DNA from: Nitrospirota bacterium
Lineage (GTDB): Bacteria; Nitrospirota; Nitrospiria; Nitrospirales; Nitrospiraceae
DNA length: 64,000 nt
Assembly: GCA_963729585.1 (NCBI GenBank)
Contig: CAVSOJ010000017.1
Span: 4-64,003, forward strand
Reading direction: 5' to 3'
In this document: piece after piece, positions 1 to 64,000 of the stretch
Position numbering within the stretch: position 1 is the first letter of the stretch
How the letters are laid out: every line of letters starts with the position of its first letter
Position numbers and translations under genes: made by a program
The notes under the pieces: model-generated
Database searches by the model: none
Seen by the model: only the letters and a program-made list of their open reading frames with translations
What the model was told of the DNA's origin: nothing

Positions 1-200
1 ACGTCGCTCACGTCACACCTTCCCAGTCACCGGACCGCTCACACTGATTCAATGGCATAGTATTGCTTCCTCCGGATGGGGAACTTCCACATGAGAAGGT
101 TCAATTATCTTGACAGAGAAAGCATTTGCACTAGCCTGAGTAGTGCGCGGATCAACGGCTGGTCTGTCACCGAAGGAGGATTTATGTTTCAACGCACAGT

Positions 201-722
201 ATGATCCTGATCGCTTGTTCTTTATTGGTGTTACCGACTGTCGATGTAGGAGCGGCCGGGAACCCTGACAATGGTCCTGGATGTGGTCTGGGAAAGCTTG
301 CCTGGATGGATTATGGGACCCCAAAACAAATTGCACCCCAGGTTATGATGGCAACGACGAATGCCACCTTTGGCAGCCAAACATTCGGGATCTCCTCCGG
401 CACGTCAGGTTGTGCCAACGACGGCGTGATTATGAAAAACAAGCACATCAATATGGCGAGCCGCGCTTTTGAGAGTCTGGCAGAAGAAATGGCTCAGGGG
501 CAGGGCGAGCATCTCGCCTCCCTGGCAGCGTTACTCGGAGTTCCAGAGGAAGCCCAGCCGGAATTTTTCGCGCTGGTTCAAGAGAAATATACTATCTTAG
601 TCGGGTCCGACGACACGACTGCGGTGACGATGCTGCAGGCGCTTCAGGCGGCCATGGCCGAACGTCCTGCTCTCGCCAAGGTGTCCTTTGTCAACGAGGA
701 TTTGCAGAACGAGATCCGATAA
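201..722 (+). CDS. DUF3015-like secreted protein
   Basis: Signal-peptide-like N-terminus. GCGLGK and TTNATFGSQTFGISSGTSGC motifs as remembered for DUF3015. Family call is from motif memory only. Confidence 0.6.
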   Translation: MILIACSLLVLPTVDVGAAGNPDNGPGCGLGKLAWMDYGTPKQIAPQVMMATTNATFGSQTFGISSGTSGCANDGVIMKNKHINMASRAFESLAEEMAQGQGEHLASLAALLGVPEEAQPEFFALVQEKYTILVGSDDTTAVTMLQALQAAMAERPALAKVSFVNEDLQNEIR

Positions 723-840
723 CGAGGGGAAAATAACGGGACCCTTCCTCAGTGCATATTCTTTCGTCCTCTTTGGATATTCCCGTTAGGGATTTTGATC
801 CGTCTTCATGGCTGAGAATATGCCTGCATTCAATCCGATT

Positions 841-1601
841 TTAGACAGCCAACGCAATCCCTTGGATTTTAAACGAGAAAGCGGTTATCAACGATGGGTG
901 TAGAGGCTGCCCTCCACCAGACTTATTTAGCCCGGTCGCCAGCCGCATGAGTCCCGTATAATCCCCCGTCACTTCCGCCGTCAGATACCGCCCCTCGCCA
1001 TCCGCACACGGATGCAAGACGATCGCCTGCCCTAACAGCAGGCGCAGCTGCGCGCGGGCCAGATCCACGTGGCGCTGTGTCACATCGCGAGGTCGGTGAT
1101 CAGGGCCTTGAAGCGCCCGATCGCGTTCGGGAGCAGGGTAGGGATTAGCGCGACGGGCTTGGGTTCGATTCTGAGGAGCCGAGCGCGCCGCGTCTTGTCG
1201 CGCAGGTCGTCGAGGAAGACTTCATTCATGATGCCCTTGAAACTGGAGAGCATCTTATGCCCCTTCTGGGCGGTGTCGAATCCGTCAGAGAGGCCAATAA
1301 AGCGGACGCCCCAGTACACGAGCTGACGGCGCGTATGGATCAACTCCGCTTCATCGCGAGTCAATCGGTTCAGATCATCGACCAGTAGAATATCGAACAG
1401 GCGCGCCTCCGCGTCTTTCAACATGTGCTGATAGTCTGGACGGACGTGGATACTGCCCGAGATGGCTTTGTCCTGGTACCGATGGGTGATGGTCCAGCCT
1501 TCTTTCGTCGCGCGGGTTTCGCAATTCCTGAATTGAACCGTGACGCTACTGTCTTTTTGATTGTCGCTGGAAAACCGGGCGTACAACGCAACCCGTGCCA
1601 T
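841..1601 (-). pseudogene. large serine recombinase, internally deleted and frameshifted
   Basis: ORF 1080..1601 has the resolvase catalytic N-domain (VALYARFSSDNQ, LVDDLNRLTRD). It then runs directly into C-terminal-type sequence (PTLLPNAIGRFKALITDLA). The tail continues in another frame (ORF 841..1083: VDLARAQLRLLLGQAIVLHP..EVTGDYTGLMRLA). About 250 codons remain instead of ~500; the recombinase/zinc-ribbon core is missing. Confidence 0.7.
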
Positions 1602-1889
1602 GATTCAGTCCTCCTATGTGGCGCCCTGTGTGTTCATCAATCGATCGAGTTCCTTTCCTCTCAGGCAATGTCCTCCATTACCTTGAGGGTCAAATGGCGC
1701 CTCATCTCTTGTGCACCGTCGTGCCAATTCCCATCCCATGCGATAGCCACCCGCAGGACCGGAGTCGAAAATCTTTATGCGTTCTTTAGAGAATCAACAC
1801 CATCCCAACATAGAGACCTTATTTCACTCTGCAGTATCCTGACTGAAGGAATCACAGGTTCGTTGTGGCCGTTTACAAGGAGCGCGATC

Positions 1890-2177
1890 ATGAAGGGGGA
1901 TGACGTGGGGCATTCCCAGGAAACGGCTTCGCGGCCGGCAAGTATATTTTCAGCATCAGGCTTCAACAGACCTCACCCTGAGCGAACAGTGTTGGCCGTC
2001 TGTTGTGTCTGCGGGCTCATTCGAGACGAGAGCGAATCTTCCGCCGATCGCGAGCGGTGGGTGACGCCGGAGACGTACCGACAGACCCGTGGCGTCAATC
2101 CGGTCGATTACCCTCTCACTCACACCTACTGTCCGGGGTGTTACATTCAGCTCATGCGTAGGATCAGAGCAGTATAG
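1890..2177 (+). CDS. small Cys-motif protein (CxxC..IRD..W..Y..HxxCPxC)
   Basis: ATG at 1890 is preceded by AGGAG about 8 nt upstream. The C-terminus CCVCGLIRDE..W..Y..HTYCPGCY resembles the C-terminal module of the response regulator at 21781..22419. Confidence 0.45.
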   Translation: MKGDDVGHSQETASRPASIFSASGFNRPHPERTVLAVCCVCGLIRDESESSADRERWVTPETYRQTRGVNPVDYPLTHTYCPGCYIQLMRRIRAV

Positions 2178-2256
2178 CGGGGCTGTCGCCGGGTCAGTCT
2201 CAGAACCAAGGTCGCGATCAAGGTGCCCATGGCGTGCCATCGCTCATCCCTCCTTC

Positions 2257-2349
2257 TTATTCCACCAACTCCGCTACCGTCACCTTCAACGCCTTCGCCA
2301 GCCGCCGAACCGCGTCGAGCTTGGGGTTGTTCTCCACGACCTGCGCGAC
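2257..2349 (-). pseudogene. XRE-family HTH protein, C-terminal fragment
   Basis: Minus-strand reading VAQVVENNPKLDAVRRLAKALKVTVAELVE* is typical of the helix 3-5 region of Cro/C1-type HTH proteins. An in-frame stop lies immediately upstream and there is no N-terminus. Confidence 0.4.
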
Positions 2350-2409
2350 TCAGCCCTCCGTACCCTATTGGTTAGTCCGGTCCGCAGCGGAACACGAATC
2401 GTCGCCTAT

Positions 2410-2555
2410 ATAAGTCAGGTAGCCCCTGGACGAGACGCCGCTTGCCTTGCGGTTTGTCCGTTCCCCTCCTACAATGGGCCTCCCTGCGAGGCGCTCATGC
2501 CCTTCTTGATTCGTCCTTTTCGTCGCTTCCCTGTTTGTTGTGCTGTGACCTACCA
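2410..2555 (+). repeat. shared junction repeat, copy A (recombinase-tail remnant + PilZ promoter/5' end)
   Basis: Shares with 9366..9521 the blocks ATAAGTCAGGTA, TCCC(C)TCCTACAA, GCCTCCCTGCGAGGC and TCATGCC. It also shares the first ~20 PilZ codons (MPFLIRPFRRF vs MPFSIRPHRRF). Confidence 0.6.
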
Positions 2556-2797
2556 ATGCGGCCACTTTGAGGGCCACGGCACCGTGTGGAATCTCTCCGC
2601 AACGGGCTGGCGGTTCACTGGCAATCCGCCGTTACGGATGGGGGAAGTGTGTTCGGTCACGGTGAACCTGCCGTCTCAACAATGGGCCTACATAGCCGCT
2701 GGGATTGTCCAATGGGTGCGAGGCGAGGAGTTTAGGGGTTTAAACGCTCGTGATCGACGACGAGTCACGGGAAGACATGGAACAGTACCTCTGGTAG
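2497..2797 (+). pseudogene. PilZ domain protein, C-terminal region disrupted
   Basis: MPFLIRPFRRFPVCC..GTVWNLSATGWRF..VTVNLP..IVQWVRGEEF is PilZ-like. After 2733 an extra A (2734) shifts the frame. The restored frame reads GV*TLVIDDESREDMEQYLW* with TAA at 2741..2743. Confidence 0.6.
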
Positions 2798-2980
2798 CAA
2801 TTACAAGAATCCATTGAGAGCATCCCATGAATGACCCACGCCCCACACGCGATACCATGTCCGTCGAAGAAGCAACCATCTCCACACATGCGCTTGATAG
2901 ACCAAGAATGAAAGTATTTTATCTGTGTGCCTTGACCGACGCTGCGCGTTTGATAGGTTCCGCCGCGAGGAGGAGGGGCA

Positions 2981-3796
2981 ATGTCGGAATCCAAGGATAA
3001 GATTCAGTCGGCTATCGTCAAAGCTCGTGCGGAGTTGGAGGAGGCCCTGTTAGAGCTCGAGAAGCTACCGGCGTTTAGTCATAGTGCCGTCTTCTTTGCG
3101 GCACACGCACTCAACAACTTTCTCACCGTGACGGGGGGAACGATCGAACTGCTCTCGTTGTCACTGGCGGACCACCCCGACCCCCAAGTTCACATTTGGC
3201 TTGAGGCGTTGCAGCAGGCAACCAACTTGATGACACACACCGTCAGCCAATTGATGAATGCCTCGACGGTCCGGGACGCGAAGCTGCGGTGTGAAAAGGT
3301 AGATTTGCCGGTCATGGTGAAACGCTTCTGCATGTATTATGACCGCCTTGCGGCTCAGAAACAGATTCGGTGTCTCTCCGAGTCCACGGTCGATGTACCC
3401 TCGGTTTGGACGGATCGAGTGGTGACCGCCGCCGTGTTGGAGAATCTGTTCTCGAACGCGGTGAAGTACTCATCACCCGGAACACGTATCTGGGTCCAAG
3501 TATCCGCCGATCGGGACGGCGTGGTCTGTAGTGTTCGCGACGAAGGCCCGGGCCTTAGCGAAGAAGACCAAGCCAAACTGTTCCAGCCTGGGGTACGACT
3601 CACCCCGAAGCCCACGGGTGGAGAGCCTTCGACAGGGTACGGCTTGGTGGTGGCAAAGGAGTTAATCGAACGGTTGGGGGGCACGATTTGGTGTGAAAGC
3701 GTATTGGGAGAAGGGACCTGTTTCTCATTTCGACTGCCCCGGTACCAGGAAGAGGTCCATGGTTTGATGGAGCGGTTGCCGAGGCCAACTCCATAA
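2981..3796 (+). CDS. soluble sensor histidine kinase
   Basis: H-box region FFAAHALNNFL. HATPase_c N, G1 and G2 boxes (ENLFSNAVKYS, VRDEGPGL, TGYGLVVAKELIERLGG). Confidence 0.85.
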   Translation: MSESKDKIQSAIVKARAELEEALLELEKLPAFSHSAVFFAAHALNNFLTVTGGTIELLSLSLADHPDPQVHIWLEALQQATNLMTHTVSQLMNASTVRDAKLRCEKVDLPVMVKRFCMYYDRLAAQKQIRCLSESTVDVPSVWTDRVVTAAVLENLFSNAVKYSSPGTRIWVQVSADRDGVVCSVRDEGPGLSEEDQAKLFQPGVRLTPKPTGGEPSTGYGLVVAKELIERLGGTIWCESVLGEGTCFSFRLPRYQEEVHGLMERLPRPTP

Positions 3797-3976
3797 ATTC
3801 GCTTGGCCTCCCCTCACACGAGGCGTCCAAAAGAAAGCTGCCGTCCTTCGATGCCCGACGCAGACATAGACCGGGCCAACCTGAAACAACCTGCTTTGGG
3901 GTCAGGGATGAACAACTGTCTTATGAGAGCCACGGGGGAAATACAGGAGTCATTTTGCGGCGCGTGGCGGGCTAGC

Positions 3977-4146
3977 CTCATCGTCTCCATCCTCGACGAC
4001 GACACCATCGAAGTCCCGAAGTCCTGCACAACCAACACCCGGAATGCATCCGCCTCAGCGCGATCGACTGCCCTGAGAAAGGCCATGCGTTCGGCAAGCG
4101 AGCCAAGGACGCTGTGTCAGTGTTGGTATATGGTAAGGAAGTCATC
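3977..4146 (+). pseudogene. thermonuclease (SNase) N-terminal fragment, copy 1
   Basis: IVSILDDDTIEV, then after a frameshift VLHNQHPECIRLSAIDCPEKGHAFGKRAKDAVSVLVYGKEVI. This is the classic SNase DGDT..IRL.GID.PE pattern. The frame is broken by an 8-bp tandem duplication at 4009..4024. Confidence 0.6.
4009..4024 (+). repeat. perfect 8-bp tandem duplication CGAAGTCC x2
   Basis: Read directly: atCGAAGTCCCGAAGTCCtgcac. Removing one copy restores I-E-V-L-H-N-Q. Confidence 0.9.
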
Positions 4147-4205
4147 TTTGGCTGGTCCACCAAGGAAGCTGAGGCGCTGCCCTGTCCTTGCGCTGGGCCT
4201 AAAGT

Positions 4206-5120
4206 ATGGTTAGGTTTCCCGTCGAAGGCTCTCTTGCCCTAATGGACGTGGTTCCCTCGATAAAAGCTGTCCTCGATATTGCTGTTCCCGCCCTGACCTT
4301 TCTCCTTATGATTGCAGTCGGTCTTGATCTGACAACTCACGACTTCTTGGAGGTGGCTTCCTCACCTAAGCTTGTGACGGGAGCGATGCTCGGACAAGTG
4401 ATCCTCCTGCCTGCGGCAGCGATCCTACTAGTTCAGGTGCTTCCGCTCAAACCTCATATTGGGACAGGCCTCCTGCTGATTGCCGCCTGCCCTGCAGGTG
4501 GGCTGTCCAATTACTTCACCTTTCTCGCACGCGCAAGAACGGCGCTGTCCGTTTCCCTCACCGTTGGGTCGTGTTTGGCAGCCGTTGTGACCATGCCGGT
4601 GACCATGGAGGCCTATGAACTCGCTCTTGGGCAGGCGATAGGATTCAAGGTGCCAGCCTCGAAACTGATGATGGACCTTCTCGCGATGCTGGTCCTCCCA
4701 GTCCTTAGCGGGATGGCCCTGCGTCACTATCAGCCTGTGTTCGTGAAGCGGCACGAAGTCATATTTCGATATGTGAGCCTGATCGGACTCGCCGGGCTTA
4801 TCGGCTACGTACTGTCTCAAGAAGGCGGCCATGTCGCACAGGAAATCGGCGATACCGTTCTGGCAGGCAGTGCCTTCCTCGGCCTTTCCATGGCCGTGGG
4901 ATATAGCACCGGGGTCGCTTCGGGTGGTGATGTCAAAGACCGCTTTACGCTGCTCATCGAGTTCGCCGGGAGAAATGTCGCGATTGCCACCGCGATCACC
5001 GTGACCGTGCTTGGTCGCGTCGAATTTGCCGCCTTTGCCACGGCCTATTTCCTGATTGAGGTGCCAATTCTGTTTGCGGCGGTTATACTCTTTAAAAGGG
5101 ATCGCTCCTGGATTTTTTGA
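4206..5120 (+). CDS. bile acid:sodium symporter (BASS/SBF) family transporter
   Basis: Polytopic membrane protein with MIAVGLDLT and LLLIAACPAGGLSNYFTFLARA motifs typical of the SBF family. The start may be the internal Met at 4242. Confidence 0.85.
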   Translation: MVRFPVEGSLALMDVVPSIKAVLDIAVPALTFLLMIAVGLDLTTHDFLEVASSPKLVTGAMLGQVILLPAAAILLVQVLPLKPHIGTGLLLIAACPAGGLSNYFTFLARARTALSVSLTVGSCLAAVVTMPVTMEAYELALGQAIGFKVPASKLMMDLLAMLVLPVLSGMALRHYQPVFVKRHEVIFRYVSLIGLAGLIGYVLSQEGGHVAQEIGDTVLAGSAFLGLSMAVGYSTGVASGGDVKDRFTLLIEFAGRNVAIATAITVTVLGRVEFAAFATAYFLIEVPILFAAVILFKRDRSWIF

Positions 5121-5331
5121 CCCACCCTCCTTCAAGTGCGGCTGTGGCTAACCTGTGGCAGAACTATCGTGCCCTATCGGGTTTGATCGGTTCCTCCCGT
5201 GCCTCTCACTCTTCTGTAATTGATTGAGATTGAAACACTGAGAAGAGATCAGGCCCTATTGTCTCTGGGGCTTCGGGATTTTCAAATCTCACCCCGTCCG
5301 CCACACATTACCCAAAATAATTTCCTGCTTT

Positions 5332-5500
5332 GAGATGATCCTGTTGGGTGGCACATCAACGTCAATCACACGCTGGTCAAGAATGGCTGGTGCTGGTGGT
5401 ACAGGAAGTATGTACCAGAGAATGTGATTTTAGCGGAGTTGCAACGAAGAGCGCGAAGATCAGGGCCAGGGCTGTGGGCCAATCCGCATCCGGTGCTCGA
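5332..5500 (+). pseudogene. thermonuclease (SNase) C-terminal fragment, copy 1
   Basis: Reads EMILLGGT/INVNHTLVKNGWCWWYRKYVPENVILAELQRRARRSGPGLWANPHPV. This is the SNase C-terminal signature (GW..YR.Y....L...E..AR....GLW). There is at least one frameshift. Confidence 0.6.
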
Positions 5501-5893
5501 TCGGATCGGAACACCCGCCGCAACCTCGTGATCGAGGTGTTGGTGAGCCTCCTGCTCTGGCTTTTCGAGGCCCCAGCTCCTCGATTTGGCCGGGAGAGAG
5601 TTGCTCATGGCCGCTCGCGTCACCCGCACGTGCCCCCACCGCGTGAGCCACCCCAGGGAGAGGAAAAACAAGAGGCCGAGGCCCAGGACAAACGACCAGA
5701 ACGCTAGAAAGCGGTCCAGAAGGACGGTGGCCACACTGCTGTGTCCGAGCGTCCCCTGTACAAAGAGCTCAAGCCCAGCGCTGATGAGGAGCAACAGGCT
5801 GGCACTGGCAACACCCCATCCCATCCATTGAAACGTTCCGTACTCCCGAGTCTTGCCATCCATAGGATCACCTCTGGTTATGGGAGAGAACAT
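5366..5893 (-). CDS. hypothetical small membrane protein (doubtful)
   Basis: The N-terminal ~100 aa contain two hydrophobic segments. The C-terminal half is antisense to the SNase fragment, so the true extent is unclear. Confidence 0.25.
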   Translation of the reverse strand: MFSPITRGDPMDGKTREYGTFQWMGWGVASASLLLLISAGLELFVQGTLGHSSVATVLLDRFLAFWSFVLGLGLLFFLSLGWLTRWGHVRVTRAAMSNSLPAKSRSWGLEKPEQEAHQHLDHEVAAGVPIRSSTGCGLAHSPGPDLRALRCNSAKITFSGTYFLYHQHQPFLTSV

Positions 5894-6025
5894 GGCGTGG
5901 CGGTGGATATTTCACGAGGCGCACGTGTCCGACTCAGGTCACATTGTGGTGGCCCGGAATCACAGACACGTGGACAAAGCACCACGACAGATTCATTTAG
6001 CGCGTCCTTATGGACATCCACTTGG

Positions 6026-6796
6026 TCAATTTCCGCCGTGCAATGTCTGCGCCGTCGTCAGGTTCATACGCAAGGACTCGTTGTCCGGCTGTTGCAAAGC
6101 ACTCTGGAACGGGTACCGGGCGACGAAGGGTTGACTTCCGAAGAGGGAGTTGGAATCGCTTGTGGAGGGGAGCGTGGGGATAGCTTGACTCAGAGTGCGG
6201 TCATCGGGCAGACCGGGTTTCCTGATTTCTTGAATCGGTCCGATGACGAAGGCAGTCCTATCGTGCGCCGAGGTTCTCACCTCCGGCAGAGTCGTTCGTA
6301 TCGGGAGGACTTGTCTTTTCCCGTTGTAAGGGGGAGCGGAAACGTTCATGAACGGTCTGTGGGGATTGGCCGAGCTCTTGACAATGGATCTAGTCATGGC
6401 TTGCTTGAAGAGTGCATTGGTGCGAATGTCCTGGCTCAAACACGCACCAAATGAGCCGATGCTCTGTTTATCCATATAATAATAGCCGCGGGCAAACCGG
6501 CTGCTTTTCATGTACGATGCGACCTCGAGTGCCGGAGACGGTATAAGTTGCCCGTGGATATCCCGCATCACGGTCATGGTGAGTGACACGGTGCTAAAAG
6601 TGGTGCCCTTCCATGTCGTCATCCTTTGGATCGTGCCGGCTTCTGTCAGATCGGTACCCTGGCATTCTGATGCCGCAGCCAGATTTGCAGGGGCAACGGT
6701 CGCGACGAGGCTTATGGCGGCCAAGAGAGACGGAAGTCGGTGCGAGAGCCATCTGTTTTCCGACTGCGGTGCTTTTTGAGTGAAATAAGGTGTCAT
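6026..6796 (-). CDS. hypothetical secreted protein
   Basis: 256-aa ORF with signal-like LLAAISLVATVAPANLAAA. No recognisable family. Confidence 0.45.
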   Translation of the reverse strand: MTPYFTQKAPQSENRWLSHRLPSLLAAISLVATVAPANLAAASECQGTDLTEAGTIQRMTTWKGTTFSTVSLTMTVMRDIHGQLIPSPALEVASYMKSSRFARGYYYMDKQSIGSFGACLSQDIRTNALFKQAMTRSIVKSSANPHRPFMNVSAPPYNGKRQVLPIRTTLPEVRTSAHDRTAFVIGPIQEIRKPGLPDDRTLSQAIPTLPSTSDSNSLFGSQPFVARYPFQSALQQPDNESLRMNLTTAQTLHGGN

Positions 6797-7088
6797 AAGG
6801 CCTCCAGCGTCTCTTCAATTTCTTCGTCTGCTTATAGGCAGCGCATAGACTATTCCAGGCGATTGACCATTCTAGATTCACAAGGCAAGTCGTTGACAAC
6901 AAAGGGGTTATCGGTCAATAGCAGGGGATTATAGGTGTGATGTACGGTTTGTTGTGACGAGGGTGCTGTGCCAATATAGCGGCACGGTGCCGAAGGATCG
7001 GCGCGAGCCAACCGTGTACGATACATGGCGATGGTTCGGCCATATGGAGATGTTCGTCTGTTGAGGCTAATAAATGGAAGGATGGTAA

Positions 7089-8072
7089 ATGTTACAGCAA
7101 CCTGAGAGACGGGAAAGGATGCAGTCACAGTATTCTACGACCTCATTTTGGGTCATCATAGGGGTTGGAGCTATTCTCCTCCTTGTGGTTATCTTTACGG
7201 GGAACGTCCTTGTTATTGGAGGAAGATTAGGGCAAATCCATCAAGCCATTGAGCTGAGCTTCTACGGACTTGTTTTCATGTTTGGATATCTATTGCTCGT
7301 GCGACCGCTTATCCCGATTTTCTATACGCCCGTTTTCCCGGTCTCGCAATTCCTCGACGGGGAGCAACCAGTTGATCCCAAGACCTGCCGAACAGTCGCC
7401 AGGGTCATACTACGGCGGGGCGGGCTCAGCAGTGGAGAAACAAAGTCACTAGCCATGGCGTTGCGGCGGAGCGACGATCTCACGCCATTGCTTAGAAAGA
7501 TTTTCCAGAGCAAGCTTAAGGTAGTGGATGATCTGACGAAGGAACATGCAGAACTTGCTTTTCTCTCCACTGCGATTTCCCAAAATGGCAGTCTCGATGC
7601 TGTGATGTTAATCCATACAAATTTTAAATTGCTTAATGAGATCGTTAGCACCCTCTGTTACCGACCCTCACTGCCGCAGTTGATCAAAATGTACGCTCAA
7701 GTTTTTGTTGCATCTCTCGTGGCTGAACGCTTTGAAGATGTGGAACTGTCAGACTCATTTTCACAGATCGCCGCTTCCATTGGTGGAGGAGCAGCAGCTT
7801 GGATCCCCGGCACCCAGGTATTGGTAACGTCAGTGTTGCAAGGGATGGGAAGTGCATTTCTAACTCTCAGAACTGGAACCTTAGCAAAGAACTACATATT
7901 GGAGGGTGGTGAACACTTCGCCCCAAGAAAGTCGAGGAAATCAGCGAATCGAGAGGCTGCTAAAATGCTTCTTCCTGTCATGGCAACGGCAGTGATGAAA
8001 TTTCCTGCTTCGGTGCGAGGATTGCTGAAACCCCTAAGTTGGATTTTCAAGCAGCCCGTACCGCAGGCTTAG
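7089..8072 (+). CDS. DUF697/YcjF-like inner membrane protein
   Basis: N-terminal TM pair. The later pattern AFLSTAISQNGSLDAVMLIHTNFKLLNEIVSTL..QGMGSAFLTLRTGTLA parallels YcjF (AVSPLALVDM..NLRLINRI..QGIGAGLLTARLG). Lower GC than its surroundings. The start may be ATG 7119. Confidence 0.55.
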   Translation: MLQQPERRERMQSQYSTTSFWVIIGVGAILLLVVIFTGNVLVIGGRLGQIHQAIELSFYGLVFMFGYLLLVRPLIPIFYTPVFPVSQFLDGEQPVDPKTCRTVARVILRRGGLSSGETKSLAMALRRSDDLTPLLRKIFQSKLKVVDDLTKEHAELAFLSTAISQNGSLDAVMLIHTNFKLLNEIVSTLCYRPSLPQLIKMYAQVFVASLVAERFEDVELSDSFSQIAASIGGGAAAWIPGTQVLVTSVLQGMGSAFLTLRTGTLAKNYILEGGEHFAPRKSRKSANREAAKMLLPVMATAVMKFPASVRGLLKPLSWIFKQPVPQA

Positions 8073-8127
8073 CGAGACCAGTATTCTAGGACTCAGGAGA
8101 GATTTGTCCAATTTAGTTGGCCACCTG

Positions 8128-8259
8128 GTGAGTGCTAATGCTCTTCGGCTTGCTCTATTCTTTCCTATTGCCATCCTGTCATTCCCTATCACTCTTCATG
8201 CGGCTGGTTTCATGGGCCAAGTTCGTCTCCGTCTCGACGGCGACACCCTGATGCATTGA
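8128..8259 (+). pseudogene. thermonuclease (SNase) signal peptide + N-terminal fragment, copy 2
   Basis: GTG-started 43 codons: VSANALRLALFFPIAILSFPITLHAAGFMGQVRLRLDGDTLMH*. This is a signal peptide followed by the SNase DGDT motif, then a stop. Confidence 0.45.
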
Positions 8260-8280
8260 ATAGACAGGAGGGATTAACGG

Positions 8281-9096
8281 GTGACAGGCAGAACACAGTC
8301 ACGGCTTCAGCTGGCACTAGCTCTCGTCCTGCTGCTCATTCCGTCCTCCCTGCATGCCTGGGCACGGGAAGGGCATGAGATCGTGGCCATCCTCGCAGAA
8401 CAACGACTTCACCCTCACGTGCGAGACGCGGTGGTCGCGCTCTTGGACGACACCACGTTCATTGAGGCGGCCAGTTGGGCGGACAAGGTTCGGGACCAAC
8501 AGACCGCGCCGTGGCATTATGTGAACATTGAGATCACCGAGATCGAGTATGACGCCGCTCGCGTCTGCCCCCACGATCAATGTGTGATCGGGCAAATCGA
8601 ACGCTTTCGTCACGTGCTGGCGAATGCCGACGGAGACAGTCAGAAGCGTCAAGAAGCCCTCAAGTACCTTATCCACTTTGTAGGCGACCTGCACCAACCG
8701 CTTCATGCCGGCGAGAATAATGACCGTGGGGGAACTGATGTGCCGGTGGAATTCCTCGGCGAGACGATGGATCCGTACCGTCATCAGCAGTGGAATCTCC
8801 ATGCCGTGTGGGACAGTGGGATTCTAGAAGTGCGTGATCGTGATGCCCACCACTATGCGGCGCGACTCAACGCCTGGTTGAACTCGCAGACAGAAGGCGC
8901 GTTTCAGGACGGCTCGGTGGTGGACTGGGCCATGGAGTCACATGACATCGCGAGGGACCACGTGTACGTGCTGCCTCACGATCGCAACCTGGGGGAGAAG
9001 TATTACCGAGCCAATGTGCCCGTGGTCGATCAACAGCTCGCCAAAGCGGGAGTCCGACTCGCGAAACTCCTGAATGATGCGCTAGGGAAGAAGTAA
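8281..9096 (+). CDS. S1/P1 family nuclease
   Basis: Signal peptide then WAREGHEIVA, WADKVRD, APWHYVNI, HFVGDLHQPLH and NLHAVWDS. All are S1/P1 metal-ligand motifs. AGGAGGG lies 8 nt before the GTG start. Confidence 0.9.
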   Translation: MTGRTQSRLQLALALVLLLIPSSLHAWAREGHEIVAILAEQRLHPHVRDAVVALLDDTTFIEAASWADKVRDQQTAPWHYVNIEITEIEYDAARVCPHDQCVIGQIERFRHVLANADGDSQKRQEALKYLIHFVGDLHQPLHAGENNDRGGTDVPVEFLGETMDPYRHQQWNLHAVWDSGILEVRDRDAHHYAARLNAWLNSQTEGAFQDGSVVDWAMESHDIARDHVYVLPHDRNLGEKYYRANVPVVDQQLAKAGVRLAKLLNDALGKK

Positions 9097-9104
9097 GCCG
9101 GAGG

Positions 9105-9270
9105 CGCGGACCTGGACACGCGCGTGGCAGAGCTGCTTCGGAGGTTGGTGCTGGTGGTACCGGAAGCATGTGCCAGGAGATGTGACACTCCAGGAATTGG
9201 GAACGAGAGCGCGAGCATCCAGGGCAGGGCTGTGGGCTGATCCGTATCCCGTCCTGGGAATGGCGGAAGA
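9105..9270 (+). pseudogene. thermonuclease (SNase) C-terminal fragment, copy 2
   Basis: Directly after the nuclease stop: ADLDTRVAELLRR / GGWCWWYRKHVPGDVTLQELGTRARASRAGLWADPYPV / WEWRK. Spread over three frames. Confidence 0.6.
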
Positions 9271-9365
9271 GGAAAGAGCGTGAGCAGGCAGACATTATTT
9301 CATGGTGTTGCCGCGCTTGGGTTCAGCCTGCGGAGTTTTCAGCGGGACCCGAATCGTTGGCCTAA

Positions 9366-9521
9366 ATAAGTCAGGTATCGGGTGCCCTCCACCAGCTTTA
9401 TTTTGACAGCCTAGCGTTTTGATCGCCTCCCTCCTACAAGACGCCTCCCTGCGAGGCTTTCATGCCATTCTCGATTCGCCCCCACCGTCGATTTTCCCGT
9501 TCAGTGCTCCGTGACCTCTAA
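9366..9521 (+). repeat. shared junction repeat, copy B (recombinase-tail remnant + PilZ 5' remnant)
   Basis: See copy A. The minus strand of 9300..9420 reads NKAGGGHPIPDLFRPTIRVPL, resembling the recombinase tail NKSGGGQPLHPSLITAFSFKI at 841..900 (shared TGGTGGAGGGCA). Confidence 0.5.
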
Positions 9522-10867
9522 CGCAGTTCTCTTCCTCAAGCTGCTGCTGGCCCACGGGAGAAAGTGCTGGTGTGGCCCATTCTGGTGCTGCAACACGAAA
9601 TAAATCGTCTGGCTTCGCAGCCGTGGTGAGAAGCGCAGTGGTCAGGATTGGCCACCGCTTCATGAGGGCAGGCAATCCCACCGTCCAGGAACGATTGAGT
9701 TGCAGGCGATCACAGAGCCCCCCCAATGCCGCCATGCCGAGCAGCGAGAGCAGCAAGAAGAGGATAGCACGGCCCGGGGTTACCAGCTGGGTTCGCGTCA
9801 CGAGGAGGGAAAAAATCTGGAAATAGATGACAAATTGGAGCATAAATAATACGAGGGAGTTTTTCCCGATTTTGCTCCAGGATTCGGAGGTATCGGAGGT
9901 GTCCGAGATATCTCTCGTTGTGCGTCTCACCCATTTTCCAGATTGTGTACCCGATCAGTAGCAAGGCCGCGGATCCAAACACAAGAAGGTACCAGGGGCT
10001 TGGGGGGTACTTGTTGAAGGGCGATACAAGGTCCCGAATGCGGGAGTACATTTCCACCACACCGGCGATAGGGTGTACTGCAACAAAGAGTCGTAATGCA
10101 CCATACATCAGGACGGCAACGCACAGGACGATCCCTGAACGTCTGGCCAGCTTTTCCCCGGCGAGAGCTAGCGTCTCCCCATCAAATCTGCTGAGCCATT
10201 CGCCTATCGATGTCCCACCTAAATACACGGCAAACCAGGGGAGAAGTGGAAACCAAAAGCTGACGGCTCCCGTTTCATTAGGGCCAAAGAAAATGCCTTT
10301 CAAAAGCAGCAGCACACCATTGTCGGGATACCATAATGTCCACCCTGCCCAACTGATTAGATACAGCCCAATACCCACCTGTACACGCGTCGCAGCCTTG
10401 GCGTATGGGAGCACAAGGAGACTACCAATCATGCAGAAGGCGATCGTATCGGTCACATATCCCCTGGACAATGCGGTCGCATATTGTCTGGGCAATGCCG
10501 TCAGGAAATCCTGCTGCGGCAAATACATATTGGTGGCTGCGATGATGCAGTGTCCTACAGTCGCCACAAACAAGGCGCGGTCGAACAGGCGAAAGCGAAA
10601 CTGCGGGCCATCTTTATGCGGTACACTGCAGAGGTACCCAAGGACCATACTGCTGACAAATATAAACATAGGAGTGGCCATTTTGGTAAATTCAAGCAAG
10701 CCGAGGAGCAACGTATTTGTCTGAGCGTGCGGATCAAGCGAATACGTATCAAGGAAGTGGTTGAAACAGACGAATAACAGGGCAATCCCGCGTGCCACAT
10801 CCAGAGCGACGATGCGCCCTGTTGAGTGCGGTGTAGCCCCACAACCTTGGATGTTCGCCTGTGCCAT
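9460..10867 (-). CDS. acyltransferase family 3 / OpgC-like membrane protein (frameshifted as assembled)
   Basis: RIVALDVARGIALLFVCFNHF start and about 10 TM segments. The C-terminal part (SWSKIGKNSLVLFMLQFVIYF...) continues in ORF 9460..9930. The frame change sits at the T-run 9934..9937. Confidence 0.75.
9462..9521 (+). pseudogene. PilZ gene 5' remnant
   Basis: MPFSIRPHRRFSRSVLRDL* is homologous at DNA level to the first 20 codons of the PilZ gene at 2497. Confidence 0.45.
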
Positions 10868-11120
10868 TAGATACTACGCTCGACTACCGCCCAGATGTCG
10901 ACGGAACCGACAATTTATTGACTCAGGCTGTATGCCTGGGAAACGGGCTCCTGTGCAAGAGGCTTCTGCAAGGAGTATGTAGGTTCCCATGGAGGTGACT
11001 TCTTTTCCGAAGGCGAGGTCAGCGACGGCTTGTTTGTCCCATCCCGAGGCGCGATCGCTGGAAACTCCCCTTAGCCTTGGCTCAGAATTGGAGGGCCGGC
11101 ATTGGGGTCCCATGGAACAT

Positions 11121-11629
11121 TCATAGTGGACCAAATTTGCCCGGGCAGGTCAGTTCGCCGATCTTCTGGATCAGATGATTACATGACTCTCTAATGCGTC
11201 CAAAGCAGGCCTTGAAATCTTCTTGCGTGCCGCAATAGGGATCGTCAATTTCAATGGAACCATTCCGGCAAAATTGACCAAGAAGAAACACTTTGTGGCG
11301 ATCCTGAGCGTAAAGTTTCGATAGCCTGTCCTTCTGGGCTACCTCCATGACCAAAACGAGATCAGATTCTTTAATCAAATCCTGGGAAAGGGGCGTCGTG
11401 GAATGGCATTGCAATGAGAGCCCGTGTTGATGGGCAATTTCCTTAGCCAACGCATGAGCCGGCTTTCCCGGGTGCGTTTCCATACCTGCAGATTTGACCT
11501 TCATGACGGACCCATTCTTGCTGGCCTGCTCTACAAAGTAGGCTGCAGCAAGTGCGCTTCGAATGATATTCCCCTACAAACGAAGAGGATACTGTGAATC
11601 GGCTGCGGCATCGCTCTTGGTCGTTTCAT
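11121..11629 (-). CDS. low-molecular-weight protein tyrosine phosphatase (frameshifted as assembled)
   Basis: ORF 11121..11504 has the LMW-PTP body (DLVLVMEVAQKD, IDDPY). The upstream ORF ends ILFVCRGISFE*. Adding one A at 11569/11570 restores the C-X5-R loop CRGNIIRS and joins the two ORFs. Confidence 0.75.
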
Positions 11630-12356
11630 CCGCTCAAAAGCTAGGTGCACAAATTTTATGCGTGGATAGACATGCGTGGTCGCCTCTTTTAGCACGTGCC
11701 GATACCAACCCAGGTCGTCTATCAGTCCTAGCATCTTTGCCTCCTCATGCATTTCCTCTCAGTAGAGTCTTCACGAGAGTTCCTATTTCGTATCGCGCAG
11801 GGCCGAAATCATACAAGCTCCCGCTCCTTGGACTGAAGACTTCTGAGCCGGCCGTGCTGGCCAATTCCGACTGTGCATTCTCCGGGATCGACCCATATTC
11901 AAGTTTGATAGAGATGGCGAAGGAGCATGGGAAATAACAAGCATGAGCATAGTGACGAAGTGTTATCAGCTTGTAGCGCGGGCATTACAAATATGTAAAT
12001 TATCCTGACTGTCGTTTCACGATATAACGCCATCTGCTCAAGAAGCCTCTCATCGAACGAGATCGCTAGAGGATTCTTATTTGGACAAGCCGGTTTGGCT
12101 ATTCACAACGCTGAAGGTCTACGGTGTGGTTTGTTGGAGAGCGAAGGTCAGGTCCTGAGTGAGGGTTTCCGGCTGACCAAAGGAGGGGAAAGATGGCACG
12201 GACGCGCTCTATGCTGAAAGAGGCCATTGGGCATCGGCGGACCGTAGAGATTGAAGCGGGTCGCAGCAGCTCGGTTGAAGACGCTGTCGCAAGCGCGGAA
12301 TCACAGAGCACATGTAGGATTCGGTGGAAGAAAGAGTACGAGGGACCCCTGGTGGA

Positions 12357-12629
12357 TTAAGCTAAGCGGTCAAAGGCCTCGAGCAACAGCACGCCCGATT
12401 CAAAAAGCTCGTTGCGGATCTGTCCCTGGACAATGCCGGCGGATGTGTCGTGCTGTTTAACCCATGAAACCGATGCTACTTGTTCCCACTTGAGTGAAGT
12501 AAGCTCTTCCTGCCAATCTGCAAAATGGAAGAGGGGAGACGCAACGCTCTCCAATCCCAGTCCCCCCTCCGTCATGGCGGCAAAGAGACTAATACAGGGA
12601 GGGGCAATCATAAATGCAACTGCGACCAT
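12357..12629 (-). CDS. hypothetical small protein
   Basis: 90-aa ORF directly downstream of and co-directional with the FN3 gene. Hydrophobic N-terminus. No family recognised. Confidence 0.3.
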   Translation of the reverse strand: MVAVAFMIAPPCISLFAAMTEGGLGLESVASPLFHFADWQEELTSLKWEQVASVSWVKQHDTSAGIVQGQIRNELFESGVLLLEAFDRLA

Positions 12630-12689
12630 GGTCCATAAGAATGGCCTCGAACCTTCTTCACCGCCTTGCTCCCCGAATCACATTGAGGC

Positions 12690-14234
12690 TCACGGACTCA
12701 GAGACGCTGGCCTGAAACAGAACTGTCGATCGGTGGGCTTGCTCGCCATGGCCCACAAAGAAGCAATGCCTTGAAGTTCAGCACGGATTCGAAGACAGGC
12801 CCATTCGGACTTAATGGGGGAATTGTAGGTGAAGGTCGTCACCCCTGGAGGCACGATCGACGATAGTGTCCAAATTGGTTGGATCGACGTGGAGGCTTCA
12901 ATACGATGGGACGCCGAAACCATACTGGGATCGGTCCAGCGAAGTTCTATGCCATTCTGAATGGGCACCTTTTGTACGGCCGTTGGTTCAGCGATCGAAT
13001 TGTAGGATATCGCTCCTGGAATAGCGCTCTGGCCAATGGGGAAGGTAGGCGACGGTTGGTTGTTACTTCCGACCGAGCTAGACGCACCCATGGATTCGGA
13101 TGTTTGTCCGCTCGCTGCTGCGTTGCTCGCCGTAGCGCCCCTCATGGGGGAGCTACTCGCTGTCGATGCATTCGCCGTGGCGCTGATGGCCGTTGGAGCA
13201 TAGCAAAACTGACGATCGTTCAGACCTCCTGCCATCGCCCAAAGAGAGACAGCCGATCCAACTTCAGTTCTGATCCGCGTACAGACCCAGGATGCATCGA
13301 TAGGAAGGTTGTAGGTATACGTGGTGGTGCTGGTCGGGAGAACGGCCAGGCTCGACCATCCCGTACTCGTTGAACTGCTTATTTCAATACGGTGCGAGGC
13401 GGAGACGGGAGCTCTGGGGTCTTTCCAGGTCAATTGAAACCCCGCCTGCCTGGGAGTAAGCACAACCGATTGTGGCTCAAAGATGATTGTGGACGCCACA
13501 ATCGGCTGTGTGAGCATGGGAACTCGCGCGGGGGTAAAACAGTATTGCCTGTCAGATGGTCCACTAGCCTCTGCCCAATTAGAAACGATCGGTCCGCTTT
13601 CTCCTCTCACTCGGTAGCAGGCCCAATCCGCCCCTATAGGTTGATAAGAGTTGAAGGTGGCGTTATCGGGCGGAAGAACCGCTGCCGCTGTCCAGTTGGG
13701 TTGAAGGGAACTGGATACTTCTATGCGGTGGGCGACAGGGGAGCGGTTGGCGTCGGTCCACGCAAGTTGAAAACTTGCCTGGCTCACTGCCAAGTGGACG
13801 GAGGTTGGTTCGGACAAGCTTGGCGGAGGTATGGGGTTTACCAATCCGGTCAGCTCAAACTGCATGACTTGCGAGGGTGCACTCTCAGTTCCATTGCCGT
13901 TATATGCCGTGACCGCAACATACCATTGTCCATTGGCCGCCACTTTGGCATCCGAGCACCTGACGTTCGTCTGACGACCCACGTCCCTGACCTGATTGAG
14001 CTGACTGGCAATTTGGCCGAAGTAGGCTCGGTATCCTCCTAGATTGGAATCAGTGTTGGCATTCCACGTGAGCTGACAGTCCTGATACAGCACCGGACCG
14101 GCGGCATGAAGCTTACTCGCCAATCCTAAAGGGACGACAACTATGGCAAAGAGAACGATGCGAAGCAGTACGGCGACAACCATAAAAAATAATCGCTTCT
14201 GGAACAACCCTTCGGCAGCTCTTGATGGGCCCAA
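12690..14234 (-). CDS. membrane-anchored protein with one FN3-like domain plus three ~95-aa repeats
   Basis: N-terminal anchor and LTWNANTDSNLGGYRAYFG (FN3-like). Three repeats share the frame ..F/IxLxWxD....SHRIE.S.S....W......P....Y.....W.C.R.R......S.WA.A.....DRQxCxxP. A Ser/Ala-rich linker precedes repeat 3. Confidence 0.8.
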   Translation of the reverse strand: MGPSRAAEGLFQKRLFFMVVAVLLRIVLFAIVVVPLGLASKLHAAGPVLYQDCQLTWNANTDSNLGGYRAYFGQIASQLNQVRDVGRQTNVRCSDAKVAANGQWYVAVTAYNGNGTESAPSQVMQFELTGLVNPIPPPSLSEPTSVHLAVSQASFQLAWTDANRSPVAHRIEVSSSLQPNWTAAAVLPPDNATFNSYQPIGADWACYRVRGESGPIVSNWAEASGPSDRQYCFTPARVPMLTQPIVASTIIFEPQSVVLTPRQAGFQLTWKDPRAPVSASHRIEISSSTSTGWSSLAVLPTSTTTYTYNLPIDASWVCTRIRTEVGSAVSLWAMAGGLNDRQFCYAPTAISATANASTASSSPMRGATASNAAASGQTSESMGASSSVGSNNQPSPTFPIGQSAIPGAISYNSIAEPTAVQKVPIQNGIELRWTDPSMVSASHRIEASTSIQPIWTLSSIVPPGVTTFTYNSPIKSEWACLRIRAELQGIASLWAMASKPTDRQFCFRPASLSP

Positions 14235-15044
14235 TCACGCGCAGTAATATAACGCGAATCCCACCACGGTTGATTATGGCCGATCTCAAAAGCATGTAAA
14301 CAAATTGTCAAATGTGATGCAGAGGCAGAGATGAAGGGATGAGCGATTTTTACTCTGTGAGTGCTGGCTAGCGCCGGCTATTCTATCGAAATACCCTGTT
14401 CCACTAGCTGAGGGTAGAGCGGCAACGTAGAGCGTATTTTAGTTTGTCGGTCTGTGTACTGTTGACTGGGTCCAGTCCGAGATCTTCAGGCAACTTCCAA
14501 TTCAGTTCTGCTCCAATCACAGAAAGGCCCTTCATGGAAATCGTACATAAACTGGAGGTCAGATAGTTTAGGTTGCCAAAGCAACCCGTTGAATTTCAAA
14601 GCGGAGGAGCGATGCCAACAACCGTTGGATCGTCTGCCCTTCGCCAGATCAAGCTCGCTCGTGCCGCGCGGTTCGTCTCGGCATCAGGCGCGTATCAGAC
14701 TGGCCGAGAGGCGAGGGGCCTGTACCTTGACCCTCATGGACCAACCCTCGCAGAATTATCGCCCTTTAAATAATTGCAAGAGAGCGAATGCAATAGCGGA
14801 AGGCCATTCTCGCCGCATCTTTCTCCTCACCCAACTCGTCCTGCGTAATTCACAGCTAGTCGACTCCTTCATTCTAAGGTAGAGACCTGACATTGTGTTA
14901 GGGGCAAGTGAGTGAGATAATGAACATGTTTTCACCGACTTTGCTTGGGCCATAGTTTCTGCTTTTCCCGGATGGATCCCCATCGGGTGTTCCCTGCGGA
15001 GAAAGGAGAACCTCCCTCGATGTACCTATCAGTCTTTATCCTCC

Positions 15045-15365
15045 TTGCTTCTTTCTGCCATGTCAGGTTGTAGCCGAGGGCCAACGGTTGTACTCGATCC
15101 CGCCTCGCACGATCTCGGCCAAGACCACTGGGCAATTGCGTCTTATTACAGTCGCGAGGCGGCGTTATCGCGCCAGCAGGCCGAGGCATTGGCCAATCGG
15201 GTGGTGGTCTATGAACGGCTCTTTGGGCGGGAGTCTGACTGGGTCAGCGGCACACGTCTTTTAATGCAGTATTACGAAGAAGCCGCGCACGAGCAGGACC
15301 GGCTTGCCGATCTGCACCTGGAACTGGGCAGGGGTGGGTCATCTACTCCCGCTCACACAATCTAG
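15045..15365 (+). CDS. hypothetical lipoprotein (start uncertain)
   Basis: Lipobox-like LSAMSGC right after a TTG start. ATG 15020 in the -1 frame would give a proper signal peptide if the T-run 15035..15037 carries one extra base. Confidence 0.5.
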   Translation: MLLSAMSGCSRGPTVVLDPASHDLGQDHWAIASYYSREAALSRQQAEALANRVVVYERLFGRESDWVSGTRLLMQYYEEAAHEQDRLADLHLELGRGGSSTPAHTI

Positions 15366-15411
15366 AGTTCACTAACCGCCACGCTTGCTGTGGCCGTATC
15401 GGGAGGAATAT

Positions 15412-16281
15412 ATGACACGCCCCATCACGACGAGCCTGTTGATCGGCTTCCTTCTGCTGGCGACGGCGTGCGGCACCACTGTCCAACCCGGCCAACGGGG
15501 GTTGTTCTGGCATCCGTTCTCCGAAGGGCTTTCCACCCAACCGCTGAAGGACGGGTATTACTGGCGGGCGCCTTGGAATGACGTCTACCTGTACGATATT
15601 CGGTGGCAGAGCTTCACCGAAGACATTGATGCCTTGAGTGCGGATGACCTGCAGGTACTTATCAAGGCGGCCATCATCCTTCGGCCCATTCCGGAGGAGC
15701 TGTACTTCCTGAACCAAGAAGTGGGCCCCGACTACTATCCCCGGATAGTCAAACCCCAGTTTATGGCCACGGTGCGCAGTGTGGTCTCCGGCTATACGAT
15801 GGTGACGGTGCCGGAAATGAGCGCGGAGATTGCGAGCAAAGTCCAGGCGGTGGTGGTCGAAAAACTCAAAGGCCGGCACTTGGAAATCCAGAGCGTGGCC
15901 TTGGCCGATGTCGATTTCCCGCCCATTGTCTTGCGGGCGATTGAACAGAAACAGGCGAAGGAACAGGAAAAGGAGCAAAAAGAATTCGAACTGACCATCG
16001 CGTCCAAGGATGCCGAGATTGCCCGCACACGGGCGAAAGGCGAGGGCGATGCGATCCGAATTCGGGCCGATGGCGAGGCCGAAGGGGCACGGATCAGGGC
16101 CCTCGGCCAGGCCAAGGCGCAGGAAACCATCACCAAGACCCTGACCCCCGCCTATCTGCAATATAAATTGTATGACAGTCCGAATTCCAAAGTGATCCTC
16201 TTGCCTGACCAATTGAAGGCCCCGATCCTCATTAATCCGGGGGAGTCACCCAGCGCCGAACATCGAACCCCCACTCCCTAA
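15412..16281 (+). CDS. SPFH/band-7 (prohibitin-like) lipoprotein
   Basis: GGAGG 5 nt before ATG 15412. Lipobox LLLATAC. SPFH core followed by a KEQEKEQKE coiled coil. Confidence 0.9.
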   Translation: MTRPITTSLLIGFLLLATACGTTVQPGQRGLFWHPFSEGLSTQPLKDGYYWRAPWNDVYLYDIRWQSFTEDIDALSADDLQVLIKAAIILRPIPEELYFLNQEVGPDYYPRIVKPQFMATVRSVVSGYTMVTVPEMSAEIASKVQAVVVEKLKGRHLEIQSVALADVDFPPIVLRAIEQKQAKEQEKEQKEFELTIASKDAEIARTRAKGEGDAIRIRADGEAEGARIRALGQAKAQETITKTLTPAYLQYKLYDSPNSKVILLPDQLKAPILINPGESPSAEHRTPTP

Positions 16282-16472
16282 GAGCGAAAAGTATGGAATA
16301 ATCCCTCTCTTTTGAGCACGAAGGGCGAAGTACTCAACCCGGAATAGATCTGCAATGGCCCGGTCACGATCTGGTTGGCCTGTGATGATGAATGGCCTCA
16401 TCGCGGACATTACGATGATGTGGTGTGCGGGTAAAAACCTTCAGCATTCCATGCAGGAATAGAACGAGCCCC

Positions 16473-17636
16473 ATGCAGCGAGCATTGGTCTGTCTCTTAT
16501 TGTTGCTTTCCCTATCCGGCTGCGGGGTGGTTCTTCCCTACATGTACGATGCAGGAAAACTTGAGGATCATTTGGCCGTGTCGACGCCGAAAGAGCAGGT
16601 ATTGAAGAATTTTGGCAAACCGGACCGTGTGGTTCAGGATGATGGACAGCAAGCCATTTGGGAGTACCGGGTCTATCCAAAGGGCGAGTGGGTTGGGTAC
16701 CTTCTCCACTGCCCATTCTTTCCTAACTGCTATTTCCCCGGAGAAGCTGCCAAACCCTATTACTTGGTTCTGCAAGAGAATCAGCTGTGCATGTGGGGCA
16801 CCCCTGATGTCGTCCGTACTTTGGCGTGGAAGGTCTGTGGGAGGGCTATAAGGCCGGAGGGATCCCGGTCGATAAAAGCTCTCATGAGGAAGGGATTGCA
16901 GATTTCCGTGATTCCTGTGTTCATGCCTCCAACCATCTCTCCACTACCACAACGGCTGGCGGTGTTGCCCGTCGCTGGAACGACAGATGACCGGGTCATT
17001 TCATGGCTCGATCTCACGCTGAACTTTTTGCGCACACGACATCGAGAGTTGGTGCTCGTGGAACGGGAAGATCTGCGAACAGTTCTTGATGAGGTTGGCA
17101 TTCAATACACCGGGCGAGTTGATGAGGATACGACGATTCGCGTGGGCAAGCTCGTCGGTGCGGATAGTCTGTTGACATATCGTCTTGCCATATCGGGCAC
17201 TGGCGAGCCGATGTCCGCGTCCTTCGAACTTCGCCTTCTTAAGGTGGAAAGCGGTATCACGGTTTTTCGCCAGATCGCCTCGTCGACAAACAGTCCCTCT
17301 TCGACAGAGTTAGCTGCGGGGCGGGTATATGAGTCGTACCCCATTGCTCGTCGTCTCGTCGTCGAAGAGGCTGCAGCATATGGGCTAGCGGCCCTGGCGG
17401 CTTCGTTTGGCGACAATCCTCTGGGTGTGGTCGCTGACTACAGCTGGCCCGGCCAGGGAGTGAAGCTTCTCGGTCTTCTCCAAGGGGGCCCGGCCTTCCT
17501 GGCAGGAATCAAACCAGGTGACCAGATTCTAGCGTTGAATGGTCAGCCATTTGAAAATTGGACGGATCCGATATCACTCCCTCTTCGTGTGACCGTTGAG
17601 CGGGATGGGGAGAGACTGGAGATAACCGTAAGATAA
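16473..17636 (+). CDS. lipoprotein with BamE/SmpA-like, CsgG/LpoB-like and C-terminal PDZ domains
   Basis: Lipobox LSLSGC. KEQVLKNFGKPDRV..WEY (SmpA_OmlA-like). LAVLPVAG..LVLVEREDLRTVLDE..GADSLLTYRL (CsgG/LpoB-like). GLLQGGPAFLAGIKPGDQILALNG (PDZ). Confidence 0.8.
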   Translation: MQRALVCLLLLLSLSGCGVVLPYMYDAGKLEDHLAVSTPKEQVLKNFGKPDRVVQDDGQQAIWEYRVYPKGEWVGYLLHCPFFPNCYFPGEAAKPYYLVLQENQLCMWGTPDVVRTLAWKVCGRAIRPEGSRSIKALMRKGLQISVIPVFMPPTISPLPQRLAVLPVAGTTDDRVISWLDLTLNFLRTRHRELVLVEREDLRTVLDEVGIQYTGRVDEDTTIRVGKLVGADSLLTYRLAISGTGEPMSASFELRLLKVESGITVFRQIASSTNSPSSTELAAGRVYESYPIARRLVVEEAAAYGLAALAASFGDNPLGVVADYSWPGQGVKLLGLLQGGPAFLAGIKPGDQILALNGQPFENWTDPISLPLRVTVERDGERLEITVR

Positions 17637-17991
17637 TAAATCATGGATGACCTCGAATAATTCACGACCTAAGCCGGAGTCCCCTTTTTTCTTCTAGGGG
17701 AAATCCTCAGTAACAGGTGTTTGTGATTCAGGCAAATTCTGCTACACAACTCTGGAAAATTGCATGTCGGTCGACTGGAAGGCAGTAGCGGGTTTTGGCT
17801 CTGGCACGAGTACTTCCGTTTGATCCTTATCCTACCTTTCTATCTTTTGAATCCCCCCGTTAGAGGTACCACGTTCGGGTCTTTCGAAAACGGCACAGGG
17901 AGGGTAAAGTTTTCGTAGAAGACGATGTTATGTCGTGAGCAACTCAGCAACCCAAGTTGCCACCGGCGGCGAGTTTGACTGACACACGTCA

Positions 17992-18360
17992 ATGGGAGTT
18001 CACGTCGTGGATTATCAGCAGGAGCAGGCCATAGAAGCTCGGTATCGTGGACGCCTTCCGCTCCAGTGTTCTATCGTCTTTGCGGACGGCACACAGACAG
18101 GCGAAGGACGGGTTCGCGACGTGTCGGTGCCTGGCTGTTTAGTGGAAAGTCTCGTACCGCTCAAAATAGGAGCCTATCTCCAACTGAGACTCTTTCTTCC
18201 TGATCATCAGCCGCCTCTCTTTGTCTCGTTGGCGGCCGTACGCTGGGTCCAGGGACTCCGTTTCGGACTCGAGTTTGTCAGGATGGAAGAGAAGGCGTGC
18301 ATTCGCCTCAATCGCTTCGTTGCTCTGCAGGGTGACTTTTGGGCGCGAGTTCACGACTAG
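17992..18360 (+). CDS. PilZ domain protein
   Basis: RYRGRLPLQCSIVF..GEGRVRDVSVPGCLVES..LRLFLP..AAVRWVQGLRFGLEF matches the RxxxR and D/NxSxxG PilZ motifs. Confidence 0.8.
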   Translation: MGVHVVDYQQEQAIEARYRGRLPLQCSIVFADGTQTGEGRVRDVSVPGCLVESLVPLKIGAYLQLRLFLPDHQPPLFVSLAAVRWVQGLRFGLEFVRMEEKACIRLNRFVALQGDFWARVHD

Positions 18361-18587
18361 CTCAGTTCGCCGTCCTATTTCCGGCCAATATTCCAGATTT
18401 CTCTAACTCTTGGCTCTTGTCTGGCCCGGGGAGTACCAGCAGGTCCGAGAAGCGTCGCGATTACGGCATCCTAACCGTGTGTGTCGTGGCTAGGCTACCA
18501 AGAGCAACCCTTACGTTTCAAAGTGGAGAAGAAGTAGCAACGACTGTTGGACCTTCGTGGCGGGTGCGGTTCGCATCTTATCTTATC

Positions 18588-18917
18588 TCATTTCCGATAG
18601 ATCACTTTGACGCAGGCGAGAAAGTTGATGAGCTCGGCGGTATGTCGTCGGATCGCGTCTCGGTCTTCTCGTGCCGCGGCCTCCTCCAAGGCGGCTCCCA
18701 TCACGCTGATGGCGTCGAACCCATATCCCCCTCCGTCCCCTTTCATGCGATGACCGATGATATGAATTTGCGCCAGATTATTCTGTTGCAACGCGGTTTC
18801 GAGTGTCTGCACGTCACGTCGACGATTCTCTAGAAATCCGGGAACGATATCTTCAAGGCCTGGGTCGATATGCACGGTAAGGGCGTTCACTTCGTTCGTG
18901 TTTGGTCCCATTGTCAT
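18588..18917 (-). CDS. Hpt phosphotransfer protein
   Basis: [14 protein letters not shown] Hpt signature. The start overlaps the kinase stop (ATGA). Confidence 0.85.
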
Positions 18918-20665
18918 GAGGTCCGCCGTCCTTTACAAGCCTGGAGGACTTCCAGGAGGGTGTGCTTCTTGATCGGTTTGGTCATATGGGCATTGCATCC
19001 AGCTTCGAGAATCCTGACCCCGTCTTCTTTCAGCGCCAGAGCGGTCAAGGCTATCACCTGCGTGGGGGCGAGGTCATGCTCCCGTTCCCAGGCCCGAATC
19101 GCTTGCGTGGCTTCATAGCCATCCATCACCGGCATCTGCATGTCCATCAGGATGAGGTCGTAGTGGCCGCTCTTGAATAGCTCCAATGCGATGACTCCAT
19201 GATCCGCGATGTCGAGGCGGTAGGGAGTCTGCTTTAAATAGGAACGGACCAGCACCTGATTGTCTGGGGAATCTTCTACCAACAAGATGCGAAGTGCCCT
19301 GACCTCGGTAGGAGGCGCGAGGGCTACTGGTGCTGAACCAGTCGTGTGTTGGATGCCCTTAGAACGGTCGAGGGCGATGCTGATAGTCTGGAGCAGGTCC
19401 GATTTCCTGATGGGTTTGATCAAATAGCCGCCCAGCCCCATGTCATAGGTGCGGGCGATATCGTCGGCCCAATGGTGAGAGGCTAGCATCACAATCGTCA
19501 AGCCCTGGGGTGGGCTGGTCTGTCTGATCTCTTCGACGACCTGGAACCCATCTATATCCGGCATGCGACAGTCGAGAAGCATGAGTTGGTAGGGTTGTGC
19601 CGAATTAGAGGCTCGATGCCATTCGGCGATGGCTTCGTGGCCGGACGGAACGTCCGTCACTTTTGCTCCCAAGGCGGTCAAGGTTTCGCGAAGGATCAGG
19701 CGGTTGGTGGCATGGTCATCGACCACGAGAGTTCTGACGCCCTGAAGATTGACTGGGACGCTGTCGTGTGGGGGTGTCGGATTGGATTGCACAGCCAGCC
19801 GTACGCAGCAATGAAACGTGCTGCCCTTTCCGAAGGTACTCTCCACCCAGATTCGTCCGTTCATGAGCTCAGCTAATTGCCTTGAGATGGTCAAGCCTAA
19901 ACCAGTTCCCCCATATTTGCGTGTAATTGAGGCGTGGGCTTGGGTGAAGCTTTCAAAAATGGCAGCAAGCTTGTCGGACGGAATACCGATCCCCGTATCC
20001 GTAATTGAAAATCGAATGGCCCCAGGCATGGAGAGTTCCGGATCCGGCATGACCCGCACCGTGACGGACCCGTTGTCGGTGAATTTGATCGCGTTGCTGA
20101 TGAGGTTGATGAGGATCTGGTGTAGCCGGTTGGGGTCTCCAACTACGCCAAGGGGGACCTCTGGCGAAAGATGGCAGGCGAGTTCGAGGCCCTTTTCGTT
20201 GGCTCGCATGGCGAGAATCTCAATGGCTTTTTCAACCAGGTCGCCCAAATCAAAATCGGTTGATTCCAGCTCCAGGTGTCCGGCCTCGACTTTCGACAGG
20301 TCGAGAATGTCGTTGATCAGACTCAACAGATTAAAGCCGGCTCGGCGGAAAATGCGCAGGTATTTCCGTTGATCGGGGGCTAGGTCCGTCTCCCATAACA
20401 GATCGGCCATGCCGATAATAGCATTCATAGGCGTCCGAATCTCGTGGCTCACGCTGGCTAGGAACTCGCTTTTGGCCCGGCTGGCCACTTCTGCAGCTTC
20501 TTTTGCGACCACGAGAGCCTGTTCCGTTTCCTGGCGCTCGAGGGCTTCGCGTTTCCGGCCAGCCCGCTCCAGTCTAAGCGCAGCTTGAAGTTGTGCCAAC
20601 GACGTTTGTGGCCGGCGTGCTTTGGGCGGAGACTTGTGTCTGGAAGAAGTGGTGGTCCGGGGCAT
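18914..20665 (-). CDS. hybrid sensor histidine kinase (HisKA-HATPase-REC-REC)
   Basis: H-box [13 protein letters not shown] boxes [23 protein letters not shown]. Two receiver domains ([19 protein letters not shown]; [19 protein letters not shown]). Confidence 0.95.
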
Positions 20666-20725
20666 GGTCAGCGTGTTGTTAGGATCGAGACCATGGATAC
20701 CTGCCTATCCCGTCTCGACCGAGCG

Positions 20726-21730
20726 TCAGTCTTCGTGAGAGTGTGGGACGAGAGAGAGAACGCCGGCTTGTTTAGCCCGGTTGCGGCCTTCCTGCTTGGC
20801 TTGATAGAGCGCTTGATCCGCGGCCTTGATCAAATCGATGGGGGAGGTGTTCCGGCTCGGAATTGTGCTGGCAAAGCCCACGCTGATGGTAGTGCAGCCA
20901 CCTTCGGAGTGCGTGATGCCAAGAGACTCAATCCGTTGCCGAAGCGTTTCCGCCACTTGTGCCGCTCCATCTGTACGGGTACCGGGAAGGACGACCACGA
21001 ATTCGTCGCCGCCGTACCGAGCGACGAGGTCTCCTGGCCTGTTGACGGCTCCCGAGATAGCGGCGGCAACTTGCTTGAGGCATTCGTCGCCCGACGTATG
21101 GCCGTGGGCATCGTTGTAGGATTTGAACCGATCGATGTCGAGCATGATCAGAGAGAGCGGCGTCAATTCGCGGACGGCACGCCGCCATTCCTGGTCCAGA
21201 AAATCGTCGAATTGCCGGCGGTTGGTAATGCCGGTGAGGCCGTCAAGACAGGAGAGGCGTAGTAACATCTGGTTTGCTTCCTGGAGTTGGCGCATCACCT
21301 CAAGGAGCTCCTGCTCGCGGGCCCGTCGTCGTTCGATTTCGTGGACGAGTCGAAGGACCGACCGGATCCGAGTCAGGAGCTCGATCTTGTTGACAGGTTT
21401 CCCGATATAGTCGAGCGCACCTGCGGCAAAGGCAAGTTGGAGATCGACAGGATCGGTCTTGACGGTGACCATCATGATGGGCGTGTCACGGAATCGTTCG
21501 ACCGCCTTGATCTGGCGGCAGGCTTCGATGCCGTTCATTTCCGGCATGACGATGTCCATAAGGATCAGGTCGACTCGAGAGGCGCTATGTTTACCGTCAT
21601 CGAGCCCGAGCAAACGGAATGCGGCGGCCGCCGAGTCGGCGACCAGAAGATTGTCATAGCCGGCAGCAGACAGGATCGATTGAACCAAGAAACGGTCGTC
21701 CACCGAATCATCAACGATCAAGATGCCCAT
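20726..21730 (-). CDS. response regulator-diguanylate cyclase (REC-GGDEF)
   Basis: [21 protein letters not shown] receiver. RYGGDEFVV active site with an RPGD I-site five residues upstream. Confidence 0.95.
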
Positions 21731-21780
21731 GTGCTGTCTATCCAGTGAATACGAGTGGTTAGCCTGAGAAATCGTAGCAG

Positions 21781-22419
21781 CTAGTCCTGGTAAACTCCAG
21801 GATAAAGCTTTTTGACACAGGGCTGACAGATGCCGTGGCTGAATTCGGCCTCGGAGTGTTCGCCGATATATTCTTCCAACTGTTGCCAGAACCCGCCGTC
21901 ATTGCGGATCTTTTTGCAGGATGCGCAGATGGGAATAAGTCCTCTGAGGACTTTGACCTCCCGTAGCGCCTTCTGTAGCTCCGCATTGCTTCGATGGAGC
22001 TCCTCTTCGCGCGCCTTCCGACAGTCCATTTCCTTTTTCAGCGCCAGCGCCGAGGAGGCGCGCGCCAGAAGTTCTACGCCGTTCACGGGTTTAGTGATGT
22101 AGTCATTCGCTCCTGCCGCAAAGGCGGCTTGGAGATTAGAGAGGTCGTTTTTGGCCGTGACCATGATGATGGGAATATCGCAAAGATGAGGTCGGCTCTT
22201 GATCTGGCGACAGGCTTCGACTCCATCCAGCTCCGGCATGAGGACATCCATCAATATTAAGTCGATTTGGGCTGGCGATTCCTGGCCGTCCATGTTGAGC
22301 ATGGGAAACGCAGCTTTTGCCGAATCGGCGGTCAGGAGTTCCGAATGACCGGCCTTACCAAGGATGGCGCGGAGAAGGACCTGTTGGTCCGGAGAGTCGT
22401 CAACGATAAGAATGCCCAT
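21781..22419 (-). CDS. response regulator with C-terminal CxxC..HxxCxxC module
   Basis: Receiver domain, coiled coil, then [50 protein letters not shown]. Confidence 0.9.
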
Positions 22420-22490
22420 GCGAACTCCTGCCAGGCGCTCACACGGTGTGCGCGAGCAATCACCTTACAGTATAGCAGGTGCTCATCGGG

Positions 22491-22937
22491 CTACTGGAGT
22501 TTGGCACGGACGAGGTCGCTGATCTGTTTGCCGTCTACTGGTTGGCCGGCCATACGGACCATTACGGCCTTCATCACCGCCCCCATCTCTTTCAGAGATC
22601 GAGCGCCGGTTTCCTGAATGACCGAGTCCACGACGGAAGAGAGTTGTTCGGGAGAGAGGGCCTGAGGGAGATAGGATTCGAGAATGGTAATTTCCTGTCG
22701 TTCTTTAGCGGCAAGTTCTGCTCGATTACCTTTCTCGAATTGTTCAACCGATTCACGGCGTTGTTTGATCATGGTTGTCATCACGCGGCTCATTTCGGCA
22801 TCGTCGAGATCCTTCTTGATCTCCATTTCCTTGTTCATGACGGCGGCCTTAATCATGCGAATCACGTCCACGCGCAGTTGATCGCGCGATTTCATGGCCA
22901 GTTTCAAGTCTTCGCTGAGCCGGTCATGCAGGGACAT
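22491..22937 (-). CDS. GatB/YqeY domain protein
   Basis: MSLHDRLSEDLKLAMKSRD..ELAAKERQEITILESYLP is the typical YqeY pattern. Confidence 0.9.
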   Translation of the reverse strand: MSLHDRLSEDLKLAMKSRDQLRVDVIRMIKAAVMNKEMEIKKDLDDAEMSRVMTTMIKQRRESVEQFEKGNRAELAAKERQEITILESYLPQALSPEQLSSVVDSVIQETGARSLKEMGAVMKAVMVRMAGQPVDGKQISDLVRAKLQ

Positions 22938-23124
22938 AAGGGCCTCGGAGCTGAATGGGCTTTTTCAGAGTGAAGAATACCCCCTTCATTCGATGTCAGT
23001 CAATGTAGACCATCATCCACGAGGAAGTTGCCAGGCGTGGTTTTCAGGCCGAGCTGGGAGTATGATAATAAGAGGATGAAGTTGCGGCTCGAAGCAAGAC
23101 AGGGGAACGTTGTGGGAGCCCGCC

Positions 23125-23766
23125 ATGGCAAGGCGATGCTCACCGGTTCAGCTGATGGGAGTCCTCACGATAGCGGTTTTAATGGCGAGTTGTGCGAGTG
23201 TCACCCCACAGACAACCCCGAAGCTCAGCTTTCATTTTACGCCTCGAGAGGTACTGATTCCTGCTGACGTTCAGCGTATAGCGGTGCTGTATCCGCGTGG
23301 AGGGGCTCCTGAATGGTCAAGCGCCTACAATCGTTTAGAGGGGGCAACGTTCCGACTCAAGGCACTCCGTCAGAATCTGAGGATCATCGATCGTTCACAT
23401 CTGCCGACCATCGTTTCGGAGCAGCGTTTTCAGGTCGGAGGTCTTGTTTCGGAAGAGAGCGCCATCCACATTGGCCGGATGTTGGGCGTAGACAGTGTAT
23501 TGATTTATCGGATCGACGGGCCAACATTGCGCGACCGGTTCTTCGCGCGACAGTATAGCGATCTTCTCCCAGTAACCGTCACGAGCAAGATCATTCGTGT
23601 CGAGAGTGGGGAAGTCGTCTATGACAACGTGGTGACGGTTCGTGGGGATGAGCCAGAGGGATCCTGGTTGCTGTCAGACCAGGTCGACTATCAACGATGG
23701 AGCCGCGAGGCCATAGATCGAGGTATCATGCAGACGGTCTATGATCTAAGACGGGCATTTGAATAA
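23125..23766 (+). CDS. CsgG/LpoB-like lipoprotein
   Basis: Lipobox VLMASC. IAVLYP..LRIIDRSHLPTIVSEQRFQVGGLVSEESAIHIGRMLGVDSVLIYRI parallels the middle domain of 16473..17636. Confidence 0.7.
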   Translation: MARRCSPVQLMGVLTIAVLMASCASVTPQTTPKLSFHFTPREVLIPADVQRIAVLYPRGGAPEWSSAYNRLEGATFRLKALRQNLRIIDRSHLPTIVSEQRFQVGGLVSEESAIHIGRMLGVDSVLIYRIDGPTLRDRFFARQYSDLLPVTVTSKIIRVESGEVVYDNVVTVRGDEPEGSWLLSDQVDYQRWSREAIDRGIMQTVYDLRRAFE

Positions 23767-23791
23767 CGGCTGGGCATCCACCTGAAGGGAG

Positions 23792-24016
23792 ATGGCGCAA
23801 ATGAATCTTCGACGGAGCATCACGCATCAAAGTGGTTTCGCCATGGTTGTGAGTCTGTTCGTCGTTTTGCAGATCGCCGCTTGCGCCAGTAATGAACCCA
23901 AGCCTCTCCCGCAGCCGACACCAGATCAGGTTCGTGGTCATGCCGATCGAACATTCGATAAGCTCAAGCAAGAGGAACAAGAGCGCGCTGCCCAGCCGCC
24001 GGTGCCACGTGAGTGA
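23792..24016 (+). CDS. small lipoprotein
   Basis: Lipobox LQIAAC. 74 aa with a charged C-terminal tail. Confidence 0.55.
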   Translation: MAQMNLRRSITHQSGFAMVVSLFVVLQIAACASNEPKPLPQPTPDQVRGHADRTFDKLKQEEQERAAQPPVPRE

Positions 24017-24026
24017 CCCCGGCATC

Positions 24027-25427
24027 CTACCGATTCGATTTGAGTAGGGTCCGGCACACAAGCTGGGCAATGGGTTTCACGAGCGGCAATTCCCAGAGGA
24101 GTTGTTGTCGAGATAGCTGCTCGACTTTGCGCGCTTCATGGAAAGTGCCAAGAAGGCTGGAGGAGACTAGCAGCCTCAAGACGCCCGAGAGAAAGAAGAC
24201 AAAAGGCAAATTCGATGCAGGCTGGAGGATGACTCCCGCCCCCTCGATGCGTGGGGGCAAGCGTTCCACCAACCAGCTCCCAAGCAAGGCCCCCACCGAC
24301 CAGCCTATTGCGTTGACCGTGCTGTACAACGCGATGGCTTTCGTCCGGTCTTCTGGCCTGACCGAATCGAACACATAATTCTGCAACCCCAACGCCAAGC
24401 CGGCCCAAACGACGCCGCCGAAGAAATTGACTGACAGGAGAAAGCCCAGATTCGTACTCACGAGGTACAGCATCGGCAAAAATGGCACTGTGAAGCCGGT
24501 GATGGACAATAAAGCTTTGTTTCCGAAACGGTCCCCAAATTGGCCCCAGGCCTGCAGGGTGAGGAGTTGACCGAGGAGGCCTGCGGCCAGCCATCCTCCA
24601 TAGCCGAAATATGACAGGTGGAGGTCCCGCAACATGTACAGGACGAAAAATGGACCGGCGATCAACACGGCGACATGCATGAGTCCCGCGAAGAATAGGA
24701 AGCGACGAAAATCCTTCGTCGCGCTTTGACGCATGAATCCGCGAAATCCTTGCTGAGCCTCCTGATGGGCGGTGGGATGTACGTCTTCCACGGGGGACAA
24801 GGCAAAGACCGAGAGAATGCGAGCAGTTCCAGCGATGGAGAAAATCAGTACGAATCCCCACCAGGCGGCGGAATGTTGCCACAGACTCAACACCCATCCT
24901 GCTCCGCAGAGCGCAAGGAAGCTGAGACTGGCGATGATTTGGGCTCGGCGCGCGAAGTAGACGCCCCGTTCATGCTGATCGAGCCGATCGGCAATCAAGC
25001 TATTCCAAGCCGGTGTGGTGAAGTGGGCGCAAGCAAAATAGGCCGCGGCCCCGCCCACGACGAGCCAGGGACCCCATTGCGGAAGCAGCAGCGGCATGAG
25101 CACGATGGGAATCCAGGCAAAGGCTTGCCCAAAGGTGCCGGTAGAGATGAGGGCTTTACGATTCGGGAACCACTGGAATAATTTGACAGAGGCGAGTTGG
25201 GCCCCCGTTCCTATGAGTTGAGGCAATGCCGACAGGACACTTAATTGGAACGGGCTTGCCTGGAAGAGCAGGGCGAAGGCGGAAAGGTATTGTTCCCCAC
25301 TTCCTTGCGTGACGGCCTGGCAGGCGCCATCCCGCAGGCCGTAGCGAAGACCCTGCTCGCCCGGACTCTGTGGCCTGGGGCTGTTGGGCGTGGACTCTCG
25401 AATCCGCCTTGACGGTGTCAGTTGCAT
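24027..25427 (-). CDS. MFS transporter
   Basis: About 12 TM segments with an MFS-type organisation. Confidence 0.9.
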   Translation of the reverse strand: MQLTPSRRIRESTPNSPRPQSPGEQGLRYGLRDGACQAVTQGSGEQYLSAFALLFQASPFQLSVLSALPQLIGTGAQLASVKLFQWFPNRKALISTGTFGQAFAWIPIVLMPLLLPQWGPWLVVGGAAAYFACAHFTTPAWNSLIADRLDQHERGVYFARRAQIIASLSFLALCGAGWVLSLWQHSAAWWGFVLIFSIAGTARILSVFALSPVEDVHPTAHQEAQQGFRGFMRQSATKDFRRFLFFAGLMHVAVLIAGPFFVLYMLRDLHLSYFGYGGWLAAGLLGQLLTLQAWGQFGDRFGNKALLSITGFTVPFLPMLYLVSTNLGFLLSVNFFGGVVWAGLALGLQNYVFDSVRPEDRTKAIALYSTVNAIGWSVGALLGSWLVERLPPRIEGAGVILQPASNLPFVFFLSGVLRLLVSSSLLGTFHEARKVEQLSRQQLLWELPLVKPIAQLVCRTLLKSNR

Positions 25428-25569
25428 ATAACCATCTCTTGTAGGGAACTCTGATCGAGCGTAGCATAGACGGTGGGGGTCGGAGCGTAAATTAGATGGG
25501 GGTAGGGTGGGTCAGGCGGTTATTGACCCCTTGTTGATCTCCCGATACCATAATGATTGAAAGTTAGTC

Positions 25570-26337
25570 GTGGCGGTTCCAATGAGAGAGACCAGAACGA
25601 TATGGAAGCAGTTGCCGGCGAGCGTGCTCGCAGGCTTCAGCATTGTCGTTTGCGTCTGCCAGGAAATAGACGCGCGGGATTTGTCCGCGCCGAAGGAGCA
25701 AGCGACGACCGAGATCGATCCCACGCAAAGCCCGTCGTTCGACGAACAGAAGAAGGGTGTCCCGCAAGCCATTTTTACCTGGATCAAAATGGCTAAAGGA
25801 TATGACGTCGAGTGGGATACGTTCGGACGAAAAGGCTGGTACACGCAAGATCCCCGGTTGAAGCCCATCGAACCGGCATCTGTTTTCCCGGCGGATATTC
25901 CCGCGATCTATATTGTGTTCGAGTCAGCCCCGCTGGAGGATCCTGCCCAATTCAGCGCACAATGGTTTCTTGAAGGGGAGAAGGGCGTGCTCCCATCCGT
26001 GCCGCTCGGCAAGGACACCTTGGAAGTGCCGGGACATGAGCGGTATGGATTCTTGGAGCTCAAGAAGCCCGGAGACGCGTGGGCCGTGGGGACGTATCTG
26101 GTGAAACTGTTTATCACGCCGCTCGGACAGCAATCGTTTCATGCGGCCAATCAAGTGGGCACCATGCGGTTTACGATCATCGAGAGTGCTGCGCCTGCCG
26201 GACGTGAACCCACAGAAATAGGTCTATCAGATTCCCGTTACACGAGTGACACCGATGCACACCTACGAATATGCCTTAGGACCGTGATGTGCGCTACGAT
26301 GTTAAATGCGGCGGCGATGGATATGGTCATTCAATAG
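25570..26337 (+). CDS. hypothetical secreted protein
   Basis: Signal-like N-terminus. No family recognised. The start may be the Met at 25582. Confidence 0.5.
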   Translation: MAVPMRETRTIWKQLPASVLAGFSIVVCVCQEIDARDLSAPKEQATTEIDPTQSPSFDEQKKGVPQAIFTWIKMAKGYDVEWDTFGRKGWYTQDPRLKPIEPASVFPADIPAIYIVFESAPLEDPAQFSAQWFLEGEKGVLPSVPLGKDTLEVPGHERYGFLELKKPGDAWAVGTYLVKLFITPLGQQSFHAANQVGTMRFTIIESAAPAGREPTEIGLSDSRYTSDTDAHLRICLRTVMCATMLNAAAMDMVIQ

Positions 26338-26351
26338 AGAAAAGGAACAGG

Positions 26352-26636
26352 ATGGGAGATCGCATCAAAGTCACGGATCCGGAGAAACTGACGTTGCTCT
26401 ATGAGCGGTTCAGAGACGTATGTCTGGTTGAGAAAGAAGTCTGGAAAGAGATTTTCATGCCGCGGGAGGTGACACAGGGACCTGTACGAACGAACATGCA
26501 AGACCGCTATGACGTGGAAATCGATGACTCCGCAATCGAAGACACCTTGGATGCGAATATCCCTCGCGGCAGCCAGGCCCTGGCCGCCGCGATTCAGGAA
26601 TATCGCACGCACATTTCGTTTTATCGAAAAGTCTGA
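26352..26636 (+). CDS. hypothetical protein
   Basis: ATG 26352 is preceded by AAAGGAACAGG. 94 aa, acidic. Confidence 0.45.
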   Translation: MGDRIKVTDPEKLTLLYERFRDVCLVEKEVWKEIFMPREVTQGPVRTNMQDRYDVEIDDSAIEDTLDANIPRGSQALAAAIQEYRTHISFYRKV

Positions 26637-26641
26637 GGGCT

Positions 26642-27262
26642 TCAGCGGGCTGCAAGGACCCGCTCGACGTCCTGCACAATTTCCGGCGCCAACGGCTTTG
26701 TGCGGTGATGGTATCGGGCGACGACCTTTCCTGAACGATCGACGAGATATTTCTGGAAATTCCACTCCACTTCGCCGGGGAACTGGCTCTGTTCAGTCAG
26801 ATACCGGTAGAGCGGGTGTTTATCGTCTCCCTTCACGCTGATCTTGCTGAAGAGCGGAAACGTCAGGCTATATTTCGTGAAACAAAAGCTCTTGATTTCC
26901 TGATTCGTTCCCGGTTCCTGCTGTCCGAAATTGTTCGCCGGGAATGCCAGAATCTCAAAGCCCTTCTCTTGATACTGCTCGTACAGCTTTTCAAGGTCAG
27001 TATATTGCGGCGTATTGCCGCAGAGGCTGGCAGTGTTGACCAGCAACAGTACCTTGCCGCGGAATTGGCTCAGTGAGACCGGTTTCCCGTCGATATCATT
27101 CAGCGTGAAGTCATAGACCATGGGCGTCTGTGCTGCCATGAGTATGGTCCCTTCTTGGTTCGCCTGCGCGGGGTTCGGCTCAAGGAGGTCGCTCGATCCA
27201 TCACCGGCGATCAAACCGATTCCCGCGAACAAGCCCACCAATGCATAACGCAACCTTCCCAT
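26642..27262 (-). CDS. glutathione peroxidase (secreted/periplasmic)
   Basis: LLLVNTASLCGNTPQY, ILAFPANNFGQQEP and WNFQKYLVD motifs. N-terminal signal peptide. Confidence 0.95.
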   Translation of the reverse strand: MGRLRYALVGLFAGIGLIAGDGSSDLLEPNPAQANQEGTILMAAQTPMVYDFTLNDIDGKPVSLSQFRGKVLLLVNTASLCGNTPQYTDLEKLYEQYQEKGFEILAFPANNFGQQEPGTNQEIKSFCFTKYSLTFPLFSKISVKGDDKHPLYRYLTEQSQFPGEVEWNFQKYLVDRSGKVVARYHHRTKPLAPEIVQDVERVLAAR

Positions 27263-27276
27263 AAGGCACCTCGCGG

Positions 27277-28164
27277 TTAGAGTCGCTCCAAGGCATCAAT
27301 GCGTGCTTCAATCGGCGGATGCGTGGCAAAGAGATGCATGAATCCTGAGGTATTACCGGAGATCTTCATCGTCGCGAGCGCATCCTGTGAAGAGTACTCG
27401 AACTGCGAACGGGTCACCCATCGATCGATAGCCCGAAGGGCCGAGATCATCGAATTCTTGCCGTACACCTTGGCTGAAAAGGCATCCGCGCCATATTCAC
27501 GATGACGCGAAAACCAGCTGATCAGGACCGAGGCCAGGATACTGACGACGATCTGGAGCACGATCGACAACCCAAATCCGAGCCCAGCTTGATCACGCTC
27601 TTCGAAGAACCGACGTACCCACATTGCGATGTAGTGCACGAAGGTATTCATCAGTCCCGCCAACACCGTCGTCGCGAACATATCCCCATTGTAGACGTGT
27701 CCCATTTCATGGGCGAGGACGGCTCGCACTTCCTGCTCCTGTAGATTGCTTAACAATCCTGTCGAGACGGCCACCATGGAGTTGTTCTTGCTGGGGCCGG
27801 TTGCGAAAGCATTGGGATCAGGAGATTCGTAAATCCAGACCTCAGGCATCGTAATGTGGAGCCGTTGTGCGATCTCCTGGACTGCGCCGTACACCACCTG
27901 CTCGGCCTGCGACCGGGGTTGCGTGATCTGGCGGCAATCCAACATGGCCCGAGCCATTTGTTTGGAGAATGCCAAACTGATGAAGGCGCCACCAAAGCCG
28001 AAGACGAGGGCCCAGACTAACGAGCTGAGGTCGACCGATCCTCGCAGATCGATCCCGAACATGGGCAGAATGATATTAATAAGCAACGGCACGGTGAGCG
28101 AGAGCGTCACCATGATGAGAATGTTGGCGGCCAACAGCAGGAATATACCCTTCATCCACTTCAT
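27277..28164 (-). CDS. htpX: M48 zinc protease HtpX
   Basis: HEMGHV zinc motif, four TM segments, and the ATHPPIEARI C-terminal motif. Confidence 0.95.
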   Translation of the reverse strand: MKWMKGIFLLLAANILIMVTLSLTVPLLINIILPMFGIDLRGSVDLSSLVWALVFGFGGAFISLAFSKQMARAMLDCRQITQPRSQAEQVVYGAVQEIAQRLHITMPEVWIYESPDPNAFATGPSKNNSMVAVSTGLLSNLQEQEVRAVLAHEMGHVYNGDMFATTVLAGLMNTFVHYIAMWVRRFFEERDQAGLGFGLSIVLQIVVSILASVLISWFSRHREYGADAFSAKVYGKNSMISALRAIDRWVTRSQFEYSSQDALATMKISGNTSGFMHLFATHPPIEARIDALERL

Positions 28165-28397
28165 CGAGATCCTCCTTCAAGAGCACATATACTCGTCCCG
28201 TCATGGGGCGAGTCATGAGTGAGAGTGATTATACTAACCGATTTCCTGAAATGCATCCCAATCGAAACGACCAAAGCTTTGTAATTCAACATAACTCCTA
28301 ACACGCCAAGGTCAAGGAGTCCGAAGTGCATGAAACTCCTGGGCAAAGTTGACCCTTCCTGTCCTTCCTGTTAGAACTGGCCCAGCAGGAGGCGCCT

Positions 28398-28829
28398 ATG
28401 CGATTACTCCATATAATATTGTTGGCAACTGTCGGGTTGCTGATGCCCGTCGGCGTGACCATCATTGATGCAGCGGAGCCTTCTCAGTCCGGCCCGCCTG
28501 TGGTGATCCCGGTGGCGGCAGATGGGGTGCAGCGAGCCACGATCACGCTTGATAGTTACTCGTATACGCCAAACCATTTGATTGTCGAAGCCGGGAAGCC
28601 GGTTGAACTGACGCTGACCAGCGTGACGACGATTGTCCCGCACAATTTTATCATCAAAGACCCGGCGGGAAGCCTATCGGTCGAACAGGATGTGAGTGCC
28701 GGCAAGACAGTCACCGTGAAATTTACACCGACTCAGCGTGGCACATTTCCCATCTACTGCGACAAACGTCTCTGGCCGTTGCCCAGCCATCGCGACAAGG
28801 GGATGGAAGGCAAGCTGGAAGTACGATAG
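28398..28829 (+). CDS. cupredoxin-domain protein
   Basis: Signal peptide. Candidate type-1 Cu ligands: VPHNF ... YCD....SH...GM. Confidence 0.8.
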   Translation: MRLLHIILLATVGLLMPVGVTIIDAAEPSQSGPPVVIPVAADGVQRATITLDSYSYTPNHLIVEAGKPVELTLTSVTTIVPHNFIIKDPAGSLSVEQDVSAGKTVTVKFTPTQRGTFPIYCDKRLWPLPSHRDKGMEGKLEVR

Positions 28830-28831
28830 GT

Positions 28832-29878
28832 GTGGCTACGGGCATAGAGAACTCCAGGCAGGAATTGCTCCGCGATCTCCTCAAGCAAGTGTCCCGTCTC
28901 TTCTATACGACGTTGGTCGTGGTTCCGGCAGATGTGCGCGATCAAGTCAGTCTCGGCTACCTGTTTGCCCGAGCGGCGGACACGATCGCGGATACGGAAT
29001 TGATCGATCGTCCGCGTCGGCTGGATTTACTCAGCCAACTCAAAGCACAGTTCGTGAGCGATCAGATTGCCTGGGCTCAGGTGCGAGAGATCCAGCAAGC
29101 CGTGGGACCTATCCAGCAGAACTCCTCCGAGCGTATTCTGCTCGAACGACTGGAAGATTGCTTCAGGTTCTTCCAGACATTTTCGCCGGACGATAGGCGC
29201 CGAATACAGCGGCTCATGACCACGCTGACGCAAGGCATGGAGATGGACCTCGTGGTCTTCCCCGGCACGTCAGCAGAGGACCTCACGGTCCTGAAGACAC
29301 TCGATGATCTGGATCGCTATACCTATTACGTGGCTGGCTGCGTGGGCGAATTCTGGACGGATTTGATGTGTGCGCACCGGAAGGCGTTGGCCTCATGGAA
29401 GGTGCGGGATATGTCAGAGGTCGGCGTAAGATTTGGAAAGGGGCTGCAGCTGACGAACATTGTGAAAGACATCGCCCACGATCTCCAGAAAGGCCGCTGC
29501 TATGTGCCGGCGCCGATGCTGGCCGATGCCGGACTTACCGCACAGGACTTACTGGATCAGCGGAACCGTCCACGTTTTCAACCGGTCTTGAGCCAACTTG
29601 TTCGCATGGCGGTGGAGCATCTTGACCAAGGATGGCTCTACACCATGGCGATTCCACGATTCGAGACTCGTCTGCGGTTGTCCTGCATGTGGCCGATTCT
29701 TTCCGCCGGCGAGTCGCTGAAGCTGGTGTTGAATTCGCCCGATCTCTTGAACCCTGCCGTGAAAGTAAAGATTCCCCGGAGCAAGGTCTATCAAATCATG
29801 GCGCTCACAACGTTCACCGGCGCCTGTGGCTATGTCGGGACTGCCTACTGGGGACGGCTCAGAAAACAGATCATCTAG
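28832..29878 (+). CDS. squalene/phytoene synthase family protein
   Basis: YLFARAADTIADT, YTYYVAGCVGEFW and NIVKDIAHDLQKGRCYVP correspond to the two Asp-rich regions of the family. Confidence 0.85.
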   Translation: MATGIENSRQELLRDLLKQVSRLFYTTLVVVPADVRDQVSLGYLFARAADTIADTELIDRPRRLDLLSQLKAQFVSDQIAWAQVREIQQAVGPIQQNSSERILLERLEDCFRFFQTFSPDDRRRIQRLMTTLTQGMEMDLVVFPGTSAEDLTVLKTLDDLDRYTYYVAGCVGEFWTDLMCAHRKALASWKVRDMSEVGVRFGKGLQLTNIVKDIAHDLQKGRCYVPAPMLADAGLTAQDLLDQRNRPRFQPVLSQLVRMAVEHLDQGWLYTMAIPRFETRLRLSCMWPILSAGESLKLVLNSPDLLNPAVKVKIPRSKVYQIMALTTFTGACGYVGTAYWGRLRKQII

Positions 29879-29900
29879 GACTGGGCACGAAGGGGCTCGC

Positions 29901-30770
29901 ATGCTGATTCAAGCCGGCTGGACCCAGAGGGTTGCGCGGACGCAGGCCATCATGTCAGCTGCCTGGCAGATTCTGAGAGAAGACAAGACTCTGTTGCTCC
30001 TGCCCATCGCCTCATCTGTCTGTCTGATGGTGCTCACAGCCTCGTTCGCCATGCCTGCGATTCTCGATGCACTGACTGGGGCCTCAGTTTCTGACGAACT
30101 TGCTCGGGCCGGATCACTGTCCTACGTCGGCATGTTTCTATTCTATGTGGTGACCTACGGGGTTGCCATTTTCTTCAATGCCGCCCTTGCGATCTGTGTC
30201 TTGCGGAAGTTGGAGGGAAAGCAATCGACGATTCTGGATGGGTTGCGTGAGGCCTTGTCCTGTTTCCCTCAGATTCTCGGCTGGGCGGTGGTCTCAGCGA
30301 CCATCGGGGTCGTCCTCAAAGCGATCGAACGCCGGTCTGGGTTCGTCGGGAGCATCATGGTGCGTGTGTTGGGTGTGGCATGGAGCGTCGCCACGTTTCT
30401 CGTGGTGCCTGTGTTGGTCGCGGAAAGAAAAGGTCCGCTCGAAGCCATTCAAGAGTCCGTGCAGTTACTCAGAAGAACCTGGGGAGAAAACCTCCTAGCT
30501 GGCCTCGGGTTCGGGCTGCTCTACTTTTTCTGGGCCATCCCGGGCGTGTTTGGCTTCATTATCGGCGCCGGTATGATCGCCTCCCATCCATTTCTCGCCA
30601 TTGTGATCATGGTACTTGCCATCATCTATTTTCCGCTCTTAGGCCTTGTGCTTTCCACGATGTCGACCATCTTCGACGTTGTGCTCTACCGGTACGCAAG
30701 CACAGGCACCGTCACTCCGGGCTTCGACCGTGACCTGCTCCAAACAACCTTCGTGACCAAGGCACCATAA
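29901..30770 (+). CDS. polytopic membrane protein (DUF6159-like)
   Basis: ATG 29901. WQILREDKTLLLLPIASSV followed by 5-6 TM segments. The family name is tentative. Confidence 0.55.
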   Translation: MLIQAGWTQRVARTQAIMSAAWQILREDKTLLLLPIASSVCLMVLTASFAMPAILDALTGASVSDELARAGSLSYVGMFLFYVVTYGVAIFFNAALAICVLRKLEGKQSTILDGLREALSCFPQILGWAVVSATIGVVLKAIERRSGFVGSIMVRVLGVAWSVATFLVVPVLVAERKGPLEAIQESVQLLRRTWGENLLAGLGFGLLYFFWAIPGVFGFIIGAGMIASHPFLAIVIMVLAIIYFPLLGLVLSTMSTIFDVVLYRYASTGTVTPGFDRDLLQTTFVTKAP

Positions 30771-31420
30771 AAAGCAGGCCATTGAAGTAGGGGATGTTTG
30801 AATTGGTGAGGGCGTGCTTCTTAGGAAGATACGACCTTACGGGATGGTATTGGAAGGCTTCAGTCTGGTTGACCGGCGCCTCTCGTTTTCTTCCCGCATG
30901 TAACGTAATTCAAGGTCCACTCCGGCGATAGTACTGGTCTCACTCCAATCCCGGTTCGTAAATGACACGAGGCGGTGAAGAGCGAAGTCCGAAAAAATAC
31001 AACGAAACCGGAAAGGCTCGTATGAAAATACCTACAACGGTTCACCTACTAAGGTGGTATTGCAGGAAAGCGATATATGGCGAGACAATCCAAAAAATGT
31101 GACTTAACCGTCCGGTTTGTGAGCGTAGGCGGTTGTTTTATCGAACGTTGAGTGAACGGCATGGAATTTGTGGAGGGCTATGGCAGTCAAAGTTACGGAT
31201 TGTTTCGCAGAACCTTAACCCATAGCATGCGATTTGCCTAAGGCTACGGAGATCGCGGTGCGGCTCGCCAGTTATTATCATAGCCCGTACTCATATGTGG
31301 TCTGAATGCTGATGTGGTCAAAAATTGACAGAACAGGTGGTGAAACATGAGGTCCAAGAACTACCGAAAACAGATGCTTAAATGGCCTCGCGCATCGCGC
31401 GAACGTAGGAAACGTTCAGG

Positions 31421-31654
31421 CTACCCCGTCTTTTTTTGTGGCTCCAGCAACTTCTCCCCCTTCTTGAACACCCCGTAGATCGCCTGCGAGGGACAGGCAT
31501 CCAGACAGAGACGGCAGCTTTCCAGGCAGCGAGAAGAATCGAACTTGTAGGGAGGGGTCGAGAGCCAGGCCCCGGTTGGGCAGATTGGAACACAAATGGC
31601 TTGATGGGTGCAGCGGTCTGGATGGCGGATGAGGTGATCGCGAATGACCATCAT
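31421..31654 (-). CDS. ferredoxin-like Cys-cluster protein
   Basis: CTHQAICVPICP and CLESCRLCLDACP, which are atypically spaced 4Fe-4S-like motifs. Confidence 0.5.
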   Translation of the reverse strand: MMVIRDHLIRHPDRCTHQAICVPICPTGAWLSTPPYKFDSSRCLESCRLCLDACPSQAIYGVFKKGEKLLEPQKKTG

Positions 31655-31719
31655 AGGTTTGACTCCTTCAAAGAGACCTTGGGAAAAAATGTCGAACATG
31701 TTTCTATCAGGGAGGCTGC

Positions 31720-32133
31720 TCACTTCCACTCCTTCACAAGCTCTTTCAAGCGATCTTTCAACTCCGGAATCTGTTCCAGATTGTTTTGAATCGCTCCGAG
31801 AATCTTATCGACCCTGGCTGACCTGAGGGCATCTTTATCCTTCTTGACCAGACGATCATACTCCACATAAGCCGTCCGGTGCGTAGACTCGAGGAGTGTC
31901 CGTGCCACCGCTAACGCCTCGCCCAACTCATAGGGTTCCGGCGACATCGGTGGCACGATGGTAAAGGTGCCATCGGTGCACACCAGCACGGCGGCTCCCT
32001 GTTTCCCCTTGAGGGGGATGACGGCCTTGATGGTTTTTCCCTCCAAGGTCTCCCAGTTTCCGAGTAGCCCGGGAAACTGTTTCATGAAGGCCACCTTTTC
32101 CAGGTTGGCTTTCCACTTTTCTTCGACGGCCAT
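31720..32133 (-). CDS. hypothetical protein
   Basis: 137-aa ORF between the two ferredoxin genes on the same strand. No family recognised. Confidence 0.5.
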   Translation of the reverse strand: MAVEEKWKANLEKVAFMKQFPGLLGNWETLEGKTIKAVIPLKGKQGAAVLVCTDGTFTIVPPMSPEPYELGEALAVARTLLESTHRTAYVEYDRLVKKDKDALRSARVDKILGAIQNNLEQIPELKDRLKELVKEWK

Positions 32134-32154
32134 AATGGTCCTTGTAATGCGACG

Positions 32155-32505
32155 CTACGATTTGAGCGGAGGGAGTGTCGTGGGAGCCGGGTGATCGGGC
32201 ATGACGAGACGGGTCACGACCTCGCCCTTGATGACGTGGCGCTCCATGATTTCCGTCACGTCCGCTTCAGATTTGACTTGATACCACACGCCTTCGGGAT
32301 AGATCACGACGCTTGGTCCTTGGGCACAATGATCGAGACACCCGGCTTTGTTGGCGCGTACGACGTCTTTCAAGTCCAGACGCTTCGCTTCTTGCTTGAA
32401 GTGCGCATGGAGCGCCTCAGATCCAAGCTTGGAGCAACTCCCGCGGGGATCGTCGGGGCTTCGTTGGTTTGTACAGACGAAAATATGACGGCTAAAGGTG
32501 GACAC
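32155..32505 (-). CDS. thioredoxin-like [2Fe-2S] ferredoxin
   Basis: IFVCTNQR...GSC.....AGCLDHCAQGPSVVIYPEGVWY is the classic (2Fe-2S) ferredoxin pattern. Confidence 0.85.
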   Translation of the reverse strand: MSTFSRHIFVCTNQRSPDDPRGSCSKLGSEALHAHFKQEAKRLDLKDVVRANKAGCLDHCAQGPSVVIYPEGVWYQVKSEADVTEIMERHVIKGEVVTRLVMPDHPAPTTLPPLKS

Positions 32506-32517
32506 GAATGGTTCCTA

Positions 32518-32925
32518 CTAGGATTGCATCGTGGTCGTTTGCATGCGGCCGATCAATTGTGTGACGTCCGTTGCAGTCAGGAACGGGGAGCGGCCTGCCG
32601 TTCCTGCCAGGATTGCCGCGATCTCTCGCAGTCGTAGCGAGGCCCGTTGAAATTCTTCCTGGGCAGAGAGGACGGAGCCTTGGCCTGCCGTGAGCTTGTC
32701 GAATTCCCCCAGGATATCGCGAAAGTCCCGCTGGAGATTCTTCTGCATCGAACAGCCTTCGCAGTACCATTTAGGGCTTTGATCGGTTGAGGGAGACAAT
32801 CGATCATAGGTTCGACCGAAAAAGTCCTTCCCAAGCGATAACTTCATGAGCGCGGTGCCGGTAGCGCCGCAGGCATTGCAGGACCCAGCCGTGGAATCCA
32901 TAGAGCTTCCCCCTCTGTCGATCAT
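32518..32925 (-). CDS. zinc-ribbon-like hypothetical protein
   Basis: CNAC ... CEGC pair followed by a helical C-terminal half. The start is possibly Met 32901. Confidence 0.5.
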   Translation of the reverse strand: MIDRGGSSMDSTAGSCNACGATGTALMKLSLGKDFFGRTYDRLSPSTDQSPKWYCEGCSMQKNLQRDFRDILGEFDKLTAGQGSVLSAQEEFQRASLRLREIAAILAGTAGRSPFLTATDVTQLIGRMQTTTMQS

Positions 32926-33074
32926 AAGCCGAAGAGCGGGCGAATCTTACACCAGGCCTGCGCGCACTGTCTACTTGATGCGGACGCCTTCGAGAGCCAG
33001 TCCGTGCATTTTCACAGCCTTATATATAATATGAAGCGAGAAATGCGGAATGAATAACTCGAGGAGGAGAGACC

Positions 33075-34178
33075 ATGGTCGTTGGGGTGCCCAAAGAGAT
33101 CAAGGATCATGAGTATCGTGTGAGTGTCACGCCTGATGGGGTGCGGGCATTGCGTCAGGCCGGCCACGACGTCTGGATCGAACCATCAGCCGGAGCCGGT
33201 AGTGGATACTCGGATGAGGACTACCGGAGTGCCGGCGCTACGATGGCAGAATCAAAAGAGCAACTGTTTCAGCGGGCGACGCTCATTGTAAAGGTTAAGG
33301 AACCGCTGCTTCCCGAGTGCCGCTTCTTCCATCCGGGGCAGACTCTGTTTACCTATCTGCATTTGGCTTCCTTGCCGGATCTGACGAAGGCCCTCCTGGA
33401 TACCACAATCACCGCGATTGCCTATGAGACGATTGAGGCGAAAGACGGCACGCGGCCGATGCTCAAGCCCATGAGCGAGATCGCGGGGCGAATGTCGGTC
33501 CAGATCGGCGCGCGCTATCTGGAAAAGACGCAAGGCGGGCGCGGGCTGCTGTTGGCCGGCGTGCCAGGTGTAGAGCCGGGAAAGGTTGTGGTGCTTGGGG
33601 CTGGCGTGGTGGGGAGCGCGGCGACTCGGATTGCCGTCGGGATGGGGGCTCAGGTGACGGTGATCAATCTCGACCTTGAACGGCTCGAGGCACTCGACGA
33701 GTTGTATCGTGGTCGAATTGTGACGCGCGCCTCCACGCAAGATGCAATTGACGAGTCAGTGATCGCTGCTGATCTTGTCATCGGGGCAGTGCTCGTTCCC
33801 GGGGGCCGAGCGCCACAACTGGTCTCGCGAGGATTGGTGGCGCGTATGAAGCCGGGAGCCGTAGTGGTGGACGTCGCAGTGGATCAAGGAGGCTGCTTCG
33901 AGACCACGAAACCTACGACCCATTCGAATCCGGTCTATGTGGTGGACGGGGTGCTCCATTACTGTGTTCCCAACATGCCGGGGATCGTTCCGCGTACGTC
34001 GACTGCCGCGTTGACGAATGCGACACTTCCGTATCTTCTGCGTCTCGCCTCCCAAGGGGTGGAGAAGGCCGTCCAGTCAGACGCCGGACTGGCGAAGGGC
34101 GTGAACCTGTCGGACGGCAAGATAACCTGTCGAGCGGTGGCCGATGCTCACGGCTTGCGTTTCGACCCCCTGATGTAA
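33075..34178 (+). CDS. ald: alanine dehydrogenase
   Basis: [16 protein letters not shown] start, [11 protein letters not shown] fold, HYCVPNMPG. Confidence 0.95.
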
Positions 34179-34216
34179 GACAATCCCTCCTCGCTTCGTG
34201 GTTCAGTTGATTTTGT

Positions 34217-34293
<77 letters not shown>

Positions 34294-34678
34294 AACCAAG
34301 CTTGCTCGTGCCGTTGGCCGCTGTATAGATTTTGCTACGACGGCCAGCGGATAAATCCCTCGCATAGATCTTTCTCTATATACATTCCGCACTTCGAATC
34401 AACCAGGACCTCTGTATCGCTGTATCGAATTGAGGCGCCGGATACACACCATCAATCTCTCCAGCAATGGTTCGTGAACTCTCCGTGCATGGATATGGAG
34501 TTGTTGCGTCAGGCCGGCGATCATCGAATCTCATCCAGCGTTTCCGTTCTTTTCTTTCCGAACTGTTGCGTGAAGGTTTCTCGCGCAGAATCGCAAAACG
34601 CGTGACGCTTCTGCGGAGGTGTGAGAATATCCGTTCGTTGGATGGGCATCTTCGGTAACCCAGATTCTGCCTGCATGT

Positions 34679-34975
34679 ATGGCCGAACCAATTGAACCGT
34701 CAGAACTGCGAGCGAGGCTGGTGGTGAAGGGAAAAGTCCAAGGAGTCGGGTTTCGAATGTTCGCGGCTCGCGTTGCATTGCAGCGAGGACTCTGCGGAGG
34801 GGTTAGGAATCTCGATGATGGCCGAGTCGAACTCGAAGTTGAGGGACCCAAAGACCAGATTCTGGTCCTGATCCAAGACGTAAAGACTGGGCCGCCTGCG
34901 TCGCGAGTGGTAGCAGTTGAAGTCGAATGGAGTCCGGCGACAGGGCGATTTTCAGATTTTCAAGTGTGGTACTGA
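34679..34975 (+). CDS. acyP: acylphosphatase
   Basis: VKGKVQGVGFRMF and GGVRNLDDGRVE motifs. Confidence 0.9.
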   Translation: MAEPIEPSELRARLVVKGKVQGVGFRMFAARVALQRGLCGGVRNLDDGRVELEVEGPKDQILVLIQDVKTGPPASRVVAVEVEWSPATGRFSDFQVWY

Positions 34976-35063
34976 ACGAAGAAGTTAGGAGCGACGGAAC
35001 GTATGGCGCGAGGAGGCGAGGAGTTACGCGATCTGGGCGAAGCACGCCGCCACGTCATCGACC

Positions 35064-35972
35064 ATGACGACGAGGACGCTGGCCGCGTCGTCGGAAGTGG
35101 AGGAGTCGCCTGCCGACGAGGAGAAGCCGGGTCGCCGTTCCGAAGGGTTGGATACCCTCAAGTGCTACTTGCGCGAGATCCGTCACTCGACCTTGCTGAC
35201 GTTTAAGCAGGAGCAGCAGCTGGGCAAGCGGGTTATGGCGGGCGACGAACAGGCACGCCAAGAGATGATCGAATCAAATCTCCGTCTGGTGATCAGTATC
35301 GGCAAGCGATACATGCATCGTGGGTTTCCCTTCTCCGATGTCATCGAAGAGGGCAATCTTGGGCTCATCAAGGCCGTCGAAAAATTCAATTACAAGCGCG
35401 GGTTTCGCTTCAGTACGTACGCGTCCTGGTGGATCAGGCAGTACATCGAACGAGCGATTATCAATCAGGGAAAACTCGTGCGGTTGCCGGTGCACGTCGT
35501 GGAGCGGCTGAATCGCTATCTCGGCAAAGTGGAGCAGCTTGTCCAGGAACTCGGCCGAGAACCGACCGCGTCAGAAGTGGCGGCACGGCTGAAGACGACG
35601 GACGAAGAGGTGTTGGATCTCAAGCAAGTGGTCCGTACGACCTGTTCGTTGGACAGTCCGATCCACGACGGCGCGGATACCTTCTTGCGCGATGTGATTG
35701 AGGACCCTTCGTGTGCCTCGCCTGCCGATACGGCCGAGGGGGTCATGCGTCGGGCGGAAATGATGGAATGGGTGCAGGAGTTGCCTGAGAAAGAGCAAAC
35801 TGTTATTGTGTCGCGCTTTGGGCTCGATGGGAGTGAGGCCAAGACGTTGGAAGAAATCGGCCGGGAGATGGGGTTGACCCGTGAGCGGGTCCGGCAGATT
35901 GAAATGGCCGCCTTGGCGCATTTGCGCCGTACCATTGAACGCAAGACCATGACACAATCCGACTTGCTCTGA
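35064..35972 (+). CDS. sigma-70 family sigma factor, RpoS-like (group 2)
   Basis: Regions 1.2 to 4 are present: [61 protein letters not shown]. Confidence 0.9.
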
Positions 35973-35975
35973 TCG

Positions 35976-36500
35976 ATGACCGCCGTCAATTATCACGCCC
36001 TCATTCGCGAAGTCCCCGATTTCCCCAAGCCCGGCATTCTCTTCTACGACATCACCACGCTGCTCAAAGACGCCCGCGCCCTGTCGTCGCTTGCCGATGA
36101 ATTGACCGCCTACTATCAGGGACAGCGGATCAGCAAAGTCATCGGCATTGAATCGCGCGGGTTCATTTTCGCGGGGATACTGGCGAACCGGTTGAACGCC
36201 GGGTTCGTTCCAGTCCGGAAGCCCGGCAAGTTGCCTTCCGACAGTTTTGAAGTCAAATACAGCCTCGAGTACGGATCGAACTCCCTGGCCATCCACCGCG
36301 ATGCGATTGCCGTGGGAGAACGGGTGCTGATTGTGGACGATTTGCTGGCCACGGGGGGCACGGCGGCCGCGACGGTGTCTCTCGTTCGACAGTTGGGAGG
36401 CGAGATCGCCGGGCTCGACTTTCTCGTGGAACTCCAAAGCCTTAAGGGCCGAGACAAACTGATCGGGTACCCCATCCATTCGACGATCATCTATCCCTAG
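35976..36500 (+). CDS. apt: adenine phosphoribosyltransferase
   Basis: [12 protein letters not shown] and the PRPP loop [13 protein letters not shown]. Confidence 0.95.
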
Positions 36501-36734
36501 GGGCGCAGAAGTTCCTTCCCCACAACCACTTGTCAAAGGCGGGAGCGCCGTGCTATGAATGCCGGACTTTTTTTCAGCTGTTTGATGTGAAACCGAGGAA
36601 CAGGATCGCCATGGCAACAAAAACTCCCGCCAAGAAGAAACCGGTGGCGAAGGCCAAGGTGCCAGCGAAGCTCGCGAAACCAGCGCAGCAAACCAAAGCC
36701 CGCTGTCATTGAAGTTCCCGACAAAGTCCTCAGC

Positions 36735-37178
36735 ATGACCGTCTCTCCCCTGGCTGCCAAGCCGAAAGAATCGGCCAAAGAACGCGAAGATCGGGAGCGC
36801 CGCCGCCACGTCCTTCAACAGATGTTGATGCGGAAGCGCCAGGAAATCATCAAAGAGATCGAGGGGAGTCTGGGCCAATCCCTCATTGAAGATAAACAGC
36901 GACGGCTCGAGTCTGCGCGCGACGTCGGCGATCAAGCCCTCATGGATCTTGATCGCGAGTTGGGCATTTCCCTGATGGAAATGCGCAATCGGCGCCGCCA
37001 GGCCATCGATGAAGCCTTGACGAGGCTCAACGAAGGCACCTACGGCATCTGCGCGGAATGTGGCGTGGAGATCAGTGAGCGGAGATTGGAAGCCGTGCCG
37101 TTTGCGAAGCTCTGCGTCGAGTGTCAGTCGAAAGAAGAGCTGCTGGAAAAAATCGAGCGAGAAGAAGATCGCGACTAG
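36735..37178 (+). CDS. dksA: DksA/TraR family C4 zinc-finger protein
   Basis: Coiled-coil N-terminal half. CAECGVEISERRLEAVPFAKLCVEC. Confidence 0.9.
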   Translation: MTVSPLAAKPKESAKEREDRERRRHVLQQMLMRKRQEIIKEIEGSLGQSLIEDKQRRLESARDVGDQALMDLDRELGISLMEMRNRRRQAIDEALTRLNEGTYGICAECGVEISERRLEAVPFAKLCVECQSKEELLEKIEREEDRD

Positions 37179-37321
37179 GCACTCTTCCGCGCGATCGGTT
37201 TGCTCCTTGCCTCACGTGGTCCGTACCCCGTCACTCATCATCCTGTCTCTTCCCTCGTCAGGTGAGGCTCGCGTTCCGCGACCGCGCTTGGTACCCTGCG
37301 TCGCATGCCGGGGTGGGTGTG

Positions 37322-38017
37322 ATGAAGCCAACGAGTAATCGAGCAGTCGTCTTGGCGAGCGGAGGATTGGATTCCACCGTCACGGCGGCCATTGCCAAGC
37401 AGGAGGGCTGCGAGCTCTTCTTTCTGACGATGGCCTATGGACAGCGCCATGCCGTCGAGGTGGAGCGGGCTCGGCAGGTCGCAGCCGCCTTGGGTGCGGT
37501 GAATCATCTGGTGATGAATCTGGATCTTCGCACCATCGGAGGATCGGCGCTGACCGGTCCGGTGGCAGTGCCCAAGGATCGAGCGGGCACAGAGCGCAGC
37601 CAGGGCATTCCTGTCACCTATGTGCCGGGACGGAACCTCATCTTTCTCTCGATTGCGGCAGCCCATGCGGAGGTGGTGGGAGCCTCTCTCATTTATTTTG
37701 GTGCGAACGTGCTCGACTATTCCGGCTATCCAGACTGTCGGCCTGAATTCATTCGCGCATTTGAAGCGGCGGTGAAGGAAGGCACGAAAGCCGGCACGGA
37801 AGGGAATCCCATACGAGTAAAGACCCCCTTGCTGATGATGACGAAAGCGGAAATCATCCGGCGAGGGCTCGAACTTCACGTCCCGTTTCATTTGACCCAT
37901 AGTTGTTACGATCCGATAGGGGATCGGGCTTGTGGACGGTGTGATAGTTGCGTGATCAGACGAGAGGGATTTGCCAAAGCCGGGGTTGTGGATCCCATCG
38001 CGTATGCGATAACCTGA
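37322..38017 (+). CDS. queC: 7-cyano-7-deazaguanine synthase
   Basis: VVLASGGLDST PP-loop. C-terminal CYD..CGRCDSC zinc site. Confidence 0.95.
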   Translation: MKPTSNRAVVLASGGLDSTVTAAIAKQEGCELFFLTMAYGQRHAVEVERARQVAAALGAVNHLVMNLDLRTIGGSALTGPVAVPKDRAGTERSQGIPVTYVPGRNLIFLSIAAAHAEVVGASLIYFGANVLDYSGYPDCRPEFIRAFEAAVKEGTKAGTEGNPIRVKTPLLMMTKAEIIRRGLELHVPFHLTHSCYDPIGDRACGRCDSCVIRREGFAKAGVVDPIAYAIT

Positions 38018-38137
38018 GGATGTTGAAACAGGCGGCCAGCGTCGTTCTCGCATCCCTCGGACCCTCAACGTACAGGAAAGAGTACGCTTCGGGTCCTTAC
38101 TCGCTGCGGCCTTGCTGGCCATCCTGTTTGAACATCC
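38018..38137. repeat. 120-nt extended hairpin / palindromic element abutting the queC stop
   Basis: GGATGTTGAAACAGG (38018..38032) pairs with CCTGTTTGAACATCC (38123..38137) at 14/15. GGCCAGC pairs with GCTGGCC. Inner GGACCC/GGGTCC and CGTAC/GTACG pair around the loop AGGAAAGA. Confidence 0.7.
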
Positions 38138-38319
38138 TGTAGGGGGAGTTCAATTGGCTGTGTCTCCTGAAGAATTTTTCATGTATCTCACCATCGGGCT
38201 GATCGTGCTCGTGCCGATCGGTGCTCGGCTCTATCGCCGCATGACGCTTCAACGCACGCAGCAGATGTTGCGTGAACAGTTCGCGCAACACAAGGGTACG
38301 GATCAACGGTCCTGATTTC

Positions 38320-38715
38320 ATGACAAATCCGATGACGTCACGACCTCAGATCGGAGTATGGTTGCTGGCGCTGGGCCTCCTCGTGGCCTGCGACCCCTCG
38401 CAACCACAACAAGCGGTCGGGGGCGGTCCTGTGCCGGCCGAATTCCAAGTGGGCGAAACCAAATTCAATGCGAACTGTGCGGCTTGTCATGGGGCGCAAG
38501 CGGCAGGAACCGATCACGGACCTCCGCTCGTGCATAAGATCTACGAACCGAATCATCACGGGGATCCGGCCTTCCAACGGGCTGCAGCCAACGGCGTCAG
38601 GGCGCACCATTGGGAATTTGGCAACATGCCGAAGATCGAAGGCGTCACCCCCGAGGATGTCGATCAGATCGTGAAATATGTCCGGTGGCTGCAACGCCAG
38701 GCGGGCATTCAATAG
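38320..38715 (+). CDS. c-type cytochrome lipoprotein
   Basis: Lipobox LLVAC. Heme site CAACH. The distal Met is likely in GNMP. Confidence 0.85.
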   Translation: MTNPMTSRPQIGVWLLALGLLVACDPSQPQQAVGGGPVPAEFQVGETKFNANCAACHGAQAAGTDHGPPLVHKIYEPNHHGDPAFQRAAANGVRAHHWEFGNMPKIEGVTPEDVDQIVKYVRWLQRQAGIQ

Positions 38716-38718
38716 GTC
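38530..38718 (+). repeat. 189-bp direct repeat, copy 1 (3' end of the cytochrome c gene)
   Basis: 182/189 identical to 62633..62821 by hand alignment. Confidence 0.9.
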
Positions 38719-38785
38719 CTCCTTCTTCTCGCTTTTCCTCGTTTGACATTGAAACGCCCTCCTCGTCGCCACGAGTGGTGGGCGG

Positions 38786-38813
38786 TATTATTGAAAGGAT
38801 TCCCCGGGTGGCG
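38786..38813 (+). repeat. 28-nt conserved motif, copy 1
   Basis: TATTATTGAAAGGATTCCCCGGGTGGCG versus TATTATTGAAAGGGTTCCCCGAGTGGCG at 45531..45558 (26/28). Both have TTGACA about 40 nt upstream. Confidence 0.7.
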
Positions 38814-38815
38814 CA

Positions 38816-40048
38816 ATGCCGACACAACAACGCACAATTTGGCAACGCGGAGAGCGCATGTGGGTTCGAGCTTGGACAATCATGCTGATATGTTCCTTCA
38901 TGGGAGGCTGCGCGGATTCGGCTCGCCCGGTTCTCACTCCGAGCGGCACGCCCATGCCGCGGGTCACAGTATTGACCTACAACACGTTGCATGGACTTGA
39001 GCCCAGCGGACTCACGGTCCAAGCCAGCGAATCGAAAGAGGCACGCCAGGCGCGGCTCGATCTCCAATTTCGAGAACTCTCCGTGATCCAGCCGGACGTG
39101 ATGCTCCTTCAGGAGGTCAATCCGCTCCCCGAGATGGCCGAGCGATATGTCACGGCGATGAAGGGTGTCGGTTTGCAGTATGCATCAGTTCATCAGGTGG
39201 ATGCCTGCGGCATTCGGCTCGCTCCTGGATTGGCGATTGTCCCGGGGTTGAATAACGGCTTAGCCGTGCTCGCTAAGGCCCCTCTGCTGCTGCGAAAAGT
39301 GAAAGGTCTCAAGCTCAGTGGAGGCATTGGCCGGTGCGACGATTACATGGGCTTTCAGACGGGCGCGCTTCGATACGCCCTGATGACGGAAATCGAAAAC
39401 CCGAATACTGGCAGGAAATTGCTCACGGTGAGTCTCCATCTGCACTCCGGGATTGAGCGGAGCGCATTCTTCATTCAGAAAATCAGCGAAGCCGTGGAGC
39501 AGGGGAAGGTCCGGCGTGAGGACTTCGATGGCATCGTGGCCGCGATCGAGCAAGACCAGGAAAGACGGCTCAATGAGATTCAGGTGCTCCTCAAGGAGAT
39601 CGAGAAGCTGACCGCTCAGGAGACCTATTTGGGAGTCCTCGTTGGCGGGGACTTTAATTTTGAACCCGACGACCCGGAATACCGCGAACTCGAACGCGCA
39701 GGGCTCAGAGACATCTACGCGATGGCGAGTCCCGAGACCGAGGTCTACAGTCTTGATCCTCAACGAAACGTGATCGCCGGCCAGGGCGTCCGGGAGGTGC
39801 CCTCCACACTTCGCGCCGCTCTGAAGCGACTGCCGGAGGGCCTGCAGGAGAAGATTCTTGAAGGTTATCAAAAGGGGATCAGTGAGGCGAGACGGGTTGA
39901 TTTTCTGTTTTTGATGACGCGTCCATCAGACGTTCCGAAAGGCTGTTTCCGGCAGGAACTATTCGGAGGACACGGCGCGGCGTCTGAACCAGGGTCGGAT
40001 CACTACGGCGTACTCGTCACATACATCGCCGATGCGACCCAGTGTTGA
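38816..40048 (+). CDS. endonuclease/exonuclease/phosphatase (EEP) family lipoprotein
   Basis: Lipobox-like FMGGC. VLTYNTLHG, LLQEVN, GGDFNF and the C-terminal SDHYGV motifs of the EEP fold. Confidence 0.8.
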   Translation: MPTQQRTIWQRGERMWVRAWTIMLICSFMGGCADSARPVLTPSGTPMPRVTVLTYNTLHGLEPSGLTVQASESKEARQARLDLQFRELSVIQPDVMLLQEVNPLPEMAERYVTAMKGVGLQYASVHQVDACGIRLAPGLAIVPGLNNGLAVLAKAPLLLRKVKGLKLSGGIGRCDDYMGFQTGALRYALMTEIENPNTGRKLLTVSLHLHSGIERSAFFIQKISEAVEQGKVRREDFDGIVAAIEQDQERRLNEIQVLLKEIEKLTAQETYLGVLVGGDFNFEPDDPEYRELERAGLRDIYAMASPETEVYSLDPQRNVIAGQGVREVPSTLRAALKRLPEGLQEKILEGYQKGISEARRVDFLFLMTRPSDVPKGCFRQELFGGHGAASEPGSDHYGVLVTYIADATQC

Positions 40049-40121
40049 TGAGAGGCGGTGGCGATAACCGCAAAGCCCGGCAAGTTGGCGAATGGAGATT
40101 TCACGTATGAAGGGATACTAG

Positions 40122-40397
40122 ATGTCCAGAGACATACTGGCCGTAGTAGGCATCCTTGGTGTGCCTATCGCGATCGGGGTCGCTATCTTCGGGGTCGCTA
40201 TCTATTGGTGGGAACGCCGGATGTTACGACTCATTCCCTTTTTGTATTCAACGGTATTGTTATTCGTCTGGTTTGGTGAAACTGCCGAATCTTTTGCCGA
40301 TTTGGTAATGCATGCTCTGGTTGTAAATTCAGCTACTGGCTTTATGCTGTTTTTTGCGTGGTTACAAATTCGTGAGCCCCATCCGCCTGTCCGGTAG
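40122..40397 (+). CDS. small membrane protein
   Basis: 91 aa with three hydrophobic segments. Contains a perfect in-frame 15-bp tandem duplication. Confidence 0.45.
   Translation: MSRDILAVVGILGVPIAIGVAIFGVAIYWWERRMLRLIPFLYSTVLLFVWFGETAESFADLVMHALVVNSATGFMLFFAWLQIREPHPPVR
40174..40203 (+). repeat. perfect 15-bp tandem duplication TCGGGGTCGCTATCT x2
   Basis: Read directly. It duplicates GVAIF/GVAIY inside a TM helix. Confidence 0.9.
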
Positions 40398-40774
40398 AGG
40401 TTCGTCAGAAAAGACGCTTCCCGGCAGGACTAGAACCCACTTTCTCTCGGTGATACAGGCGACAGGAGAGTATTTGAGGGGTACCTGCGTGGGCCAAAAG
40501 GCCTTTGTGATTTCCTTCAGGATCAGGGCTGGAAATCGAATGGGTCAAAAACAACTGGTTTAGGGCTCCCCTTCCTGGACGACTTTTGCAACTGAAACGG
40601 CATTTTCATTTGAGTAGTCAATCAGCTTTTGACCTGACCGGACCGACCACATTTTGTCCAGACTAGCTCATTCTAGACGAAATCACCCCGGCTAGGTCAT
40701 AATTGAGCAGCCGGAAGTGTGTGTGTCGCCTCCAATGTGACAGGTGCGGCGCTTTGAGATATCCGAGCAGCTGC

Positions 40775-40797
40775 CTTGCAAAGTCGACTTTTGCAAG
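40775..40797. promoter_or_regulatory. 23-bp palindrome CTTGCAAAGTCGACTTTTGCAAG (candidate operator)
   Basis: 8/9 matching arms around GTCGA, in a 660-bp non-coding stretch upstream of 41063. Confidence 0.3.
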
Positions 40798-41062
40798 TAG
40801 GATGGGTCAGTTCTTAAATGACTCTTTCAGAGCGTAGTTAGAGCTGTCACCAATGCTCGGGCCGACTATTTCCGGGGGCTAGTCATGACGAACACTCGAA
40901 TTCATCATCGATTTCGCGACGCGGAGCGCCGACATTCACCCGCGCGTCCCTCGCAGAAATTCTCGCTCAGGGCAAATCCTCCTTGTCCTATACGCAATGG
41001 CCAATCTAAAATTCTGAGATCATCGGCGCATCACACCAGTTTGGTGTAAAGGAGCTTGTGCC

Positions 41063-41692
41063 ATGTTCAAAGCTATCTTTGATTTCGTGAACCGATTCCC
41101 TGTTGTTCTGACCACCTTGGGAGTGACTGGGCTTGCCATTGGCATGGGCGTCGCCAGCGCTGGGGAATATAACCCTATTACCAACTGTTATGATGATCCC
41201 TCAGGCGTGGCCCCTCCAGTTTGTTATGGCGACAACCGTCAACCGCAAGCTGCGACCCCGAAAATTGGCTACGACCCCTGCTATTTGAAGCAGAACGCCA
41301 TGCGCCCTTGCGAGCGGCCGTCACCAACGCCGGTGGGCGTCGATAGACATATCGTCGGCACGTGGGAAATCTCCGTGCCGAACGCACAAGGCGTTGAACG
41401 CTGGGTGTGGGAGATCCGCCCAGACGGACGCTATACCTTTCATGCGGAAGGTTCCGGAGGTACGCCAGCGCATAGCGGCACCTTCGCGGCATCCCAGGGC
41501 CACTACGTTCTCGATTCGACGACATCGGCGTGGAAGGACAATGGAACGTATCAAGTGAAGGCACGTGATACATTGGTCGCGACGGGTAAACTGGGCACCG
41601 GATCATGGCGTCGCGTTGGGCCGAACACTAAGGTCGATAGCGCGGCAGAAAGCGGAGCGCAGGCCGCGCCACAGCCGCTTAAGAAAAAATAG
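41063..41692 (+). CDS. hypothetical secreted protein
   Basis: AAAGGAG upstream of the ATG. Signal/anchor segment. No family recognised. Confidence 0.55.
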   Translation: MFKAIFDFVNRFPVVLTTLGVTGLAIGMGVASAGEYNPITNCYDDPSGVAPPVCYGDNRQPQAATPKIGYDPCYLKQNAMRPCERPSPTPVGVDRHIVGTWEISVPNAQGVERWVWEIRPDGRYTFHAEGSGGTPAHSGTFAASQGHYVLDSTTSAWKDNGTYQVKARDTLVATGKLGTGSWRRVGPNTKVDSAAESGAQAAPQPLKKK

Positions 41693-41805
41693 TCCCGCCA
41701 TTATTGCCAAAATGGTTTCTTTTTGACCCTTTGCCCTCACGATTTAATGTGCTGAAAATCTGGACCAGTTTGCGTGCACAACTCACGAGGTTCGTAAGCC
41801 GGCCT

Positions 41806-42261
41806 CTATTGTCTCGTGTACTTCCCCATCAGCTCAGCCTGTTGAAGAATGTGCCCCTGCATCACTTTCTCCAAATCCTTCTTCGTTGTGCTCGGCGGTA
41901 GCGTGACGGTGGTATCGAGCGCATACAATTTGAAGAAATATCGGTGCGTGCCAGATGGGGGACAGGGCCCCCCGTAGCCAAGGCTGCGAAAGTCTGAAGT
42001 GCCCTGCTTCATGCCATTCGGGAGCGAGTCCCGTTTGACCACATGTGCCTCAAGGACTCGCACCGTCGCTGGGATGTTCCACGCAACCCAGTGCACCCAG
42101 GTGCCCATGGGGGCGTCGGGATCATCAGCAATCAGCGCCAAGCTCTTCGCCCCATTGGGAACATCCGACCAGCTCAAGGGCGGGGACGCATCTTGCCCGT
42201 CACAGGTGTATGGCTTGGGAATCATGCCCCCGGCCTCAAATGCCGAACTTTTGAGTTCCAT
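41806..42261 (-). CDS. YbhB/YbcL (PEBP, Raf-kinase-inhibitor-like) protein
   Basis: YTCDGQDASPPLSW, DPDAP, WVHWVAWNIP, GYGGPCPPSGTHRYFFKLYALD. Confidence 0.9.
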   Translation of the reverse strand: MELKSSAFEAGGMIPKPYTCDGQDASPPLSWSDVPNGAKSLALIADDPDAPMGTWVHWVAWNIPATVRVLEAHVVKRDSLPNGMKQGTSDFRSLGYGGPCPPSGTHRYFFKLYALDTTVTLPPSTTKKDLEKVMQGHILQQAELMGKYTRQ

Positions 42262-42311
42262 CGATCGACCTCCTTTGCTCCGAAGAATGGGCCTCGGGGC
42301 ATGACCGAATA

Positions 42312-42716
42312 TCATGCTGCTCGTTTTCGCTTGAAGATGTTGACGCCTGTCAAAATTGCCGACCAGCGGTATTGCTTGGCTTCTTCGTTATCTTGCATAT
42401 CCCGTGGGAGATGCCATAAGGAGTAAATTTCCTCCTCCCCTTTGTCCTTACCGTGCAAGCCGGTCCACGCCCCTAGGGTGCCGTAGGGCCCGAAGTGGAC
42501 ACAAAAGACGATCCGATCGCCCGAGGCGAAGCCGGTGAGCTCGAATCTTTCCGTGGGAGGTGCATTCCCGACAGCGGTTCTGTATGTGCCGCTGACGCTG
42601 CCATCTTTCACCGTTAATTCCATCTCCGAGCCCAATTCATTCACCCAGACCCCAGAAAAATCACTGGCAGGTCTTTCCGACTTGTTCTGCAGGTACTTGC
42701 TGAAGTGCCGAAACAT
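42312..42716 (-). CDS. avidin/streptavidin family protein, no signal peptide
   Basis: GVWVNELGSEMEL..SGTYRTAVGN..LTG..W.G..W parallels streptavidin GTWYNQLGSTFIV..TGTYESAVGN..LTG. Confidence 0.75.
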   Translation of the reverse strand: MFRHFSKYLQNKSERPASDFSGVWVNELGSEMELTVKDGSVSGTYRTAVGNAPPTERFELTGFASGDRIVFCVHFGPYGTLGAWTGLHGKDKGEEEIYSLWHLPRDMQDNEEAKQYRWSAILTGVNIFKRKRAA

Positions 42717-42777
42717 ACAGGCCTCCTGACTCAGAAGGGTATACATGCCATGGTGTGACTGGATAATGAACTCTGGT

Positions 42778-42936
42778 TTTGTTTTTGGAACAGGCGGAAG
42801 GATACGTCAAAGTCCTAGAAAAATCGACTTCTCCACTCTCGACCATGAGAGAGGTTTTTGAATGCTGCGCACAGAACGATTAGGACGACGGAAAGTGCTC
42901 AACGCCACGCGCGTGAATCTTGCCCGATCGACGGGG
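42778..42936 (+). repeat. ~159-bp dispersed repeat, copy A
   Basis: About 85% identical to 61820..61977 in the same orientation. Lies just upstream of the minus-strand avidin-like gene. Confidence 0.85.
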
Positions 42937-43141
42937 AGCCTGAACACGTTGAACTAGCGAAAGTCGTGCGATCTCTTCTCGATGTGCGTGGTCTTGGTTC
43001 AGATTCGGCCCAGACCCCTCTCGCTTCTGTTCTTCTTTTTCGAGTCGCTCAAAGGCATCGACGGGGCGCACTCCGTTGAAGCTCAAGCATTAGGATTCAG
43101 TTAGCTCTCCAGTCTGAGCGGTTTGTGGTTCAGTGTAGTAT

Positions 43142-43756
43142 TCACGCTGGACTGAAATTGCCAGGGTGGGTCAAGGTCTCTAGCTCCTTTAGTCTCCCAG
43201 TCCGCAAATCATAAACCCATCCGTGCAGGTGAGGTCCCTGCTCCCCCGACCAGGCTTTTCGCACAATGGCCGTCCGGGCGACATTCCTCAGTTGTGCGGT
43301 GACATTGAGTTCGACCATGCGGTCGAAGCGCTGCGCGGAGTCTGACATGCGGTCGAGTTCGTCCACGTGACTGCGGTAAATTGCCTTCACTTGCTCTAGC
43401 CATTGGTCGATGACCCCGCTGTCCTCATGGCGCATCGCATGTAAGACTCCGCCGCAATGATAATGCCCGCACACGATGATGTGCTGCACCTGGAGTACCT
43501 CTACCGCGTATTGCAGGACGCTCAGCACACTCAAATCGCTATCGGATACCTGATTTGCGATGTTCCGGTGCACGAACAGCTCACCCGGATCCGATCCGGT
43601 AATGTCTTCGGGTGGCACACGCGAATCGGAGCAACTGATCCACAGAAACCCTGGCTTCTGCCCGTGGGCCCCTTTTTGAAAGAAATCTCCGCGCAGAGCC
43701 AGCTTCTCCTTCACCCAAGCTTCATTCGACAGCAACAGCTTGACGTACGGGTCCAT
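43142..43756 (-). CDS. beta-class carbonic anhydrase
   Basis: CSDSRV and HYHCGG zinc-ligand motifs. Confidence 0.95.
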   Translation of the reverse strand: MDPYVKLLLSNEAWVKEKLALRGDFFQKGAHGQKPGFLWISCSDSRVPPEDITGSDPGELFVHRNIANQVSDSDLSVLSVLQYAVEVLQVQHIIVCGHYHCGGVLHAMRHEDSGVIDQWLEQVKAIYRSHVDELDRMSDSAQRFDRMVELNVTAQLRNVARTAIVRKAWSGEQGPHLHGWVYDLRTGRLKELETLTHPGNFSPA

Positions 43757-43760
43757 CGTG

Positions 43761-45332
43761 TTAACTCTCCGGCCCGAGCGTTTTTCCCACAACATGTTTG
43801 AGCTCTACTGTGATGCCTTGGTGGTCAGCCATCTTCCGAAAGTCTCCCACAACTTCCAGAATGTCGCGGTCGATATAGGATGCCTTCGTTCCGTCGATCA
43901 ACACGTCGGCACCCTCTTCGATGGTTCGCAGTTTGGTTCTGAGTTCGTTCTTGTTGAGAAATGTCGTGTCCTTATTTAGACGAATGAGGTAGGCGTTGTC
44001 CCTGGTGACTACGGTGACCGCATCGCGGTGGTTACTGCGGAGGACGAAAAACAGTCCGAACGCGATGCCCAACAAGACCCCCTTCAGGAGATCAGTAAAC
44101 AGGATGGCCAGGACCGTCCCGAGGAAAGGAATGAACTGAGTCATGCCCAGTCGGTATACCGACCGATAGAGGTTCGGGTTCGTGAGCTTATACCCCACCA
44201 TGATGAGAATCGCGGCGAGAGACGCGAGGGGTATTTGATTTAGCAGTTGCGGGATCAGGCATGCGCTCACGAGCAAGAGCGCGCCATGGACAAAAGAGGC
44301 CATCCAGGTACGACCACCGGCATTGACGTTGGCAGATGTTCGAAGCACGACGCTGGTAAGAGGTAAGCCGCCGCAAAGTCCCGAGACCACATTGCCTGTG
44401 CCCTGTGCCCAGAGTTCTCGATTGGGGGAAGAAATCCGCCGATAGGGATCAATGCGATCTGCTGCTTCGAGCGACAAGAGGCTTTCGATGCTTGCAACAA
44501 TGGCGAGTGTGAGACTGATCGACCAAAAGTTCTGATTTGCAATTTGGGAAAAGTCCGGAAAGGTAAACTGACTCGCAAGATCCGGTAACGATTTGGGCAC
44601 GGGCAGATTTACTAGGTGTTCCGGATTGCCGATATACAGCCCAGGGGCCAATACTCGGAACCCTTCGTTCAGTATGATGCCCAGTGCAACGACCACCACG
44701 GAACCAGGTACGAGGATGAAGAAGCGCAAGGATTTCGAGGCGGCCTTTTCCCATCCGATCAGAAGGACCAAACTTAATATTGAGATCACGATCGGACCAC
44801 CGAGGACAGGAGCGGCATCGGCAAAAATGGCCGATAGCGTGTTCATGTCGCCGGGTTCCAGGAAGCTCAAGTCGCCGAGCCAGTCGAGATCATGACCGAC
44901 CGCATGGGGAATCTGTTTGAGGATCAGGACCAAACCGATACCGGCGAGCATCCCCTTGATGACGGAGTTCGGCACATAACTGCCAATTGCCCCGGCTCCT
45001 CCTAGTCCCAAAGCAATCTGAACCAGGCCACACATGACCACCGCCGCCAGGAACGTTTGGTAGGAGCCCAGCGTTTCCATTGCGGTGACGACAATCACAA
45101 CGAGTCCAGAGGCTGGGCCACTCACGCTGACCTGCGAGTTTGACAACAATGAAATCAGGCAGCCACCCACGATTCCTCCGATGATGCCGGCGAACAACGG
45201 TGCACCGGAGGCATGCGCAATGCCTAGGCAGAGGGGGAGGGCGACCAAAAAGACGACGAAGCCGGCTGGTCCATCCTGCTCCAGAAAGTGGCTTCGAGTG
45301 GGGGTCAGAGGACTCATCGGATATCGAACCAA
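43761..45332 (-). CDS. SulP family anion (bicarbonate/sulfate) transporter with STAS domain
   Basis: SulP TM core and a C-terminal STAS domain (NAYLIRLNKDTTFLNK...). Its stop lies 4 nt from the carbonic anhydrase start. Confidence 0.95.
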   Translation of the reverse strand: MVRYPMSPLTPTRSHFLEQDGPAGFVVFLVALPLCLGIAHASGAPLFAGIIGGIVGGCLISLLSNSQVSVSGPASGLVVIVVTAMETLGSYQTFLAAVVMCGLVQIALGLGGAGAIGSYVPNSVIKGMLAGIGLVLILKQIPHAVGHDLDWLGDLSFLEPGDMNTLSAIFADAAPVLGGPIVISILSLVLLIGWEKAASKSLRFFILVPGSVVVVALGIILNEGFRVLAPGLYIGNPEHLVNLPVPKSLPDLASQFTFPDFSQIANQNFWSISLTLAIVASIESLLSLEAADRIDPYRRISSPNRELWAQGTGNVVSGLCGGLPLTSVVLRTSANVNAGGRTWMASFVHGALLLVSACLIPQLLNQIPLASLAAILIMVGYKLTNPNLYRSVYRLGMTQFIPFLGTVLAILFTDLLKGVLLGIAFGLFFVLRSNHRDAVTVVTRDNAYLIRLNKDTTFLNKNELRTKLRTIEEGADVLIDGTKASYIDRDILEVVGDFRKMADHQGITVELKHVVGKTLGPES

Positions 45333-45530
45333 ATGCTCACATCAGGCATGTGGAGAGACATTTGGGAAATTTGTTTCCAGACTATAGAGCATTACGTTGG
45401 AATGCAAGGTGCCAAGCAAGCGGGTGCAGTTGAAATTGCGAATGCGACGTAACAGTACATAAACAATCTTATTTCATCAGCTTGACAGAGGGATGGCTGT
45501 TCTTCGACTGGGTGCCAGAACGGTGAGCGA

Positions 45531-45558
45531 TATTATTGAAAGGGTTCCCCGAGTGGCG
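45531..45558 (+). repeat. 28-nt conserved motif, copy 2
   Basis: See 38786..38813. Confidence 0.7.
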
Positions 45559-45877
45559 AGAGTTGCTGTCAGCTCTCTCACTGCATTTTCCACAAAACGT
45601 GAAAAAGTCCTGCCCCCAAGCCCTCGAAATTTCAGCCTGCCAAAACTAGTCTTCTGCTGTCCCTAAATTAGATGATTGGCGGACGGCCCGCTGATTAAGA
45701 GTGGAAAACAGGCAATTTTCAAAAGACTCCCTATTGCAACGGTTTCCCCCATTTAGCTAGCAATACCGAGATTTTAAAGCATTCCATCTAGTCCATAGAT
45801 TCCGATTCCTTCCTGTCCGTTCCTGCATCGTCCGGTCACAAAAAGGGTCACATCTGTCCCCCGATCAAGGAGATGTT

Positions 45878-45976
45878 ATGAAAGTTGACGACGTCGAAAT
45901 CACGATCGAGCACAGCTCGGAGTTGTGTCGTTTACACTCCCGGCTTGCCTACTTGCTGGATGATCATCGGAGATAG
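45878..45976 (+). CDS. 32-aa small ORF with a strong Shine-Dalgarno sequence (speculative)
   Basis: AAGGAG 5 nt before the ATG. MKVDDVEITIEHSSELCRLHSRLAYLLDDHRR*. It is below the ORF-track cutoff and convergent with the cluster. Confidence 0.25.
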   Translation: MKVDDVEITIEHSSELCRLHSRLAYLLDDHRR

Positions 45977-46111
45977 CATCCCGAAGGGACTGCGGAGGCG
46001 ATGTACCACAACCCCGTCCTGCTCGGCCTGCACAGCCTGCTGTTCCCTTCCTCGCAGGTGGTAGGCATCTTCGCAGTGCACCCCTTTCCTGATAATCTAA
46101 AGCTCATCGTC

Positions 46112-46777
46112 TTATCGATCGTGTATACGAAAATCAGCCGGTAATAACCGACGATAGGGTCCCGCCATTATGAAGCGAATCATTTTGTAGGGCTGAAACC
46201 CACACTGTGCATACACACGGCGGGACGGCTCATTTTCTGGCACGACACCCGTCACAGCTCGCTGAAAGCCTTTGGCGCCAAAGTACCGCATCATGTGCGC
46301 GCAGAGAGCGACCTGGATCGAGAGACCGCGAAAACCCGGCTCGGTGAATGATTCATAAAAATAGATGCTCTTGTTCGATAAGGGCATGACAAGTGACACA
46401 TAGGGGCACATGTTAATTCGATGGGGGGTCGCCCAGGCAACCGCAATCAGGCGGCCCTCGTAGCGTGCGGCAAAACAAGTATGACCGTGGCTGAAGCGGT
46501 TATGGATCAGCGACTCCTGTCCTTTGGGTTGCAGCTGGAGATACTCAGCCATGTGGGTGTCATCCAAACAGTCGATCGTCACGTCCACGCGAGGTAAGAT
46601 CATCGGCATCCGCCTGTCCAACCTTCGCTCCAGCAACAAAACTCGTCTGTACACAGTAGCCGCCAGAATCTTGAACCACACCTGTTCGAGCCGGTCTTTC
46701 CAAATTCTCACGGTAGCTCCACCTGCGACCCGACTGTTCGGCTTCGCTACTTTGTTAAAGGATTTCTGGTTTAGCAT
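46112..46777 (-). CDS. GNAT family N-acetyltransferase
   Basis: YFYESFTEPGFRGLSIQVAL..VVPENEPSRRVYAQCGFQP (GNAT motifs A/B). Overlaps the stop of the upstream gene. Confidence 0.75.
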   Translation of the reverse strand: MLNQKSFNKVAKPNSRVAGGATVRIWKDRLEQVWFKILAATVYRRVLLLERRLDRRMPMILPRVDVTIDCLDDTHMAEYLQLQPKGQESLIHNRFSHGHTCFAARYEGRLIAVAWATPHRINMCPYVSLVMPLSNKSIYFYESFTEPGFRGLSIQVALCAHMMRYFGAKGFQRAVTGVVPENEPSRRVYAQCGFQPYKMIRFIMAGPYRRLLPADFRIHDR

Positions 46778-48128
46778 GTATTCCGGGGAATCTTTGATAC
46801 ATGTCCTCAACGTCTTGCCGAGAGCTTCCCAAAAACACAAGATCGCACATCCCGTTGGCTAACCGCCCCGTGTTGTAGGGGATGACTCCATGCCCCGTAC
46901 AGGGATCGAAGAAAAACCCACTATGCATTTCTTGCAGTTCAGAAAAAGAGGCGGCCTTCGTTGTTATCTTGGCCGACAGAAAAGCCTTGATGAGAGGGTT
47001 CGAGCGTCCAGCCTGCAACGCGTTCAGACGCTCCATCAAAAATACCGGATAGGTTGCCGCATTTACTCTTGCGTTGATTTCGACAAAGATATGCTCGTAC
47101 GCCCCAGTCTCCGGATGAACATATTCGACGAAATCGAAGCCGGCCAAGCCGGTGAATCCTCTCGTCTGTAGCCACTGGGCAAGTTTCCTCGCCGAACAGA
47201 TCATGCCGGCCAGCGCCTTGGCATTCGACGGAAACACGTTGCCCTTATGCGAGAATTTCTTGTCCACGCGTTGATCAGTGGCGCCCACGCACCAAATTGC
47301 ACCGGTGTCAGGCTCCACAAACATCTGGACGTTCGGAGTCGCAACGATATCAAACATCACTTGCACGAGATAGATGTGATGAATTTGTTGCTCGACAAAT
47401 GTTCTTAATTTCCGCTCGATGTCCTCGGAAGCCCCCTCGGCAACGAATGTGCCTGATCCTGCAGCACCATATGTCCCCCTCACAATCACTCTTCCGGTGT
47501 GAGAAACATATCGCGCGATCACCTTTAGTAACGGAGTCACGTCGAAGCGGCTACAGTCAAAATGTGTGTGGAGATCGACAATCTCCCCTGGAGCCAGGGG
47601 GACAGCCAGTTCGTATGCCTTGGCATGAGCGAGATGTTTCAGGTTGGCACGCGCTACAATGTCGGCATTCCCGCCGAGGACACGGATCGGTTTGCCTAGT
47701 GCGTCCTCCAATACCGCCGCAAGATCAAATTCGGCAGACGATGCAAGGTAGGGATTCAGCACAACGCGGTTCCTGTCAGGAATCAGTTCGCGGATCGCAC
47801 GAAGCGGCTTTGCGTTGCGGAGAAGCATGCTCGCAAGTGTCCTGTCTGGGTCATCACCGAACTCAGCCTTGATTTCTATAATGCGATCGCCATTGGGACC
47901 AAGGCCTAGACTCGACAGATAGTCGACGTACCGACGATCAACGTTGCCTACGACACAGACTATGTCATCCGGTCTCGCGAGAATCAGCGCTCGTTGGTCG
48001 TAATGCTTGTACCCAGGGAGGTACGTCTCAAGGGCATTTCGTTGGACTAATGCAGTGATGTGGTGGGTAAAAATCTGAGTGACTTCCGTGTCCTCGAGTG
48101 TACGAAGGATAGATGTAATTTCGTCCAT
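46755..48128 (-). CDS. ATP-grasp ligase (pre-ATP-grasp + ATP-grasp, PGM1-like architecture)
   Basis: HIFVEINARVN (E-x-N-x-R Mg/ATP motif), GTYGAAGSGTF, 457 aa. The PGM1-like subtype is an inference. Confidence 0.8.
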   Translation of the reverse strand: MDEITSILRTLEDTEVTQIFTHHITALVQRNALETYLPGYKHYDQRALILARPDDIVCVVGNVDRRYVDYLSSLGLGPNGDRIIEIKAEFGDDPDRTLASMLLRNAKPLRAIRELIPDRNRVVLNPYLASSAEFDLAAVLEDALGKPIRVLGGNADIVARANLKHLAHAKAYELAVPLAPGEIVDLHTHFDCSRFDVTPLLKVIARYVSHTGRVIVRGTYGAAGSGTFVAEGASEDIERKLRTFVEQQIHHIYLVQVMFDIVATPNVQMFVEPDTGAIWCVGATDQRVDKKFSHKGNVFPSNAKALAGMICSARKLAQWLQTRGFTGLAGFDFVEYVHPETGAYEHIFVEINARVNAATYPVFLMERLNALQAGRSNPLIKAFLSAKITTKAASFSELQEMHSGFFFDPCTGHGVIPYNTGRLANGMCDLVFLGSSRQDVEDMYQRFPGIHAKPEIL

Positions 48129-48224
48129 TTGCGGTCACCTCGCCCACATGCGCCGACGATTATCGTTCCAGATAATAGGCCGTTGGTCCCCCGCACCTCT
48201 CAATTGAGCACCTCCGATTCAGGC

Positions 48225-48971
48225 CTATCGCTTTTTGGCTTTCATGAATAACAGCTCCCAATTCATGCGACACGCGTTTCTTTCGACGGAATAGCCCACG
48301 TGCTTTCGAATTCCCTCTACTACCTGGGCAGAGTCTGCTTTATCGACCCCGAACAACATTTGACAAAACCCTCCCATGGCCTGAGGGGAATCAAATTTCC
48401 AGTGAAACGGGATCAGCGGTGACTCCATGATCACAAACCCACATCCCGCGATCTCTTCTTGGATCTTGGCATGGATATAATTCCCTTTATGTCCCATAGT
48501 ATTGTGCTCGTTGACAAATCCGTCCAAGAATTCAGAGACTGTCGAGTGGGCTCGCACGTCAGCAATAGTGAACGTGCCTCCCTGTCTCAATATTCGATAG
48601 GCCTCGGAGAAGAACCGTTCCTTCTCATCGACATGGTGCAACGCGGCCAAGCTGATGACTTTATCCACGGAGCCGGTCTCGATAGGAATATCCTCCAATG
48701 TTGCCAGCAACACGTTGGACGCGCCATTATCCCGGCAGAGATCGGCAAACACCTCTGATGTTTCGATATGAATAAACGATGGGGTTCGATCGACAAAGTT
48801 TCTCAAATACCCACCGCCAGAGGGAACATCACAGACGATCTCTCCGTCTTTCATGTCGGCCATACGGACGACATGATGGAATTCCTCTGTTCGAGCCTGC
48901 GGGTACAGGGTCATCGCTTGATGATACAGATGACCCCTCTTTTGAAAGATATCGCGGTACGCTGGAAACAT
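48225..48971 (-). CDS. class I SAM-dependent methyltransferase
   Basis: VCDVPSGGGYL (motif I) and VDKVISLAALHH (Methyltransf_11-like). Confidence 0.9.
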   Translation of the reverse strand: MFPAYRDIFQKRGHLYHQAMTLYPQARTEEFHHVVRMADMKDGEIVCDVPSGGGYLRNFVDRTPSFIHIETSEVFADLCRDNGASNVLLATLEDIPIETGSVDKVISLAALHHVDEKERFFSEAYRILRQGGTFTIADVRAHSTVSEFLDGFVNEHNTMGHKGNYIHAKIQEEIAGCGFVIMESPLIPFHWKFDSPQAMGGFCQMLFGVDKADSAQVVEGIRKHVGYSVERNACRMNWELLFMKAKKR

Positions 48972-49019
48972 TGGTCACCTCGTGTCTTTCGTGCCCACGT
49001 CGCTCTCGCAATGAGATTC

Positions 49020-50397
49020 TTACATGCGATCATTGACCAAAGGAGGCTTCACCATTTGATCAGGCCACTCAAGTCCGTCATAAGCTGATCGAATGCGGGA
49101 TCGATAGACTCGAAATTTCCCGTTTGCGTCCATCGGGATTTCCGGTACGAGATCTACCCGGAACTGCACGTCCGGGCCGACCAACTCGACGACTGGTTGA
49201 ACCAACGCTGCCATCTCCTGGGTGGACGGTCTATGAAACGGGACCACTCTCATCACGATAGAATCCAAGCCCTCCTGGGTAACTTGAAACTCTCGAATCC
49301 AGGGAACCTTAATGATCCCGAGTTCATATGGATGGACAACCCTGTTGCCGGGAAGCACGAAATAGTCGATCATGCGTCCTTGGATCGATCGAATTGTCGA
49401 GAACGGTTGTCCGCATCGGCAGGTCGATTTCCCTTGGTCACCAGATCCCCGAGCCGATATCGGATCAACGGCATCGCAAACGAATGCAAATCGGTCCCGA
49501 CGACTTCCCCGCTCTCGCCTTCGTTGACAGGACGATCCCCTTGATAACTTCCAGAATCATCCCGTCATCGCAACAATGCAGATCACCCGTCCTCGCGCAC
49601 TGCCAGGCAAGAAGGTTAAATTCGCTACTTCCATAGGTGTCATAGACTGGCACGGAGAATCCGTCCTGAATCTGCTGACGCATGAGGGGAGTGAGTACTT
49701 CTCCGCCGGTACTCACAAAGCGTAGCCTGAGTAATCGCAGTTCATCGCTACTAACTGTCTGCGCGATTCTGGCCAACACGCCGGGATAGCCCGATACGAC
49801 AGCGGGCCTGAACTGGTGCAAAGCCCGAACAATCTCCTCGGGTGATAGTAGGCAGTTGACTACCATTTGCCGAGCAATCCCGAACGTGGCCAGGATGCGC
49901 TGGACTATTTGGTGATCCTGCGGTCGGTGACTCCGCAGTCCCATCACAATACAATGCTTGTCGCTCGCTCGGAGACCCAGCGACCGGAGCGCACGTAACC
50001 GGAACACCCCATGCAGGCGCTCCTCCAGCCAAGTCCGGCGCACGGTGAACGGCCTCCCGGATGACCCACTTGAAGCACGAGTGATTAGACATTCCGGATT
50101 CACATGTCGGGCGACTATCTCTTCGACCGGTAAACTTTGCAAATCACTCCTAGAAGTAATGGGCACGGCAGCAAGATCCTGGACCGCTCTGATGTCGTGG
50201 GGTTTCAGTTTATGTCGATCAAAGAGCTCGCGGTAATAGGCCACATTGCGATAGGCATGTTCGACTAACCGGCGAAGACGTTCATTTTGAAAGGCAACGA
50301 GCTGCTCCCGTCCGACATGCGGATGGCGCAGCATGGAATAGAGCGTCGATACAGGGTTGAGATGAGACATACTCGTCCCTTTCATGATGGGCGACAC
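49020..50397 (-). pseudogene. PaaK/coenzyme-F390-synthetase-like adenylate-forming ligase B (two frameshifts)
   Basis: YYRELFDRHKLKPHDI..LPITSRSDL, SSGSSGRPF, YPGVLARIA, YGSSEF. The middle segment [33 protein letters not shown] reads in a third frame. Breaks are at the C-runs 49537..49540 and 49431..49433. Confidence 0.8.
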
Positions 50398-52270
50398 CCT
50401 TGAACAAATAAGTCATCCCATAGTTGGACGCTGAGGACACCGAGCAACTCTTTTCCGAAATGCGCCTTGCCATGTTGATGCTGTTCAAGCATGTGTCGAA
50501 CATGCTGAGGATTGAAGTAGCCTTTCGTGTGAAGCCTGCTCTCGGACAAGGCGTCTTCGACAAATTCAGGCAGACGACGTTGCCATGGCCAGAATGGAGC
50601 GGAAAGGCCGCGCTTCCTGCGTTTCAGGATTTCCGTGGGTAAGACACCTTCCAGAGCCCGGCGGAGAATATGCTTTTCATGAAGCCCACGCATTTTCAGG
50701 TTGGGTGGAATCTGGCTGCACAATTCGACAAATTCATGATCGAGGAACGGCACACGTGCCTCCAGGCCATACGCCATGGAAGCAGCGTCCAGGGTTCTCG
50801 TGATGTAGTCCGAGAGGCGCGAATTGATTTCGAGGTACTGCAGTTGAGCAAAACGTCGCCATCGTTCAAAATCTTCAGGAAGACGGAGTTGTTGCTCTGT
50901 ATCGGTGAGAAGACTGTGGTTGTATCTGAGATGTTCGGAAAAGAGGTTATCGTGGCTCTTATCGGATGCGTTATCGATAATCCGTGTGTATCGGGCGAGG
51001 CCCATCTTGGCAGGAGCGGCGAATGCCCGGCTTGATCGAGACCATTTGTTCCTCAGGAACGGGATGCTTGCGATAAGGCGACGCAAACTGAGTGGAAGGT
51101 TGATGAACGGCTGAAGCAACCGTTCGACACGGTACCAATGATAGCCGCCAAAGATCTCATCCGATCCCTCACCGGTCAGGACAACTTTCACCTGCTGCGC
51201 AGCTAACTTGGCGAGCAACATATGGGGGATGCCCCCCGCTGAGAGGTTTGGATCTTCACGATGCCAAATTACTCTCGTTAACAGTTCGAAGTCGGCGGTC
51301 GTGCAGGTGGTGATGTGGTTGAGGAGATCGTAGCCTCCGTAGTCTGAGAGAATCTTGTTCGGACCTATCTCGTTGTAGAGTGGATCTTCAAATGCCACGG
51401 AGAAAGTCTGGACAGGGTCGGTACTCGTCGGCTCATCAATCCCGTCACTGCGCTTGAATCGATTCCACTGCTCAAATAGGAACCTAACGGCACATCGCTC
51501 CGGAGGTGGAGGCGAACGGACTCTTCGAGTTTGGCGCGCACTGCGTCGGCCCACTCCTGGGGGCTTCGTCGAGGGCCTTCCTCTCCGATCGAAGGGAAGC
51601 AGAGATCCCAGTAGCGCTGGATCGTGAGACAACCGCTTTCATAGAGAAGATAGTGTGCCGGCTGAAGCCGGCGAATTGTGCTCAAGAGGGTTTTGGGCGC
51701 TAAGACAAACCCGACCGCAAACAATTCCTTCATTGCACCGGGGTCAACCTGTCGTTCGATACAACCGCTGGCGAGAATGGCTTTGTACTCCGACCCAAAA
51801 AGCAAAGCGTCGGGAGTGGTTGCATAGCTCAATGGCTTGATGCCGAACCGATCTCTAGCCAACATGAGCCGTCGATGACGGGAATCCCAGATAGCGAAGC
51901 TGAACATACCTCTCAGGAAATCCACACAGCGCACCCCATGGTCCTCGTACAAGTGGACGATGACTTCGACATCCGAATTGGTCCTGAAACGATGGCCGGC
52001 GGCCTGTAGGTTTCGACGCAGTTCTTGGTAGTTGTAGATTTCTCCGTTGCACACAACCGTGATAGAGCCATCTTCATTGGAAATGGGTTGATCACCGGTT
52101 TGCAGGTCGATGATGCTCAGTCGGCGGAAACCAAGACCGATGCCTGGTTCAATAAAGTACCCATCTCCATCCGGTCCACGGTGAGTCATCATGTTCGTCA
52201 TGCGATGAAGCATATCCCGGTCAACCAGCCTCTTGGGATCTGAATACACAACGCCGCACAATCCGCACAT
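50382..52270 (-). CDS. asparagine synthase (glutamine-hydrolysing) family amidotransferase (frameshifted as assembled)
   Basis: MCGLCG N-terminal nucleophile. PP-loop SSGIDSS. ORFs 51365..52270 and 50382..51632 join near 51430..51440 (..AVTGLM / EPTSTDPVQTFSVAF). Confidence 0.9.
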
Positions 52271-52303
52271 AGTTACTCCTGCTCTCGGCTGTCCCTGTTC
52301 CTC

Positions 52304-53610
52304 TTAGCCAACGCTTGCTGAAATTCGTTCGGACCCGGCTCCATTTTTGAGGGCCTGCAAATCAAAGCCGGGACACAGCTGATCGCAGTGGTCACACACA
52401 ATCGTCTTGCCACAGTGTGTCTTCCAACACCCAATCTCGCCGAATTGGGCAAAACAGATTCGTGAAAGGTGGTCCGTTGCTCGTCCCCGCAAGAGCACGA
52501 GATCCCCATGGCGAAGTTCCGATTTCAGATGCTCAGCCGCCATCAACAGATTTGCAAAAGCATGCACCCTGTCAGGGTGCATGCCTGCTGCCACGGCGGC
52601 CCTGGCCGCATGATGCGCATGATCACTCACAAATATCGCCACGTCGGCCACGCGGGAGGCTGTTCGACCCAGTTCCTTATTCCGATCACGCGCCTTCAGT
52701 GATTTCTTAGGCCAATCAGAAACATCGCTCAGGACGAGCACCCGTCTTGCTGCTTGAGCATCTCCCAAGACTTTCACGGCTGCTTGCCAGGTAACGTATG
52801 AGCCATTCAATTCATCTCGTATCATCGTTGCGCCATTGGGCAATTTGATTGGCTGCATCCGTGCCGGATATGGCACCACATTGGCTACTGCGGCAGCGGC
52901 AGCTTTCAGTGGAACTCCGCAGGCCAGCGCCCCTGCAATCCCAGCCAGCACAGAATTGGCCCAATGCCGACCGACCAGTTTCGTCTTGATCCGCTCCACT
53001 TCAGACCTTGTGTGCACGCGAAGCGTCATGGTCTCAGGCCATGTCGAGGACACTTCATCCGCCCACAGATCCTGTCCAGCCGACAGTCCGAATGTTTTCA
53101 CCTGGCATCGACGACCTGAAGCCATCAATCGAACTCTTGAATCATCGGCGTTGAGGATCGCCAACCCATTCGGTAGTACCGCATCGAGGAGAGACGATTT
53201 CTCCGCTGCAATCTCTTCAAGAGATGAAAATACTTTCGTATGGCTTCTCGCGACCGTAAGGACGACAGCCACATGAGGACGCACCAATCGAGCCGATCTC
53301 TTAATCAAACCTGGCCCGTCCGTTCCCATCTCAATGACGGCGAAGCGGTGCCACGGTCGGACCCGCAACATCGTGCGAGGCACTCCGTGGCGATCGTTTT
53401 GATTGTTCAGTGTCGAGGCTGTGCTGAACTGAGTCGACAGAATCTCGGCCATGCATTCTTTCGCAGTGGTTTTTCCACACTGCCGGTGATGGCAATGAAT
53501 GTGGTGCGAAACAGCAGGCGCCGCCACAGATATGCCAACGCATAGAGGAGCCAAAGGCGGCATGACCAGAGAAGTGCACCCACATTGATAGCGCGCGATC
53601 GATAACTCAT
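52304..53610 (-). CDS. MurF-like Mur ligase family protein with N-terminal TM segment and C-terminal Cys cluster (frameshifted as assembled)
   Basis: The P-loop FIAITGSVGKTT is restored by adding one base at 53470..53477. VIEMGTDGPG, ILNADD. C-terminal CWKTHCGKTIVCDHCDQLC. Confidence 0.8.
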
Positions 53611-54778
53611 CTCGCACCTTGATAGGTTTGCTGGGAATCAGGCCCGGCTCCGATTATGTTCAAAGATGCTCCCTCATCCATCATCGGTTGGCGACCCGAC
53701 CCAGTAAGGAGGTAGAGCCGATGTAGTCCTCCAACCCAAAGAGATCGACAGTTCTGTGACTCGTCTGCATGGAGGGCGGACAAGCGTCCTTCGTCTCGAA
53801 AGATAAGGCCCGTGTGAGAGAGGAAGTCTTTCACCACGCCGTTCATGCCATTCCAACGGACTAACAGATCGTAGTACATGTCGGACCCGTCATAGAGAGT
53901 CATCCCCCATTTGCGTTTGTACCGCAGTAATCCGTCGTGCAGCGAAGGCCGGGCGCCTCTGAAATCAACCTCCGCGCAACTCAGCTCGCGTGCATGCGCA
54001 ATGCTGTAATAATAAAGCGCCGCCATTATGCCTCTCTTGTTCAGCGGAAGTTCACCCGAAGCCAGGCCCATTGCATGCAGGTCGAGCATGTCGTTTTCCG
54101 TTCAAAGAGGATGCCTGCAAGGGGATGAGAGCCCCCGCATGATCCAGAGGATGCCGCCGTTGCGGACACGACGTTGCAATTCATGCCGGCTCTGACGAAA
54201 GCCAGCGCTCCGTGACGGGCTTGCGAGAAGGGAACATACATGGAATCGTAGAACTCGTGAAACCGTTCTTCCCCTTCGGTAACCAACGGTTGTAACTTAT
54301 GCCTGCGAACCAAGCGCATGTCCTCGCGGATACTACGGTTGCCACGCACCAACGCATCGAGATCGTCAGGAACGGCAAGCCGCGTGCCGACCCATTCGGG
54401 AACCGCGAGATAGTCCTTTCCAAAAAATTTCTGCGCCGACAATCGGTCTGCACGGACTATGGTCAGATCGGCTGACTGTTGGAATCGATCCAAGAATTCA
54501 GGTAGTGCTCTTATTCCAAGCTGACCGAGGAATTCGCGCTTTGGTTCGCCGGAAAAAAACCGCCGAGGCAAATACTGGGCCCACGGCTCATGTCCAATGA
54601 GAAGGAGCCTGCCTGATTGACCAGTTCTGTGTGTCGGACCACGCAAAAAGACAGCCGGAACCTGCCGCAACCCGGACCAGTTCAGCAGGAAGAGTCCGTG
54701 CCGCGTCACAAATTCTCGCGTTCGGTCCGGCAGGCAGAAGGTGAGATGTTCTGCAAACCTATGGACAGGTTCGGTCAT
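53607..54778 (-). pseudogene. Fem/GNAT-fold transferase-like protein, paralogue B (three frameshifts)
   Basis: Collinear with 54759..55946 over its full length. Frame changes at 54185..54190, the C-run 54132..54136 and the T-run 54094..54097. The corrected reading GILWIMRGSHPLAGILFERKNDMLDLHAMG aligns gap-free with the paralogue. Confidence 0.65.
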
Positions 54779-55946
54779 CGTTCAGACCCATCACCCTTGC
54801 CGCTGGCTTCCATCCAGCATTTTGTGCTCTAGGGATCTCTCGATACCCCGCTTCGGTCAGGCGATACCATCGTCGAAGCCCGTCAACCCACAACTCATGT
54901 TCGTTCGGAAGCTCATTCCCGATGAGCGCGGAGAATCCTCCTTTGTCCCGAAAGATCAGCGGCGTGTGTGATACAAACTCCTTCACCACCTCGTTGACTT
55001 GATCCCATCGGACGAACAGATCGTGATAGCTGTCGGTCTTGTCGTACAAGGTAGCGCCCCATTTACTCTTGTACCGCAACACACCATCAGTGAGAGTTGA
55101 ACGGCTCCCTCTGAAATCTACCGTCTGGCAGCGGCGCATCCGTGCCAGCTCGATGATGAAATAGTAGAGCGCAGCGATCGCGCCTTCTTTCATGAGCCTA
55201 GGGTCTCCATCCAGTGACCCCACCGCAAGTACGTCGAGCGTGCCTTCTTTTTCTTCAAATAGGAGCGCCGCAACACGCTGTTTGTCTCGGCGCACCCACA
55301 GAATCCCGCCGCGTCGAACCCGGTGCCGGAAGTCGTGAGCCGGCCGTACCACCAGCAATTCTCCATATCGAGCCTTCGACAACGGCAGATAGAAGGTGTG
55401 ATAGAACAAATCAAAATCCTCATCGCCAGGTGAAACAACAGGTTCATACTTATGCCGGCGAACCCGCCTCATATCCCTTTGAATGTTGCTGCTGCTTCGC
55501 ACCAAGACATCCAGGTTGTCCGGAACTGTAAGCCTTGTGCCTACCCATTCGGGTACTGCGAGATAGTCACCGCGGAAAATGGTGTGTCCCGACATGCGAT
55601 CGACACGAGCGATTGTCAAATCAGTCGACTTTTGAAACCGGGCCAAGAATCGCGGTAAAGACCGGACCGTTACCCGACCAAGTAGTTCGTGCCTTGACTC
55701 ACCAGCGAAGAACCGCTGTGGGAGATACTGCACCCAAGGATCATCTCCGGCTACGAGAAGCCGACCGACTTGGCCGGTCTTGCTCGTCGGACCATGCCAT
55801 AACGTCACGGGTACTTTCCGTAGCCCGAATCGGCTGAACAGAAAGAGCCCATCGCGGGTCAGCACCTCATGGGCCCGGTCGGGTAGCCGAGAGACGAGAT
55901 GGTCAGTGAGCTGCCGTATCGACCCGTTCATTATCGGATACTCCAC
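54759..55946 (-). CDS. Fem/GNAT-fold (Acetyltransf_6 / FemAB / MprF-C-like) transferase, paralogue A
   Basis: 395 aa. EGAIAALYYFIIELARMRRCQTVDFRGSRSTLTDGVLRYKSKWGA resembles the C-terminal GNAT lobe of Fem-type transferases. The family call is tentative. Confidence 0.6.
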   Translation of the reverse strand: MEYPIMNGSIRQLTDHLVSRLPDRAHEVLTRDGLFLFSRFGLRKVPVTLWHGPTSKTGQVGRLLVAGDDPWVQYLPQRFFAGESRHELLGRVTVRSLPRFLARFQKSTDLTIARVDRMSGHTIFRGDYLAVPEWVGTRLTVPDNLDVLVRSSSNIQRDMRRVRRHKYEPVVSPGDEDFDLFYHTFYLPLSKARYGELLVVRPAHDFRHRVRRGGILWVRRDKQRVAALLFEEKEGTLDVLAVGSLDGDPRLMKEGAIAALYYFIIELARMRRCQTVDFRGSRSTLTDGVLRYKSKWGATLYDKTDSYHDLFVRWDQVNEVVKEFVSHTPLIFRDKGGFSALIGNELPNEHELWVDGLRRWYRLTEAGYREIPRAQNAGWKPAARVMGLNDDRTCP

Positions 55947-56015
55947 ATGACATCGTTCCCAATACTGCTATCGGTCAGAGATACCAACCACGAGACTCCC
56001 GCGAATCAGGGACGG

Positions 56016-57194
56016 TCAGCGCAGGTGCGGCATGGAACACACCCTTTGCGCGATAAGATCGCCTGCCACACGATGGCCCTCGGCATTCCAATGGCCATCT
56101 CCAATCGTCGCATTCGAGAAACCATGCAAGAACACCTGGTGTTCTTCTGCATACGTAGCCGACGGCTGGACGAGACTCAACACGGCAGTGTCATGCCGTT
56201 CCGCCCACGACACGATGCGTCTATCTGGATAAAGCAGATCCTGCACTCCCAACTTTGCTGCGAGCTCTTGTCGATGCCGAGGATCCGGATGAACCTGATC
56301 CGGGTTGCTTAAGATGACCAGCAGGAACTCCGCGCCTTTCTCTCTTACCTCATCACGCATCTGAGCGATCAGCTTCTCAGTCACCTCCCATGCTTCTGTC
56401 CAGAGCCGTTCTTGCGGCTCAAGGTATTCCATTTGATCGAGTCCAATCACCGATCCAACCGCCCCAGACACCTTGTTTCGGTGATTCAGATCCGCAACAT
56501 ACGCTTGGATCTTGTATTCCGCCTCTCTCAAGACTTGCAGAACGCGCACATGCTCAAATACCTTTTGACTGAATTCGAGGTTTCGAACATAGAACGCAAG
56601 CGAATCGCGGAACGACGCATCCAGGATCAAGCGACCGTCTCTCTCTATGAAGTATGGCCGCGTCGAGTCGTTCTGTAAGACACGGGAGTTGTTCCGAATA
56701 TCGTTACCGGTGAGGAATGCAAGGATCACGAGATCAGGAGAGTATTCCCACCCCTTATGCCGCAACATCAATAATTCTTGGGCAGTGCCATAGCCCGACA
56801 CACCAAAATTCAGCACTTCAATTTGGCGGCCTGCCAAAGACCGACACCGCTGGAGGTCTTGTTCCAAGAGCGCCCAATAAGTCTGTCCGACGGGAACTTG
56901 TAGCGCTTCTGAATACGAGTCTCCGAGGATGGCGATTCGAAACGTGCCAGGCGATTTCTCTTTCTTGTGCTCACGATCTCGGAAACCTGCACTGTTGATT
57001 CGAATATAGGTGAGACCTTCTTTTTTCCACCATCCTTCAGCGTTCGGCTTAGGGGCATAGCCGACGATAGGATCAGCGATGTAGTAGTAGGGATAGGAAA
57101 TGCCGGCAAGCCTCAGACCCCCCTCCAGAATCAAGAGTCCAATAAGCCCCCCCGCGAACATCAACAAGAGATTGCCAACCCAGCGTCTGCCCAT
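56016..57194 (-). CDS. membrane-anchored SGNH/GDSL-like protein
   Basis: N-terminal TM segment. Block I ILGDSYS, block II NFGVSGYG, block III GNDI, block V DGHWN. Confidence 0.75.
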   Translation of the reverse strand: MGRRWVGNLLLMFAGGLIGLLILEGGLRLAGISYPYYYIADPIVGYAPKPNAEGWWKKEGLTYIRINSAGFRDREHKKEKSPGTFRIAILGDSYSEALQVPVGQTYWALLEQDLQRCRSLAGRQIEVLNFGVSGYGTAQELLMLRHKGWEYSPDLVILAFLTGNDIRNNSRVLQNDSTRPYFIERDGRLILDASFRDSLAFYVRNLEFSQKVFEHVRVLQVLREAEYKIQAYVADLNHRNKVSGAVGSVIGLDQMEYLEPQERLWTEAWEVTEKLIAQMRDEVREKGAEFLLVILSNPDQVHPDPRHRQELAAKLGVQDLLYPDRRIVSWAERHDTAVLSLVQPSATYAEEHQVFLHGFSNATIGDGHWNAEGHRVAGDLIAQRVCSMPHLR

Positions 57195-57263
57195 GATCTA
57201 TCCGCCAAAGATGAAGTCACTATTTCTTATTTCATTCGCAGAGAGGTTTCAGCGCCTCGCCGA

Positions 57264-58589
57264 TCATATCGACACACCCTGCTTGCACTTCGACATAACA
57301 GGCCTGAATTTGCCGGATGCCTCGGGCTCCAACGCCGTATAGTATTCGCACTCGATCACGGCGGACTCTCCAAGCAGTCGGCGCAAGTCAGCAAGAATGT
57401 CTCCGACGACCAGCCGATACGATTGATAATCCACCGTGACAAGCCTCAGCTCAAATCGCTCCGGCTTATGTTGGATAAGCTGGTATTTCATCACTTCGTT
57501 CCTCTGGCTCAACACCGCCCAAACCGCCCGAGGATGAACAAACCCTCCGTTAGAACGAAAGAGAATATCCTCTACTCTGCCTTCAAGCTCAGAAAGCAGA
57601 GGCAAGACGCGGCCACACGAGCACTTGCCAGTCGCTAAGGACGCGACATCCCCGAGACGATAGTTGAGAAGGACAGTTCCTCTGTTGACGAGATTAGAAA
57701 TCACCACCTGCCCTCTGCCTCCGGCCGGGACATCCTCGCCATTCGCGTTCATGATTCTTACATGACAGAGATCATCATGGAGATGAAAACCATGCCGAGC
57801 TTCGCAAAGAAAGCCGATCTTGAAAGCTTCTACCGCGTTGTACATTGAGAGGACTGGTACGCCGAACTCCTTCTCAATAAGCGCCTTTCCTGGATCGGTC
57901 ATACATTCCGCTCCATAGAACAGTACCCGTGGGAGATGCATCTGGGTTCCCTTGAACTTGAGGGTCTTGAAGAGCGCCTCCAAATAGGAGCCATAGCCGA
58001 CCAGGATGTCAGGCCGAAAGGAATTGATCGCGTCGACGATCTGCTCGATGGGCTGCAAGACATCTAAAAGCAGGCGTGGCCTGGAAGAAGAAGCAAACGT
58101 GTGCTTTCGATAATATTCCCAGACTTTGTTGATCGTGGACCTGGGCCGCACGATGTAAGCCTCTCTGAGCCCAAACCTTTTACCACACATAGTGAGAGAA
58201 CAGGTCTTTCCCGTTTCCCGTACGCGATGTTGGCGAGAAGCGAGTCGTGATCATGGTGAATCGTGGAGGGCTCGCCAGTGAAACCGCTCTGTCGGAAACG
58301 CGATGGAGTTCTTCCCTCGCCTCGATGTAGAGATAAAGAGGCTTGGGTTCTTACGGACTGTAGGCTTCTCCACTAAGGGAATAAGGCGAAGGTCATGGAC
58401 CGTTTTGATGCTCCGCGGATCAATACCTTCCTTTCGAAAGAGATTCTGGTAATAGGGGACTGTGTCTGCTGCGTATTTGACGATCTGTCTGAGCCTCGCA
58501 TCGCGAAGAGCCCACAACTCCTCTTCGGGTAGATAAGGAATACCTTTCTGGCCACGCAAGTTCGCACAAACCATGCCACTTCCGTGCAC
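57264..58589 (-). pseudogene. PaaK/coenzyme-F390-synthetase-like ligase A (two compensating frameshifts)
   Basis: ORFs 58251..58589 and 57264..58190 are in the same frame. The ~95 nt between them reads SGFTGEPSTIHHDHDSLLANIAYGKRERPVLS (adenylation motif) in another frame. Breaks are near 58286..58294 and 58183..58198, in AG and TG dinucleotide contexts. Confidence 0.8.
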
Positions 58590-58605
58590 CTTGTTGAGAA
58601 AATCT

Positions 58606-59481
58606 CTAATGATCGCGCGCCACGCACGGATGAATCTGCCTCTTCTCAGCTCGGACGGCGATAAAGTGCCCGGTCAGATACCGCGTTGGCCATTGCGACA
58701 TTCTTTCGAATGTCTGTAGCCAGCGCAAAAAATGTCGTTGTGCGGGAAGCTTCGCGCGTGAGCATAAGAGCTTTGCGACGAGTACGGCGATCATGCGCGG
58801 GCAGTGCAGCACCGTCGTGACATCCCTCACTTCGAAGCCTACCTCCCGCAGCAACTTCTGTAACCGCCAGGGACCGCACGTGGCGCCGACAAAGTAGGGC
58901 ACGATACCCAACCGGTTCAACAGTTTGAACGGAAGATGGTTGCGAACCGCAATGGTCGGATTCGCCAGATTATCCAGAGTCACGATGAGCTGCCCGTCCT
59001 TGCGAAGCACTCGGTGCAATTCCCGCAAACTCACAGTGATCTCCTCCAGCGTCCGGAAATGATCCAGCGTGGAATTCGACACCACAACATCGAACGACTC
59101 CCGTCGGAACGGCAGATCGCGTACATCTGCACAGGCTCCACGAGCGCTCACCTCGCCACGACAAGCCAATTGTACGTTCTTGAATGACAGATCCATCCCG
59201 ACGACACTGTGGGCGCGGGCCTGCAGGAATCGAGTGAGGCCCTCTCCCACCGCTTCATCAAACGTATCGGTCTTTAGCAACCGAGGAACTGGCTGTTCGG
59301 GAAGCCAACGAAAGAGAAGGGATTGATTGATCGCGTCACTATGTTTTCGCCAGAGCCGATCCGGGCGGGTCTTTTTCCATTCGTCCGCAATGGATTCCCA
59401 GTAGCTCGTCTCCTCAACCATCACTATGTAGCCTCCCCATCTAAACAATGGCAGTGTAGGGCGTTTAGGTCTTGCCCACAA
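58606..59481 (-). CDS. class I SAM-dependent methyltransferase
   Basis: VVGMDLS, DLPFRRESFDVVVSNSTLDHF, LRKDGQLIV (Methyltransf_11/25-like). The start may be Met 59421. Confidence 0.85.
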   Translation of the reverse strand: MWARPKRPTLPLFRWGGYIVMVEETSYWESIADEWKKTRPDRLWRKHSDAINQSLLFRWLPEQPVPRLLKTDTFDEAVGEGLTRFLQARAHSVVGMDLSFKNVQLACRGEVSARGACADVRDLPFRRESFDVVVSNSTLDHFRTLEEITVSLRELHRVLRKDGQLIVTLDNLANPTIAVRNHLPFKLLNRLGIVPYFVGATCGPWRLQKLLREVGFEVRDVTTVLHCPRMIAVLVAKLLCSRAKLPAQRHFLRWLQTFERMSQWPTRYLTGHFIAVRAEKRQIHPCVARDH

Positions 59482-59659
59482 TACCTCGCCGCTAGAGCAA
59501 GGCCCTACAGAAGAGGGGTGACTGCCCTCACCGCGTTATTTGGCATGGCCCATTGGAAACCGCATGGGATGGGATTTCCGCAATGTGTTACCAACTGAAT
59601 CAAGAGCCTGGTGGGAGGGTTGGGGAAAGAAGAACAATCAGAACTTTTCAGCCGAGAGA

Positions 59660-60005
59660 TCAGCGTGGCCGGTCGTGCGCATCACTATTGCGCAGCGAGT
59701 GATGTCTTCGATCCATCATTGCCAGGCACAGGAGCCCGATCCCGATCCAAGCCAGTTCGCGGAACCGCCGCAGCAACGCGAAGGTGATGCCGGTGACGTC
59801 GGAATAACCAAAGGCTCTCAGCAAGGCCAAATTCCCTCCGTCTTGGGCGCCGAGGCTGCCGGTAACCAAAGTGGACAAAGGACATGGCAGAAACAAGGTC
59901 TAAGCCTCCAGCGAAGACCTGCATTACGGTACGGAGAGCAATCCTGTGACCTGTCGGCGTTGTGATGGCTGTCTCGCGAGGACGACCTGCACGGAGCAGG
60001 GGCAT
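59660..60005 (-). pseudogene. UPF0104 / lysyl-PG-synthase-TM (flippase-like) C-terminal fragment
   Basis: LVTGSLGAQDGGNLALLRAFGYSDVTGITFALLRRFRELAWIGIGLL matches the family C-terminus (PGGxGxxE...R). The upstream part is in another frame, and the first ~200 codons are absent. Confidence 0.4.
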
Positions 60006-60191
60006 CCTGCCAAGCGCAGCGGCCGTCCATTTTTCTCCTTACTAGGGTTGGGCCACTAAGCCAACCGCGGCCGACTCGTGCCAGTACGTTGGGTCAAGAA
60101 CCCCTGTGTGAGTGCATCAACCAATGTGGTGAAAACAAAAGACTTTCTCTGGAGGCAAGATAGGATTCACAAACAACTGGTTTTGAGTTTG

Positions 60192-61735
60192 CTAATGACC
60201 CAATTTCTGGCCAGAGAGATCTCGTACAACAGCAACGTACCGATCATCGGACATCTTCGTTGCACTGATTTCGACCGAGATGACAGTCCCATCTTTTCGC
60301 TGTAACAATCGGTTAAAACGCAAGGGCTTGTCATAGCGAACTTGTTCGAGGCGTTGCTGAGCAAGGGGTTTTTCTTCAGGAGTATAGGTGTCCTTCACAT
60401 GAAGTTGGAGCAACTCTTCTCTCGTGTACCCAAACATTTCACAGACCCTCGAATTCGCCATCCTGAAGTATCCAGCCAGATCTAACACCACAACGCCGTC
60501 CGAAGCCTCCTCCATCAAGAGTCGATACTGACGTTCACTTTCTTGCAGCGCCGCTTCCGCTCGCTTGCGCTCGGTAATATCTTGAGCAAAAACCAGGACT
60601 CCGATCACGTTCCCCTGGTGATCACGGTAGGGCACCTTGTCCGTCTGTATCCAGCGTTTCTCACCAGATGCCGGTTGGTATAGTTCGACAATGCCGAGTT
60701 TGGGCATGCCCGAAGCGATGACCTGCTGGTCATCCTGGTAATATTGTTCCGCTTCCTCCGGGTAGAGGTCAGAGGTGGACTGGCCTTCCACTTCTGCCAC
60801 AGTCTTGTTGATGGATTCAGCCGCGGGTCGGTTCGCTCGTAGGATGCGATTGTGGGTATCCTTGTACCAGACCATGGCCGGAATGAGGTCCAACAGGACC
60901 TGTTGCTCGATCTGCTGCTGCAGAAGCTTCCCTTCAGCCTTCTTTCGCAGAGTGATGTCGCGGACAATGCCACAGCTAAACATCTGCCCTCCGAATTTCC
61001 ATGTGCCGAGCGACACCTCAATGGGAAATTCGCTCCGTCTTTTCTTAAGCCATAAAATTCGATCGTTCTACCAGTCAAGGGTGATAGGCCAGTGGCTTTG
61101 GCACTCTCAAGCCTACGCTGATGGTCCTCCCGGTACCGAGTCGGCATGATTATGGTCAACGGCTGTCCTAGAATCTCTCCCTCTGTATGGCCAAAGAGCC
61201 GTTCGGCAGCAGTATTCCATGAGACAATCTTCCCGTCGCCATCAGCGAGCACAATCCCGTCCGGTGCAGTCTGGACAACATGGCGAAACTGCGCTTCACT
61301 CCCACTCAAGGCGTGCTCGACACGATTCATCTTGAGCACCAATCTCCGTACCTCAACGGCTTGACGGAGAATGATTCTGAGCTCATCCTTGTTGTGGGGC
61401 TTAGTGATGTAGGCAAAGGCGCCCCGGCGGAGGGCCTCCACCGTGTGGCTGTCTTGTGTGGATGCGGTGAGGACAATGACTGGTAGGAGGGGGTCGAATT
61501 CCTCCAACCCACGAAGGACCGCGAACCCGCTCAGATCCGGCAACCCCAGATCCAGGATCACTGCCCCAAACTGGTGCTGTTCGGCTTCGCGCAGTGCCTC
61601 CCGTCCCGTCATCACACTGCGAACCGTATACCCTTCATGTCGAAGGAGATCTTCGAGAACCAGACAGATATCTGGTTCATCATCCACAATGAGCACGGAC
61701 GTAAGATGTGACGGGAGTTGTTCGACGCTCATCAT
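60192..61735 (-). CDS. response regulator with three PAS domains, no output domain (frameshifted as assembled)
   Basis: VLIVDDEPD..ILDLGLPDLSG receiver. PAS repeats (..IVSWNTAAERLFG.., ..ILRANRPAAESI.., ..FRMANSRVCEMFG..). ORFs 60605..61735 and 60192..61016 join at 61040..61046. Confidence 0.85.
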
Positions 61736-61819
61736 CTCACCGAAACTGGGTTAAACTTGGAGCCATTTTGATGAGTAGCCCCCTTTGGAAAACAACCCGT
61801 GGCAGCCCTCGTCGAATCA

Positions 61820-61977
61820 TTTGTTTTTGAACCGGCGGAAGGATATGCGAAAACTCTAGGAAAATCGACTTTTCGGCTCTTGACCATGAGAGAGGTTTTT
61901 GAACACTGTGCACAGAACGACTAGGACAATGGAAGGTGTTCAATGCCGCGCGCGTGAATCTTGCCCGATCGACGGGG
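61820..61977 (+). repeat. ~159-bp dispersed repeat, copy B
   Basis: See 42778..42936. Lies upstream of the minus-strand REC-PAS gene. Confidence 0.85.
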
Positions 61978-62050
61978 CGTTCCAGTCCCTCGATAGCCGG
62001 TCTTGATCGTGAAATGGCGAGGTATGTTCAATCAGGTTCCTGGCCACTCA

Positions 62051-62326
62051 CTATTTGCATGTAATGGCCAAATATTCTTCCGGCGAAGGGATACCGCCTT
62101 TCTCTGTCACCACGAGCGTCGAAGACGCAGCGTCGATCGTGTCGTAACCATTCGGACACAATTCCGCGGCTTTTCTCTGACATTGATCGAGCGACCGTCC
62201 CAAGCCGCTACATTCCATCGAATAGGCTGGTTTCCCGTGTGGTCCCTCAAACGGTTTAGGCTCGACAGAGAGGCAAGAGGCAAGGGACAGCAGCAGGGCA
62301 ACCAGATAGAGTCTTTGCACGCTCAT
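62051..62326 (-). CDS. small Cys-rich lipoprotein
   Basis: Met 62326. Lipobox LSLASC. Four further Cys residues. Confidence 0.5.
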   Translation of the reverse strand: MSVQRLYLVALLLSLASCLSVEPKPFEGPHGKPAYSMECSGLGRSLDQCQRKAAELCPNGYDTIDAASSTLVVTEKGGIPSPEEYLAITCK

Positions 62327-62533
62327 CGTCCTTTCATCTTCTGGCAGCTCACTTGCCCGCATGGTAGACCATGTCTCTATCTCTCTGGACGGGTGCCGGG
62401 TCGTATTTGTCCATGACCCATATGACACCATGTACGGAAAAGATCAACTCAATAGGATCACTGTCAAGGCCATAAATCTCTGCCAGGAGGATCGCCATGC
62501 CCGTCAGCACGAGTCTCAGCGAGTGAAGCGAGC

Positions 62534-62818
62534 TTGCACTCGTTGCATGCGATACGTCGTATTTTACGAGTGGGAATCCAGTTTCCGGGGGAAGCCCGCT
62601 TGCACCGCTTGATGAAGCGGACCCCACCATTAGTGCATAAGATCTACGAACCGAATCATCACGGGGATCCGGCCTTCCAACTGGCTGCGGCCAACGGCGT
62701 CAGGGCGCACCATTGGGAATTTGGCAACATGCCGAAGATCGAAGGCGTTACCCCCGAGGATGTCGATCAGATCGTGAAATATGTTCGGTGGTTACAACGC
62801 CAGGCGGGAATTCAATAG
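62534..62818 (+). pseudogene. cytochrome c paralogue remnant lacking the heme-binding site
   Basis: The C-terminal 62 codons are near-identical to 38530..38715. Upstream DNA is still alignable but diverged, with a 16-nt deletion, and CAACH is replaced by ARLHR. Confidence 0.7.
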
Positions 62819-62821
62819 GTC
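62633..62821 (+). repeat. 189-bp direct repeat, copy 2
   Basis: See 38530..38718. Confidence 0.9.
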
Positions 62822-62869
62822 TGTAAGCTCCCTTGTCAACGAGACACTCTCAAAGGAGAATTTCTGACT

Positions 62870-64000
62870 TCAAGTTGGGGGTTGGTCGCACAGACCTTGC
62901 AATAGTCTTTTAAATTGAACACGTGTAATATTCAGTTGTCTATCGGCTGCTTTCTTTTGATTGTTCTCAAGTACTTTCTCAATTCCTTTCATTATTTCTG
63001 CAAATCGCTTTTCTAGATCAGCAGGGCCATACTTATGAAACACATTAATTCCTTCCTCCAATGCTAGCTTCAACTGGAGCAAGTTGGTTTGCATTTCGAT
63101 TCGACGATCGACAAGTTCCATATAAGTGAGTACCAACCGGTCTTGAGAGCTACTATATTTTGGCCACAGCCCAAGTTGTTTGTAATAAGCTGTTGCAATT
63201 TTCTGAAGAGCTATAGATTTCTGCATATTCTCTGCGTAACCACCTCCTTTATGGGCTGCCTCAAAATAACATTGAGCCATATGAATCTGCACGTCCGCAT
63301 ATTTTTCAGTATCTTTGTAGCTTTGGTAGATGGAGGCGACTTCATCCCATGCCTGAATGCATTTGAACAGATTGCTTTTTACATCTATTCCTAGCCCGAC
63401 GCGCATCGCATAAGTCCTCCCTAAACCATTCTGTGCCGCAATATATGGACTCCAAGGAGAACGATTCTTATTTGCTTTAGAAGCTTCCAGGAAGTGGTTT
63501 TCTGCTGACAGAAGGTCGGTACTGGATGGAGCTCCCTTGTTCAGATACAAATATCCGAGATTCGCATGGGTCCCAGAATATCTTCCATCACGGTCTTTAT
63601 CTTTAACTGCATCCAACTGGTCTTCAATAGCTTTTATCCCACGCTCAATATTCTGTTCTTTGTCCACTCCTCTGACTGCGAGATGCAAATAGGTCGCTCC
63701 TAAATTCCCTTGGGCTGACCAATACATTTCCTTATTGCCGTCCTTTAACCACAGCTTAGATGCTTCAATGAATAACTTTTTTGCCTCATCGGTGGTGGAA
63801 GTGTCTCCGGTGGCATTCATCAACAGGGATGTCACACCGAGCACATTCAAAACAAATGGGTAACCGCTGTCCTTCTCAGATGACTCGTACGATTTACGCG
63901 CAATCAGAAAATGACTCTTAGCTCTTGGTAGGGATTCTTGGGGGCCTTTCGACCAGGAAATATAGTAGTGTGAGAAGCCAGCGAAGATGCGAACGTCGCG
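62870..64000 (-). CDS. TPR/Sel1-like helical-repeat protein, 5' end outside the window
   Basis: The listed start is a TTG. The frame stays open to position 64000 (..HYYISWSKGPQESLPRAKSHFLIARKSYESSEKD..). Repeated G.Y...A...Y-type helices. Clearly AT-richer than the rest of the window. Confidence 0.6.
   Translation of the reverse strand, partial: RDVRIFAGFSHYYISWSKGPQESLPRAKSHFLIARKSYESSEKDSGYPFVLNVLGVTSLLMNATGDTSTTDEAKKLFIEASKLWLKDGNKEMYWSAQGNLGATYLHLAVRGVDKEQNIERGIKAIEDQLDAVKDKDRDGRYSGTHANLGYLYLNKGAPSSTDLLSAENHFLEASKANKNRSPWSPYIAAQNGLGRTYAMRVGLGIDVKSNLFKCIQAWDEVASIYQSYKDTEKYADVQIHMAQCYFEAAHKGGGYAENMQKSIALQKIATAYYKQLGLWPKYSSSQDRLVLTYMELVDRRIEMQTNLLQLKLALEEGINVFHKYGPADLEKRFAEIMKGIEKVLENNQKKAADRQLNITRVQFKRLLQGLCDQPPT

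Follow-up and report, generated by a model that had tools for sequence, protein, structure and literature searches.

In the genetically validated exopolysaccharide (EPS)/biofilm locus of Rubrivivax, genes for FemAB-like, AsnB/WbpS and CapK proteins co-occur (PMC3684757), and in C. jejuni an ATP-grasp enzyme amidates the capsule glucuronate (PMC11800379). The activation of 2-aminoethylphosphonate (AEP) to CMP-AEP is a precedent for cell-surface phosphonates (PMC6697681). The locus described here lies in the window, a 64,000-nucleotide stretch of a Nitrospirota contig, probably of a Nitrospira genome, and is a real, conserved and uncharacterised set of eleven genes encoding amide-bond-forming enzymes. 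An earlier note on this DNA could name no described pathway with this combination; three of the families together in Rubrivivax come close to contradicting its reading, but no such locus is known to have a defined decoration chemistry.

Gene layout and protein families

The eleven genes are co-directional on the minus strand (46112-59481), with intergenic spacing of -23 to +96 nt and overlaps of 20 nt (54759/54778), 4 nt (53607/53610), 16 nt (50382/50397) and 23 nt (46755/46777). The ORF layout and the domain calls reproduced the gene count, family assignments and overlaps given in the earlier note, including its five ATP-dependent C-N ligases from four superfamilies, which are accompanied by two tandem-GNAT, Fem-fold paralogues. 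As had also been stated, no NRPS, PKS, glycosyltransferase, carrier or transporter gene is present within the 13.4 kb block, and none of its intergenic gaps is big enough to hide a carrier-protein gene. The features, in the direction of transcription, are the following:

59660..59899, minus strand: remnant (3' end only) of a gene for a flippase-like LPG_synthase_TM/HpnL-type membrane protein (tblastn)
58606..59481, minus strand: SAM-dependent methyltransferase MT-a, intact (Methyltransf_11, 62 bits)
57264..58589, minus strand: PaaK/CapK-type adenylate-forming ligase A (CapK-A), frame-broken (SGFTGEP in the shifted stretch)
56016..57194, minus strand: SGNH hydrolase/acyltransferase with an N-terminal transmembrane helix, intact (AF2 and Foldseek)
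54759..55946, minus strand: Fem-fold tandem-GNAT transferase 1 (Fem1), intact (AF2, pLDDT 90, and Foldseek)
53607..54778, minus strand: Fem-fold tandem-GNAT transferase 2 (Fem2), frame-broken (paralogy to Fem1)
52304..53610, minus strand: MurF-like Mur ligase lacking the MurF N-terminal substrate-binding domain, frame-broken (Mur_ligase_M, 117 bits; Mur_ligase_C, 37 bits)
50382..52270, minus strand: AsnB-type glutamine amidotransferase, frame-broken (GATase_7 and Asn_synthase; Cys2 nucleophile, PP-loop SGIDSS)
49020..50397, minus strand: PaaK/CapK-type adenylate-forming ligase B (CapK-B), frame-broken (SGSSGRP)
48225..48971, minus strand: SAM-dependent methyltransferase MT-b, intact (Methyltransf_11, 55 bits)
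46755..48128, minus strand: ATP-grasp amino-acid/peptide ligase with a pre-ATP-grasp domain, intact (PF18604 and ATP-grasp_3)
46112..46777, minus strand: GNAT N-acyltransferase, intact (Acetyltransf_1, 38.6 bits)

All motifs named earlier are present (SGFTGEP at 58288, ILNADD at 53158, MCGLCG at 52270, SGIDSS at 51469, SGSSGRP at 50070, EINAR at 47081), but GSVGKTT of the MurF-like protein is readable only after frame correction, because a 1-nt indel in the P-loop, near 53473, separates GSV from GKTT. The probable start of the GNAT gene is the ATG at 46777, and the long ORF aligns with the related locus L064 from its residue 32 onward.

No Pfam model matched Fem1 or Fem2, and the sole NCBIfam match of Fem1 was the PEP-CTERM FemAB model TIGR03019 (E=3.5e-4). 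The Fem-like call stands on the fold: the best PDB matches of the AF2 model of Fem1 are aminoacyl-tRNA-dependent transferases, with Sbb17/Sba18, FemX and A-PGS/L-PGS/MprF at the top of the Foldseek list, the TM-scores to Fem/MprF structures being modest (0.31-0.51). In the alignment to S. aureus FemX, the YKxKWG motif of Fem1 falls on FKKVWG. It speaks against aminoacyl transfer that acyl-CoA users such as VipF and Eis, found further down this list, share the tandem-GNAT fold. The PGM1-like call for the ATP-grasp enzyme holds through PF18604 (36.6 bits, cut-off 27.5) and the match of the family profile to BesA (8yi6, 1.3e-10); ATP-grasp_3 scored 24.1 bits (cut-off 23.2), and the profile matched an ATP-grasp peptide ligase (8ynd) at 1e-8 and PGM1 at only 0.25.

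For the two PaaK/F390/CapK-type enzymes every NCBIfam score was sub-threshold; PaaK 4r1l is the nearest solved structure to the orthologues of both, and the CapK-B orthologue also matched AjiA1 and NatL2-like PaaK ligases. The MurF-like protein scored 194 bits with TIGR01143, under the cut-off of 289, and its alignment with solved MurF structures begins at MurF residue ~109. The top NCBIfam match of the AsnB-type protein was TIGR03108, the XrtA/PEP-CTERM amidotransferase (335+182 bits, cut-off 817), and that of MT-a was the DVU_1556 family, sub-threshold. The SGNH protein had a sub-threshold Pfam score, and its fold was confirmed by the AF2 model (pLDDT 91) and by Foldseek matches to CgnD, acetyl-xylan esterases and TesA; S93, G134, N164 and H368 are invariant. 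Of the two membrane anchors proposed earlier, that of the SGNH protein is borne out by a clear transmembrane helix (residues 2-30, 19-residue hydropathy maximum 2.13), whereas that of the MurF-like protein is doubtful, its N-terminus being weakly hydrophobic (maximum 1.0-1.6). The SGNH domain probably faces outward, as read from the N-terminal Arg-Arg before the helix and not from a topology computation.

Related loci and the truncated upstream end

Over 20 independent loci from metagenomes and genomes contain the gene set in shuffled order, and dN/dS values of 0.16-0.41 overall (0.16-0.36 against L064, 0.2-0.4 against L005) indicate purifying selection. Therefore, the cluster is more than a chance assembly of genes. 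Among the 37 Fem-like loci of at least 8 kb, CapK was found in 23, glycan-type genes in 18, AsnB in 17, the ATP-grasp enzyme in 10 and the MurF-like ligase in nine. The locus L064 is colinear with the window and reads PpdN-PpdC-AEPT-NTP transferase-CDP-OH_P_transf-LPG_TM-MTa-Fem-MurF-like-AsnB-CapK-MTb-ATP-grasp-GNAT-GT2. Its shared genes, except Fem, are 81-92% identical at the amino-acid level (MT-a 91%, dN/dS 0.26; MT-b 92%, dN/dS 0.21), and its single Fem gene matches Fem2 of the window with 65% identity in the N-terminal and 87% in the C-terminal part.

In L064, L001, L004 and L009 the flippase-like gene is intact and is preceded by genes for phosphonopyruvate decarboxylase, 2-aminoethylphosphonate transaminase, a nucleotidyltransferase and a CDP-alcohol phosphotransferase. 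The AepZ/PhnW model scored 349 bits (cut-off 361) and the two Ppyr-DeCO2ase halves 132+188 bits; the sulfopyruvate decarboxylase model scores nearly as well for this split TPP enzyme, and the nucleotidyltransferase and the CDP-alcohol phosphotransferase resemble IPCT/DIPPS. A PEP mutase, fused to a nucleotidyltransferase, was seen only in L004. The neighbours in L010 are GT2, Wzx, DegT and GFO. L001 and L009 have GT2, amine oxidase, PMT_2 and epimerase, L043 has GT2 and ABC-2/ABC_tran, and L029 a lipid-A-type acyltransferase. With two Fem-like genes but no adenylating ligase, L001 and L009 must draw the donor from primary metabolism.

The upstream fragment of an MprF-type flippase noted earlier is real. 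Its homology (59696-59869) covers ~58 codons, corresponding to residues 269-326 of homologues of 330-337 aa, with 76-78% identity to the intact ones; in-frame stops lie upstream at 59900-59902. The intact L064 homologue is above the TIGR00374 cut-off and scores 159 bits with the HpnL subfamily. The nucleotide homology of the window with L064 ends at 59862, inside this gene, and because the locus is cut there, it lacks the scaffold genes; no gene of the phosphonate, glycosyltransferase or export type was found in the window. The earlier statement that there is no recognisable scaffold, carrier or export gene is thus true of the truncated copy, not of the system, since related loci carry such genes.

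Probable envelope decoration and competing explanations

The best reading of these gene sets is that the eleven genes are probably the distal tailoring part of a larger envelope locus, present in Nitrospira-type and other environmental bacteria. With moderate confidence, the cluster may be described as a module that decorates an envelope lipid or glycan with a short, amide-linked amino-acid or peptide unit. Such a target is the most likely one because the related sets adjoin phosphonate, membrane and sugar-transfer genes, and of the two products suggested earlier it is the lipid or envelope polymer decorated with amino acids that agrees with this synteny. In complete loci, the upstream genes would make AEP, activate it by the nucleotidyltransferase and transfer it by the CDP-alcohol phosphotransferase, alongside a flippase-like protein of the MprF-TM/HpnL type; past the module there are glycosyltransferase genes. 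The acceptor would be a membrane-associated envelope precursor, and since the module directly follows these genes, an amine-bearing AEP head group on a lipid or glycolipid is favoured, a sugar of a lipid-linked glycan being the alternative. The AEP link may also reflect an independent, neighbouring decoration, because the phosphonate module is present in only 4 of the 37 longer loci and PEP mutase in one.

The two Fem-fold enzymes would begin by adding amino acids to the free amine, probably from aminoacyl-tRNA. Further amide bonds would then be formed by the MurF-like ligase through acyl-phosphate chemistry, the BesA/PGM1-like ATP-grasp enzyme and the two adenylating ligases, after which the AsnB-type enzyme could convert a leftover carboxylate to a carboxamide. 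The methyltransferases and the GNAT would cap this side chain, and the membrane-anchored SGNH enzyme would remodel it, probably at the outer face.

The module might instead link amino acids to uronic-acid carboxylates of an EPS or capsule glycan and amidate others, in the manner of EPS loci of the PEP-CTERM type; the phosphonate genes of some relatives would then be a separate neighbouring decoration. This is fairly unlikely, even though TIGR03108 and the PEP-CTERM FemAB model are the best models for AsnB and Fem1, FemAB, AsnB(WbpS) and CapK occur together in the Rubrivivax psc1 locus, and the neighbours include GT2, Wzx, ABC-2, epimerase and DegT. Most ligase-rich loci also have no phosphonate genes in the fetched flanks, a TupA-like ATP-grasp adjoins a distant Fem-like gene (L079), and the capsule GlcA of C. 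jejuni is amidated by an ATP-grasp. However, the NCBIfam scores are far under the cut-offs (517 against 817 bits for AsnB), no exosortase/PEP-CTERM gene was seen in the Pfam-annotated loci, and in L064, L001, L004 and L009 the flippase-like gene belonging to the phosphonate block is followed at once by the module, the glycosyltransferases coming only after it. Moreover, uronic acids supply no amine acceptor, which Fem-type enzymes need.

A diffusible pseudopeptide, the other product suggested earlier, or in complete loci a phosphonopeptide antibiotic with the GNAT as self-resistance, is quite improbable, and envelope decoration is more likely than a free product. Fem-type transferases and a methyltransferase act in dehydrophos biosynthesis, Sbb17/Sba18 are antibiotic-pathway aminoacyl-tRNA peptide synthases, BesA is a dipeptide-forming natural-product enzyme, natural-product PaaK-like ligases were matched (AjiA1, 6siw), and the GNAT weakly matches phosphinothricin N-acetyltransferase (E=7e-4). 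In contrast, the relatives encode the CDP-alcohol phosphotransferase, flippase-like protein, anchored SGNH enzyme, GT2, Wzx, ABC-2 and PMT_2, all of them characteristic of membrane and envelope assembly; exporters of the MFS or efflux type are not consistently linked, and c-di-GMP and PilZ genes, typical for surface polymers, flank the locus in L001, L004 and L013.

Frame breaks in the assembly

Nine single-base indels break five of the eleven genes, and the function of the block in the window's strain is therefore only putative. They comprise +1 at 58290 and -1 at 58193 in CapK-A, three 1-nt indels in Fem2 (~54193, ~54132, ~54093), the P-loop indel of the MurF-like gene, one in AsnB (near 51419) and two in CapK-B (near 49500-49528 and 49424-49436). 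L005, at 99.0% identity, has an intact Fem2 of 390 aa, and CapK-A is intact in L014 (98.8% nucleotide identity); both CapK-A indels are also absent from L013. Because all five comparable indels are missing from these ~99%-identical independent assemblies (L005, L014) and the dN/dS values are low, the nine are probably assembly errors. That the block is a non-functional relic, severed from its scaffold genes and promoter and decaying to pseudogenes, is very unlikely: the truncated upstream gene, the indels and the lack of a detectable sigma-70-like promoter upstream of MT-a are set against the intact copies, the purifying selection and split ORFs beyond the cluster, such as the RR-PAS gene at 60192-61735, which point to assembly error. 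The same truncated arrangement is retained in L013, a 95% identical strain, so the arrangement has persisted.

The eleven-gene block and its enzymes

The eleven minus-strand genes between 46112 and 59481 are separated by spacings of -23 to +96 nt. A check of the open reading frames reproduced exactly the four gene overlaps quoted in the earlier note. None of the gaps (largest +96 nt) leaves room for a hidden carrier-protein gene. Most of the domain calls made there from the sequence were confirmed by Pfam and NCBIfam profile searches, while the SGNH and Fem-like proteins needed structure prediction. For the 13.4 kb of the block, it was also correct to count five enzymes, belonging to four superfamilies, that form C-N bonds at the expense of ATP, along with two possible aminoacyl transferases, and to find no NRPS, PKS, glycosyltransferase, ACP or transporter gene. 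Every enzyme is assigned at the superfamily level, and the equivalog level is reached only for the generic asparagine-synthase model TIGR01536.

Genes of the block, with the basis of assignment
58606-59481, minus: MT-a, class-I methyltransferase (Pfam/NCBIfam)
57264-58589, minus: CapK-A, PaaK/CapK-type ligase A, SGFTGEP (fragments joined)
56016-57194, minus: SGNH protein (AF2 and Foldseek fold)
54759-55946, minus: Fem1, tandem-GNAT, Fem-fold protein (AF2 and Foldseek fold)
53607-54778, minus: Fem2, paralogue of Fem1 (fragments joined)
52304-53610, minus: MurF-like ligase, Mur_ligase_M and Mur_ligase_C (fragments joined)
50382-52270, minus: AsnB homologue, GATase_7 and Asn_synthase (fragments joined)
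49020-50397, minus: CapK-B, PaaK/CapK-type ligase B, SGSSGRP (fragments joined)
48225-48971, minus: MT-b, class-I methyltransferase (Pfam/NCBIfam)
46755-48128, minus: ATP-grasp ligase, PreAtp-grasp and ATP-grasp_3
46112-46777, minus: GNAT protein (Pfam/NCBIfam)

All quoted motifs are present, with the reservation that GSVGKTT of the MurF-like ligase is read in the window only as GSV and GKTT, split by a 1-nt indel; in the orthologues this P-loop is intact. The MurF-like protein matches Mur_ligase_M (116.8 bits) and Mur_ligase_C (37.4 bits) in Pfam and scores 193.8 bits against TIGR01143, under the cut-off of 288.6. Its alignment with solved MurF structures starts from MurF residue ~109 and only ~45 residues precede the P-loop; the protein lacks the N-terminal nucleotide-substrate-binding domain. 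A membrane anchor in this protein was rejected, as its hydropathy is borderline and drops in distant orthologues, and the segment was taken as an ordinary pre-P-loop helix. The AsnB homologue (GATase_7, 161 bits; Asn_synthase, 249 bits) carries MCGLCG from residue 1 as well as SGIDSS, and has both the Ntn domain with the N-terminal Cys nucleophile and the PP-loop synthetase domain. Its N-terminal fragment alone reaches 302 bits against TIGR01536 (cut-off 267), and the two fragments score 335 and 182 bits against TIGR03108, the XrtA/PEP-CTERM amidotransferase model, the cut-off of which is 816.9.

Both PaaK/CapK ligases contain the ANL-type core motif SGxxGxP, their orthologues match PaaK crystal structures at E 1e-26 to 1e-28, and Pfam CapK_C is annotated on the orthologues. 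With NCBIfam scores of 35-83 bits against cut-offs of 300-700, they are not equivalogs of phenylacetate-CoA ligase or F390 synthetase. In the ATP-grasp protein, a pre-ATP-grasp domain (PF18604, 36.6 bits, cut-off 27.5) is followed by an ATP-grasp domain (PF02655, 24.1 bits, cut-off 23.2). The family profile detects BesA (8yi6) at E 1.3e-10, the ATP-grasp peptide ligase 8ynd at 1.1e-8, and PGM1 (3wvq) at only 0.25. Exact-sequence look-ups of the window's ATP-grasp, of P0331 and of P0060 gave no match. The SGNH protein is under the Pfam cut-off (27.3 against 32.9); its AF2 model (pLDDT 91) combines an SGNH fold with a transmembrane helix at the N-terminus. Foldseek matches the model to CgnD, AXE and TesA (E 1e-8 to 1e-6), and the Ser-Gly-Asn-His catalytic set S93, G134, N164 and H368 is invariant.

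The AF2 model of Fem1 (pLDDT 90) has a tandem GNAT fold. Its top Foldseek PDB matches are Sbb17/Sba18, FemX, A-PGS/L-PGS and full-length MprF (E 1e-9 to 1e-5, TM-scores 0.31-0.51), all of them aminoacyl-tRNA-dependent transferases. At E<=0.01, neither Fem1 nor the two Fem2 fragments match any Pfam family, FemAB and LPG_synthase_C included, which sets them apart from FemX and MprF. The sole NCBIfam match of the Fem-like proteins is TIGR03019 (PEP-CTERM FemAB), with 19.7 bits against a cut-off of 260 (E=3.5e-4). Y292-K293-x-K295-W296-G297 is invariant in the family; YKxKWG aligns weakly (E=0.027) with FKKVWG of S. aureus FemX, a candidate for the Fem motif being conserved here as [FY]K-x-K-[VW]G. 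The Lys of the C-terminal Fem motif [FY]-K-x-x-[FW]-G would be the catalytic one. The family is widespread and unnamed and has no Pfam model; the profile search returned ~2,600 clusters at 50% identity, ~1,060 of them at E<=1e-30. A scan of GTDB genomes with Fem1 gave one distant (36%) Prosthecobacter locus with none of the other block genes. Because the closest folds all belong to tRNA-dependent enzymes, and because the homologous loci L001 and L009 each encode two Fem-like proteins but have no adenylating enzyme in the vicinity, aminoacyl-tRNA is favoured as the putative donor.

An anti-phage defence reading was rejected, since PADLOC gave no hit for the five block proteins tested. The promoter and terminator scan of the block yielded nothing informative.

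Related loci and a predicted envelope role

The homologues bear the organism names Nitrospira sp., Candidatus Nitrospira neomarina and Nitrospirales, and Nitrospira is the probable source of the window. In several of the related loci, the module is joined to genes for phosphonopyruvate decarboxylase (Ppd), 2-aminoethylphosphonate (AEP) transaminase (AEPT) and LPG_synthase_TM (LPG_TM), a flippase-like membrane protein of the MprF-TM/HpnL type.

Gene content of related loci
L001, L009: Ppd-AEPT-NTP transferase-CDP-OH_P_transf-LPG_TM-SGNH-MT-Fem-Fem-GT2-amine oxidase-...-PMT_2-GT2-epimerase
L004: additionally a PEP mutase-nucleotidyltransferase fusion, three CapK and the start of a fourth, ATP-grasp, AsnB
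L064 (236-kb metagenomic contig): PpdN-PpdC-AEP transaminase-nucleotidyltransferase-CDP-alcohol phosphotransferase-LPG_TM, then directly MTa-Fem-MurF-like-AsnB-CapK-MTb-ATP-grasp-GNAT-GT2
L010: module between GT2/Wzx/GT2 genes and DegT
L007: module between GT2/epimerase/phosphodiesterase genes and an Asp/Asn hydroxylase
L043 (7-9239): three MurF-like genes, then GT2 and an ABC-2/ABC_tran pair
L029: genes for an acyl-AMP ligase and a lipid-A-type acyltransferase at the start

Co-occurrence was counted over 37 loci, each at least 8 kb long and with a Fem-like gene. CapK-type ligases are encoded in 23 of the 37, AsnB in 17, ATP-grasp in 10 and MurF-like proteins in 9; glycan-type genes occur in 18 and the phosphonate block in 4. 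Ligase content varies strongly among related loci such as L043, L029 and L079, which suggests a family of different decorations. In L029, a formyltransferase (6996-7766) lies between the two Fem-like genes. PEP mutase (Ppm) was seen in L004 only, the one locus that unites it with Ppd, AEPT and a nucleotidyltransferase; Ppd, AEPT and the NTP transferase are found together in L001, L009 and L064, and none of the four genes is present in the 64-kb window. By NCBIfam, the transaminase scores 349 bits with the AepZ/PhnW model (cut-off 361) and the Ppd halves 132 and 188 bits, sulfopyruvate decarboxylase models scoring nearly as high. The relatives' nucleotidyltransferase and CDP-alcohol phosphotransferase resemble the IPCT/DIPPS pair, and the intact flippase-like protein falls into the HpnL subfamily of 'flippase-like domain' proteins.

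The locus probably belongs among envelope-polymer or lipid tailoring loci, and the window holds a truncated copy of it in an error-prone assembly. The folds of the enzymes, their linkage, their conservation under selection and the truncation are shown directly. Beyond this we infer, with somewhat better than even confidence, that the module is a tailoring unit which makes an envelope-bound, amide-linked decoration on a membrane-associated precursor. AEP is known to be CMP-activated for surface decoration (PMC6697681), and in the complete loci the precursor plausibly bears AEP. The CDP-alcohol phosphotransferase would place AEP onto a lipid or glycolipid hydroxyl and leave a free amine, which the Fem-fold enzymes could acylate with amino acids, aminoacyl-tRNA being the favoured donor. 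The MurF-like ligase might then add an amino acid or dipeptide to the carboxylate of the chain, and the ATP-grasp enzyme, related to the dipeptide-forming BesA, may either make that dipeptide or ligate directly. Further acids would be activated as adenylates by the PaaK/CapK enzymes, a remaining carboxylate amidated by the AsnB homologue, the product capped by MT-a, MT-b and the GNAT protein, and finally remodelled at the outer face by the transmembrane-anchored SGNH enzyme.

By analogy, this logic parallels the synthesis of the peptidoglycan stem and cross-bridge, where Mur ligases, ATP-grasp ligases, tRNA-dependent Fem transferases and amidation act on a membrane-linked precursor (background in PMC2922099). 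Four enzyme logics are common to both: the Mur acyl-phosphate ligase, the ATP-grasp ligase, the Fem-type transferases and glutamine-dependent amidation. However, the MurF-like protein is below the MurF cut-off and lacks a counterpart of the UDP-MurNAc-binding N-terminal domain, the ATP-grasp is BesA/PGM1-like rather than Ddl-like, the amidotransferase is of the AsnB type and not MurT/GatD, and the PaaK-type ligases have no counterpart in peptidoglycan assembly. The comparison with MprF concerns gene arrangement as well as fold. Since the MprF-type transmembrane gene of the relatives lies directly upstream of the module, their arrangement looks like a split MprF. In contrast to MprF itself, separate genes encode the transmembrane and transferase parts, the latter in two or three paralogues; of the transmembrane gene, 58 codons are left in the window. 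As a further difference, four kinds of ATP-dependent ligases accompany the transferases here, the use of aminoacyl-tRNA by which is putative.

The CMP-AEP (PntC) surface pathways share Ppd, an AepZ/PhnW-type transaminase and a nucleotidyltransferase with L001, L004, L009 and L064, and L004 has the Ppm-nucleotidyltransferase fusion in addition. Clusters for phosphonoglycans and phosphonolipids have been described with the same layout (Rice et al. 2019, PMC6697681). The transferase there is of the LicD type, whereas here it is a CDP-alcohol phosphotransferase of the IPCT/DIPPS type followed by a multi-ligase module; ATP-grasp and MprF are not mentioned in PMC6697681, and the window is missing the entire phosphonate block. 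More speculatively, and in our judgement rather doubtfully, the complete locus could make a peptidyl-AEP lipid, the window representing its peptide-building half. In that version, the CDP-alcohol phosphotransferase would install AEP as the lipid head group, the split MprF (flippase-like protein and stand-alone Fem-fold transferases) would aminoacylate the AEP nitrogen from aminoacyl-tRNA, and the domain-reduced MurF-like, ATP-grasp and PaaK-type ligases would build a peptidoglycan-stem-like surface peptide, amidated and methylated.

Alternatively, the module could amidate the uronic acids of an EPS or capsule, the phosphonate genes being unrelated neighbours, which we regard as unlikely. The best NCBIfam models of AsnB and Fem1 are of the PEP-CTERM type, and transposon mutagenesis in Rubrivivax gelatinosus showed that psc1, a locus with FemAB-related, AsnB/WbpS and CapK genes, is required for a biofilm polysaccharide (PMC3684757). 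Moreover, an ATP-grasp enzyme amidates capsule GlcA in C. jejuni (PMC11800379), and in L079 (9072-10004) a TupA-like ATP-grasp directly adjoins a distant Fem-like gene. However, the PEP-CTERM-type scores are well under their cut-offs, the window and the Pfam-annotated relatives have no exosortase gene, and the module is tightly joined to the flippase-like gene. Although the three families FemAB-like, AsnB and CapK are common to PEP-CTERM/exosortase EPS loci, Wza/Wzc and GT1 genes are absent here, and the MurF-like protein, the pre-ATP-grasp ligase, the SGNH protein and two methyltransferases are found here only.

A diffusible pseudopeptide or phosphonopeptide is improbable as the product. The dapdiamide (DdaG/H/F), pacidamycin (PacB) and pheganomycin (PGM1) pathways also use stand-alone ATP-grasp, adenylating and AsnB-like enzymes or Fem-type transferases, Fem1 resembles Sbb17/Sba18, and the ATP-grasp, related to BesA, has the PGM1-type pre-ATP-grasp domain, PGM1 itself being marginal. 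Against this, the gene context is one of membrane and envelope biosynthesis, not of a secondary-metabolite cluster, and pathway-specific precursor genes are missing.

Nitrospira are key nitrifiers, and to our knowledge little of their envelope chemistry has been described. The cluster family combines almost every known ribosome-independent route to the amide bond, and its complete form physically couples the module to phosphonate activation and a flippase-like protein, which is unusual and testable. If the product were a peptide-decorated phosphonolipid or glycan, it would be a new type of surface molecule, and a peptidyl-AEP lipid would add a new class to the bacterial envelope lipids. A peptide-decorated phosphonolipid or glycan would also give a function to the Fem-fold family and partly explain the 'cell-surface phosphonate' capacity known from genomics. 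In the literature covered, which was incomplete, no report of the gene combination, of Nitrospira phosphonate or of an envelope-peptide pathway was found, and nothing usable for DVU1551-1556 or HpnL.

Truncation and interrupted frames

The flippase-like gene is truncated in the window. Tblastn with the neighbours of the homologues showed that, of an LPG_synthase_TM protein of 330-337 aa, no more than residues ~269-326 are encoded, at 59696-59869 within the remnant at 59660-59899 (minus). Immediately upstream the frame is closed by stops, beyond which an unrelated response-regulator/PAS (RR-PAS) gene follows. L064 8552-9848 corresponds to window 59862-58568 (86.8% nt identity) and L064 10303-18648 to window 54476-46083 (89.3%), and the common genes except the single Fem of L064 are 81-92% identical at the aa level. 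Relative to L064, the window has thus lost the flippase-like gene up to codon ~270 with all that lies 5' of it, and has a CapK-A/SGNH/Fem1 segment in addition, inserted between MT-a and Fem2. The remainder of the window is ordinary chromosomal content, free of glycosyltransferase, flippase, exosortase and phosphonate genes. The headline of the earlier note, a cluster with no recognisable scaffold, therefore describes the copy in the window, and the comparison with L064 explains this scaffold-less look by truncation.

The same truncated block (window 60185-46010) is present in the 95%-identical L013, and the truncation therefore predates the split between the two. The flanks differ on both sides, but mobility of 46010-60185 as an island was not established, and no direct or inverted repeats occur at the ends of the block. 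In L013, an Hpt/hybrid histidine-kinase block (20708-21173) borders on the cluster at its GNAT end; in the window, this block lies at 18576-20665 and is turned round relative to the cluster. A ~27-kb inversion of window 18576-46009 relative to L013, with one breakpoint at the cluster end, would fit this arrangement and account for the downstream flank difference; inverted repeats are absent from its breakpoints. Just upstream of the cluster in L013, after purM/purN, lie genes for a serine recombinase, a Rep_trans protein and an HTH_17 excisionase-like protein (1597-4520). They are absent in the window and are possibly an integrative element adjoining the block.

Five genes of the block are frame-interrupted in the window.

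Indels in the block genes
CapK-A: +1 at 58290 and -1 at 58193, the shifted stretch containing SGFTGEP
Fem2: three, at ~54193, ~54132 and ~54093
MurF-like: one, at ~53473, inside the P-loop
AsnB: one, at ~51419
CapK-B: two, at ~49510 and ~49430

In independent, near-identical assemblies, Fem2 is intact with 390 aa (L005, GCA_041481975.1, 99.0% nt identity) and so is CapK-A (L014, 98.8%); both CapK-A indels are absent from the noisy sequence of L013 too. On these alignments the frame disruptions are most likely assembly errors, the clean assemblies overlapping CapK-A and Fem2 only. That the block is a decaying relic in the window's strain, as the truncated flippase-like gene and the five broken frames might indicate, is quite improbable, given dN/dS values of 0.16-0.36 against L064 and 0.2-0.4 against L005, the absence of the indels from ~99%-identical assemblies where they overlap, and the truncated block shared with L013. 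Overlapping same-strand ORF pairs also occur outside the block at 1425-2817, 9460-10867, 28398-29878 and 60192-61735, the last being the RR-PAS gene split into 60605-61735 and 60192-61016, which points to an indel-rich assembly for the entire window.

Other features of the window

A c-di-GMP/two-component block at 18019-21730 comprises a PilZ-like ORF, a hybrid histidine kinase (18914-20665) and a response-regulator diguanylate cyclase (20726-21730), and may regulate the envelope locus. The PilZ-like ORF is 24-30% identical to the PilZ genes that border L001 and L004 on the phosphonate side. The last part of the window (62001-64000) has a GC content of 0.477, compared with 0.52-0.58 elsewhere, and for the 326-aa ORF at 62870-63850 Pfam gives no significant family. 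Within 41806-45332, a PEBP-family gene (41806-42315) adjoins an avidin-family gene (42312-42746), near which a beta-carbonic anhydrase (43142-43795) and a SulP/STAS transporter (43761-45332) are encoded. The only RNA gene found in the window with Rfam is a tRNA-Pro (CGG) at 34217-34293. Intact homologues of the flippase-like gene (L064 7741-8733) score as the hopanoid-associated HpnL subfamily, and a hopanoid connection of this gene is possible. A squalene/phytoene synthase gene, SQS_PSY (28832-29878), is located together with a DUF6159 gene at 28832-30770.
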